From Oopsacas minuta (lineage: Eukaryota; Animalia; Porifera), in NCBI GenBank assembly GCA_024704765.1, contig JAKMXF010000013.1, forward strand, positions 1 through 64,000: a stretch of 64,000 bases of DNA, written 5' to 3'. Shown piece after piece: positions 1-64,000 of this stretch. How positions within the stretch are numbered: the stretch's first letter is position 1; every line of letters starts with the position of its first letter. The notes under the pieces are model-generated. The model made no database searches. It had not been told where the DNA came from and saw only the letters and a program-made list of their open reading frames with translations. The translations under genes were made by a program, and so were the position numbers.

Positions 1-426
1 AGGGGGTTCAGTTAAATGAATATCATATTGGATGAGAAACGAACCCGGCTTACAATAGAACACGTTTCTTCTTTGCTGTTTATCCAGCTTAATGGTCCAG
101 TACCGACTATTTGGAGACCATTGGAATATTCTAAATCTTGGCTCTTGCACCATAATTCAGCAACAGATATCCATGGATTGAAATCCAAAATTTCTGAGCC
201 CCATAAACACGAAGAAATTTGGCAGTATTATTAGTTAAATAATTTTGGGCACTCAATCACTTGTTAGAACTCTATTTTCAGATTTACTACTATACCTTGG
301 ATATTATTCATATCTTATCTTATTAATTCAATTACCGGTACATTCTTTGAATTTTGTATTAGAAATTAGGATATATTCAATTGAAATTGAAATTTGAAAT
401 ACCGCTCCCATACTTATAATTAGAGC

Positions 427-1094
427 AGGACATCCCTGCTGGTGACGAGACGTGGGTGTACTATTCAACACCATATAGCAAGTATAAGAAGAGATCATGG
501 GTGAGGGCCGATAAACAACCGGCGAAAATTCCTAGGCCCGACTTCAGAAAACCTAAGATTATGTATACAATCTTCTTCAGTAGTCATGGAATTGTCTTGC
601 AATTACCTTGTGAGATTGGCAAGGCTGTTACTGCTACTTTTACAGAGCAAGTGCTTCCAAATTTGATAAAAAATATAGAAAAGTACCGCCAAACACCGAA
701 ACTAGAGCAATGAAGATTTTTATTGATAACGTCAGTTCCCATACATCTAAGCTAACCAAAAATTTCTTCGATGAAGAAGGGTTAGAACTACTTCCCCATC
801 GACAGTACTCTCCAGACCTAGCTCCTTGAGATTTTTGGTAATTCCTCAAGCTCAAAATCTACCTTCAAGGCAAAGATTTTACCATATTACGAGCACTCGG
901 TACGTGCCTGTACCAGTAATTCAAATCCACTCCCGTAGAAGAGTACAGAAATGTGTTTACAAGTGGGTGGAAAGGTTGAAACTTTGTGTATCTGCAGGAG
1001 GGGATTACTTTGAATAAATAAGGTACTGAATTAGTGTGTATAGTGTTTGTACCTTGATCTATGATATCACCCGCAAGACTTATTAAACGCCCTA
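427..1094 (+). mobile_element. mariner transposon 3' fragment, frameshifted
   Basis: GDETWVYY (first D), DNVSSH, HRQYSPDLAP (YSPDLAP motif), ends KWVERLKLCVSAGGDYFE*; mariner-type TIR end ...cttattaaacgcccta. Confidence 0.85.
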
Positions 1095-1980
1095 TATTAG
1101 TACAAATCTTTTCAATACTCTAGATGCGCCTAACAATTTTGGACAAATTCTTCCTTTGACTCAGCCTGTATCGACAATAATTTTTTGTGTTACCTTACCT
1201 GTAAGGCTAAGCACAAAGGCCATATCTAATGATTTTAATTCAGGATGGAGGCAAATAGCCATATTTAGAACCCCGAAAACTCCTAAAACAAAGATATATC
1301 AACTTATACAGCTAAACAGTCGATGATAGTCCTGAAAGGTGTCGACCATCCTCCAAATGGACACATCAGGGCTGCAAGGGCTTAGGGGATGATGAAATAG
1401 GCCACAATAAGGCCCTATTCAAAAGTTCCGCACCAGACATCTGTAGACCCGCAGATAAAAGTATCTCAGTGAGGGAGCTCTAAGCTATTCTATTTCTCTT
1501 GTATTTTTCTGGAGAGTCTCTCCCTTTTCAGCAGCAAATCCGCCTGGCCCAGCCAAGCTCTACCTGCTCGGACCTCAGGGGGTGAGATGGGAGAAATTGG
1601 CCCATAAATTCAAATTTTTATCAAAATACAAAATCACTGATTATTGATTATTCGGGTGAATTAGATGTTTGTGAAGTTATAGGAAAATTTTCGGACCAAA
1701 TATAGTGAATTTCGAATATAACAATTCCAATCATAGTCAATATGTGTCCCATATTTCCTATAGTCGACACAAATTGGACGATTTCCCTCAAATTTTATTC
1801 AAAACCGCTTCCTTCCGAGGTTCAATAAATTCTAATCTCCGCTTACTTTTCAAATCTGACTGAAATCAAATACAATAGACCAATTATATTTTGCAACCCA
1901 GCCCGCCGAATCAGATGGTGTTAACGGCTCGGTATAAGCCTCAGACTGTCATCATTTCCAGGGGCTTTAAATTGGCCAAG

Positions 1981-2379
1981 CTAAGCACCCCAGAATTTAC
2001 GCTGCCATCTCTCATCATGGAAATGGTCCAGCACATACTCATAAGGAGGGCATTGTACCGAACAAGTCCATCCATACTTTACCCAACTGATTCGTAGATC
2101 ATTGGCCTTGACTCGCTTGGCACGTGAACAGGGCAACAAAGAAAGTCCCCTTTGTCGCCGCCTCGCTTTTCGTTTTAATTGTTGCGTTGCTAAGCGGCGT
2201 GTGACCTCCTCGCGCTGTGTTTTCTCCCTGACCACTTTTTCGACCATCTTCTCTAAGGCCTTCCGAAACCTGTTATGTTTAGCGAGAGTTAGCATATTTT
2301 CGATATCTTCTATATCAGTTTGAGACATTTCAGTAATTATGCTTATCCTATCACAATGCATTTTACATGATACTTCCAT
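1981..2379 (-). CDS. 132-aa basic, coiled-coil-like ORF of unknown origin, possibly a TE accessory ORF
   Basis: Open, GC-richer than the flanks, charged helical sequence; no recognised motif. Confidence 0.3.
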   Translation of the reverse strand: MEVSCKMHCDRISIITEMSQTDIEDIENMLTLAKHNRFRKALEKMVEKVVREKTQREEVTRRLATQQLKRKARRRQRGLSLLPCSRAKRVKANDLRISWVKYGWTCSVQCPPYEYVLDHFHDERWQRKFWGA

Positions 2380-2602
2380 AGAGAATATGCTTATACAATA
2401 AATAAGAATATCTTGTTATGGAAATGTTTAAACGCAGGGTTATTAGACAACCACAATTACTTACATAGTCAATTAGTTACGTAGATATTATATCATACTT
2501 TGTTAGCTCAACATTTAGTTTATTTCTGCATTCACAGCGCAATATACTTATTATCTTTCTTGGTTACTCTTTGAGCTAACATAAATACAAAATAAATCTT
2601 AC

Positions 2603-2933
2603 ATGGCGTCAGGGTCCTCAGGGCTTCCGATCCCACCACTACGCGAGACCGATCGAATTGAGGACTCGGAACCTCTCTTCAGAGCGGCGGTAGGGCACAT
2701 CATGATAGAAGGCAAGGGGGGTAAAGAAGCAGTAAGCATGATACCGCGTTTGTTTGACAAAGACTAGTCGAGATAGAAGTGTCTAAAGAAGCGGTGAAAT
2801 GCGACAGCCTAGATAGTGCATTCAAGTCGCCCAAGGAAACACTCGACCCTCCCGTGGACAAAAATGAAGCAACTAAAAGACTCCATGCGATGTCATAGTG
2901 GGAGATCAAGTGGACGACTTCCTGGCAGCACCG
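2603..2933 (+). mobile_element. Probable LTR retrotransposon (Gypsy-like) gag 5' fragment, disrupted
   Basis: MASGSSGLPIPPLRETDRIEDSEPLFRAAV...KEAVSMIPRL then shifted frame ETLDPPVDKNEATKRLHAM..GDQVDDF; resembles gag N-termini from memory; cut off by the element at 2946. Confidence 0.5.
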
Positions 2934-2945
2934 TATACACAAGTA

Positions 2946-3073
2946 CAGGGTGACAATTAAGTTCTGATACACGAATATACTCTGGTTTTTCCTAAACTAG
3001 TTATTCTTTCAATCCAAATTTTCACTGACAGTTAAAGCATATTATAATGAATCTTCCTATCCAATTCTATTCG
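2946..3073 (-). mobile_element. Terminal 128 bp of a maT/Tc1-family element (same family as 56679-57177)
   Basis: TA+CAGGGTGACAATTAAGTTCTGATACACG... is the near-exact reverse complement of 57050-57177; stops at the single N at 3074. Confidence 0.9.
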
Positions 3074-3078
3074 NTGAG

Positions 3079-3470
3079 TTGAAAGTCACCCTTGTTCCTA
3101 TTCAGCAGCAAAGAGGTGGGGCGGATTGTGGTTTATTTGCAGCTGCAGTCTGTTTGACAATAGCAACGGGAGGCAACCCAACCCAAGTATACTGGAAACA
3201 GTCACGAATGAGATCTCACCTAACTGATTGTTTCAACAGCGAAATTTTAACACCCTTTCCTAAGATAAAAGCATAGTATTACGATCTCGCCTGACTACAA
3301 ATCTAGGGACAGATTTAAAGAGAAAGTGATGGTGTTTGTGTCATCTACCCAGTTGCGGGTCAAAAAATATGATTGAATGTCCCAAATGTCTTAAATGGTT
3401 CCACAAACCATGTGAGATATTGACAAAGACATCGATAACTTTTATTGTCACAATTGTCGTGAGTCTCCCA
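3079..3470 (+). mobile_element. TE-associated Ulp1/SENP-like protease C-terminus plus PHD finger, fragment
   Basis: QQQRGGADCGLFAAA (Ulp1-type Q..DCG catalytic Cys motif), followed in shifted frames by CLCHLP...MIECPKCLKWFHKPC (PHD-like). Confidence 0.6.
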
Positions 3471-5569
3471 ACATGTAAACTATTTTCATATTTTATTAAT
3501 TTGTGAGAGAATATGTAGATTTAAACAAGCTAGAAAATATCTTGTAGTGAAGTATACATTATCAATACGCATGTATGCGATTTGCTTTGCTATCCTTCTT
3601 AGTGATGAAAACAACTGCTCACAATTTGTGAGTTTAGCTTTTTCATCTCGTCAGTCTGAATTGATCTCAAAGAATAAGGGGGATTGCACTTGTGGTTTGT
3701 AGAATGGAATCGATCTATCAGAAATGTTGTCTTACGAAATACCCTGGAGTCCCGATATAAAAAATCACAAATTAATTTCTATTTGAAATCTCGACTATTT
3801 ATCATTTATAACCAATTTGTTATGTGCACTTACCTTTTCATACATGTTTTGTGTAAGTTGCAAGCATTATCATAGATGATCACTTTTGGCTGTTCTCTGA
3901 ATATGGTCATTAACAAATTATAAATTAAAACTGTAGATTCGTGTTGTCTGAGGATTTGGAAACCATAAAAATCCTGTGTTTACAAACGATTGCCACTATT
4001 CCGGGGGAAAATCTTTTGTGAATTGGAAACTTTTTGAAACACGGTTCAGCTGACTCAACTTCTAGATTTTCGTATATTGGCAACCTGTACAAGTATAGTA
4101 GAATAGTAAAATATAAAAAAGTTAAATAGCATTAAGTATTTCAGTATAAACACAAATACAAGTTTGAACTTACATGTAGTTTGTTGTGAATGCTGGGAAA
4201 TAATTATAATAGTTTTCGCTTTGTGGGGATATTCCACTAATTTTCTTGACGCTTTACTAAATAAACTCTCTATTTGTGTCAGGATTCTTTTCAACACAGC
4301 GGGAAAACTTTGGGATGTAAAGTGACAAACCCTGTGCATGTGACATCTTCATTAGGTTGATAGAATTGAATAAGATATCCAACGTATACATCTTCTGATA
4401 TATTGAATTTAAGGAATCCTCACTTACTGATTTCCATTGGCAAGAAGAGCTATTGCTTTTCGTTCATTCGGTTCCAGCAGAGAGAATTGGAATACTCCTG
4501 ATATTGGATCCGTATGGCAAAGGAGTTTTATGACTTTCTTAACGTGTATATATTCTTCATTTATAGTCACTAAATTTTCTGTCCTAATGGAACTAAATAA
4601 AATATAATCAGCCATTTCTTTATGAATAGACTTCAATAGGTCTTTTAGTGTATTTTCTGTCAAACCTTCAGAACAGTATTTAAGGAGTTGCTTTCTAATT
4701 ACTATGTCGGGGATNCTGTATAAGAAATCCCATGCTCATAATTTTTACGAAATAATTGTCCAATAATGTGTCGCCGTTGTGTCACTTTCAAATGATCCAT
4801 CTCCAGATGCTATGTTCTAAAATAATCGAAAATTGATTGAATTTGAAATCTATATACAAATAATGCATTGGTGAACAAAGATTTATGAATTTGGAAATAT
4901 CTTGTTGTTATGGTGAACTATAAAATATGTTTGAAATTTTAGTGCTCACCCGTTATCATAGATAACCTCGAAGATAGTAGCTTAGTATTATGATTACCTG
5001 TCATCAGATAGCACCTTATACAGGAGATACTCGAGAATCAGAACCTCATTAATCCGAGAATATACTAAGTTCTGGAAAATATTCAAATTTCAAAAAGACT
5101 GGTTAAGGACGTATATCTAAATCGAATGTGAATCAATCGGAGAAATATTGTGCTACACATTCTGGGAAACTTACCTGTAGTCTTAGATCATATAGATTAT
5201 CTTAATGAATTTCGCTAATCCGAACAGGTAATTTAGTAAAGGATAGTGCAGTGAGGATTAGTGAGGATGTACTGAATAAACATCTATCTACGTTAATACC
5301 TTTTAAGATACAGCTTAAGGATGAGAACTTTTGATTGCCCTACGTATACAAATATTTAAGCAAGGATTTAGTTGAACCTTTTGTAGTAGTAGTAGTATAT
5401 CTTGGCAGTATCTTTTGAGATCCAATTGGCAATATTTGTCCCATAAATGGACTGAATAGCACTATCCAAACTTCTCTTGGTTCTCCGAACAAACAAAATT
5501 TGCTTCCAACGCCCCTGGAATGTTAGGCCCTACTTCGTACCCAAACTAAGGATGTGATTAGATGTTTTA

Positions 5570-5645
5570 GGATTCGAATGCCACATTCACCCTTACTATA
5601 GTCTTGATCTGGCTCCAAGCAATTACTGGTTGTTCGGAGAATGGA
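5570..5645 (+). mobile_element. Small mariner remnant
   Basis: GFECHIHPYYSLDLAPSNYWLF, a decayed HPPYSPDLAPSDYWLF motif. Confidence 0.55.
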
Positions 5646-6169
5646 ATATAACCCTTCATAGAAGGAGAATTAATGGATTTAGGAGAGAGAGATCGGAGGT
5701 AAACTATGGGAAATAGGATCCTAATGTTTTTTCGATGCGGTAAAAAATTCAAAGGGGAATTCATCGAAAATGTGATAATGAATTAGATTGAAATGAGTTA
5801 CTAATCTAGTTGTTTGATATTTATTCCTATGAATTATGGAAAACCTAAATTGATGTTTGTATATCTATAAGTGATTTAAGGAACTGGAAGACCCCCAGAG
5901 TAGAATTAGCCATACGCAGGTAATTTGGGATGGATCGGACAAGTTCGAGTCTTGGACAAAATTTCACACTTTATGACAAATTTGTCAGCATTTGGGTATT
6001 CGAAATATTACATTATTTGACAGGACTCAGAAAAAATACATGAATGATGGTTGAAATTGGATTCATATCCACTCTAAGACTTTTCATTAATATCTACATG
6101 TCACTAGCGTACTTCGAATGCTATGTCACCAAGTGACAGCTTAGTATTCCAGGTTAGCAATGGGATTAA

Positions 6170-6680
6170 TCAGCAAATTTATATAGTGTTATTAGTCGCT
6201 ACGCGACAAATATATTCTGAACTGCGTGCTTCGAATTCACAGAATACTAGAAATGACAAGATTAAATCATCTATTGTCCATCCAAATTACATTCAAGACC
6301 TTCTGTGGTGGCACTGGCGATGCTATGTTGCTTTTGGTTAGTAATCTCGGCACTATGTGCCTCAGCAAGAAAGAAATTCTGAAATTTTTACATTTTCTTA
6401 GTCATGATGACGTAATAATCAAACATGAGGCAGCTTATGGTCAGAATCATGACTTCAGGATATTTACCACAATGAGGGGTAGCTGTGATTCAAATTTCAA
6501 ACATCATGTATATTGGCTGAGCAGTGGTTAGTCGTGTGATTTTTTGGAAACCGAAGGTGACAATCGCGTAATAATTTCGTCAGAGATGTGAATCTTCGCC
6601 CAAGGCCAGAAATTATCTGAAGCAGGTCCAAATGCCCTTGTATGCCAAAATCAGCCATGGAGGTCCTCCAGTTTCTTCAA
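6170..6680 (+). repeat. Dispersed MITE-like repeat family A, copy
   Basis: Core gatgacgtaataat...tcagaatcatgac...gattcaaattt...tatattggctgagcagtggttagtc; recurs at ~12300-12610 (+), ~28460-28740 (-), ~62900-63130 (-); boundaries approximate. Confidence 0.7.
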
Positions 6681-6700
6681 TTAATTCTGGACATACAAAC

Positions 6701-6720
6701 ATATATATATATATATATAT
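6701..6720. repeat. (AT)10 microsatellite
   Basis: Direct reading. Confidence 0.95.
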
Positions 6721-6895
6721 ACTGTATATGCTACAGTCAATGTATAAAATCAGTCAATTTACAAATTGACTGAATCATTGGTCGTGATTTTAAAGATTGA
6801 CTGAAACGTATTAAGAATTGAATTTATTGATATCAATATAAATTAATAGCATGTGATTCTTATACTGACTTAAAAGGTTCATATAGCGCTCTAAT

Positions 6896-7250
6896 TCAGA
6901 TCTTGTTGGGGCAGGCCATAGTCACGTGACACGTGGTATTACATATAAGTCCAGCATTGAAACATTTGCATTTGTTTGAAATGTATTGTTTGCCACTTTG
7001 TGACAGTTGCACTTGGCAAACCTTTGACCACCACACTTGGACCCTTGTTGAACAGAATGTCGCAGGTCTCTTTCTTTGTATGTGGATAAATCGTTCACAA
7101 AGTTCAGCGGATGGGGACACAAATCAAATTGATTTCAGCTGTGGCATATTTGTTCAAAGCTTTAGTCATCTTGTCTCGACCGCCATGGCCGCATGTAACA
7201 TGAGCGCGGTTAATGATGTCCAAAATATCATCTATGTTAGTAAAGTAAAC
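6896..7250 (-). mobile_element. Internally deleted Ginger2/KRBA2-like integrase transposon
   Basis: VYFTNIDDILDIINRAHVTCGHGGRDKMTK (integrase Zn-binding region) abuts NQFDLCP...SKCGGQRFAKCNC...KCKCFNAGLICNTTCHVTMACPNK (Cys-rich C-terminus); DDE core missing. Confidence 0.75.
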
Positions 7251-8189
7251 AAGTTATTGGGAGCATTCACTTTACATTAGAATCAACTTCTCAATATGGC
7301 CACACTAAAGAATTTCGTACCTGTAAAATATGTAAAATATGTCACTTAATTGATGCCAGCAACAGTACACAACAGTAGTGTGCATATTATTGGCACATTT
7401 TCCATGTAGAGCTAAGGAAGCCTATAACCTCATACGTACGAAGGCTCTACATAGGGAATTAGAGAACTAATTATGGTATTGTATAGAACATGTATTTGAC
7501 CTTAATCCAAGTAATACAGCCATGACTCAGGTTCTAATTGTTGAACCAATTATTATTGTTCACATACCTGCCAAGGATATAGTACTACCGGTTGGACCTC
7601 ATTGAGGTGTTAGATGCAACTTGGACCTCTTCAAGCAACAAAAATACCAGTGTTTTGTCATCAACAATGATTTGGTATCAGAGCTTTTTCGTTTCAACAT
7701 CTCCTCACAGAAAGACTTCCATAGTGTCCGTCATCTTTGAGAGCTATGAGGACAATGAAGTGTTGATTTTACCTTGCCTATTTATACTCCAAAATATTTC
7801 ACTCTAAACAAGATCCGATTAAAGGGTGGATATGTTGCCCCTGATTTGGAAATTTACACAACACCAATACATAAAGTCCCGGGAGAACCTATTTACCCTA
7901 GTGAACAATGAACATGATATCTATATTCTTATCCTTACAATTATCTTAATTTATCTAGGAATTCTATCTCCGATCTTTCTTGCAAACGTATATTTTTACA
8001 ATTTATACAAATTTGAATAAAAGAAAGAAGTTAGGTACACTATATGTCCTACATACATCATTATTTAGAGTACAAATTGGTCGTCTATGTAATTCCTAAG
8101 GAAAGTTCGGGTATTCACAACATTTTCTAAAATAATCATTATAATTTGAAATTGGATATACACAATGTACCAATAGAGATGTAAATATA

Positions 8190-9458
8190 CAGGGTGTTTC
8201 ACAATTGTTGTCCTATCAGAAATTGATTGATAATTTGAAAAGAAATTCATATATCAATACAATTACTTTCCTATATATCCTCCATTAAGTTTGATACATT
8301 TCTAATACGTTCTGGGATTCCATCAATTATGTTGTTCAAATATTTCGGTGAGACACATGACGATGCGGATTTGAGGTTTTTTCGAGAGTTTTCAAATCTC
8401 TGGCTGCTCCTTTAAATCGAGTTCTCTTTGAACAATTGACCAGAGATTTTCTATGGATTCAGATCAGGCGAATTTCCAGGCGATATTCCTTTCTCCCAAA
8501 ACATTTGATGTTGACTTTCAGCCATTCTTGTGTTTTTTGCCTTGATGAGCAGGTACACCATCTTGTTGGAAAATTGCTTCCGACATATTTTCTAACATTT
8601 TCCGTTGTAAAACGGAGCCAGTTTTTCTCTTTCTAGCCAGTGTTGATTTGAGAGTTTTCCCCAGGATCTCGCTTATGTAATAATCTGACGATATTGTTTG
8701 ACCAGGCGAAATGATATGTAGCTCAGAGACGGCACGATGCGACATCATTCCCAGACCTGAATTTTAGTGGATGTTTCGCCATTTTTATTGGTGGCTCAAC
8801 ACCAGATGCATTATGAGCCCAAATGTAATAATTTTACGATTTGGAGAATGGCATGATTCGAATGGGAACTCGTCTAAGAATAAAACCTTCCGCCAATCCT
8901 TAGCTGTCTAATTTAGCCGTTGCTTACAGAAGCAGAGTCGAGAATTTCTGTTTTTCTGTCAATAAAGGTTCCCTCTGTCGTTTGAAGGATTTCACGCCCT
9001 TGGTTTTAATCAGATAACGATACACAGTTGTACTTGAGATGGAATAATCGTGAGACTTCAGATTACGCGATAGTTTACGAGTAGATTTCCGCCTCTTACC
9101 GATTGATTTGGATATAATTATCTTTGCAGCTTTCGGAACGGACGATTTCTTCCAACACCAGTCTGGTTCTCGAGCGAATATCCACTTTGAAATAATTTCC
9201 AACATCGCCGAATGGTTCTAATGTTAATGGAGAGTTTCGATGCTATCATTTTTTGTGTCAATCCACCTTGTAGCATTCCTACAACTCGACTGCGAAGCGA
9301 AATACTATACTCTTTACCATTATTTATGAGGCAAATTGATAATGTATTTTAATTAGTCAAACCTTACAATAACCGAAAGTACTGAAATTTATCAAATCTA
9401 TTGTTGGTTTGTTAATAATATCTTAGTTATCAATAGAACATCAATTGAGAACACCCAG
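8190..9458 (-). mobile_element. Full-length degenerate Tc1-like transposon
   Basis: TA-flanked TIRs CAGGGTGTTTCACAATTG / ...caattgagaacacccag; HTH region, LFLDE, FQQDGVPAH, NSPDLNP(I)ENLW (E as third catalytic residue). Confidence 0.85.
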
Positions 9459-12299
9459 TAATAAAGGACAAGTTGTTATCACAATATTTGGGAGATATTT
9501 ATATAATTATCCCTCAACGATACTATAGTGCAAAAATTGCTGACTCATCGTGAAAAGTTCCGTGATTATAAGTGATGACATTAAATGCACCAACTTTCCT
9601 CAGTACACGGATATGGTTCTTTTCAAAATAAATCATACTTTTTGAGTATATGGTGTTTTAGTGGGGTTAATCCTCAGGCTAAGATAACACTCGTAATATC
9701 GATAGGAACATTGTACCCTACCTCACCGTCTAAATTTTCAATGGCATATTCTAAATTAGAGCAACTGTCACTAATATAATATACGAATGTTTGAATATTG
9801 GTTAGTAAATGATCATACAGATATTTACTCTTAAACACATAATACAAGGAACTAAACATAGAAATTATTTGAGTAATATCAATACAACACACAAGTTATC
9901 CGAATCAATACAAGACAACTATGTCACTTCTTATTTACATAAATTTCCTATTAATGTGAAAGCCAATGCCATGCATTAGATGGGCAGAACATAAATGGGG
10001 AATAACTATTCATTCTATTTCCTGATTGGTAGAATTTGTATCCACTCGATTCCAAAATTTACCAAGATATGTACCGATATCAGATTTAAGAAAAGCACTA
10101 CATACACTAGGAATTAAACGAAAACGGTCGCTAAAATGTTTAATTTTATGACAGCAAGAAGGTTCTGAAATCTGTTATTGTTGCGGGAATTCGTTAGTTA
10201 TCCTTTGATTATGAACGAAAACTGGGCCGTGATCGGTTATATTAGAGTAAGTTTAAATATTGCTATATCATGACGCGGTCATTTAGCCTCTTTAGTTAGT
10301 TGTCACGGCAAAGAGAGATGCTCCGGCCATACCGTGCTATTTCAATGTGAGAGAGCTTTGCCATCTAAGTTTGATGGAAATTGCTTGCCGAATGTAAATA
10401 AAAACTAAATCCATCTTAAAGCTTGTTATTCAAAAGAATCCTAGTTGATAATAAATTTCAAAAGCGTACATTGAAATTACCCCTGAATTTCAATTTACTG
10501 TAGCTCTAATTGGTTATAGAAATATTTACTTCCAAATATGTCTGCTACTTGTGTACTACTTTAAACCAATTAGAATTACACAAATTTCTCGTCTAAACAA
10601 TGTTATCATCTAAATTTTCATCAGATAGCGTACCATAAGCTATGTAATTCACAATAATCCCATCATAAGCATGACATTCAAGAGGATTGTTAATAATCAA
10701 TGTGAAGATAGAACAATTGCGATTTACATCTGCATTTGCTTTAAAATAACAACAGTTCAGTTTTATACTTTCTGTATTTCATTGATTAAAACAAAGTACA
10801 CAATTAAATTTTCCTTCCAATTTGGAAGTATATAAGCTAGTCCAATCTTTCGAAAGTATAACACAATCACCCATGATGTTAGTAATGACTTCCCATTCTA
10901 TAAAATTAAGAAAATAGTTTCGCGTACTTTGTTCCACAGCGGTGGATTCGTCAATGACTACTTCATTCAGAATATCACCATCATCTAGAGTTGGGACAAG
11001 AGACACATGATTATCGGTATATTTATTGATGACAACACTAGTTTCCGAGTGACCCATATCAGGTGATTGCTTAAATAAAACCCATTCAATTTTTTGCACT
11101 CCTCATAGAACAACCCATTAATGAGCATGAATTCGCCACTAATTCGTGGACATTCTGATATTAAAATTTTCAGTGCGTCAATCCATAGATTATCATCACA
11201 ATCAATGTAGGTCAAATGAGAGTATCGGTGAACTCAATCTGAGGAGAAGAAGAGACAGGGTACTCTTCAAACTATTAGTTCAGGCTGTTTGCAACAAGAT
11301 GCCAATAAGCCTAAAAATTTGCCATTTGGCACTCCAAGCTACCTGCACTAAAAATTTGTATCTAATTGACTACTAATTTTACTAGGATCTAAAGTATGAA
11401 AATATAATAATTAATGTGATTAGAATTATGTATTCTAGTATGTTAATTAATCTCTTAATCCTTAACCTAGGTAGTTGGTCGCAAACCATACAATAAACTC
11501 CTGAATTCGACATAATTTGAGTGAATTGATAATATAGAAATATAGTAGGATTCATCGTTATTTTGCTTAATTTACATGCTTCACGCAACTGATTTTTGAA
11601 ACTGGTACGATTAGGATATATTTGAAGTTCTATATTTCATAAGTGCCACTTTTTATGATTCAAGTAAACAATGAAAATGAAATAGATATTCTTATCTTCC
11701 AATAATCTTACATATCTAGGAATTATCCAAATTTCTCTTTTGATTAGATATGATTAGATAGCATCCCTACCCATGACTAAAAGTAAAAAGAAATTTCTAG
11801 AGCCAATCTGGAATATATGCAAAAAAGGTGTAAATAAGATTAATCATATGATAAATGATGAAGATATAGCTTCAAAAACGTCAAAATTGGATTCTAATTA
11901 CTTGATCACCAATAATTAAGAGTTGAGAGGAAATTACGAAATAATTAGAAATAATGCAAAAAGGCGTGAAAATACAAGTGATCATATGTTTATACACAAT
12001 ATCACAGAAGGAAGAAGGTACGGACTTAGCATATAGGCCATGATATCAGGACATCTCCTTATAGGAGCAACACTATAATATTGAAATAGAAATATATAAT
12101 AAAATGTAGTCAAATCAATATTCATAAAATATTTTACTAGTGATCTTTGCTTGCTAGGTCTCTGCAGGACTACAGGATTCCCCGAATTAGCACAAGTATA
12201 AAACAGCTAATTCGTTATAGTGCGACTCAATACGCTCAGCAGCACGACATGCCCCGGATTCAGCAAATGGAGGATTATTATTAAAATATCATCCATAGT

Positions 12300-12610
12300 C
12301 TAATTATAATGGATTTATGTCGTGCCAATAAAGCAGCTACGCATTTTTTTTCCTATATGTATCTCGGACTACATGACTCTATAAACTTCAAATTATCAAA
12401 GAACATAAGACTATTTTTCTACAATCAGAAGACTTTCAATGGTGAGATTGTATTTGGCCAAAATAATGATATTTGGCGTATTGAAGGGCACCTGTGATTC
12501 AAATTTTGACTTTCTAATGTATGCATATGGTTGAACTGCAGCTAATAATGTGAATTTGAAAATTTAAAAGTGACTATTATGTCCCGCTCGGGTCCTGGAA
12601 TTTGGGTTCA
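12300..12610 (+). repeat. MITE-like family A, diverged copy
   Basis: Colinear similarity to 6300-6620. Confidence 0.55.
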
Positions 12611-14723
12611 TTGAATTGCCTTGATATCTCCAAATCCGCTAAATATAAAATACGAAAATGATTATTGTTGGATAGGAAGTCGTATGTGGGAGTCGATTGG
12701 TGATATTGCCTTACCTAAATATTTGTGCAATTTGAGTTATGTTTCTTTTCACACCTTCCACATTATGTTGATAATTCCAAAATATCACATCCAATTTGAC
12801 CTAGATATGAGAAATGAGTTATTATACGATGGGAGATAATAGGTACCGATGCCTTCAGCTAGATCATCTTACGACATAGTCCACGATGCACAAAACCTCA
12901 GAGTAAATTGTCAATTTTGGACTAGGGATGATGTTAATGGCAAATGTTAGGGTTTCAGAGCACATTAAAATATCTATAAGTGGGGGAGGCCAGGATGGCC
13001 AAACTCCTAATAACACCCAATTCCCTATATATAATCCCAAATATAAATTTTAATTAACCAGAGATATGGAGAGGCATTACTTCCTACGACAATTTTTCGA
13101 TTGATAATTGAATATATTATTATCGCCCAAATGTTGTTGGTTGAATCAAAATTATAAAAGACATCCTTTTGGTAAATCACATAATTTCAATTCATTATAG
13201 CCATAAATGCGAGTTATTTTTCCGAATTGAGCACACAAATTAACAATACAAGAAAATTTAAGGTCGATTTACATACTAAAAAGTGCAAATTTCAATGGTT
13301 GTGGCATAATTATCTCTAGTATACCCAATTTCCCATTACCTACTTATAGAGGTTGATTTCAATGGAAATGAATAAAGGTGGAACAAAATTGCCACGCTTA
13401 GAGAGGTTTCCCATTTATCGAGAGAGGTTGTACTATAGGAGAAACGGTGCAATTTGCCCGAATAAATATATTGTGCGTTTGTAGAACAAGAAACTAATCA
13501 ACAATTGTAAAAATTTCTAGGATGTGCACAAATATTGGTCTAATAAGCATTAATTTGGTAAAATATGTTATTGTTGATAGCTTGAAATGCATCTTTCATT
13601 TCTTAGATTAAGTATAAACTAATCTATATAAAGAATAAATAGTACACATAGTATAAAAGTAGTCATGATAAAGTTGGCTCGTACTTGATTCACTGTAGGG
13701 GCCATGGATGATCATGAAACATGCTATGAAAATCCAAATATAAGCCGATATTTCTCTGATAATCGTTAGAAACATGTCAAATCACTATTGCGTGGGTATA
13801 ATGTATACCCAACTTCCCATACCTTTGTACTACATTTTGAAATGATATCATCATTCCGGAAAAAATGCACAGTTCATCCAACACAGCCACGCCCACATAA
13901 TACATCGGTCGACAACAAAATCCATAGCAAAAATTCACGCCTTACTATCTTATAAAGAGTAAGCTATGGGGTAAGGAAATCTATCTGAAGGAGTGGTCAC
14001 ATACGATTTCCCAATGTGTAATAACACGTTCTCAGGTATAGAAAAATGGGGGAAGGGAAATTTTACAATATCAACATAATGAGGAATGGCGTAAAAGCCA
14101 CAAAACTCACATCCCACAAATATTTTTAGATAAACAACAATTTGACCAATTGCCTCACTACTGACTCCGACATAATAATAAAATATTCTAGTATATTAAC
14201 TTTGGAAAATTAGGAGATATCAAGAAAGCACAATGGACCCAAGTTTCAAAACACGAACTGACAGTCTACAGTCCTATATTCAAGAGTCTCAAGAGTCTAT
14301 GATGATGTCATAATTTTACCATAGGTGTTTTCTTGCAGTATTCCTAAATTACCCTAGGCCCTTGACTATGATAAAGTACAATAGAAACCGGTAATATAAC
14401 TATTTAGTCGGCTGATGAAAAATTTGAAATCCCGATTGAAAAGTAAATCCAATATTCTATACGATCTGAGGATGAAAATATAGTACAAAAACCGATAGAA
14501 AACCAGGTGTAGGAAAAACAGGTTCGACTATATAAATTTATATCGAAAAGATGCGCAGCTTATTTCGCGTCACAACTTGAGGCCATTATATTTCAATTGA
14601 TGGTCAAGTCTATTGGATATATTTAAGCTCAATCCGAAGCACGAATGACTCAGGATACTGCAATTGAAGAGTAGTCACCTAGCAAGCGAAGTGGGTATTC
14701 AACAAGTACATGATCAAGACAAC

Positions 14724-15053
14724 CTCAACATCTGAAGGAAATAGATCTAAATTCTTACTCTGCTCATGATAAATATGAGGAGTATAGCGGTTACGTGGAT
14801 TACAAGCAATTTCATCTGCAAGCATCAAAATGATATTACTATCAGGTATCCCAAGACGTTTTACACTTCGATATACAGAAAGAGTATTAGAAAAGTGACG
14901 ATAATTAAACCAATATCTCGATGTTGAGACCAACAAAGCCCAATTATTAGTATAAGGGGAAGAATGAGAGTGTATATTGGCAGAAAAAGAAAAGCAGAAC
15001 AAATAACAAAAATAGAAAATTTGAAAATATGAGCTCATTTCTAAAAGATACAT
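14724..15053 (-). CDS. PIGK: GPI-anchor transamidase catalytic subunit, N-terminal exon (110 codons from ATG 15053; likely start ATG 15038)
   Basis: Signal peptide, then NNWALLVSTSRYWFNYRH.SN.LS.YRSVKRLGIPDSNIILMLADEIACNPRN (peptidase C13 PIG-K signature, with the Cys equivalent to human C92 that bonds PIG-T); ends DVE then GT donor at 14723 (phase 0). Confidence 0.95.
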
Positions 15054-16389
15054 AAAAAGTTGTTAGATTTCCTAGATAAATACAGTGCTGCCAAACCCAA
15101 ATGACAATAAACAGGGTGTTTTATGACAGCGGGAGGTTGTGTATTGGGCGAATAAATGCGGCAGGTCTGACGCAATCTCCTGATAACTTCCCATAAGGAG
15201 ACCTGTAGGTGAATTTTTCACATTCGATAACACTATATTTTCATGGCGTTTTTGAACAGCACTCACTCTGATAATAATTTGTACTCATTACCATATATTG
15301 AAAAATGAGTAGCGCATGCGCTGCAGTAATATATAATTGGAATTTTGGAAAAAGTAGGCTCTCAAATTACATCCTACCATAGTGGAATTAAATCTGCAGG
15401 TACTGATATATATTTTTTGAGTTTTGTTACCTATTTCTACTTCCTTTATTAGCAAAATCCCTAAATATTTTCTCAATTAACTTTATACTTTATTCAATGA
15501 GTGTTTCCTCTTGATTTCCCATTCTGTACCCTTGATTAGCCAAAATGCCAAAGATACCCAAATTGACAAAGAATAATGCTATAATGGTACTGACTGACAT
15601 ATTGTCTGAGTTTCGTTCAGTTACAGGTGATATGCCGGAGCTATATTTTCATGGCATGGAAAGCTTGGCTCTTTGGGTCCAGAATAGTTGAAACCTATAT
15701 CACTGGGAATAGCGATGAAATATCAAGAACTCTACTGACTAACCAAAAATATCTACAAGTACGTCAGCGTCATCAAAGCCTCAACGTGAACCCGAAATCC
15801 TTAAGCTATGAGATAGAGATATATCTGGCTATAATGTACAGGGACTGCGAAGACTTGTATCTGCGATGATAAAAGTGTCAACAGGTAAGTCAACGGTGTG
15901 AATGTATATAATTATATGGGTCACTGATTATATATCTCTGTATTTTAGGGAAAGGTATGTTTTTTTGGAATGATCCTTCTCTCAAACCACCTTTTTGGCC
16001 CGAAAGAGTCCCTTTCGAAAACATAAAAAGCGCANATCCCAGCAGAGCTGTTAATCTCAAGCACACTGTTATCTACTGCCTGTTGTTCAGTATGCATGTA
16101 GCATGGATATTCGTCTTCGCAACCATCTGGTCTGTTGTTGTCTCGTTTGGATTGAAAATAATCCAATGCAAGTTGGTTCTCCACTTGTCGTTTCATATAA
16201 GTACTTAACAGGTTGACCTGCAAGATATTTAATATTAGGCTATAAAGTTAATAATTATATTTATATATTATGCTAAGTACAGTGTACATTCATTAATCAT
16301 GGGCATTTATACATATATAATTAAATTCAATTAATAAGCCAATTTGGGGGGTGCGCACCTCCCTGAATCCCCCGGTGGATCCATCACTG

Positions 16390-16424
16390 CTAGTAAACAG
16401 GCCTTATTATAACCTAGGTCACGC
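16390..16424 (+). repeat. Inverted-repeat partner of 20401-20435 (putative TIR)
   Basis: ctagtaaacaggccttattataacctaggtcacgc vs reverse complement of 20401-20435 ctagcgaacaggccttattataacgttggtcacgc (30/35). Confidence 0.65.
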
Positions 16425-17800
16425 TTCAGCATATTTGCTCAAATTGATTGTTGCTGCCCCATTTACAGTAAGTTTATTCAGACAAGGGAAATGACTAGCC
16501 ATATTATCCAGTAACTGCCTCTCCCAAGTCGAAGTTTAAGTTGAAATGCCTTGATATGTTGATAGGGTTGGGTGACAAGTTAATTTTATCCCTGGAGCTT
16601 TGTGTTCAAATCATTAAGGTGTGTTGATATGTCCACCAAAAATGCTAAGTCCATCCACCAAGACTCATTTTGTAATTCAGGCACATGGTGGTTTTTCATT
16701 TCGACGAAAAGTTGGATTACATGTAAATGATTGTAGAATCTCTCCAAACAATTTCCTCTACTTAACTAGCGAACCTTGCTGTAATAGTCACATCACCATT
16801 TTCAGCATCTATTTCAATCATAGATTCTTTAAGCTGTCTGTGGTTTAGAGCTCTTGGATCGGATAAAGTTTATTGTATTTACAACAACATACATTACATT
16901 GTTCATACGGAGACGTTTACCGCATAGGTTTTCCTGGCGAATGATGGAATGAGACACGATTAGATAGGACTCTAATCCTAATATCGATAACTTATTCAAT
17001 GCAAGCGCAACTACGCCTTTTCTCTTCCCCAACATACAGGGAACACCGTCTGTAGTTAATTCAATGAGTTTCGAGAAAGTTACATTATATTTCAGCAACG
17101 AATTTTTCAGTTAAGCAAACATTTGTTCTCCAGTTATTATACCTTTCATACTACATAACTCTAATAAATCTTCTGTGATACTAAAATTAGTGTCTAAACC
17201 TCGGACGAATATTGGAAGCTGTGCAATATCACCCACATCAGTAGGTTCATCGAGACAAATTTAATAGACTTAAAAATTTTCTGAACATTTCATCAACACT
17301 GTTTCTATATTTTCTGCAAAGTCATCTAGTCTTTGAGGTACTGTAATACGGGATAGACTGATTATAGAAATTAGTTCTTTTCTCTCAGGATACAAAATCT
17401 CAGTGACAGTCTTAATACAGTCCATAACAAATTCTCCATCTGTGAAACACTTAAGATTTTTGGCTATAATATCACTTAGGGCAAAGCTAGCTCTTACTAG
17501 GCCTTCTACATCTCTATTAACCTATGTAAATATAATTTGCAGTGCCTGGAGGGATATTTTGAGACTTTCAACTTTTCCTTTCGTAAATTTAGCGTCAATT
17601 TGTCATATTTATCAGCATGCTTTACCATATAATGTGACCTAATGTTGTGTTCCTTGATTACTGCTACTGATTGATAACAAATAAGACAAATGGGTCTGTC
17701 TTCTTGAAAAATGAAAAAGAATCTTCGGTTCATTCATCATGGAATTCACGACATTCAAAATCAATTTATCTTCGCTTAGCAACGATATCAGTCATGTATT
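16425..17800 (-). mobile_element. hAT transposon (SPIN/Buster, GTF2IRD2/EPM2AIP1-like), degenerate
   Basis: BED-like CLICYQSVAVIKEHNIRSHY, KCFTDGEFVMDC, TTDGVPCMLG, HSIIRQENLC, WERQLL..HFPCL. Confidence 0.85.
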
Positions 17801-17868
17801 AACTATGGTATTCTGGAAATTGGCCAAATATGGAAAAGGTCAAATATAGAAAATGAAAATAAGAATTA

Positions 17869-18214
17869 CACTGGCCAACAACATATTCTTGGCTGATAAG
17901 TTGAGACTATTTCTGGGGTATATCGGGGTCACTGAGTTCGAAAATGGCACTAGTTCTGGTCAATTGGCTCTACTATTCGTGATATTGCAAAATTATGTTT
18001 TTCAGCATCCGTGAGTCTGTGTTCACTGATACAATATAGTATGTATGTATTACATTATAACTAGAATTGAACGTAAGTAATAAACAGATAATTTGAGATA
18101 TAATATGATCTGAATACTTATCAATCATGAACGAATGTTCTCTTATACGAATCCCTCTTGTGAGGTTCTTGGCGGCATCACGCACAAGGCTCCAGCAGTA
18201 ATATGCCAACATGT
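17869..18214 (-). mobile_element. Chapaev3 3' end (runs into gap)
   Basis: Close reverse complement of ~53045-53386; terminus CACTGGCCAAC preceded by TTA. Confidence 0.9.
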
Positions 18215-19190
18215 NNNNNNNNNNNNNNNNNNNNNNNNNNNNNNNNNNNNNNNNNNNNNNNNNNNNNNNNNNNNNNNNNNNNNNNNNNNNNNNNNNNNNN
18301 NNNNNNNNNNNNNNNNNNNNNNNNNNNNNNNNNNNNNNNNNNNNNNNNNNNNNNNNNNNNNNNNNNNNNNNNNNNNNNNNNNNNNNNNNNNNNNNNNNNN
18401 NNNNNNNNNNNNNNNNNNNNNNNNNNNNNNNNNNNNNNNNNNNNNNNNNNNNNNNNNNNNNNNNNNNNNNNNNNNNNNNNNNNNNNNNNNNNNNNNNNNN
18501 NNNNNNNNNNNNNNNNNNNNNNNNNNNNNNNNNNNNNNNNNNNNNNNNNNNNNNNNNNNNNNNNNNNNNNNNNNNNNNNNNNNNNNNNNNNNNNNNNNNN
18601 NNNNNNNNNNNNNNNNNNNNNNNNNNNNNNNNNNNNNNNNNNNNNNNNNNNNNNNNNNNNNNNNNNNNNNNNNNNNNNNNNNNNNNNNNNNNNNNNNNNN
18701 NNNNNNNNNNNNNNNNNNNNNNNNNNNNNNNNNNNNNNNNNNNNNNNNNNNNNNNNNNNNNNNNNNNNNNNNNNNNNNNNNNNNNNNNNNNNNNNNNNNN
18801 NNNNNNNNNNNNNNNNNNNNNNNNNNNNNNNNNNNNNNNNNNNNNNNNNNNNNNNNNNNNNNNNNNNNNNNNNNNNNNNNNNNNNNNNNNNNNNNNNNNN
18901 NNNNNNNNNNNNNNNNNNNNNNNNNNNNNNNNNNNNNNNNNNNNNNNNNNNNNNNNNNNNNNNNNNNNNNNNNNNNNNNNNNNNNNNNNNNNNNNNNNNN
19001 NNNNNNNNNNNNNNNNNNNNNNNNNNNNNNNNNNNNNNNNNNNNNNNNNNNNNNNNNNNNNNNNNNNNNNNNNNNNNNNNNNNNNNNNNNNNNNNNNNNN
19101 NNNNNNNNNNNNNNNNNNNNNNNNNNNNNNNNNNNNNNNNNNNNNNNNNNNNNNNNNNNNNNNNNNNNNNNNNNNNNNNNNNNNNNNNNN
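18215..19190. other. Assembly gap (N run)
   Basis: 976 N. Confidence 1.
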
Positions 19191-19524
19191 GACATATCTA
19201 CAAAAACACAACGCTGGATGTGAGTTTGAAGCCCAGAAATGTATTAAGGTGTTGTTGAAAATACAACAAGAAAATAAAATTCAGGCAGATATTCGGGACT
19301 TCATAATCAGTGATGATAAATGAAATGTGTAGAATACAATCTACTATTAGACTCATACAGAATGGACCTACAATTTTGAATGACTTTCTTATAACCGAAA
19401 TTCAAATAATGCTTATTATCATATGACTCAACATAAAAATTTCTTATATCCGAAATTATTCATGAGTTAATTTAATGTAAAGATGCGATTGCACTAAAAA
19501 CTTTCATATTTCCGAAACCTACCG
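19191..19524 (+). mobile_element. pogo/Tigger 3' end
   Basis: ...KIQADIRDFII C-terminus; terminus tccgaaacctaccg+TA complementary to the 5' TIR at 25390. Confidence 0.7.
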
Positions 19525-19989
19525 TAGTAATTTATTGCTGAACTTTTGGCTCACCCTGTATACTCAAACATTCCAATACAAAGTTCTAACCTCTAGTATT
19601 GTTTTCATATTGATATTGATTTCGAATGCTGGAGGTCAATTACACTATGGCAAACATATAGAGAAAAGACATTTTTGAGAAAAAGATCACTTCGAAATAC
19701 AATCACGGGGAGCTCAATAAATCCGGAAAACCGTGGCGCCCAAGATAAAATATATAGGACAAAAAAGCAAAATTCTTCAACACAATCGTAATCAAGAATA
19801 TACAGCACTAAGTCACCAAATATCATGAACTAACCCGAAAGAATCGTTCTACCACTGCGAATATAATTTCAGATTCGTAGTGGTAGAACGAAATACATCA
19901 GCTTCCTATTCTTATTCAACCATAAATCTCAATCTTTCCAAATCTACTCAAGTTTTTCAAAATATTTCCAAATATAGTCTCAGATTATT

Positions 19990-20316
19990 CTAAATACACT
20001 CAAGAGATGAGCTAGGATACTTGGGACAACTGGGAAGAAGGCAAGATACAGCGTTCTTATGTAGAATTGGTCGCCGAGAAATTTGTTGTAATGAGCCATC
20101 AGGTTGAGGCACATCAATTTCAGTGATGACATCTTCAGTACGAAAGTGATTAGAACAAACAAATGCATTTATTAGATCTTCAATATCCTCCCTGTGCAGA
20201 GCGCGTAGCCATTTTTCTCTAAGTTCAGAGTTTGAGGGTAATCTGAATACTGGTGTATATGGCTCCCCTGAATAATTACTCCGGCATCCAGGTGCAGAGC
20301 AAGTGTTAGGCATCAA
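19990..20316 (-). mobile_element. THAP zinc-finger domain, N-terminus of a THAP-bearing (P-like) transposase
   Basis: MPNTCSAPGC...VFRLP...REKW...VCSNHF...AV; putative TIR at 20401-20435 just upstream. Confidence 0.8.
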
Positions 20317-20763
20317 GGCTAATCAGTGATGAAACAGAATTGCAGAATAAGATAAAATTGTAAAATCCTAAATAACGAAAGGCTTGGGAATATAATCTCG
20401 GCGTGACCAACGTTATAATAAGGCCTGTTCGCTAGTGCGATATTTTGGACCATGGATATCGCTTAAGTCCATTAAATTTTACTTCAAATAATCATGTATT
20501 TGATGGTATTCACCAAATCGTGAACTTAAAAATTGTTCTTAGGTGATTTTAAAGATAATGGATGTCGTTGAAGGCTTGTAAAATAGTATTTCTTAGAAGC
20601 CCATAATATTTATATTAATTTATGAATCAACCATTTTGTTACATTCAAATTATTGAAACAACACATTTACGTACTCATCACCTGTTGTACCTTGTCCTCT
20701 TGTACTTTTATCCTAAGTTATTTAATCAACTTAGCTTTTATCTCTGTAATGCCGCTCTCCACC

Positions 20764-21619
20764 NNNNNNNNNNNNNNNNNNNNNNNNNNNNNNNNNNNNN
20801 NNNNNNNNNNNNNNNNNNNNNNNNNNNNNNNNNNNNNNNNNNNNNNNNNNNNNNNNNNNNNNNNNNNNNNNNNNNNNNNNNNNNNNNNNNNNNNNNNNNN
20901 NNNNNNNNNNNNNNNNNNNNNNNNNNNNNNNNNNNNNNNNNNNNNNNNNNNNNNNNNNNNNNNNNNNNNNNNNNNNNNNNNNNNNNNNNNNNNNNNNNNN
21001 NNNNNNNNNNNNNNNNNNNNNNNNNNNNNNNNNNNNNNNNNNNNNNNNNNNNNNNNNNNNNNNNNNNNNNNNNNNNNNNNNNNNNNNNNNNNNNNNNNNN
21101 NNNNNNNNNNNNNNNNNNNNNNNNNNNNNNNNNNNNNNNNNNNNNNNNNNNNNNNNNNNNNNNNNNNNNNNNNNNNNNNNNNNNNNNNNNNNNNNNNNNN
21201 NNNNNNNNNNNNNNNNNNNNNNNNNNNNNNNNNNNNNNNNNNNNNNNNNNNNNNNNNNNNNNNNNNNNNNNNNNNNNNNNNNNNNNNNNNNNNNNNNNNN
21301 NNNNNNNNNNNNNNNNNNNNNNNNNNNNNNNNNNNNNNNNNNNNNNNNNNNNNNNNNNNNNNNNNNNNNNNNNNNNNNNNNNNNNNNNNNNNNNNNNNNN
21401 NNNNNNNNNNNNNNNNNNNNNNNNNNNNNNNNNNNNNNNNNNNNNNNNNNNNNNNNNNNNNNNNNNNNNNNNNNNNNNNNNNNNNNNNNNNNNNNNNNNN
21501 NNNNNNNNNNNNNNNNNNNNNNNNNNNNNNNNNNNNNNNNNNNNNNNNNNNNNNNNNNNNNNNNNNNNNNNNNNNNNNNNNNNNNNNNNNNNNNNNNNNN
21601 NNNNNNNNNNNNNNNNNNN
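20764..21619. other. Assembly gap (N run)
   Basis: 856 N. Confidence 1.
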
Positions 21620-21781
21620 ATCCGGACTTACTTCGAAAATTGATAGATCGGATGCCAGCAGGAACGAGAAGATGTGTAGATTTGAAAGGAGGTTATATCG
21701 GAAAGTAATTAAACGCCTATGACACGTAACACTAATTATATAGGTATTTATCTAATAGGAAAAAACTTTCGGGACATACTG
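21620..21781 (+). mobile_element. Tc1-like 3' end
   Basis: LLRKLIDRMPAGTRRCVDLKGGYIGK*; terminus ...cgggacatactg+TA. Confidence 0.75.
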
Positions 21782-22234
21782 TAGATCGACCATAAGTTTC
21801 AGTTGAAATTATATCTTTACAAATGCAAGAAGTCTTGCTATTATAAATTCTATTAACTGTGTCTCATTCAGCATTTCAAATCTAGTATGGGCTTATTCCA
21901 TGTTTCGTAATACATTCTTGAAGTTACTCTGTGACAATTCACTATATCCTATATACTTTAACACTTATGTCATCCATTGAATTACTTGATTCTTATGGCT
22001 TGTCTGAAAAGTTTCAGTATAGGCATATAGTACTGTCATACACTGCCTTACAAATTATCAAATTATTACAGCAATTTTATTGTTGATGAAAATCTTTCTC
22101 ATGGTGTTCCATATTATATCTCGGAAGGTTTACAAATTTAACAAGCCAGTTTTTTCATTTTTCTTGTTATATTCCTATTTAAAGATGATTTTTTTGTAGT
22201 CATTCATGGATTGTTCAGTACGTAGAATCCGTGG

Positions 22235-22330
22235 CACAGTGGGAAAACATGGCTGATCAGGGTCAAATTTTGATACTCAAAACTTCAAGAAAGTCATATT
22301 TCTGAATTGATCATAGTTGAAAACATATAA
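22235..22330 (+). mobile_element. Transib-like terminus (non-autonomous)
   Basis: Starts CACAGTGGG, the RSS-heptamer-like Transib end; partner end not found. Confidence 0.4.
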
Positions 22331-24428
22331 ATGTGTATTTAGATACAATTTAAGGTTGTTCATGACTGTGGTATGAGCAGATAGTGAAGTGATTATCCTT
22401 GGGATAATGAAGAAAGTTATTTATTCTAATAATAGCTACTTTCAAAGTCATTTTCCAAAAGTTAGTTGGAGTGGAACATACACGTTTTGTGTATAATGTA
22501 ATCAATGTAGCTTTCATATAATCATAAAAGAAGGTTGGGTGCATACGCTCACAAAATAATTGGGCAATACTATTATTATCTAGGTACTAAATATACAATA
22601 TGCCAAGATCAACTAATTAGACATTGATCAAAGGTTTTTCGAGGGCACTCGAGTTCGCATGGTTTTATGGCTGAAACAGTTAGAGAAGATGTTTGCTGGA
22701 AATATTTACTAAATATAGGGTAGCGAAACATAGGAATCGTGACCATAATACCAACGGAAAGTGCAAGGTAAATTTTTCGAACAAAAAATTCCCTTCATAG
22801 AGGAATTTTGAAAGAAATATTATATTTGCGAATTATATAATCCGAAGATTGAAATGCACTAATGAAAATGAAAATACGATAAAATATTACATAGAAACAA
22901 CTAATATCCTGAAAATCAGTGCATCTCGAGGATCCTTTGTAAAATATTTATGGAAATTGAATAAGTTTCAACCAAATATCCTTGCATTCCTTTTTCGATA
23001 TCTGAAGAAAAATTTCTTCTCCCATGGGTTATTAATAACACAACCAAGTAAAAAAATCAAATTTTATCAGTCGTATCCAAAGCATAAACCATTATGAAAA
23101 GGATAACAAATTAGCATGAAAAATTGTGATGTTATTTGATGATAACATTAGACAGCAGCTCGTTCCATATTGCCAATTGAAGAAGCTTCTGAAGTAATGT
23201 AGAGGTATTGCGTAGAAAATTTGCAACCCCAGCCATTATATTAAAACTATTTATCACACCATTCGCCTCAACTAACTTCGACTTGTTATGACCCGAAGGT
23301 TCCATACCCCAAAAAGACCAACCAAGTCAAAAATTCTAGTAACTTTGTAAAATAGTGTGAATCGATAGTAGTGAGCTTATATTCAGTTTGATCTGATCAT
23401 TTTTGATCAGGCTCTCAATATTTAGGCACCCATCAGCAGGAATCGGTAGATATGCTGGAATTTCTGCTACCATTGGATTTCAATACTAGAAACCTGTGGA
23501 ACCCGTCCTGAAATAGATCCTCATACAGTCGTAACATTCCTTTACATGATTTACATTGACAGTTGAGTAGAGTAAATTCTTCTACCTGTACCTCGAAGTT
23601 AATAATAAGATTACAGCTTACTGGTTTGAGCTTATAGGTCTTATCCTAACTCCGTCGAATGATTTTATAAGTGTTGTTCTGCCTAGGAAATTGCATGCTT
23701 TTAAATAAGGTTGATGAGCCCATAATCTTGGCTCGCTTGAGTTTAGGAGATTTAAAGCTTCTTCTTAGGGATAATGTGGCTTTTAGAAACAAGATATATT
23801 TTAGTTTTACATTATTCCTCTTGGTTTGTGAGGCCGTGGTAAATGTTGCTTTATCCCATGTTTGTGAAGACAAATGTAGATATGAAAAACACTGTCCTCA
23901 AGGAGGTCGATGGCGTAGCAGATGAGGATGGATATATCAGAATCGGGTATAAATTCACTTTTTGAATCGGTGGAAGACTCATGATATTGGAATTGAGATG
24001 GGAAGAGATGTGCGGTAAATCACCTGCTCGGAAGATTTCTACTTACTCAATGTTCTGGAAATATCCTTCAAATGACTTGTAGACTTGCATCACTTCTTCA
24101 GTAAATGATGCCTTTAGAACAAATTCCATTTAGAAAGATTTATATAATTTTTGGATACCCGAATATTTTCGGTATTTGGAGGATTCTTTGGGGTTGTTCA
24201 AATTAATGTATCCAATTTCATTCAGGGGTTCATTTAGATACTCAGGGCCATGCACCTATAATGTCTAATTCACTTCATACCTCTAGAGTATACATTATGC
24301 ATTATAATATCCGAGACTCTAGGCTCGAAGAGAAATTTCGTAGACCTTGAGATAAGTTTCCCCAAATTTATGCTCCTGTGGGCGGGCCACATAGGACTGG
24401 ATAACAGTTATTTGATTGTTCAGAAATA

Positions 24429-25380
24429 CAGGGAGAGCCAAAAATTCTGCAACAATATTCAAATTTCATAAACTTTGTTAAGTAACCTTTTGGAGTGTTT
24501 ATCGGATTAAATATTCCATGTGACTCGAATATATATCATACTAAAGCATTGATACCCACCCTACTGCAATAATATCTGAAACTAAACTTATTGTAGCTCA
24601 GAGTTATCCAACTTTGGTTGAATAAACATCGACAAACAGAAATATTGAAATCACTCGGTTCGAAGAATAACACGCGATCTTTCATTTCTCGGACTATTTC
24701 TAGATTTAACAAGTGTGGGATAGTGAAAGATGTGCCATGTTCTGTTCGTACCACAGCAGCCAAGCGGAAGGTCAAGCAGATGATAATCAGAAAGCCGACG
24801 ATATCTTACAGACAAATTGCAAGTAAGACGTGATGCTCTATTACCTCGGTCCGGCGAATTTTCAAATACGATCTAGGTGTTAAATCATTCAAGAGAACTA
24901 AAACCGAAGCTCTAACTCCACTTACGATTGGGAAAGATTGCAACGTTGTCGTATGCTCGTGACCCGCCTCAAAAATGTTGGTCATGAAAATATTGTCTTT
25001 TCAGATGAGAAAATATGGTGCATCTAGGAAAAGTATACCAGTCCAAACTTTTGTGTATTCTAAATCGCGTAAAAGGTATCTGAGGAATGTACACATGGTG
25101 CAATAACTTTACATCCTAAGTCTGTGATGTTATAGGCTGGATTCGGCAAAAGGGAAAACAAGCATGGTTTTTGTGCCAGAGGGCGAAAAATTAACGCAAT
25201 TTCATACCAGAAACTGATACTATCTAAAAATATCCTACCTATAAGTCAAACCTTCATCAAGGGAGAAAATTGGTTGTTTCAGCAGGACTGAGCTCCAGCT
25301 CATACAGCTAAGATCAATCAGGGCTGGCTTTCTAGCAACATTCATGATTTTTTCAACAAGAATGAATGGCCCATGTATTA
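24429..25380 (+). mobile_element. maT(DD37D)-like Tc1/mariner element, 3'-truncated
   Basis: TA+CAGGGAGAGCC TIR; FISRTISRF...SVRT, IVFSDEK, WLFQQD*APAH, EWP. Confidence 0.8.
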
Positions 25381-25389
25381 ATATCAATA

Positions 25390-26648
25390 TAGTAGGTTTC
25401 GGATATAAGAAAGTTTACGATTTCACTTAATGTGGTCCTTATATCCGAAACTTTCATATATGCGAAATTCAATTATGACGTTTGCCTTTTACTTAATAAC
25501 TCAATATTATACTAGCTATTTTGGATGCATCTTTGAACCATGATTCATGATAAGAAATCAATGAGAGTGGCAAGAACTGTTCAAGAAAAACGGGATATAT
25601 TAGCTCAATGCGAATTGCCAGGTGCAAACCGAAGATCCATATACAATAACCTTGGAGTATCCGAGTGCTTGATCCCAAAATGGAAGAAGATCAGGTACCA
25701 GCTTGAAGAATGTCTGATGTTAAGGGAAGTAGAAAAGGAAAAAGGAAGGTGAGCACGGGGAAACTCTAGAAGATGGCCTTCTCACTATTTTGGACAATTG
25801 GAGGGAACGGGATGTAGAAGTCACCAGGCTAATGCTCAAAGTTAAAGCTGATGAAATAGCTGAAAGGGTAGGTGAACCAAAAGCGTCGGATATTAGCTGA
25901 GCCGTTAGCAAAGCAGACACAGCATTGTAGTTAAAATCCTGCAGGGAGAGGGTGCTGACGCTGATGAAGCACCGGCTGATAGATGGAAAAAAGAAAAACT
26001 ACCGGGAATAATGGAGGAGTACGGACTTAAATACATATACAATACTGATGAATTTGGGTTGTTTTACACCTGCGGGCCCAATCGGACGTGGTACGGAAAT
26101 CTGATGGTAGAAAAGGAACAAAGCAAAGTAAGTCCAGGGTATCAGTGTTGGTGGATGCCAATATGGATGGATCTGATAAACTTCCACATCTGATTATCAG
26201 TAAAAGCAAGAACCCAAAGAACAAAAAATTGCCGCTACCAGTAGAATATACCCACCAAAAGAAAGCATGGATAAATACACAAATATTCAATGACTGGTTG
26301 ATACAGGTTAATAACAAGATGAAGCGAAGAAGGAGAAAAATACTGATACTTGCGGATAATTTTACTGCACACCGCACACCACCACCAATGAGTAATGTTC
26401 GTCTCCAGATGTTGTGTGAGAATACAACTTCTATCTGCCAACCAATGGATGCTGGCATAATTGCAGCCTTGAAGAAAATGTTCGGGTACAGAGCTGCTGA
26501 ACATAAAATTACGATGCTTGACAGCGGATTAAAACCAACAATCACCCTTTACAGGGCCTTGATAATGCTGAAACATAGTTGAGACTTAATATCACCCAAG
26601 ACAATTCTAAACTGCTTTAGCAAGGCATTCAATCTGGGTCGTGATAGC
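25390..26648 (+). mobile_element. pogo/Tigger (CENP-B-like DDE_1) transposon, frameshifted
   Basis: Psq-type HTH, IYNTDEFGLFY, KSRVSVLVDANMDGSDKL, KKAWIN..IF.DW, LILADNFTAH, NTTSICQPMDAGII; cut at the single N at 26649. Confidence 0.9.
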
Positions 26649-26649
26649 N

Positions 26650-27402
26650 GTATATTAGCAACAGGAAAGTGAATACTGAAGGCCTTGATAATGTATGCCG
26701 AGAGACTTACGAATCCATTTTAACCAATTTTTCATGGGCACATGTAACCCCTACTTTACATAAACTTCTAGCCCATGCATCACAAATAATTGCAGATCAT
26801 AACGATGGGTTTGGCTTAGAAGATTTGTCTAAAGAAGGCCCTGAATCTTGTAATAAATTGGTCAGGGGATACCGTGAGAGACTCCCAAGAAAATTTAGCT
26901 TTGAGGACGACGTTAAAGATGTGGTCGTCAGGCTTATCTCTCAAAGTGATCGAATTATAGCATCCTTTCGTAATATTACCAAAAACGATTGGGAGCCAGA
27001 TCTATCTGAGTTAAAGAGCTGTCAAGATATTTTGGTGAATTCTCTAATTATAAATACGTTATAGTTTGTAGTTCAATGAACGGTAGGTCATTTTAACAAG
27101 AAATATGGTTTCATAAGTTGATAAACATGTACATTAAATAGTGTTAATAATATCAAAACATAAAGCATTCAATTTCTGAACACATAGCTGACAAATTGGC
27201 TTAATTAAAATCGATAAAAAAATCAAAATATTTTGAAATGTGACAATGACGTCATTACTTTCACACCCAAAGACTTAGAAAAAATCTAGTTACGTCAATC
27301 GATTCCTTGAGTATGATTCCCCATATGTCAATAATATAGTTTAATACGTTATCTAGTGCCCTAATACCTACTTCCAGGTTTTAGCCATTTCGTGCAACTG
27401 TG
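26650..27402 (+). mobile_element. Transib/RAG1-like transposase C-terminal fragment with right terminus
   Basis: FSWAHVTPTLHKLLAH (Zn-binding H..H) and LSKEGPESCNKLVRGYRERL (cf. RAG1 SEGNESGNKLFRRFRKM); minus-strand terminus CACAGTT-10 nt-GCTAAAACC at 27402. Confidence 0.8.
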
Positions 27403-28459
27403 ATGAACACGATAAGTTTACCACTTCGTTTTAAACAATTCTCGCACTCAAATCGAGATTTCAGCACTATATTGACGTTATACAAAACACATTTTAACGG
27501 CTATATTTGGTTAGTAGAGAAACCAAATAGGAAATCTCTACTATGTTTTTCAAAGAAAATTAAAATGAAATCGGCCAACGAATGATTTTTCATATAAATG
27601 GGCTAATTAGGACTTGTTTGTTGATTTTGAGTGATAATTTGCCAAAGTTTTAGCATCGTTGAGTTAGAATTTTATTAGCAATTATTGCTGATACTTATCA
27701 CTGAAACTGTGATGATAGAGTGAATTTTAAAAACTGGAAACAATATTGGGGTTCTGCCGGTATTTTTTGCCAGTTTTTGACACGAGATTACTGGTGTCAA
27801 TAAATTTGGGTGTATTTTATCAATCTTTGGCACCTAGGAAATTTTTTACGGAAAATCGAATAATTGCTACAAATTCTAATTTCAAAATTGCAAAGTGGGT
27901 GAATTTCAATTAACGATTTTGAATTCTTACTCAACCAAGATTTTTTCAAATTAATTATCTATTAGTAGGTGCTACTTTATAATGTTTATTTTTGGGAAGC
28001 AATTTCCATCAAACAGTAAGGGCGTAGCTCTCTCTGTTTGTAAACAGGACGGCCTGCACGGAGCTAGTAACATTATTATGGTAACTCAGCAGAATGTGGG
28101 ACAATAAGGTCTAAAACCACTGCTTTATGACACAGTAACTTTCAAAATTACTATACCATAAGCAATTACAGTCGTAGTGTCACGTTCGTAACAAAAGTGA
28201 GCACCTTAATTTTGCCACTTGGATAACCAATTATCGCAATAGAATCGAGATTTCAGTAACTTTTTGGCATCATAAATTGACAATTTTCCCGGACGTTTTC
28301 GCTTAAAGGATAAATATAGTTGTCAGTAGCTAATTGTTCACAGGGTCCAAGTATACATATAAAGTATGAAAAGGCAATTATTCTATGTATGGTTGGAAGC
28401 TCGGAATTGATTGAAGAAACTGGAAGACACCCCAAAGGCTGATTTTTAATATAGGGGTA

Positions 28460-28740
28460 TTTTGGCCTGGCTGGGATGAGTTGGAGTCTTGGCCAAAATT
28501 CATATATATGACGAAATTATGAAATCATTGTCAACAATTTAGATTTTCAAAAAAATCAAGTTGCTGCTTAGCCAATAAATGTTATAGGGTTATTATTTGA
28601 AAGACAGGTAATTCATAATATGACAAATGTGCGGACGTTATCACTTTGAACAAATTCAAACTTATTATTAAAGTATTACGTCATCATGGATTTACAAATT
28701 TGAAAATTTTCCAAAATTCCAGAAGAAGTTTAAGAATCTC
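28460..28740 (-). repeat. MITE-like family A, diverged copy
   Basis: cttagccaata...tattacgtcatcatg, reverse-complement similarity to 6400-6600. Confidence 0.5.
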
Positions 28741-29410
28741 TTAATATACGATGTAGAAGTGCCGAAATTACTAACCTAAAGCTACGTAAGAGTTCCAGTA
28801 TTACCATAAAATGCCATAAATTCCAGTGAACCATGGATAATAAAAATGAAATCCCGAAAAAGATTAACCTCGAATAACGTAGGCCAAGTATATCCCGCCA
28901 ATGACAAATGTAGATGTTTCAAACTAAAGCAAAACAACTTTGGCCAGTTGCAGCTACCTAGCAAGCGTGGGCAAGTATATATCTGAAATAATATTTACAT
29001 TGCCATACAGTTATTGTGAGAAAACTGTACCGTAGGAATGTATATCAGTGTATTTCTACATAATACAGATGATTTAAGAAATTCGATTGGGAGAAATCCA
29101 TGATTGATCTAACAAACTTCTTTCATCGATTTATGATACCTTAACTCACCCAAACGATTCACTTGATTTATGGTATAAATTGTGAAACCAAGTCAAATTA
29201 AACATCCTCCGAATCATGAGAGACAAGTATGGTATGAAACGAAGCCTAAATGCCCTAATGATAACATATTTGAATTAATATAATCGTGATTAGCATATTA
29301 AACAAAGACTGGTAGTTAATTATAAAACACTGAAAATTTAGTAGTTAAGATGATGCGGGAAGCAAAAAAATTGTATACTATACAACTTTATTCAATGCAA
29401 GGTTCTATAG

Positions 29411-29465
29411 CAGGGGTTTTCAACCTAGGGGTCGCGCGAAGGCTTTCTAGTTGGGTCGCAAAAAG
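29411..29465 (+). mobile_element. hAT-type (Charlie/Buster) MITE end
   Basis: CAGGGGTTTTCAACCT...GGGGTCGCG. Confidence 0.55.
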
Positions 29466-29837
29466 TTCAGATAATTTACATAACATAATTAATATTTACT
29501 GATTAACAAGTCAAAAATTATTTAAATTATCAACTTTTAGCTGAATTCAAAATGCATTGTCAGTCTATTGCGCGTGCATTGCTATGTGCAATGTACAGGG
29601 TGTAACAAAATTGATGCCTTATTGTTTACAATTAATTATTTATAAACACAGCCACATCAAGTATCTACGGATATATACTATTTGCTATATCTATGTTAAT
29701 TCTATTCATAACTAATGATATTTTATTATATTGCAAGGTATGACTCACATTTAACCACAAATATGCTAACTCATAATTTCATATTTATTAGCTAATTTTG
29801 CGATGGTGAAAGAGCATGCTATTCGAACAAGACACAN

Positions 29838-30389
29838 CCTCAGTAGCAAGGAAGTCAGAATTCCCAAGCAGGTGTGCCAGTTCTTCTGCTTTCTCCTTCA
29901 GCATTGGACCACTTACTCTCTGACCTTTAGAAGTCACTAACTCAAACCATTGATTTAACGCTTCGTCCACCTCAGGATCTTTTCCCTTTCGCTCTCTCTT
30001 CACGTTAGTTAGTTGTTTTTTGGGATGATTCATAGTATGTGACCATTTTAACCTCAACTGCTCTTCTTCATTTGTCGATCAAATGAGAGTAGTCCTTGGT
30101 ATAGATAATAATTCAGCACGTTGCCGCTGACTTATACCTGGAGGCTGTAATGCAACATCGTCTAGTAATTTAATCTTTTGTGCAAGTGTCAAATCAGTTC
30201 TTTGGGTCATAAAATAATAATATAATCTAAATTATATACAAACCTAATCAAATTTTTGATAAACATATAGACTTCAAAAAAATAATGGTCCGATTAACCG
30301 AAAAATGTTAAATATTACTCCTGGATTAGATTCCGTCAAGGAGAAAATGGTCCGATTAACCGAATTGTCCGATTAACCGGAGTCGACTG
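29838..30389 (-). mobile_element. Tigger-like 5' half
   Basis: TIR CAGTCGACTCCGGTTAATCGGAC; DPEVDEALNQWF...GPMLKEKAEELA (CENP-B HTH); truncated at the N at 29837. Confidence 0.85.
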
Positions 30390-33054
30390 TATATGGAAAA
30401 TTAATCCTAAATCACGACATAGAAGATATTAGGTTAAAAGTTTGTGTAACTAATGCGAATTTTCAGGAAATTAAGTAGTACACTCATGGCAATTTTAATA
30501 TTAATTTCTACGTAAGTTTTTGGGTGTACTACCTTTGGTTGAAAGAGTGTATTAAATTGCAGCTTAGAAAATAATGTATAAATAATAGGAAGGATGGTAG
30601 TGGGTGAGAGGTATATTTAAACCTTGGTCGTTGGTAGAGTTCAACTGATAGTCTCTCAACGCAGGTAAAAAATATTGTAAAACAATCCATGTCTGAAAAA
30701 GGAGTCGTGAAAGCAAAGAGGTCGCTATGCCACAGGTCGTTCAATACAGGCTGTATAATAGTACCAAATTTTGTTAGAACTAGTTGAAGTTCGAATTATC
30801 AAAATATATTAAATGTGCTATACGTAATAGCTGTCATGGGAAATCAAAATTGCTAAATTAATGGAAGGACATTGTATGGGATTAATGTAGGGTTTAAAAC
30901 CCTTGATTCCTCAAGAAATGAAAAGTATATTCCAAGCCTCCCTTTAAGGTAATCTCATTCTTAGATCATAGGAATATTGATAATATATTAGGATTCCCTT
31001 TAACAAATCAAGTGTTTTGTATGATAAATTGCACAAATAGTTGTAATAAGAAAGAGATATATTTAAATGAGTTAGAACCCATTAATTTTTATTTTCGAGA
31101 AGTTATAGAGGCTTATAGAAACTAGTTGAAATGGAATACCGACAATTCACACCTAATTTGATTGGTGAATTGATTTGACATTATTTCAATTTAGATTATA
31201 GGGAAAATACTGAAATTAATCACAAGTAATAACTCTGGCATAACTAACTACTATTGTAAACTACTAGTACTTGGAAGTCGTTTCTATTTCGTTAAAAGCT
31301 GAATTCATCATAGCAGAATAAGATAATATAATCGCAGTTAAATGTTATATTCACTTATTTCTTTTAAGGTGGAATTTTGTTATTTGACTAATATCCGATT
31401 GGCTTCTGAGAGTTCACGGTATTAGTGAGTCGGCCCCCACCAAAAGTTCACCGAACGCCCGAACATAGAGCTTAGAGGGCAATTGATTGCAAGTCAAATC
31501 GATGTCATAATCCAAGGGTTTCCATGGCTCTATTGTAGGCAAACAACGCAACTTAACCGCTGATCCCTTCCTAGAACCAGGGCCGGATTAAGGAATAGGG
31601 CCTCGTACTTTGAGGGGTAAATTTGACTATATGAATGGGTTAAACCAATCCAGTATTTTTAATTTCCCTGTTAGACCATCTAAAAATACATTACATTATT
31701 TTCATACCGAATTTCTTCGAAAACTAGGATGGAGGATGATAGTTTTAGTGAGTTAATTTATAGTATATTGTTTAAATCTTCGATTATCTCATCAATTTCT
31801 TTCTGGGTATATCTTGTATATTTAAACTCCATCATTTATTTGCTTGTCCGAATTGATAGAGGAACTGGTTTGAGATACAGACTTGAAATTTGATACGGGG
31901 TGTGGAATGACGTTTACTAATGAAACTATTCACAAAATTAGTATTAACAAAACTCAAAATTAGTCAAACTTAAATATATCACACAAGAATGTAGAGATTA
32001 GTTTAGAAAATATTGCAACTACTAATGTCCAATATTCTGAAACTTGTGTACGTAGTTTAAATTGAAATTTCGAAACAAGTGTAAGATTTTTTAATAGTCA
32101 ATATATTTGTAGAAGTAAACTAGAAATATTTTAGATATTCATAAATGTCTCTAAGTCTTCAATTTGATATGTAATTTCTAACCAATTTCAAAGAATGGGA
32201 AGGCCATGAAATTTATATTTCAAGTGTGCTGAGTTGAATTTTGTGGTAACCTCACAATCATTTTTACTGTCTTTATAAAATCTCAAGTTACAAGAATCTA
32301 CTGGCAGGGCCGGGTAAAGGTGGATGCAACCCATGTAGAAGCAGAGGTTCCCCGAATGAAGCGTCCCCTAAATATTAGGTCAAGGGCGTTGTCGTTCCGG
32401 ACGGAACTCTAAAGCCACTGCAATTTAGAATCACCTTAATGCTCAACATTCCTATATATATTGTAAAATTAATTCAGTAGCGTTAAATATTTTCCAAACA
32501 AATATATATTTATCAATCACATTGATGGATATAAGCATATTGATACTGTCTATTTCATTTCATGCAGGGAGGATGACACTTTAAATGCTCGCCCCTAACC
32601 CCGAGAAGTGTATCATAGTACACGAGTAGAATGTCCAGACCAGATCCAGAGAGGATAAGTCAACAGGACGATATATCCATGGCAACGCTTCTTCTTGCAT
32701 TTTAACCACAATATCATGCATATACATTGAAATGATCTACGGACCGAATTTCTCAGGGCGCGCAGTCGACGGAGATTAGTCTCCCAATCTATGGTCCTGG
32801 GGCTCACTCCCTAACAATATTCCTAATGAGTGCTAAAGCCTCCCCTATTGAATAGCATTTTCGGATCTGGTACTAATTCCATTTATCCTAAATAATAGTA
32901 TAGTATAAATAATCAGAAAGCTGATTATTCAGAGAGCTTTGACGAACATGAATTATGGGCGATTATTCGACACAATATGGCAAATCAAATTTAGTCTCTT
33001 CAAGCGGAACTACAAATAAAACTCTATGTAAATAGTATTAGAGAATTTATATGT

Positions 33055-33882
33055 TCAGAATCTATGAGGAAAACATACCAAAACATCAAACAAACATGTA
33101 GATATTATGAAAAATGAATATAAACTTCCAAGCAGGAAGTAAGGATATAGATACGGGGTTGTCGAATTAAAGTAAGATATTCTGAAGAAATAGTGATCAA
33201 CAAAATGATATGCTTGAATTATTTCTACTTCTTTCGATATCAAAATAGAACACCTTATATCCGAATTATTTACACAGCGAAATATGTTATGAAATCCCTG
33301 TAGATGTACATGTCTACCACTACCAAAAAACTCTAGGATAGGTAGCGTATGTAATTCCTCTTCCAAATCAGCATTCATATATTGTGGGGTACTTTGTATC
33401 AGATGAGGATTGAAGGACTCAAACATGCTCATCAATGACAAGTTTGAATGAGGATGAATATTTTCTAAATAAATCAACATGAAATAAGTCCATTTATCCA
33501 TAAGATGTAAACCAATATTATGATCAAAATTATGTGACAGTGAATCTTCACCAAGTATGCTGCTTCCAGCAGACAGTATCCCTGAAACACTGATTGAATC
33601 AAACATCGTGGTGGCTTGACAACTATCAACTAAAAAGAGAATATGGTTAAACCTTTGATTCCTCAACATTTGAACCAATGTATCGTGGAATTCGACATTA
33701 AGTAGTTCTTCATTATCTTGAAACTTGAGAAAACAATTTCCTCCATGACCAGATATATAGATCAATAGGTTACTATTTTCATTTAATAACAAAGATTTAG
33801 AACGTGGAGTATATTGATGATGACGTCCAGTTAAAATACGAAAGAAATTCTCAACACTCACTTCATATCCTTTATAATCTAC
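33055..33882 (-). CDS. PIGK: GPI-anchor transamidase catalytic subunit, C-terminal exon (275 aa + TGA)
   Basis: Acceptor ttatttAG| at 33884-33883, then VDYKGYEVSVENFFRILTGR; catalytic SGHGG and DSCQA; FLKFQD, GEDSLSH; C-terminal hydrophobic TM segment; no disruptions. Confidence 0.95.
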   Translation of the reverse strand, partial: VDYKGYEVSVENFFRILTGRHHQYTPRSKSLLLNENSNLLIYISGHGGNCFLKFQDNEELLNVEFHDTLVQMLRNQRFNHILFLVDSCQATTMFDSISVSGILSAGSSILGEDSLSHNFDHNIGLHLMDKWTYFMLIYLENIHPHSNLSLMSMFESFNPHLIQSTPQYMNADLEEELHTLPILEFFGSGRHVHLQGFHNIFRCVNNSDIRCSILISKEVEIIQAYHFVDHYFFRISYFNSTTPYLYPYFLLGSLYSFFIISTCLFDVLVCFPHRF

Positions 33883-34039
33883 CTAAATAAGTTAGAACAA
33901 TAAATAATTTGAGTATGTTGCAGTCTAAATGAGTATCCGCGCGAAACAAGATTCGCGGAATATAATACGAAACATGCTTCGTGGAGTAAATTTCGCCAAA
34001 TTTATATAATTACAGGTAGTAAGTAGGGTGATGTATTGT

Positions 34040-35219
34040 CTGCAAAGCAACCCTAAGTGATATATATAATATTACGAAAGTTCTTTGCGGGTTTAGTTTC
34101 GATTGTTCGATAGAGGATATCAAGGAGACAATCCGTTAGTTAACCTCTGATGGAAAAGAGCTGATGAGCTACAATACAAAGCAATGGTGGGGATTATACC
34201 TGTAAGTGGCATTGATGTATTTCCTGCAGCACCTTTGTATCCTTATCTAAGGATTTTAGATTGGTTCTTGAACCTCATCTAACTAGTTGGAGCAGGAAAG
34301 TCCAAGTGAACTGAGGATCAAATGGTGCGAGATTATTGAGGTTTAGTATGTAAGCGAATCCATGAACTTACGAACTTATTATTCGACCAACCAGGAGGAA
34401 ATGGGAATCCAAGCGCTGGTAACATGGGATGAATATTTTTCATATAAAAAACCATGTTTTAGGATCCCTTTATCGTTTGTAACAAATGTTTATAGAGATG
34501 CTCTAACAGAGATTCACTGGAATTTATTTGCATTACTCAGAGTTGCAAATAGTAATGAGTTGTCGATGTAGACAGATTTTGAGTTAGTCAAGAAACCTAC
34601 TTATTGAGAGAAAGGTTATGTAGTCTTTCTAAAGAAGGGTTAGAACAAGGACATAAGTTGATCCGAGAGTTCTCTACACATTTAAGCAGGAAATCAGATT
34701 TTCTAAGTGGATTAAGTGATGTTGCAATGAGGCTCTGCATGTATGGTTGTGAAATTCTGATTGAAAAATTCCGAAAGATCATTATTTGTTCCACATATGG
34801 TGAAGTAAGCCATTAAACGAATTGTGGAAAAAACAGGCAAGCAGAAAACGTGAAAAATAATATTGGTAATGAAGAATCTCTTCTTCAAAATTCCATCGAT
34901 GAACTCTTCTTGTACCTAACAATAATTCATCAATAAGATACTCATATGTTAGGTATTTTCAGTTAGCACAGTATATTCATATATTCAATTGTCTCCGAAT
35001 GCAAAATATGTTAAGTGACTACCTGTATTTCTTTATTACTATATAGTAATCAAGATTACGTCATATATTCAAAACCTGAGTGATACAACAAAATTGAAAA
35101 CAACAACCGAACCACAATAGTCGACTTACTATACTGTAAAAATGCATTGTATAAGCCTATATCTAAAATTGAACGCGCATAACCCTAGTACCAGTAATTC
35201 GCAATAATTGCCCACTGTG
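34040..35219 (+). mobile_element. Second Transib/RAG1-like transposase remnant, internally deleted
   Basis: GIIPVSGIDVFPAAPLYPYLRILDWFL, ALTEIHWNLFALLRV, LSKEGLEQGHKLIREF..LSRK; CACAGTG on the minus strand at 35219-35213 as possible right end. Confidence 0.65.
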
Positions 35220-36862
35220 GGTAAGCAAAAAAAACTGAAAAATGGACAAGAATTATATCAAAATACAGGAACTTTAACCGATTTCATTGTGATCAATGCA
35301 TGCTTTTTAATTCAATTGTTTTCAGAGCAGCATTCAAAAAATGTAATATTTAAATTAGGACAAAAGTCGATATATAGGGCAGATCTAGATTGCTTCTAGT
35401 TCATTAATGGTCGATGATGCATAATACCATTCTGAGAAGTTCACGATTTTATCACAATGTGCACAATTTGGCCCTCACTAATGATTCTCTTGTAAATTCT
35501 TATAAAAATTTGCCATTTTAAATGTGCTTTCAAGTTGAAAAATTGAAATTTAGGCCGCTTCAAAAATATATGAGTACTCAAATGTAATAGGATAACAATG
35601 CTTGACGGTTTCAAAAGCCCAATGAAACTTTTAGCACACTTCTGAGTAGGTACAGACATGTTTGAGCGTTTGGAAAACTAAATAACCAGTATAACTGCAA
35701 AGTGGTGGGGTTCAGTAGGAGAATACTTTTCAGGGGTTCAATAGGAGAATACTTTTAAAATCTTTCAACAACTGACAGTGGAGTGAATCATTTTTGGACA
35801 AAACACCGCAACAAAGATTGAGAATTGGGATTGGCACAAAATATTGCCAAAACTAAGACAAATACTGGTACCGATAAATTTCGATCGAAAGTGTCTTAGG
35901 TGATATTCAGTATTGCGACCTCCTTAGGCAAAGGCATAAATATATGATTAATCATATGAAACAAATATTCATAACATGTTGTTTACAAGATCATATTCTA
36001 AATTTTCACCTTTGATTACATGAAGAAACTGTATATTGCCAACATGATAGTATACGATACACAGCGGCAATTAGGCTCCCGAGTGACGGTGGGAAAAGAT
36101 ACATAAGCCTCACACTATTTCTCCAAATGCTGGTCACTACAACTATAATTCTCTATATGAAAATAGGCAAATTAATGATAAATAGTTTTGCTGAAAATTA
36201 TGACCCTAAGATAACATTGAGCAGGGCGAATCCTGGGGGGTCCAGGGGCCTCATTCATAAGCGGAGAAAAGGATATATGGGAGGCGGGCAGGCACAAAGT
36301 ATTCACAAGCGGGAATTGAATATATAAGTGTTCAATATAAAGGAAATTAACTGTATTCACTTTAGGTATTGGTCAAAAATTTCGTTACTTGTAGAATTAA
36401 AGGTAATGGATAATATTCCATCAATCTTATCCAAAACCAGGTGAATTGCAATTCTCTCTAAAAGCAGCCGTATTGACTAAGAACTTAAGTCTGAAGATCG
36501 AAAATGAGGGTATTCACTAAGATTTAAAAGTAAAGAAAGATTGATCTTGAGTTCTGTCAAATTAATAGATGTATTATTAATATCTTAATAAAAACGTAGT
36601 TTTCACACAATATACAAAAATTCTCAACAACAGAAATTTGACCTGCGGTAGGATGATAATATTTAGGTAAGTTCACTAGAAAAGCTGTGAAATAGATTCA
36701 TCCACTACTCTGGTACAAACGTGACTTATAGCTTACAGGGTGTCTAATAAGTTCTGTTATACATTTTCGCGCCTTAGACAGTAGCTATTAATATACTTAT
36801 GAAGTAATCTTCTAGAATTTCTTGTAGCATTTTTGGCGCTCTTTCGAATTATACCAAGTATN

Positions 36863-37010
36863 ACTCACGGATGCTGAAAAACATAATTTTGCAATATCAC
36901 GAATAGTAGAGCCAATTGACCAGAACTAGTGCCATTTTCGAACTCAGTGACCCCGATATACCCCAGAAATAGTCTCAACTTATCAGCCAAGACAATGTTG
37001 TTGGCCAGTA
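36863..37010 (+). mobile_element. Chapaev3 right terminal fragment
   Basis: Matches 53240-53386 and 17869-18020; starts right after the single N at 36862; followed by TTA. Confidence 0.85.
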
Positions 37011-38646
37011 TTATCTGAGAAAACCTAATGGGTCATATAATTGGCATTGCCAGGTAATTATTTTGTTCGATTACTTTTCTCCCACTTATTTTCATATTTA
37101 TCAAACGCGAACGTGCTAGCGAGTAATGGAACGCAATTGCCTCCCAAAAGTGTTGTTTAATCATTCATGCCTATTGAATTATTATATTAAGACTAGTGAA
37201 GGTTTGCAGCATTTGCTACATATAATAATTCGACTTATCGGCCACTTCAGAATTCAACTTAATGCATGTAGCCGATCAACCACCTGCATAGAATCACTTA
37301 AATACTACAGTAGAACACTATAATTGAGGGTGGTGCATTATTTGAAATTATGAAGGCCCATGTAGTCGAAACGTCCAGCTATGATAGTCAAAATATTCAA
37401 ATTTATCTCGAAAATGGATCATCAATTATAGGATCGATGTTAGTTCGTGTTAGGATCATAGATCCAATTAGAATTTAGGATTGAGACAGGGAAAGCCGAT
37501 ATTAATTTCAGCTAGGATCGGGATCCTAATCTGGATGCTTAAATTAAGGAGCGTTTAATGCCCTAGACGTAGGTAATATAACCTATTCAAATTGGCAAAT
37601 TTTCTCAACATTTCAGCGTTCATATTTAGACCGGATACCAAGAACTAATATTCATGGTTATTTAATCAATGTATAGCTACGTAATATTCAGAAAACAGAC
37701 AATAACATCATGTATTCATGTTTAATATAGTATAAATGACAGAAAATAGAGAGAACCCGGGGGCCGATCTAATAAAAATGTTTAACTAGAGCAGTTTAAG
37801 GGTCGGTATTTACATAACTTGACTCAGCTAGACTAGCTACGTAGAACAAGAGGTCAGACGATAGCTTAGGAAGAAATTTGAGAATGCAATGTTAGCACAC
37901 CCCTGACACATTCTTGGGTTGCTAGGGGAAAAATTCTCCTAATATGGTTATCTGAACCATCAAATTGCTGGAAATAGGCTGAGTAAGAATGTGATGGTTA
38001 AAATTGAATTCGATAAGGCTTGAAAATGTCCTCGCGTAGGGAATATTTCACTAACTCTTCGAAAGCTCCTGTAACAACTTTTGTGAATGTCTAAATGCCA
38101 TATTGTGGCTTGGGAACACCCATTTTCGTACTCTTCAGGTTAAAATTAGCCTCAAAACTCTAGTTCCAAAAACTCTGCAAGAAATTCGTTATCGATTCTA
38201 GCCAGAGTTTTACACTCGCAAAGAAAAAGGAACATTAAAATTTTAAGAATTAGTTGTAACTAATTCCAACGGCATAATGGAAATTTTTCCACATTTAGAA
38301 GTCATAAAATCACAAAATTTCGGGACGAAGTCGTTTAATTGAAAATGTTAAGACGAAGTCTCAGGTATATATTTAAAAGAAATTGAAATCAATTCGGCCC
38401 CTGTCTCAATTTATCTAAAACCCCGCTAATTAGAACAATGTTCCTTAATTTCCCGCAAAAATATATTTTCGTCATGTTACAATTATATTAGAAATATATT
38501 ATTGATATTTGCCACTGAAACTTGGCTCATGATAGATTCAAAATTTTGACATTCGAATAGTCTGTATTACATATAACTGTATACTGCCGGGAGAATGGGC
38601 GATTTTATGGCGTTAAAAGGTGCTGATATATTGTTTGTGGTTTAGG

Positions 38647-39694
38647 CAGGGACGTCGCCACGGGAGGGAATAGGGGAGCAATGTCCCCCTGGTAAACCCT
38701 TGCCACGGGGCATGCCACCAGACTCCTTGGCTTCAATTGCAAACTGGAAAATTTCGGCTCGCATCTTACCCTCAAATTATTTACCTTCACCCATAAATAA
38801 GGGATATAGCATGTATTGACCTACCCAACTAGTTAATATTTTTGAGTGTTTATATTCTGAGCAAATGCAGTTTTTTTCCCAGGCCATATTGGCGTACTGG
38901 GCCAGCATCCCTTCAATTGTTAAAAAAATATAGGCACCAATTTCAATACTGGGCCACTATACTAAAGTATAGTCGGCACAGTATAAAGTAGAATTGACCA
39001 TACAAGTTAGAATATCAAGGATTGTCGTACGGTTTTGCGGTCGATGCCTCCATTACTATAATAAATATTGATAACTTCTCGTTGTTTGTTTAAAGATTTC
39101 ACTATTTATTCTTAAAATATAACTGAGAAATTGTGTCAAGATTCAAACCTACGTGGCAATACAAGTGTAATTAATGTAGTGTCTATTATAGATTATTGTC
39201 CAAGGGCTACGCTCCGTCACGACTGGAAGGGCAACAGCACCCCAGACCCCCAGCTGCAGTAGCGTAGGGCATATGTGACTGGGGCCCCCAAAAATTTTCT
39301 CGGAGCCACAGAGCATTACTCAACCCGAAAAACACAACTTTCTGGGGCAATTGCAGTCCATACGTTATTTCTTTCAATTGCTTGGCTCTAGGACCTTACT
39401 GATTCTTACAGCGCCCATAGCCTTTGAAATCTGGGGTGCACAAATTCAATCTGGTATGAAACATCTAGAACTTGTTGACAACCAGATTGAATTTGTGCCC
39501 TCATATTTCAAAGCTACACAACGCAACTGCCCAGCTGGATGCTACTATCCAACTAAAATTTATTGATTCGCCACTAGACATGCTCCTGCTAAACCCGTGA
39601 AACACCTTGACCCTTATCCTGCCCCTTATTTACTTCGTGCTCCCCCTGAAAATTTATTTACCCCCCCTATGTGAAAATCCTGGCGACGTCCCTG
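38647..39694. mobile_element. Non-autonomous hAT-like element (~1.05 kb) with nested GC-rich MITE pieces
   Basis: Perfect 14-bp TIR CAGGGACGTCGCCA / TGGCGACGTCCCTG; flanks ggtttagg vs ggttcggg (6/8, decayed 8-bp TSD). Confidence 0.75.
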
Positions 39695-40583
39695 GGTTCG
39701 GGAGTGGGTTATAACAAAGAGGTTAAAATTTTGTGTTTCTATTCATTAACACTTCGGCCGTAATTAGTTGTAGTAGAGCTATTTTGAGTGTTTCTGTGTC
39801 ATGAAACAGTCATTTTGTCCTTTCTGCCCACATTTTACAGCGTTGCCATTGTTTACTCCAAAACTCTAGTAGTTAATTAAAATTTAGAGCAATTTCAAAT
39901 TTACGACCTAAAACCCTAGTTTGGTGCAAAGATTTGATAAAGTGAAATCTAAATGTTTATGGAGAGTATTCTTGTGCAAAACTGACAAAAAATATTGGCG
40001 GAAAGTCTGTTTTTTCGGGTTTGAAAATTGACTCTATCAATAAACCCAGTTTTAGAGATAGATATCAACAATTAATTTTACTAAACTTCCAACACAATGA
40101 CAATATTGTGGCAAATTTCGAAATTTAAGAGAAACCTATCTCAATTAGCTGAATTTCAGCATGAACAGATATTATTATAGATTGGCTAAAAGCTAACTCA
40201 TCATCGGATTGTTATGTCATCTTGACTGTACTAAATTGTTCAAATTTGTATTACACTCGAGGTACAAAGTGCGTAGTTTACTTACCCAAAAACAAATGAC
40301 AGCTCCATTTTTACCACAGGTCATTAAAATACATGTACCAGGTATATTATATATCCACAAAATTTTCCCTCAAGGAAGTTATTGCCCATTACCTATATCC
40401 TTTCCCGTAGCGACCCAAGAGTACTGACAAATTTTGTTGTTTCATACTTTTACACAAAGCTCACGGATACGTTCGCCCTTCGCGCAGCGACCTAGCAAGT
40501 GAAAAATTCTAGTGAGGTTTGATTAGTACTTTTCTGTGCATATTTTGGTTCATATATCAAAATTGAGTCCATCAAAATATATA

Positions 40584-41094
40584 CAGTCAACTCCGCTTAA
40601 TTGGGACACCGGTAATCAGGAAATCCGTTATATTGGGACAAATCTCCAGGAATGGAATCATTTCCATTTAAGTTTGTACTAAATATTTTTGGTTAATCGG
40701 GACAAACTCTCGTAATCGAATGAAAATTAATAACACAATCAAGAAGAAATTTCTCTTGATCTAGGAAATTCTATAAAGCTAAGTACTTGTACGAAATTTA
40801 GATAGATATAGACTAAATTATGGATTAATTTGCCCAAATCAAATTCTATTTACCAGTCATTATTATCAACATGATTCACTGAAGGCGCTAAAAAAATCCG
40901 ATAAAGATTGTACGTTCGATGGGTTTGGCTCAATCATAGAGTGGTTAACTTGCTTTAGAGGACTCGGGACTGAAAAAATAGAATAGTACTGCTATTTAGT
41001 ATTTTTATTAGAATATCTCCGGTTGTTTGGGAACTCCGCTTTATCCGGGCAAAAGAACTGGAACCGATGTGTCCCGTTTGAGCGGAGTTGACTG
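40584..41094. mobile_element. pogo/Tigger-type MITE (511 bp)
   Basis: TIR CAGTCAACTCCGCT / AGCGGAGTTGACTG with TA on both sides. Confidence 0.85.
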
Positions 41095-41243
41095 TATTCG
41101 AAATCTATGATGTACGTATTAACCGACCGCTTACCGCTACCTATGTTTTCTAGATAAACTTATTAATTCATTAGATTTATCTTTTCATAGTAGTGTTATT
41201 CATTATTATCTATCAACAATTTTTTGTGTACCCACATATTTCT

Positions 41244-43544
41244 ATGTCAAATCAATATTCAGGTTCGTCCTTCCAGTCCTCAATCTTGCAGGATGATAAT
41301 CTGCTTTTTGATCAGCATTTGAAGAAATATTCTCTTTGGAGAAAACCTCTACCCAGAGATGGCAATAGTATATTTCGTGCCGTTGCTGAACAACTTTTCA
41401 AATCACAGTTTCTTTTCTCGATTTTGAAGAATAATTATTTGCAATTTATTTCTACTCATCCTGTTCAATTTCAATCAATGACTGAGAGGCTGACACCTTA
41501 TCATATATCTTGCTCTGGCAATGATAACAACAAGCTCACCCTTAACTTATCTGTACTATCTCAATTTTACAGGATAAAATTTTTCATTTATCGAGAGAGT
41601 ACAGATATCCAGACAATTTCGAACGGTATTTTACAACCTTTGACTACACTATCTCTAGCACGTTTAGAAGATGATCATTTTGATATTTTATATCCTGATT
41701 CATATAGGGATAACTTGGCTTTCGTTCAGTCTATATTTTATTCTATATTGTATAAAAATATATTTCAAATTGATTTACCTTTTAGCCGAAAAAACTTTAC
41801 TTTGCAAACTATTCGAGAACCATACTTTATTACTCAGGATGCTTATGAATTCTCACACTTGGAACGTTGTTTTAATACCTCATATTTTGAGAATATCTCC
41901 TTAAGTCTTTGGAAATCAGAAGTTTCCTCTAATTCTAACACTATTTCTTCAAATATTCAATCTTTAAAACTCTCCTCTTACTCATTGGGTGATGAAGTTA
42001 GAGTTTTTAGTCCTAACACCGAAAACAAGCCCTATTATGTTGGGAAAATATTGAATCTTAATGTAACTCCCGGCATGCATGAGGTACTAGCCTCCAATCG
42101 TGGGACAGAAATTGTTGATATTGGCCATCTTCAACCAGCATATGAAGATAATGATAAATCCCAACTATCTTCACATACCAATGTACTTACTAATCCTGAA
42201 AGATCTCCCATTCCATCTCTACATAGTAGTGACCAAGTAAATTTGTTTAAAGATTCAATAAATTCTAAAAATGAATTCGCACCTTCCTTCACACCTCATT
42301 GTGATCTAGCTCAAAATATCGTCCCTCATACAATTCAATCATCAAGATCTAGTTATATATCACCTAAAGATTCTTTTACAGAGTTAAATAGTTGGGACAT
42401 CGATTCTAAATCAGATCAACCACCAGGATTTGAGGACCAAGATATTGGTCATGGAGTTCAAAAAAGTGAAAATGCAAATAGTTCGAATTCTACAAATGTT
42501 TATAAGCCCACACATAGCCTCACCAATGCACATGGACCTAAGCATAAGTACGGCCCTCAATCTGCTGTAGTGAAACAGAAATATCAACATGAACAGAATT
42601 TAACAGATTCAACATTGGTTATGAAACCTTTTGAACAAATTTATGAAACAGCCCATTCTCAAATTAAGAAACTTCAGTTTAAATTAAATAATTCTTCTGG
42701 GTTCTTAAGTCCAAAATTCTCAATTCACCCTGAAGGTAGCGATTTGCCTGAAGATAAGTTTATTTTACAATATTTTTACAATTTAGGAGTACAATATCAA
42801 TTGATGCGGAGTCATGGATCAAGTTGGAAGGATGTTCTTCCTAACTCCTGTCCACCCTTATATCATGATAGTAATTACCACTCCGGTAACCAAATGGTGC
42901 CACTTATGTTTCGTGATACTGCAGGTCTGTATTTCAGTCAGGATATGGTTGTGCCTAACTATTTTTATGATATGGCTATGATGCCTTTCATTCAAGGGTA
43001 TGCTCCTCCGTTAACATACAATTTGCAGGGTGAACCATTCCTAGTGCAAAACTTTGGTAAACATTTCAAAGAAGAATCAGATTCCGAGAAATTTCATCCC
43101 TCTATTAAACATGACGCCGTTTACGGGAATGAAGAGAATACCACTCGAAAACCGAATTCTTCAATCAGATCGAGACCCGAGAATGAATCTCATCTCACAA
43201 ATTCAGGTTCTGTGGATAGTTTTGATGTATCTCCATTACATTTAATGAATTATAAAAAACCTCTTGATGATCTTCAAAGTGACCCTTCTTCCTGGCCCCA
43301 ACCTGGTGGCGACAAACAAGATATTCCTTGGATTAACAATGATCTTATTGAAAATCAAAGGGCAGCATATAGTAATGTTTTGAAAAAAGGAACTCAAAAT
43401 AGACAACCTACTTATACAGCTGAGAGAACAATATATTCATCAAATAGTGGGGCGAGCTCTGTTGCTAAAAATTCTATGCCGAAGAAAAACTACCCAGGTT
43501 CCCAAAATGTTGGCCCTAATACATATGCTGCTCGTAAAACTTAA
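41244..43544 (+). CDS. OTUD4: OTUD4/ALG13/otu-family protein (OTU + Tudor + low-complexity tail), 766 aa, intronless, catalytic Cys replaced by Ser
   Basis: LWRKPLPRDGNSIFRAVAEQLF, DDHFDILY, ILYSILYKNIF, Tudor-like YSLGDEVRV...IGHLQP, family motif GSDLPEDKFILQYFYNLGV; uninterrupted ORF; exact orthologue (OTUD4 vs ALG13 vs otu) not resolved. Confidence 0.85.
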   Translation: MSNQYSGSSFQSSILQDDNLLFDQHLKKYSLWRKPLPRDGNSIFRAVAEQLFKSQFLFSILKNNYLQFISTHPVQFQSMTERLTPYHISCSGNDNNKLTLNLSVLSQFYRIKFFIYRESTDIQTISNGILQPLTTLSLARLEDDHFDILYPDSYRDNLAFVQSIFYSILYKNIFQIDLPFSRKNFTLQTIREPYFITQDAYEFSHLERCFNTSYFENISLSLWKSEVSSNSNTISSNIQSLKLSSYSLGDEVRVFSPNTENKPYYVGKILNLNVTPGMHEVLASNRGTEIVDIGHLQPAYEDNDKSQLSSHTNVLTNPERSPIPSLHSSDQVNLFKDSINSKNEFAPSFTPHCDLAQNIVPHTIQSSRSSYISPKDSFTELNSWDIDSKSDQPPGFEDQDIGHGVQKSENANSSNSTNVYKPTHSLTNAHGPKHKYGPQSAVVKQKYQHEQNLTDSTLVMKPFEQIYETAHSQIKKLQFKLNNSSGFLSPKFSIHPEGSDLPEDKFILQYFYNLGVQYQLMRSHGSSWKDVLPNSCPPLYHDSNYHSGNQMVPLMFRDTAGLYFSQDMVVPNYFYDMAMMPFIQGYAPPLTYNLQGEPFLVQNFGKHFKEESDSEKFHPSIKHDAVYGNEENTTRKPNSSIRSRPENESHLTNSGSVDSFDVSPLHLMNYKKPLDDLQSDPSSWPQPGGDKQDIPWINNDLIENQRAAYSNVLKKGTQNRQPTYTAERTIYSSNSGASSVAKNSMPKKNYPGSQNVGPNTYAARKT

Positions 43545-44198
43545 GAGCTATTCTTTTTCAATATATGATTAAGAATAATCGCATTAATTTCTATATTATT
43601 CAATTGGAAATTTCCTCTTTGTGTGTTCTTGTTATCCTCTATATTTTACTATCTGATTTAAATTATTCTCATGAAATTCATATAGTGAAAATGAAAAAAA
43701 TATAATTCACCGAACTTTATGAATTGTGGCTGAGTCTAATCGTTGTCTGATATCTTACACAAGCAAGTACGGCAGAGCCTTGATACTTCGATACTCGTTT
43801 AGTAGATATCATATATCTCATTACTAAATCATTGGATTATTCTGAAACAACTATAAAGTTTTCTGTGGGTAGGCAAAAGTAGCAGTCAAAGTCCAATATG
43901 CTCCAGTGAACTTAGAATTCATATATATATATTTAGACACTCAAGGGTTTCAATTTCACCATCTGTTCAAATCAAAGCAGCGAACCATGTTAATCATTTC
44001 TGGCGGAAAATTGAGATGCCGAGAAAATTCATCTATATTTGATAATCTGGTCTTGATCTCTTATCAGAATAGAATAATAAATCAATTCTTTTTCTGACTT
44101 ATTTTTAGAGTTCACTTTTTTACGAATTATCGATCGCATTTATTGAGAAAATAAATTGTCGAAATCACAACGCTTGATATTTTAAATTTTGTTTATAG

Positions 44199-44384
44199 CT
44201 TTCCCATTACGTACTTCAAAAATATATTCTTTGGTCCATCAATTCTTTTGGGTTGCATTGTCTTACTCTAAGTGGATATATCAGTGTTTTAGTGAAGCCG
44301 GACTATTTGAAATTCGCTGTGCTCCTGAGATAGTTCCTGTAACCATGGCTACCTGCACTGCGCTGGCTCCCATTATAGAGATTT
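44199..44384 (+). CDS. Candidate symmetric (phase 1-1) internal exon of an unidentified gene
   Basis: ttttgtttatAG| ... |GTATGT, 186 bp, one fully open frame; no homology recognised. Confidence 0.3.
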
Positions 44385-44879
44385 GTATGTATCTATTTAC
44401 GAACATTTTCCTTTAAGAAATGTATAGATAAGACGTTAAGACCAACCATTGAATTTCAGTTTAATAATAATTGTCCTAATTACCTAACTAAAGTCTATAA
44501 ATTTCCAACGAACACTACTAATTGAAATATTTCACTGTGCATTACAGCCTACATCTTCCAGGTAACACTGCATTGTGAACAGCGCTTCAAAATCTATATT
44601 CGATCGGTCGATGATGCCTATTGTACTTATTTACTGTACGTCAGCATAACATGCACATAGTGGACTGAAAATAATTCTTCGCTTTTACAACAGGCTTCTC
44701 GCTAGGCCTCTATCAGAAAGTACATGCCCTTCTTGAAAGCTATTGTATTCCTTAAACACATGGTGTAAGTGAGCTGTACCATTTGAGTCAATAGTATTAT
44801 TTGAAGATTTCATCAACTATTGACAAAAGAAATACTGTGTTTACAGTACACTCTAGTGATTTCAAAGATTCTAAAAACA

Positions 44880-46760
44880 ATGACAAACTACCTATTCAAT
44901 AATCATATTGTATCGTTCTAGTTAAATTGGATGTTGACAAACGCCTGTTGCCCCCAAGACTCTCACCTTCTCATTACAAGATTAGGTTCCCACTCTTTTA
45001 CCAGAGGGCCTTCAGTTGAGATGCGAGTAAGATTATCAAGCGTAGTTGTATTCAAAATAAGCTAAGTGTCTTGGCTTATGGGAACCTGTCTTTGATATTA
45101 GAGATTAGAGTATCAATATAGGATTGAGCATTTCTAACAAAGTCCTCAGGTATAAGTGGATGAGAAATATCAATATCTTGTAGTGTTGTTTCAAGATTCA
45201 TCCTGTGTCCACTAATGTAGCGGATCTTTTTTTACATCTTCTAGAGTCAACAAACTGTCCTGTACGATGTCATCCACATTTAGTAAGTTCAGCGTGACTA
45301 CCTGAAATACTCTCGAAAGGTTTCCAAGGATGGACAGAATGTCTGATAGCAAAAGTAATGTGACCACGAATTTAGGCTTAGAAATTTGCAGTGAAAGTCC
45401 CAGAGCTATTAATAGCATTTCCTTCAGCAGCATCTTGTCCGAGTGTGAGCATTGCCGACTTTAGGAATGTCTCAATGCATTAACAAGACTCTGTTGAGAT
45501 AGCCATCGTGTTTCCGTTGGTCGTTGCATCTTTACCACTTGCTTATATATCTCCTGTTCCATTTCCCTTAGTGCTGCTGTTCTGACGGTGCTTCTGGAGA
45601 AATAAACATACACTTCATTCAGTGTATGCTGGAATCTTCTAACCAGACCTGACTTCTCACCTGCATTGCAGGTTGCAAGAGAAGGTCAGTGAGCTGCACA
45701 ATGGGTAGTAATGAAATTGGGTACCTGTCCTTTGAGACGAATTATTACGCCAGAGTGGGCGCCAACCATGACAGAGGCTCCATTACAAGCACTACCTGCA
45801 AGCTGAGAGAGATTAATTACCATAGGCACTTCGTAGATCAGGTAATTTTCAATTGAATCTGTTATAATATCAGTAGTGCCCTGAGACACTTCAAGCAATT
45901 TCAGATTTCTTGTTTGTACTTCAGCATCCGAAACAAGGTATTGAACACACAATTCATGTTGTTTGATCACTGAGATATCAGTTGCCTCATCCATGATTAG
46001 TGAATTATATGGGGATTTCTTGATACCTTCCAATAATTTCTCCTCCGGAGTATCACCAATTGCTTGGACCAATTCAGCCATGATTTGTTCGGATTGATAA
46101 TTTGCATTATTCCCCTTGACAAGATCTAGCAATGTTTTATTACCAAGCTGAATGTATAGCTCCTTTAGATCTGCGAAGTTTATTGTGTGTAGTGTTTCCT
46201 GTTTTTCCAGGAAGTACATGCATCGTAGGGCATCCTGAAAGCAACTTCATCAAGTGTAAGAATGCTAACATCTTTAATGAGCTCCATTACTGTCTGCTTT
46301 GTTGCTACCCGTACTATTCCCTCATGGTAGGCAACAGCACATGCTTCATGTGCATCACAGCCTTCGTGTTACAGAAGATGGTCGGGTTTGTTTTCAGTCA
46401 ACGGTTCAGTTACAAAGACCTATGTTTTGCTCCTAGTTTTCAATGTATCATGGGAGCAGTAGAGACAATAGATCCCATCCTCTTTTAGCCAAAGACAGGG
46501 ATGCTCATCACGATATCATTTAGTAGGGTATGAAAAAGAACTAGGATGCTACTTTTCAATACTTGTTAAGCCAATCAAACATCATTCCAGGAGAATAATT
46601 GAATTCTAACAAACATAATGATGTTTATTTGCAGATGATATCAAAACAATTTATGAATTCTTTTTCCTATTCCCAGCGTTGAAAAGAGATAAGGTATTAG
46701 CAGCCATCAGAACCAAAATTTCCATCTCAATCCCTCTATCTCATTGATGTGGAGACTGTA
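44880..46760 (-). mobile_element. hAT transposon (ZNF862/Tip100-like), degenerate
   Basis: NANYQSEQIM.E, SLIMDEATDIS, CNGASVMVGAHSGVI, THCAAH, ETRWLS; boundaries approximate. Confidence 0.85.
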
Positions 46761-46869
46761 CTATTAGTCAGGTTTTAACCGGACCAATGTTTGGATTGCT
46801 AATACCAACATTTACTCAATCTGGCCGACCTGAGTATCTCATATACTCTTCCTGAACAAAATATTTAGC

Positions 46870-46919
46870 CACATTGTCCCCATGGACTCGGAAGTGGCGA
46901 GTCCATGGGAGCACATTGT
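46870..46919. other. 34-bp hairpin flanked by 8-bp direct repeats
   Basis: CACATTGT [c CCCATGGACTCG gaagtgg CGAGTCCATGGG ag] CACATTGT. Confidence 0.75.
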
Positions 46920-47895
46920 TCACAACCCGCGTAGCGCGAGCAAGCGAACTGCTTGCATATATAATATTTCGACACTTCGATTATCTTTCCACATTGTCTC
47001 AAGGCACTAAAAATATTGAGTTTTTCAACTATACAACTAGTATAATGTGGATTGCAAACTCTGTGACCAAAGAATTACCCATAAATTTGGAAAAAATACT
47101 AATAGATCATTTCCGGACGGGGGACAAACATTGGGGTAGGAGAGGATGAAAAACCAGTATATTACTTTACATGGCATAGTAAAGATTTCATTGAAATCTC
47201 TGAAACTGATTTATCAGAATACACAGATTGCTATTTGACACTAGACTATCCTCAATCATAATTATTTATTGTATAGGCCATCAGGACAATTCAACTATTG
47301 TCATAATTGTATGGATACTTTAGATATGGCTGAATAATTTGTTTGGGCAGGGTATTCAAGGTTCATTCAACCAATTTGAAATATACCTGCATCGTAAGGT
47401 ATCTATATAGATTGTTAGTTTGGTTTTTGGGTGGGGTAGATTTTACGACTCAACGAGGAAGATTTTGGTTCAGGTAGCAGATGATGTACTTTCTGTGATG
47501 TGGACTTAAGGCAAAAAAGAAAGTTCGGGACAAATTCTACCTCCGGACATTAATACATAGGTACAGAGCTGCGTTACTAAGATTATGCATGACAAACTTC
47601 TTCAATTTTTGGGTCATTTTTGCTTTCCCTACTCAATACTCCAAATTTTGTGGTTTTTCTTGTTATTCATTGACATGCTCTACATATTCGGGGCAATTAT
47701 CTAGAGATCTGGATTTATGAGAAAATCGAAATATTTTAATGTTCTTATATTTGGTTCAATCAATTGATTGAGACAGTAATTTTAATTTTCGAAACACAAG
47801 GATCAACTCGTTAATTTTCCAAATTTATATATACACCAGTAAATAAACATTGAGTCATTTTTTGGAAAATATACAATTTGACCATTAAGTTAGTA

Positions 47896-48446
47896 CAGTC
47901 GACTCCGGTTAATCGGACCACTTTTGTCCAGAGTAAAGTGGTCCGATTACCCGGGGTGTCCGATTAACCGAAAAATCTTATTATCATTATTTTATTGCTA
48001 GATAAATATTTCTAGTCGATGGTAATCCTATTGCTAATTGAAAAAAGAAGTAATTGATTGTTGCTTAAGTGATCTTTCAGCATTTAAGTGAATTTTGTCA
48101 GCACAATCATCAATTTTAGTTCTGTCTAACCCTTGCTCAATAAAATATCTTTGTAGAAGATAACAGCTGCGTTTTGCTCCATTGTTTGTTACTTTTTGTT
48201 GAATTTCAGGACATGAATCTCATCATCAGAACTTTCAATTTCATTAACATTTCTCCTTTTTCTTTTCATTTCCTCAACAATTTCTTCGACATTATCAAAG
48301 TTCTCAGGTTCGAAACAGGTTGTATCGTCATGATCTATTTCATCATATTCTTCTCCATTCACAACTTCCTCTATGCCTAGACTAATGCATTCGTTTGTTA
48401 CAGGTGTTTCATTGTTCAGTAAGGTATTGTTAGAGAACCCAGCCTT
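47896..48446 (-). mobile_element. Tigger-like 3' end (same TIR family as 30389)
   Basis: TA+CAGTCGACTCCGGTTAATCGGAC; acidic C-terminal transposase tail; cut at the N at 48447. Confidence 0.8.
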
Positions 48447-49068
48447 NCACAAATTAATTAGCAAGTTTACAACCGAATAATACTGTATTTGGAGAATAGT
48501 TCAATATTCGGTTGCAAACAGAAAATCAGTAACCGGTTGGGTTGCTATTCATAATACTGATATTCGGTTCAATCGATTTCAGCCTTGTAAATTAGTAATA
48601 AATGTGGGCACAAGTACATGTATAACAATGGTTTCGAAGTGTTCAGTCAAAGAATTATGGTAAATTTCTGTGAGAACAAAATCCCAGATGACTATAATAG
48701 AATGCTGACCATTTACGAACTGAACAATTATGGGACAATTAATCAAAGACATTTATTACTAAATAGATACTTATCAAACAAACCTTAAACTCTGTTTCTG
48801 CTATCGCTATAACTGAACAAACAAGTCAAAATACAAAGATAATTGCGTAATTTTCCCCAGTGATAGATTGAGGTTCCGAGCTGAATAAAAATCTAATTCT
48901 GCATATTGCTGAAATCTGAGTCCGCATGTTACTCAATTGTTATGGAAAGTTTAGATATATATCCTATAATTAAATATATTTGTATCTCTATAATTAGAAC
49001 CATTGTATCGCTAATTATATTATTTAATAAAGAACCAGAAGGGGATATTTTATTATGGCATGGTCATA

Positions 49069-49124
49069 CACCAGTGTGCACACGTGCACATCAACATGTT
49101 GGTGTACACGCGATTACACTGGTG
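49069..49124. repeat. 56-bp imperfect palindrome
   Basis: CACCAGTGTGCACACGTGCACATCAACA|TGTTGGTGTACACGCGATTACACTGGTG; 22/28 Watson-Crick pairs plus 2 G:T. Confidence 0.8.
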
Positions 49125-49216
49125 TGCATGCGTACACACCAAGCACGTCCATAAACTGCAACATGTTTGTTAACATTATCCTGACCTAATCCATGAAATT
49201 TCGTTTCTTAGATATA

Positions 49217-50524
49217 CAAGGGTTGTTCAATAAATAATGAGACATTTTTCATGATTCAGATAGTAAACCTATACTTATGATAATTGATTATCAGATGTTT
49301 CGATAAATTCCACTTTTAACTTTATACACCGTTTGCATCGTTCTGGTGACTTTTTCAGCCCAGTGGTATACAATTCTATAGGCGTGCCTTTTTCTCACTG
49401 TTTTATTTCATACTACAGCTGTTTGAAATCCTCAAATCTCTTCCCTCGAAGAGGTCTCTTCATCTCTTCAAACAACCACTAGTCGCTGGGAGCCAGGTCT
49501 GGGCTATACGGGGGATGAGGGAGGCATTCGAATCCTAAGTCGTCAATTGCAGCCATTGTCTTGGAGCTTACATGGGGCCTTGCATTGTCATATTGCAGCA
49601 ATACGCCATGTGTCAACTTGCCTCGCCTCTCACGTTTAATCGCTTGACGCAATTTTTTCAATTCGTCAACGTAATGATCACTGTTTATGGTTGTCTACTC
49701 AGGCAACCAGTCGAAGTGTATAATTCTTTCCCTATCCAAAATACTGTTGCTATTCTCTTCCCTGCTGATTTTGCTGCCTTTACCTTGATGGGTACAGTTC
49801 ATCACTTCTCTCCCACTGCTTCAATTGAGTTTTGCTCTCTGATACATAATAATGAAACCAAGTTTCATCCCCCGTCTATACGATACAAAAAGTCTTCCTC
49901 TGCCTTGTATCTTGAAAGTAATTCTTTGCTAACTCTGACCCTTTAGCGTTTTTGTTCTTTTAAAAGAAGTTTTTGGGACCCAACGCGCAGTTGCCTTCGA
50001 AATTTCCAGATCTTCAGTGATAATCGAGTGTAGTGTGACTTTTGATATACCCACCCTCTCTTCTAACTCTCACAAGGTTATTCGTCTGTCCTCATCCAAA
50101 ATTGTTTAGACCCTCTCGATATTACTGCGGTTTTTGAGGAAGTCGGACGACCTAGACGAGGGTCATCGTGGAGTGCCTCATCACCATTATCAAAGCGTTC
50201 GATCCATCTATATATGTTGGCTTTCGAAGGACATTCATCACCGAAAATATCCTGCATTTCACGAAGAATGTATGAGCCAGTCTTCCCCTTCTTCCACAGG
50301 AACCAAATTTTTTGTCGTTTTCCTTCTTTGCTAGAATCCATTAGTTGAAAAGTCGTCTATATAAATGAAACTTTATACTGAAGAATATGTTAGTAGAGTA
50401 AAGAGTATATTGTATCGAAGTTAGACAATCAAGTTAGGCTTGTAATCTGATATTAGGCTTAGAGCTGTATTAACTAGAATATGAATTCGATACACTAGTC
50501 TCATTACTTATTGAACAACCCTTG
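49217..50524 (-). mobile_element. Full-length mariner transposon (1308 bp), inactivated by stops and frameshifts
   Basis: TIRs CAAGGGTTGTTCAATAA at both ends with TA flanks; HDDPRLGRP, LQYDNARPH, HPPYSPDLAPSD. Confidence 0.95.
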
Positions 50525-51231
50525 TATTTATCACACATTGCTTATAAAATTGATAATGATCTTATTAAATATCCAATTCCTAATTTCACAAAACTCAAAT
50601 GAAATGGAACGATGTGGATACAATATTTCTACTGGTTTGTGTTACCCCATTATGTATAATTCTGTAGAACATATCTTGTTGACTTATTAGCATTTGAATA
50701 ATTGTGCCATATGGGCCAGAAGTGGCGCATGACACCATAAATGGTATACAGTGTGAGAATCATTTGAGATTCTCTAAACTGACGTTCAAATATTGTATAG
50801 CTGGGAATAAGTCAAATATTACAACATGTTTATTCATATACGAAGTGGTGCAATCATAGTTGATATGTACCACATCTGCCACTTGTGGAACAAATATGAA
50901 AAATGCTTATAAGTCAATTAGGTATGTTGTGAAGTTTCGAAATGTTCATACTGGGGTAACACAGACCCGTAGAATTCATATATGCTATCAATATTATTCA
51001 ATCCCATTTGAGTTTGCACAATTGTTAATTCAATATGCAATTAGATCATTATCTATTTGATGAGCTAAGGGTGATTATAAAATATCTAATTACATGAATT
51101 TTCTTGGATTATGACAGGATAATGTTAACTAACACAGTTGTATAGCTCTTTCAGGTATATTATCGTATGGATATTCAAGTGTTCGTCGTATAACCAAGAA
51201 AACTGTACCTTTTGTTGTGTTGAAATGATTA

Positions 51232-53386
51232 CACAGGTCAACAAAAAATTATTTCGATCACTTGGCTCAGATTGTTGGAGTGTTTTTAGAGTATATCGGG
51301 GTTGCTGCATCCGAAAATACTATTAGTTTTGCTGAATTGGTTATAGTCTTTTAGATATTACACAACCCTAAATTTTAGGGTAATACTACAAATATTTTTG
51401 GTTTGTATGTTTATATCAACATTTACAACTATTTGTTCACAACATAGAACCTTTTATGGATTCAAAAGGCATTAGACGTTGTTGCCTCAATGATCCTGAT
51501 GACTTTTGCTATATTTGTGGTGAATATATGACAAAGGAACATCGTTTTAATACAAAAGATGTCACCAAAATAGCTTATCAGGCTTACTTTGGTATTAAGT
51601 TAGGGGATCAGGATAAGTCATGGAGCCCTCACAAAGTGTGCAAATATTACACAGAAACCCTCCACCTATGGACCCAAGGAAAAGCCAAATCCATGGAGCT
51701 TGAGGTACCAATGGTTTGGCGAGAGCTCAAGAACCATCACGATGACTGCTACTTCTGCATGGTTAAAATGTCTGGATGGAACCGGCAGAAAAAGAATTCG
51801 TGGCACTATCCTGACATACATTCTGCAAGACGCCCAATTCCATACTGCAGCGAAATTCAGGTGCCTGTTTTTACGTCCTTACCTGATACTGCGTTTACTT
51901 AGGCAATTGAAGAATCGTGGGACAGCACTAACAGCAGCAATAGCTGTAATGAGTTGTTACAGATAAATAAATCGGAGCCTTTCACACAAGGGCAGCTCAA
52001 CGACTTAGTGAGAGACTTAGGCTTGTCAAAAGATGCTTCAGAGATCCTGGCTTCCGGTCTCAGTGAACACCATGTTCTCTACAATGAAGCTAAGATAACT
52101 AATTACCAACACAGAGACGAAGAACTTATTCGCTATTTCAATGATGAAGGTGGTTTGTGTTTTGTAATAACATCCCAGGACTTCTCTCAGCAATGGCACT
52201 GTCCCAATACAATCCAAATGAGTGGCGTTTATTTATTGACAGCTCTAAACGGAGTTTAAAGTGCGTGTTGCTGCATAATGGTAACAAATTTGCCTGTGTT
52301 CCGATCGGCCATTCAGTAGTCTTGAAAGAGCACTATGCAACTGTAAAGATGGCCCTACAAAAGCTGTGTTACGATGAACATAACTGGATCGCGTGTGTGG
52401 ACTTGAAAATGGTCAATGTCCTGTTAGGACAGCAAAGTGGTTACACTAAATACCCATGCTTTCTTTGTTTGTGGGACAGCAGAGCAGATGAGGTGCACTG
52501 AGAAAAGAAGAACTGGCCAGTTCGTCAAAAGATTGCCGTGGGGGAAAAGAATATCATTAACGAGCCACTAGTTAGCCGTGACCGTATCATCCTACCACCA
52601 CTACATATCAAGTTTGGACTGATGAAACAATTCGTAAAGGCATTGAACAAATATGGTACCTGTTTCCGCTACCTCTGCTCAGGATATCGTGGTCTGAGTA
52701 TCGAAAAACTTAAGGCAGGAATCTTTGATGGGCCACAATCAGAAAACTGATAAAAGATGAAGAATTCGCATCATACATGACTGGAGTTGAGGCTGGTGTG
52801 TGGGATTCCTTTGTCGATGTTGTAAAGGGATTCTTAGGCAACACCAAAGTGGCTGACTATCAGAACCTGGTCGAAGGCATGCTCAAGAGCTTCCACAGTC
52901 TGGGAACCAGAATGAGCATAAAACTTCACTATATCTATAGTCATTTAGAGAGATTCCCTGAAAATCTTGGTGATTTATGCGAAGAACAGGGCGAGCGATT
53001 TCACCAATGGAGGAACGGTACCAAGGAAGATGGGACGCTCACATGTTGGCATATTACTGCTGGAGCCTTGTGCGTGATGCCCCCAAGAACCTCACAAGAG
53101 GAATTCGTATAAGAGAACATTCGTTCATGATTGATAAGTATTCAGATCATATTATATCTCAAATTATCTGTTTATTACTTACGTTCAATTCTAGTTATAT
53201 TGTAATACATACATACTATATGGTATCGGTGAACACAGATTCACGGATGCTGAAAAACATAATTTTACAATATCACGAAAAGTAGAACCAATTGGCCAGA
53301 ACTAGTGCCATTTTCGAACTCAATGACCCCGATTTATCCTAGAAATAGTCCCAACTCATCAGCCAAGAAAACGTTGCGGGCCAGTG
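51232..53386 (+). mobile_element. Near-complete Chapaev3 (CMC) transposon, 2155 bp, frameshifted
   Basis: Ends CACAGG.../...CCAGTG with long imperfect subterminal IRs and a 3-bp TTA TSD; CLNDPDDFCYICGE, LGDQDKSWSPH, WRELKNHHDDCYFC, YTKYPCFLCLWDSR, LPPLHIKFGLMKQFVKAL, EQGERFHQ. Confidence 0.85.
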
Positions 53387-55014
53387 TTATACAAGTTGTA
53401 GTGTTTGTTTCCTGAATGCCATATTCTGTAAAATGCGGGGAGAAAGTAAACTATAATATCAAATATATCTATAGCAAATTTTTGGGTAAATTTATTGTCT
53501 TGAATGTTATGTTGTAATTACCATCTTGTATTACTTTGGCACGATAGAGATGTACAGCGATGGCACTGGTGCCGGAACAGGAACCTGGATGTTAGTTAAC
53601 TTAAACTGTAAAAAATGTATTATACATGTTGTGATAATTCTATTCAGAATGTTTGTCTTTATTTAAAATATATTTTCCCAAAGTAATTGCTAATATTCTT
53701 ATCGTAAACTCATTAAAGATTTTGGCAATTATCTATAATCTTAATTTTCAGATTAACTCCTAAGTACTACTAATAAATCAAAGCAAACTTTAGCACACGA
53801 TTTCTCGGAAGTATTCGTGTGAATAGAATGGCTGCTTCCACCCTATGACAGAAATTTAGCTCCACCAGAAGAATTTCAGCGAAATAGCATGTAGTCTTGC
53901 AAACCTATGAAGATTATTTATCTACAGAATCTTTACAAGGATAATGAAATGTAGTTTGACTTCTATAAATAATCACAATAATACACCATATGCAATAATG
54001 AAATCTTAATGACAATAATCGAATAATGACATGTTAAGTCCATGTAAATGCATTGCTTGTTTCTGAATTTCTTTGAAAACTTGGACAAAAGAAGGTGGTT
54101 TATTTATCTTTGTAGGTCAGTGTAAATGAAGAATATAATGACCTTTAGCGTTTCTCATCCCATTCATTCTGCGCAGAAATATTGAATTGATCAACTATAC
54201 AAAATTTGGATTACACAATCTTTAACAAAAACGGTTATCAACAAATTTGGAACAAATACAAACATATTCTTTCTGGACTGGGGACATGATTTGGGACAGG
54301 CCAGGTTCAGAAACAAGCAAATTTATTTTGAGGTCTAATAATACATATAATAAAATGACATGGTAATTCCAGGTTAAGCCCATACAGAGCTATTTCTTGT
54401 ATTCAATTAAATCAACACACTATTATGTTCAAAAGTAGTCGCAGGTTGTTGAATATTCGGTAGATTATTTTGGGAATTTTGCAATTTTCCCACTTTGTAT
54501 GTTTGAATTCTAAAAAATTACGACGTGATGGAGTATACACAGAATTATGATTCGGACTCAACATTGTCTATAGTAAATAATACGTGAGGCAATTTAAGGT
54601 GTCCCTAGAAGCAAATTTATTTCAAAATTTGTCGAATAGTGATATTCTTGTCCACCTAAATTCATTAAGTGTCTTTAGGAGGCATTAGATGATGAGTTTT
54701 TGGAAACACTGTCCTAATTTATCACGAAAATTAAAAAAACTAGTAATTCTGGAGACTGTATGCCCGGTTGTGTAGTGAAATATTACATTGTATCCCGGAT
54801 TGTCCCCGCTGCTCTCCAGAAGAGGTAGAGAAGGACTCAAGGATTCAGATACTATTTATGTTTAGAACATACATGTTTAAGTGTCAGAAAAAATATTTTC
54901 CCATGAGAGTTATTGTTGTTAGCACAATCGTTCTCTCCAAATTGAGGGAATAATGTTAATGTGCAAATAAAACTTTCCTATATTTAATCAAAATTCTATT
55001 CAAGGGGGTTGCCT

Positions 55015-55134
55015 GCATTTGTCAGAATTTACTTTTGCAGACTTGGCATTTGTCAGAATGGACTTTTGAAGACTTGGTATTTGTCAGAATGGACTTTTGA
55101 AGACTTGGCAATTGTCAGAATTGACTTTTGAAAT
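55015..55134. repeat. 31-bp tandem repeat x4
   Basis: gcatttgtcagaatggacttttgaagacttg units. Confidence 0.9.
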
Positions 55135-55246
55135 GGTAATCAATTAGGATTTTGTAAGAATTTATATACCTACCACTTTTAAAATTTGTTAGTTATTCTT
55201 CACCTCGATAAGCCAATAAGTTGTATAATAATCAATTTGCTATCTA

Positions 55247-56548
55247 CAGGCTGGCCCTGAAGTCCTGTCCCATTGATAAGTGGAATAACATGCCTAAATT
55301 GTATGCTATAGGATGGCATTTTTACCCGTCTTACAGAATACCATCAGAAATACAAAATATCTTTACCACTCAATATAACCTCCTCGTAATCTAACTACAG
55401 CTTTCAATTGTCCCGAAAACGCTCCATCCGCGCACGAATGCTTTCATGAGGTATTTTGTTGCACTCCCTTATCAAAGAGCGCTTCAAACACTCAACAGAG
55501 GTATGAGACTTGGCGCAGCATGGGTCTCCATGATGGACCAGATTGTATAGTCCATCGGGCTCAGGTCTGGATTATAGGGAGGCTATTCTGTCTTCTGAAT
55601 AAATCTTGGAAAATTGTGTTGGAGCCAGGTTCTTGTACTATTGGCGGTATGAGCCGGTGCTTCATCCTACTGGAATATCAACGGTTCTCCATTAAAAATT
55701 GTTTAACCCAAATTCTGCATTACAGGCTCCCAGAAGCTCCCGATAGGTTGTAGCATTTATTTTTACTCCAGGGGGACAAATATCAATGGCATCCGACCAG
55801 TTGCCGAGACACCATCCCATGCCATTACAGATTGAGGTTTCTGTATGCGACTCAGGTATCGATACTTTTTTGAGATACTAGAACGTGTTGTCGATATGAT
55901 CAAGTCATTTTGAGCGTTTCAACTTGCTGAATAGTGAAAATCTTCTAATCGGAAACAGAATCGTTTCGAGACCGTGATTCGCGTGCCGCTCACGTAACCC
56001 TTTACATCTAGACATTCGTTTTTGCTTAACCTGGTCTGTTAGATGATGCATCATGTTTATTTTGACGGAATACATTCCCAAGCTTAGTATTTACGACGTT
56101 TTGTATGGAATGGCGCAACACCTGAAGAACTACAGCAATCTTCCTCATGGATCGACGAGGGTTAAGTCTGATTCGCTTCCGTACCCTCTTGGCAAGCCTT
56201 GGAGTCGTGACTGATGAAGGATGACATCTAGCCTCGCCCTTTACTGCCCCTGTTTTGCTTGTACCTCTAGATCGTCCGATATACAAATTTCCGTCGACTC
56301 CTGAGCATATTGAGCAGCTTTAAAATTTCTCCTGGAGCCTCACCATTATCAAATAGACGAATAATTCCTGCTCTCTCGACTTCCATTAGCGTAACGAAGC
56401 GCTAGAGGAAATGAACCAGGATTATGCTTAGTAATATTGTGTTATTGAATCAATTAGGTCGATTACAACATTAAATCATATATAGTGATTCTAGGATCTT
56501 CATTTCCTTGTACTTTAAAATATGGGACAGAACTTTGGGACAGCCCTG
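55247..56548 (-). mobile_element. Full-length degenerate maT(DD37D)-like element (1302 bp)
   Basis: TA-flanked TIRs CAGG(G)CTG.CCC..AGT.CTGTCCCA; Bmmar1-like N-terminus (FVYRTI, SVTTPRLAKRVRKRIRLNPRRSMRKIA). Confidence 0.85.
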
Positions 56549-56563
56549 TATGTTGGTGTCACC

Positions 56564-56677
56564 CAGGGACGGACTGGCCTACGGGGAGACCGGGAGATTT
56601 CCCGGTGGGCCGATAGGTAGATGGGCCGGTGAGCTTCTGACACCCCCTACGCAAAACCTTTCAAACACAATATCCGA
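56564..56677 (+). mobile_element. hAT-like MITE left end
   Basis: CAGGGACGGACTGGCC...GGGAGATTTCCCGGTGGGCCG; ends at the N at 56678. Confidence 0.55.
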
Positions 56678-56678
56678 N

Positions 56679-57177
56679 GAGTTGATTCTTGAGCCTGTAA
56701 TCAAATCTGCTGGTTCATCCTTGTTCAAAAACACACCCTAGATATTCCAGCAGGACTCTGCGCCAGCGCATGCCTCGAAAGCAACTCAATCCTGGCTTTT
56801 AGGGGAAACTATTGACTTTTTGTCCAAGGAAGAATGACCTCCTTTGAGTCCAGATTTGAATCCACTTGACTATTCCATCTGGGGGACTTTACAGAGCAGA
56901 GTCTGCGGTACTACGCATGGAAATTTGGAATCTCTGCGGAAGGCTTTGGTTACAGAATGGGAGAAAATTCCGCAAGAAGAACTCCGTAAATATGTCCAAC
57001 GGTTTCAAGGACGACTTAAAGCTGTAGTAAAGGTAAGAGGCGGTTATATCGAATAGAATTGGATAGGAAGATTCATTATAATATCCTTTAACTGTCAGTG
57101 AAAATTTGGATTGAAAGAATAACTAGTTTAGGAAAAACCAGAGTATATTCGTGTATCAGAACTTAATTGTCACCCTG
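56679..57177 (+). mobile_element. maT(DD37D)-like 3' half with TIR
   Basis: FQQDSAPAH, SPDLNPLDYSIWG...GRLKAVVKVRGGYIE*; terminus ...tgtcaccctg+TA. Confidence 0.9.
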
Positions 57178-58715
57178 TACTGTTACTTAGATACAATCTT
57201 TTGCATGCTAATTACTAGTTTATCATAGTTGCTAGATATTTACATGAGAATCAAAATAATTCTAAATGTTGAAACATTAGAACCAGCCATGGGCTTAAAC
57301 CATTTTAAAGTAGTTTATTTGACAATATTATACAGTTATTATTTGATATTGTTCAAATTTGTTCCGTTGATAGTGAGTAGAATGCTATTGTTTGCTGTAT
57401 ATCACACAATAGAGATTCTTTTGTTGGTAAAATGACAACAAGTATTGGTGAAATAACAGGAGAAAATCTGTTTGAAATTTGCATAGATTTGTTGGTAAAA
57501 TGCAGAATTCCCAAATATACTCAATTAAATACTTATATTTCCATTCTATAGTTATAACTATTAAATAATATAAAAATTTTGCAGATTGTGTGTTTACTAA
57601 ATATGTTTATTTACTTGGAGATTCAAGAGAATGATTAATACGTAACACAAATTACTTAGACATAGAATGCTAATTAGGTATGTTGTAGTATTGTATGCAT
57701 AATACTATGCTATTTGCAACACTATTATTGGAATATATTTGGCTTCAATGAAGTTGCAATTTCCCCATAGACTTTGGCTTATAAGCTAGAATTGCTGTAA
57801 CTTTTTGTTGGTTGACCGATTTTAGGAATCTCTAACTCAATCTTCATCTCTCAACATGCTCTATAACGGCTCATATAGTGATTTTTAACATCTTGCAAAA
57901 GGTTGGGGGGTAACATTCTATAATTGTATTTAACCTCATAACTAACTTGATTCTTAAATTATAAACCACCTCAGGTACTTTCCATATATCTTATATTTAA
58001 TATATCTCCTATTATTCCAAGAATAATAGGTATTTCAGAAAAACAATATGCACATCATCGTTTATACGTATCATTCATAAATAATGCGGGGCCTCGCCCC
58101 GATTATGCTACAAGGTTAATGAATGTCAAGCAGAAACTGAGCTGGCGCCTATAGGTTTTTGGTGGTGCCCAGACCTCACTGCTTGTTGGGAATCTCCATT
58201 GAATTGCAAGTGACCTAAATCATTTTTATGAGTAAATCCTCTGCGTGTCCTTTGGTTGATGAAATGGATCATTGGTGTTATATAATGAACTGATTTTGAT
58301 GATTCTCTTTAGGAGACTGCCAAAACTGGAATGATTACCAGTGTATGTTTTGGCGTTTAGATATGAAATCACCCAGTTAAAATAAGGCTCTTTCACGAAT
58401 AGACTGAAGCCATCATCAAGTTCCACAGATATGATATAAAGAATTACACTTTCTTAATTTATAGAATATTATTCAGTTCGGCAGGACTTCATTTGAACCA
58501 GCTATAGACTGATATGTTGGAAAATGCATTATCTTTAAAACACTAAAAACGGATTATATTGATCTTCGACTTTATAGTTCAAAGATGAAATAATCGATAT
58601 ATATATTTTTTTGCAGAATATGAAAAATATTGTTATGCTAAAGTTGGCTAGTACTTGAATTACAACCGAGACTATGAATATTCTTGTTTGTCAATATTCG
58701 CTTAATACACTAAAG

Positions 58716-58939
58716 CAGGGTTTCTATACCTGTGGTGACCACAGAAATTTTTTATGTGGATTTTGCTCAAGTTGAACTCGATGACCAATTTGACCAATTA
58801 GACCAAACTCTGCTAACATAACCAACATCACCAAATGTGACAAAACGTGGTCAAACTTGACCAAGTATGTCGACTTGGGTGATCATGCTACAAAATTTCT
58901 AAAAGTGTGGCCAGAGCCCATGAGATTTTGAAAACCCTG
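58716..58939. mobile_element. hAT MITE (224 bp) with internal TGACCAA repeats
   Basis: CAGGGTTT...AAACCCTG termini; 8-bp TSD cactaaag/ctctaaag (7/8). Confidence 0.85.
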
Positions 58940-61669
58940 CTCTAAAGATATTCATTTTATAGTACATGTCTAACTTCAAATATTCTCATTATATTTTGAT
59001 ATGATAACTCCGAATATTATTGCGCAATCTGGAAATGCCATATAGGGGCATATTGTTGATTATGTCACAATGGAACGCAATAACATATCAAATATATTAT
59101 CAGGATATAGGAAGTTGGGTATGTGTTATGTATTGGCTATTGAGTTATAGGTGAATATAGACATACAAATGCAATGCATGGTCTCGGCTGTAACTCAAGA
59201 ACTACCCAACTTTATTATAATTTTTTCGATATACGTATTTCGATTATTTCATACTTGAACTCTAAAATCAAAGATCAATATCTTTCGGTTTTATAGCGGT
59301 TCAAAGTTGGAGGAGTGAGTTTCCAACATATCAGCCAATTAGGCCATCAAAGGATGTCTTTTCGACATCACCTTATTTTCTAGATGTAGAATGTGTGATT
59401 CTTTCGTCTTTTTCCGTAACTTGATCATTGCACCAGTATATTTGCAAAGAGCATTAGACATTTGTACTTCGAATCAGCTACAATACATTTCTTATCTATT
59501 CCTGGTCCAGAAAATAATGGTAGTTTCCAGTGATCATATTACATAGTTCATGGCTAGTGATTTATGTCAACACTAAACAGGGTAAATCCTCAACTGCAGT
59601 ACGAATACTGCACATTTTGATGGGGCCTTACATCTCTGGAATGATCAGTATATATCTTATCGCTAGCATAAATGTGATCCAAGCACAGGATCCACAAATC
59701 GCACTTACACCGGAAGTTCCGATAAAATTAGTACAGTTAGCATGCAAAGTATTACGATTATTGGTGTGCCAATTAGATATTAGATAGTTAGATAACACCA
59801 TACAGAACTTTACGTAATATTGCTAAAAATTCCTGGATTTAATCTTTTCACAATTTTAAGCAAGCAACTTATTTGCGAAATTTCTTAGCACAGTCCTAAT
59901 ATGGGGGAGATTACCCAAGTTGGGGTCTTCACCTAAATAAGCCTATTTATATTTAACATATATAGAGTTATGGCCAGAATGAATATAATAAAAATGTAAA
60001 TCTGCATGCGGGATAGGTAACTACAAATTGGAGATGATCAGTGTCTTTATTATAGTTTTAAGATGTTTAAGAAAAAGTTAAACAGTTTCCATTGGGAGGG
60101 GAAGGTGTCTGTATCTCCAAACTTTGGATTCTGGCAATAACGCAATCGAGAGTAATCAAAAATGAAGATTTTGGCCATAACGCAGTGGTGGGTAACATAT
60201 ATAGGCATATGCATGTTATTAGACCAACTCGCGTAAAATGGCCTCATAAATGAGCGCAGCTGTGCCAATAAAATAGTTAAACAGGTCACTTGCGTAAATC
60301 AAAAGATAGACACAAGATGTAAGTTACGTATAATTACCAAGAGTAAGGCATTTACCCCAATTTTACTTAAAAGAGTGTATGACCATGGAATTATCCATGA
60401 TTTATGATTAGTTTACTCTAGAAAGATAGGAAATAAAGTGACTATAGCAGTAATAAAAGATATTTGATTTTCTGTTGAATCCAAAATAATGAACAATTGT
60501 GTTACCGGTATATCGAAAGCAGCATTTTCAGGCACTACACTCATAAATGAACCAATAGACTTGGGAATTGTAAGATCTAGATCGTGTAGAAACTGTAGAT
60601 GATGAAATGGACAAAGTCTTTACACTAATTGGATGGTAGAATACAATGAATCATAGCCTACCTACTAAGCACAAGGCCTAAAAGTAAATCAAAACTTGGC
60701 ACCATGGATGCAGTATTAACTTAAAGCATTGATAGAGATTGTGCCTTTAAAGAATATATAAATTATACTATTAACCAGATTTTTCATACACTTGTAATAC
60801 ATTTTGTTTTGATATGGTCATTTTCAATAATCTGCAAACCTTGGGTAATATGATTTACAATAACTTTAACGATTCTTGAGTTATCATTGAATATTCATTA
60901 AAATTGTCTTCCATGGTCTCTACCGTAGCTCCATAATGAGCAAACTTTTGAATGACGAATTTTGACATTTTTGTAAAGGTATCCACAGATCATTTCAATT
61001 AATCACCTCGAGGTGATAAATGCATTATTTAACGTTCTAAGAGGCATCGAAGAATTGACAAATTTTGGCAAATAAATGCTGACTAGACACATATTTTTGG
61101 CATTTATTGGTAGAAGTTTGATGTCCTACAAATCTGCAATTTATATATTTAGCCAAAATACACTTTTTCTACTCTAAAGAATCTATGTATATAAATTCCT
61201 TCAGCTAATACTGCGTCCCTTGTACTTTACGGTTAGGACATATGTTTAGTAGGCTATGAACGAATCATCAAGTAGAAAATAGATATACTGTATATATTGG
61301 ATATAGTGATAATATCAGCACTGAAAATAAATTTTGGCTTGTGTAATTGAAAAACCTCAAGATTTTACATCGCATAGAGCAAATGAAAACTTTATTCACT
61401 CCAAGTAACGAACAAAGAATTTTCAATTACCTTGGAGGAAACTAATTAATATAATTTGATATTTATAGTATTAAAGTCAAAGGTTGTGGGTGTGTACGTG
61501 TGTCTGCTCACTTTGTGGTATTTCATTGGGGGGTAAGATGATCTGCTTATATGTATAGTAGGTGCATCAGTTTCCCCAAATATTAGAAACAACACTCTGT
61601 TCGCCATCTTTTATTATCTTAGCAAGTCCATTTGTTTTCTCCTCTATATAGGAAGTGATACTCAATATG

Positions 61670-62127
61670 CAGTAAACTCCGCTTAATTGGGACACATTGG
61701 TTCTAGTCCATTTTTCCTGATTAAGCGGAGTTCCCAATAAACAGGAGATTATTAAAAAATGATAATTAAGAGCATCAATTTTCTATATTTTCAGTCGCAG
61801 TCCACCAAAGCAAGTTAACCACTCTATTGTGGGTAACACCAATCCAAAGTGAAAACTTTGATTTTTTGGGATAGTTTAGTATCTTCCGTGGATCACTGTT
61901 GATAATAAACTCTAGTAAATAGATTTGATTTAGCCAAAGTAATCCCAAATTTAGCATATATTTATCCAAATTTTGTCAATGTACCAAGGTTATTGGAATT
62001 TCCTAAATAAGGAGAATTTTAGACCTGATTGAGTTACAAAATTTCTCGATTAACAAAATATTAGTATTAACTTGAATGGAGATCATTCCGTTAGTGGAGA
62101 TTTGTCCAAATTAAGGAGAGTTTACTG
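61670..62127. mobile_element. pogo/Tigger-type MITE related to 40584-41094
   Basis: CAGTAAACTCCGCTTAATTGGGACAC ... GGAGAGTTTACTG+TA. Confidence 0.75.
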
Positions 62128-62899
62128 TACTCTAAATCTGTGTTATTAGCAGATACAAACCACCCCAAATATAACAAATATATGGCTTAAAGTTTCCAGT
62201 CGTATCAGATTTATACTTTTCGATAATTGTGTATAAATCCAGTTAATCCAATTGCAATGCTGTACTTTGGAATAATTAAGTTGAGGACTCCCTAAACTCT
62301 TGTCGAATTTCAATGAATTGTACATTATGATTCTTTAGGATGCAAATAACATTAAAAAATGAGCCAAGTATTGTTTCTAATATAAGTGGCAACTGATGTA
62401 CGCTAATGAATAGGGAAATGCATATCCTTCAATTGGTAGTAAAGGAAAGTAAACAATAAATTTGGGGTAATTGAGTGTGCTGATTGTGAAATGATAGTGT
62501 GAACAAAATAATACTTTTGGTCACATGATTAAACATATTCCACACCTTTTGACTGATAAATCAAAACGATGCTAGAGAATAGTTTCAAAGAATAATCAGG
62601 TATAGAGATCCATATTCTGATATCTTCAAAAAATCATTTTCAAAATTTCAAAATCTTTCAAGATGAGGGTAGAGAATCGTTTCAATGGTTATTATAGGGT
62701 AATCTAGTACGCTGATTCGAAATTTGATTCGTCATCAACAAATTGTATATATATGTTTTCATTAAGTGTGTATCTATAATATTTAATAAGCAATTCATCA
62801 ATTTGTATGTGTCTGCGTGTAGATATATTTGTTTGTATGTCTAGAATTGATTGGAGGAGCCTATTAGCTATTTTTGGGATACAGTAGTATTTTGGGGCT

Positions 62900-63130
62900 G
62901 GCAAGGACAAGTTCGAGTCTAGAACAAAATTCACACGAAATATGACGTCATTGTCACCTTTGTGGATTTTCCGAAAGACCAAATGACTAACCACTGCTCA
63001 GCCAATATACATGATAGAAGTTTCAAATTTGAATTACAGTATCCCCACAATGTTACAAATGTCATATCGTCATGATTCTGAACAAAAGCAAACTCATCAT
63101 GGTATTATTACGTCATCACGACTTTACAAA
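62900..63130 (-). repeat. MITE-like family A copy
   Basis: Reverse complement of 6400-6600 (tatattggctgagcagtggttagtc exact). Confidence 0.7.
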
Positions 63131-63254
63131 GAAATAAAATTTAACAATTTCTTGATACCTGAAGCATGAAGGGCCCACCAGATTACCGACCAAACCCACG
63201 TACAGAAGGCCATTAATAGGAATATAGATGGACAATTGATAATATAATCTTAAA

Positions 63255-63780
63255 AGTGAGTGAGGAAATGTGCAATAAGACAGAATTGCATATTCACTGA
63301 GTACAGGAATACACATGTAAGACAGAGTTACCTCAAATGATGAGTAAGGAAATATAGTAAGATAGAGTTACATTTAAAAGTGCTGAGGAAATATGCAATC
63401 AGACAAAATTACATATCAGCTGAGTAAAGGAATAAAGATGGTAGAAATTTACTTTAAGACAGAGTTACATAAAAAGGCAAGAAAGGGAATACACTGTAGT
63501 TAGAATAAGGGATATTTGTATGACACAAAAACCTCTAAAGGTGTATGAGGCAATACACTGTAGGACAGAGTTAAATCAAAAGTTAAGTAAGAGTATACAT
63601 TGTAAGACTAAGTTCCATCAGAAAGTGAGTGATCAAACATGCAATATGACCGAATTACATTAGCATGAGTATAGGAAAAATCATGCAAGACAATGTTACA
63701 TCAAAAAGCAAGTAGGGAATAAGTTTTTAGACACAGACATATCAAAAAGAGAGTGAGGAAATATGCAATAAGACAGAATC
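63255..63780. repeat. Degenerate ~41-43-bp tandem repeat, about 12 units
   Basis: Consensus about gagtaaggaaatatgcaataagacagagttacatcaaaaa. Confidence 0.8.
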
Positions 63781-64000
63781 GTGAATTACGCTATACGGGA
63801 CAGTTCACTGTATTGAACCACGGATGAAGTCCGAACAAGTAAATAAGTAAAGTTAAATATCATAACAGTTGTGGCCTCTAATACCTGATTTACTCGATAG
63901 TCACCACCATAACATGCGCAAATTGTTTCTATGCATTCAGTTAGAGAAATAGGATAATTTCACTGTGAATTCCATAAATTAGAGACAATACCATGTAATT

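What the first reader, a model, noticed from the sequence alone, without database searches (positions are those of the whole stretch)
14724..33882. PIG-K gene with its two intact exons in permuted order: candidate trans-spliced or back-spliced protein-coding gene
Seen: both exons are on the minus strand and undisrupted. They abut exactly in the protein: ...FPSDVE (GT donor at 14723) and (AG acceptor at 33883) VDYKGYEVSVENF..., phase 0. This matches the human DDVEVDYRSYEVTVENF stretch with no overlap or gap and gives a ~380-385-aa PIG-K with signal peptide, His/Cys dyad and TM anchor. But the acceptor exon lies ~18 kb 5' of the donor exon, so ordinary cis-splicing cannot join them. I found no second C-terminal exon in 1-14723 and no second N-terminal exon in 33883-64000. 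Established: PIG-K is normally a single-copy gene required for GPI anchoring, so a functional mRNA is expected; exon trans-splicing is known from Drosophila mod(mdg4)/lola and Giardia split introns. Inference: (a) intermolecular trans-splicing of separate transcripts; (b) back-splicing of a read-through transcript into a circle that is reopened, analogous to permuted tRNAs; (c) two halves of a large tandem duplication, each with a long intron leaving the window; or (d) contig mis-ordering across the two N gaps, giving one intron of at least 45 kb with the OTU gene nested antisense. Option (d) is a serious alternative.
Basis: partly seen in the sequence, partly recalled or inferred. Interest (0 to 1): 0.9.

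Follow-up and report, generated by a model that had tools for sequence, protein, structure and literature searches.

The report
Sponge PIG-K exons misordered by scaffolding
An ordinary, expressed two-exon GPI-transamidase (PIG-K) gene of the glass sponge Oopsacas minuta has its exons in the wrong order in the draft scaffold, most likely because repeat-flanked, unbridged scaffold joins between them were ordered wrongly, not because of exotic splicing.

Summary
Two intact minus-strand exons encode a complete PIG-K. They abut exactly at human residues 118/119, and the C-terminal exon lies 5' of the N-terminal exon. An RNA-like run of the same project contains the predicted joint GATGTTGAG|GTAGATTAT, so one spliced mRNA exists.

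The genomic order is not established. The window is the first 64 kb of a 104-kb Oopsacas minuta scaffold (GCA_024704765.1). That assembly was built with SPAdes, SSPACE (Illumina reads; paired-end and Nextera mate-pair libraries were sequenced) and GapFiller.

Five scaffold joins separate the exons: two N gaps and three single Ns. I tested three of them. No public contig bridges any of the three, and their flanks are repeats at roughly 8-40 times single-copy depth. At the single N at 16035, contigs continue with 161-247 unlike letters on both sides.

Five relatives on long-read contigs all have the normal exon order, the same phase-0 intron site, and introns of 6.5-53 kb. I found no complementarity between the intron halves and no read-through RNA.

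Verdict: scaffolding artefact, about 0.8. Trans-splicing of a truly permuted gene is not excluded, about 0.07. First readers flagged two other scrambled-exon genes in this assembly; these are unchecked. Interest is low.

The parts
14724..15053 (-). PIG-K exon 1 (signal peptide plus the N-terminal part of the C13 domain). The ORF starts at 15053. The likely start codon is the ATG at 15038-15036, with an acceptor-like AG at 15042-15041 just upstream.
   Evidence: human PIGK residues 40-118, E 6e-30. One search shows the YAG 2 nt before the ATG here and in four of five relatives.
14722..14723 (-). GT splice donor after ...GATGTTGAG
   Evidence: The same GTTGAG|GTT donor is present in five relatives.
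33055..33882 (-). PIG-K exon 2: the rest of the C13 domain with the catalytic His and Cys, the C-terminal hydrophobic segment, and the stop codon at 33055-33057
   Evidence: human PIGK residues 119-312, E 3e-53
33883..33884 (-). AG splice acceptor (ttatttag|GTAGAT)
   Evidence: Five relatives have the same tttag| acceptor at the same codon.
32934..33054 (-). 3' UTR. RNA-like contigs end near 32934, and depth is 0 further downstream.
   Evidence: X4 record 25; depth table
18215..19190 (.). Assembly gap 1. It is not bridged. Its left flank is a repeat end.
20764..21619 (.). Assembly gap 2. It is not bridged. Both flanks are multi-copy repeats.
16035..16035 (.). A single N that is an unresolved scaffold join, not one unknown base
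   Evidence: contigs of X1-X3 run on for 161-247 unlike letters on both sides. Flank depth is about 16-25 times single copy.
36862..36862 (.). A single-N join 3 kb upstream of the exon-2 acceptor. A transposon 3' end starts abruptly right after it and the transposon body is missing.
17865..18214 (-). 3' end of a ~2.1-kb terminal-inverted-repeat transposon family, running into gap 1 (reference copy about 51232-53390, + strand)
   Evidence: (94% identity to 53041-53390), and (depth about 40 times single copy)
19191..20763 (.). A 1.6-kb island between the two gaps. It carries a THAP-domain ORF (19990-20316, minus strand). Its right part is high-copy, and part of it is present as two variants.

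Best explanation
This is a normal, single, expressed PIG-K (GPI8) gene with one long, transposon-filled, phase-0 intron that is spliced in cis. Its 5' end probably receives a spliced leader.

The permuted exon order is most likely an artefact of the draft Oopsacas minuta assembly. The 18-kb block carrying exon 1 is the left end of scaffold JAKMXF010000013.1. It is attached to the rest only through read-pair links across repeats: two N gaps, a 1.6-kb repeat island and unresolved single-N joins. Its true place is most likely to the right of exon 2, either at one of the other unresolved joins or beyond the scaffold's other end.

Shown: the exons, the mRNA joint, that the tested joins are unbridged and repeat-flanked, and the normal order in relatives. 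Inferred: that a join is false, and where the block really belongs.
For: 1. The exons abut exactly and one spliced RNA exists.
2. The assembly method is error-prone in repeats. It used SPAdes hybrid assembly, SSPACE super-scaffolding with Illumina reads (paired-end and Nextera mate-pair libraries were sequenced), Pilon and GapFiller (PMC10280926). [quoted passage not shown]
3. The window has 10 joins in 64 kb, in an assembly whose N50 is 0.67 Mb.
4. No contig of four runs bridges gap 1, gap 2 or the N at 16035. Flank depths are about 8-40 times the single-copy level of about 38. At 16035, contigs diverge on both sides.
5. The left edge of gap 1 is the 3' end of a transposon with several copies in the window alone.
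6. The window starts at base 1 of the scaffold, so the exon-1 block is a terminal piece held by one chain of repeat joins.
7. Five relatives on long-read contigs have the order exon 1 then exon 2, the same donor and acceptor, and introns of 6.5, 7.6, 17.0, 21.2 and 53.1 kb. A long cis intron is therefore the family norm here.
8. Unbroken sequence already shows at least 10 kb of intron after the donor (14723 down to 4716) and at least 3 kb before the acceptor (33883-36861).
9. The DNA-like run X3 shows single-copy depth over exon 2.
Against: No read or contig shows the alternative (normal) order, so the false join is inferred, not seen.

If the exon-1 block belongs beyond the scaffold's right end, the intron would be at least about 85 kb. 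That is longer than in any relative (maximum 53 kb) and far above the genome's mean intron of 341 bp.

The block is 18 kb and the rest of the scaffold is 85 kb, too large for a simple swap caused by paired-end contamination alone.

First readers report two other scrambled-exon genes in this genome. That fits a sloppy assembly, but it would also fit a real genome-wide phenomenon in an animal group that has spliced-leader trans-splicing.
Confidence: 0.8

Rival explanations
1. The genomic order is really permuted. Exon 1 and exon 2 are transcribed as separate pre-mRNAs and joined by intermolecular (exon-to-exon) trans-splicing, in an animal group that already uses spliced-leader trans-splicing.
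For: - The scaffold order as deposited.
- An exact, abundant mRNA joint.
- Only one copy of each exon in the window.
- Glass sponges have spliced-leader trans-splicing (PMC10282587).
- An acceptor-like AG sits just before the start codon.
- Two other scrambled-exon notes in this genome, both unchecked.
Against: - None of the three tested joins between the exons is verified, and all are repeat-flanked.
- No complementarity between the two intron halves beyond 14 nt, unlike the Giardia split introns as I recall them.
- All five relatives use plain cis order at the same site.
- An unpaired acceptor in a spliced-leader organism would be expected to take the leader, yet the only loose end listed at the acceptor (15 further loose ends were not shown) leads into exon 1.
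- Exon-level trans-splicing is very rare in animals, whereas scaffold errors in such assemblies are common.
Confidence: 0.07
2. The region is, or was assembled from, a tandem duplication or two haplotype copies. Second copies of one or both exons lie outside the window in cis-compatible order, and the window shows the inner C...N neighbours of an N-C-N-C array.
For: - 40 kb of the same scaffold (64001-104059) and the rest of the genome could not be searched.
- A collapsed tandem repeat gives a cyclic assembly graph that can be linearised in permuted form.
- Part of the island between the gaps occurs as two variants at equal depth in X1 and X3.
Against: - Exon 2 has single-copy depth in the DNA-like run X3: 35.8, against 34-61 in the flanks.
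- No other O. minuta PIG-K protein is in the protein collection. This is weak evidence, because the gene is simply not annotated.
- Each intron would have to exceed 14.7 kb on one side and 30 kb on the other.
Confidence: 0.08
3. A read-through transcript running from exon 2 to exon 1 is back-spliced into a circle that provides the exon 1-exon 2 reading frame.
For: Only the scaffold order itself and the existence of the joint.
Against: - RNA-like contigs end about 120 nt after the stop codon.
- X4 depth is 0 at 32300-32905 and at 17450-17849, so no read-through is seen. Contigs can miss rare RNA.
- Exon 2 looks like a terminal exon with a 3' UTR.
- Exon 1 has a leader-type acceptor at its start, which fits a linear capped mRNA.
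Confidence: 0.02

Closest known systems
PIGK / GPI8, the catalytic subunit of GPI transamidase (peptidase family C13)
   Same: The C13 domain is split across the two exons. The catalytic His and Cys sit at the human His164 and Cys206 positions. There is an N-terminal signal-like segment and a C-terminal hydrophobic segment. Alignment with human PIGK runs over residues 40-312.
   Different: Nothing functional differs. The gene has a single very long intron and is not annotated in the deposited record.
Repeat-mediated or mate-pair mis-scaffolding in short-read/hybrid draft assemblies (SSPACE-type super-scaffolds)
   Same: The N gaps and single-N joins are flanked by multi-copy transposons. The misplaced block sits at a scaffold end. 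Orientation is kept while order is changed. The project sequenced Nextera mate-pair libraries and scaffolded with SSPACE.
   Different: The false join itself has not been seen. The blocks are larger than those usually swapped by paired-end contamination.
Exon trans-splicing of Drosophila mod(mdg4)/lola and C. elegans eri-6/7 (recalled from general knowledge, not checked here)
   Same: Coding exons that cannot be joined in cis on the reference sequence still appear joined in mRNA.
   Different: In those cases the genomic arrangement is verified by finished sequence and genetics. Here the arrangement rests on unbridged gaps, and relatives have normal cis order.
Giardia split introns (trans-spliced Hsp90 and dynein genes; recalled from general knowledge)
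   Same: Two gene halves joined exactly at a canonical donor and acceptor.
   Different: As I recall them, the Giardia halves pair through long complementary stretches in the intron halves. None is present here.
Spliced-leader trans-splicing in glass sponges (Aphrocallistes vastus, PMC10282587)
   Same: An acceptor-like YAG 2 nt before the PIG-K start codon, here and in four of five relatives.
   Different: This concerns only the 5' end of exon 1. It does not join coding exons, and the leader itself was not seen here.

Membership tests
PIGK/GPI8 (GPI transamidase catalytic subunit, peptidase C13) | Peptidase_C13 domain | tested here: met
   PF01650 hits both exons above the curated cut-off of 22.8 bits: 41.5 and 63.5 bits, on profile positions 1-64 and 73-237.
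PIGK/GPI8 (GPI transamidase catalytic subunit, peptidase C13) | Closer to PIGK than to legumain | tested here: met
   Best solved-structure matches are human and other GPI-anchor transamidase chains (E 3e-53 and 6e-30). Legumains score E 4e-06 and 9e-10.
PIGK/GPI8 (GPI transamidase catalytic subunit, peptidase C13) | Catalytic His-Cys dyad | tested here: met
   In the alignment, GHGG His aligns with human position 164 and DSCQ Cys with position 206.
PIGK/GPI8 (GPI transamidase catalytic subunit, peptidase C13) | Transamidase activity within the GPI-T complex | not testable with these tools
   Needs biochemistry or complementation.
Exon-level trans-spliced gene (mod(mdg4)/lola/eri-6/7 type) | A verified genomic arrangement that forbids cis-splicing | tested here: not met
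   Gap 1, gap 2 and the N at 16035 are not bridged by any contig, and their flanks are repeats. The two other single-N joins between the exons (26649, 29837) were not tested. The arrangement is unverified rather than disproved.
Exon-level trans-spliced gene (mod(mdg4)/lola/eri-6/7 type) | A mature mRNA that joins the two exons | tested here: met
   The X4 contig joint at 33882|14724.
Exon-level trans-spliced gene (mod(mdg4)/lola/eri-6/7 type) | Separate primary transcripts for the two parts | not testable with these tools
   No read-laying runs were left. It needs nascent or long-read RNA data.
Giardia-type split intron | Extended base-pairing between the two intron halves | tested here: not met
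   The longest inverted match between 11724-14723 and 33883-36861 is 14 nt, at chance level.
Scaffold mis-join | Joins inferred from read pairs only and flanked by repeats | tested here: met
   with the assembly methods.
Scaffold mis-join | Direct evidence for the correct adjacency | not testable with these tools
   Loose ends at the gap edges match nothing else in the window.

The most novel reading that the evidence does not exclude
The scaffold order is right. In Oopsacas minuta the single-copy, presumably essential PIG-K gene has its two coding exons in permuted order about 18 kb apart. A functional mRNA is made by intermolecular exon trans-splicing in a lineage that already has spliced-leader trans-splicing. 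This could be one of several scrambled genes (MAP3K19 and EML5/6 were flagged by other first readers).
Probability: 0.07. Interest if true: 0.85.

Novelty: not a real feature. Interest (0 to 1): 0.15.

Why it matters
If the permuted order were real, it would be a rare case of exon-level trans-splicing of a gene expected to be essential, in a sponge. It would also suggest that scrambled genes occur in an early-branching animal.

As it stands, the value is practical.
- This part of the O. minuta assembly cannot be trusted for order across N gaps or even across single Ns.
- PIG-K is present, intact and expressed, but it is not annotated. That is relevant to claims about missing core genes.
- Other scrambled-exon findings in this genome should be treated as assembly suspects until long reads confirm them.

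Tried and rejected
1. Apparent synteny: blocks upstream of exon 1 in relative L006 matched window 40578-41097 and 38924-38987 in collinear order. This would have placed the missing exon 1 between the OTU gene and exon 2. It turned out to be a repeat family, also present at 61665-62115 and elsewhere. Rejected.

2. The idea that 17865-18214 and 36863-37014 (98.6% identical, inverted) are the two ends of one transposon copy, which would link the exon-1 block to the 36862 join. Both are 3'-type ends with different flanks, so they are separate copies. Rejected.

3. OTU gene as a synteny anchor. It lies 191 kb upstream and antisense in one relative, 43 kb downstream on the same strand in another, and on a different contig in a third. 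Uninformative.

4. Loose-end sequences at the gap edges were searched for in the window with up to 5 mismatches. No match, so the true neighbours could not be identified.

5. Bridging the gaps with public contigs. No contig bridges them.

6. Complementarity between the intron halves. None found.

7. Reading the scaffold beyond 64000. Look-ups of earlier notes by sequence and by words for other PIG-K pieces came back blank.
Full report
WHAT IS THERE

On the minus strand, window 14724-15053 encodes the N-terminal 110 residues of a GPI-anchor transamidase (PIG-K/GPI8). Window 33058-33882 encodes the remaining 275 residues, followed by a stop codon at 33055-33057.
- Pfam Peptidase_C13 hits profile positions 1-64 on the first piece and 73-237 on the second.
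- Against solved structures, the first piece aligns with human PIGK 40-118 (E 6e-30) and the second with 119-312 (E 3e-53). The two pieces abut without gap or overlap.
- GT follows the first piece and AG precedes the second.
- Counting along the alignment puts the catalytic His and Cys at the human 164 and 206 positions.
- tblastn finds one copy of each exon in the window.

Because the gene is on the minus strand, exon 2 lies upstream of exon 1, so the order in the sequence as given is permuted.

One refinement: the ATG at 15038 is the likely start codon. It is preceded at 2 nt by an acceptor-like ...cttttag. Four of five relatives show the same YAG-NN-ATG arrangement, and their N-termini align from that methionine.

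THE mRNA

Four public runs from one sample hold this locus.
- Run X4 behaves like RNA-seq. Word depth is 200-1000 on exon 2, 0 beyond 33916, and 0 below 32905.
- Run X3 behaves like DNA. Depth is an even 35 or so through the exon, the acceptor and the flanks.
- One X4 contig leaves the window at 33884 with the letters CAACATCTGAAGGAAATAGATCTAAA. These match 14726-14751 exactly and nowhere else in the window. The two bases before them fit either side of the joint.

A spliced exon 1-exon 2 RNA therefore exists. Every hypothesis on the table predicts it, so it does not discriminate between them.

WHERE THE SEQUENCE COMES FROM

The neighbouring OTU-family protein (41244-43541) is recorded on NCBI assembly GCA_024704765.1, record JAKMXF010000013.1, length 104,059. 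Its record coordinates equal the window coordinates. The window is therefore the first 64 kb of that scaffold, and the exon-1 block is the scaffold's left end.

WGS prefix JAKMXF is the glass sponge Oopsacas minuta (PMC10280926). According to that paper:
- Corrected PacBio reads and Illumina reads were assembled with SPAdes.
- The assembly was super-scaffolded with SSPACE using Illumina reads. Paired-end and Nextera mate-pair libraries were sequenced.
- It was polished with Pilon and treated with GapFiller.
- Mean intron length is 341 bp.
- RNA mapping for gene prediction allowed introns of at most 5 kb.

No gene is called on exon 2 in the deposited annotation.

ARE THE LETTERS BETWEEN THE EXONS CONTINUOUS?

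The window has ten joins: two N runs (18215-19190 and 20764-21619) and single Ns at 3074, 4715, 16035, 26649, 29837, 36862, 48447 and 56678. Five of them lie between the exons.

I laid the four runs on 15850-21849.
- No contig bridges gap 1, gap 2 or the N at 16035.
- At 16035, contigs from X1, X2 and X3 run on for 161-247 letters unlike the scaffold on both sides. This 'single N' is an unresolved join.
- Single-copy depth in X1 is about 38. The flanks are far above that: about 650 left of 16035, about 1800 at 17850-18049 (left edge of gap 1), 1000-1300 at 20050-20649 (left of gap 2), and about 570 right of gap 2.
- Self-comparison shows that 17865-18214 is the 3' end of a ~2.1-kb terminal-inverted-repeat transposon, whose reference copy is at about 51232-53390.
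- The same kind of end begins abruptly right after the single N at 36862, with its body missing. That join is only 3 kb upstream of the exon-2 acceptor.
- The island between the gaps carries a THAP-domain ORF, and part of it is present as two variants.
- Loose ends at the gap edges match nothing else in the window.

So the order of exon 1 relative to exon 2 rests entirely on read-pair links through multi-copy repeats. Paired-end contamination of mate-pair libraries is a documented cause of wrong contig order, especially in fragmented regions (bioRxiv 10.1101/025650).

RELATIVES

The closest proteins to both exons sit on long-read metagenome contigs in ENA (0.13-1.7 Mb, 53-78% identity). They are unnamed and are presumably other glass sponges.

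In all five, exon 1 precedes exon 2 on the same strand. All five share the donor GTTGAG|GTT and the acceptor tttag| at the same codon. Record coordinates give these intron lengths:

| Contig | Intron length (nt) |
|---|---|
| ctg126402 | 6,474 |
| ctg28088 | 7,567 |
| ctg49081 | about 17,000 |
| ctg17085 | about 21,200 |
| ctg83258 | about 53,100 |

The introns are full of transposon ORFs. A long, repeat-laden cis intron at this site is therefore the norm for the group. In the window itself, unbroken sequence already gives at least 10 kb after the donor and at least 3 kb before the acceptor.

TESTS OF THE EXOTIC READINGS

- Giardia-type pairing of intron halves: the longest inverted match between 3 kb on each side is 14 nt, at chance level.
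- Back-spliced circle: RNA-like contigs end about 120 nt after the stop codon, and X4 depth is 0 at 32300-32905 and at 17450-17849. No read-through is seen, with the caveat that contigs miss rare RNA.
- Tandem duplication: exon 2 is at single-copy depth in X3. Exon 1 depth and the remaining 40 kb of the scaffold could not be examined.

WEIGHING

For the artefact reading:
- The tested joins are unbridged and repeat-flanked.
- The exon-1 block is a terminal piece of a small scaffold.
- The assembly pipeline is prone to order errors.
- All five relatives have the normal cis arrangement.
- The prior rarity of exon-level trans-splicing is very high.

Against it:
- The correct adjacency was not seen.
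- Placing the block beyond the scaffold's right end implies an intron of at least about 85 kb. Placing it at an internal join such as 36862 would give about 18 kb.
- Other first readers flagged two more scrambled-exon genes in this genome. Neither has been checked. They fit a sloppy assembly but could also hint at real biology in a lineage with spliced-leader trans-splicing (PMC10282587).

My estimates are: scaffolding artefact 0.8; hidden second exon copies or a collapsed duplication 0.08; real permutation with trans-splicing 0.07; circle model 0.02; the rest unassigned.

VERDICT

The gene is an ordinary, intact, expressed PIG-K. The permuted order is most likely not a real feature. The project's own PacBio reads could settle the question.

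Noticed in passing
window 16035; also 3074, 4715, 26649, 29837, 36862, 48447, 56678: Single Ns in this assembly are scaffold joins, not single unknown bases. At 16035, public contigs continue for 161-247 unlike letters on both sides. At 36862, a transposon end starts abruptly with its body missing. At 3074, the preceding 132 nt are a 99% inverted copy of 57050-57181.
   Followed up: partly
window 51232-53390 (+); ends at 17865-18214 (-) and 36863-37014 (+): A ~2.1-kb DNA transposon family with long, imperfect terminal inverted repeats and a degenerate ORF series (starting MDSKGIRRCCLNDPDDFCYICGE...). Depth suggests about 40 copies in the genome. Related ends occur in a relative's PIG-K intron (L004 4768-5295).
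   Followed up: partly
window 15036-15042 (-); L004, L006, L007, L008 just upstream of the exon-1 ATG: An acceptor-like YAG lies exactly 2 nt before the PIG-K start codon here and in four of five relatives. This fits spliced-leader trans-splicing, reported for the glass sponge Aphrocallistes vastus. The leader itself was not observed.
   Followed up: partly
window 33055-33882 (L011 1815-2639): PIG-K is not annotated in the deposited O. minuta record, and no O. minuta PIG-K protein appears in the protein collection. Gene-absence statements for this genome may miss genes with long introns or broken scaffolds.
   Followed up: partly
window 41244-43544 (+): The intronless OTU-family gene has orthologues (46-64% identity) in the same unnamed relatives. 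It shares a contig with PIG-K in two of them, but at 191 kb (antisense, upstream) and 43 kb (same strand, downstream). Local gene order around PIG-K is therefore not conserved.
   Followed up: partly
window 19280-19448: Two sequence variants (7 substitutions plus 1 indel) occur at equal depth in runs X1 and X3, each at about single-copy depth. This is either a two-copy segment or divergent haplotypes inside the island between the gaps.
   Followed up: no
window 8277-9321, 16829-17098, 19990-20316, 26088-27064, 45686-46219, 56742-57181: The window is almost entirely transposon debris: Tc3/mariner-like, hAT/DUF4371-like, THAP/P-element-like and pogo-like pieces. Only two host genes lie in 64 kb, an unusual island in a genome described as compact.
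   Followed up: no
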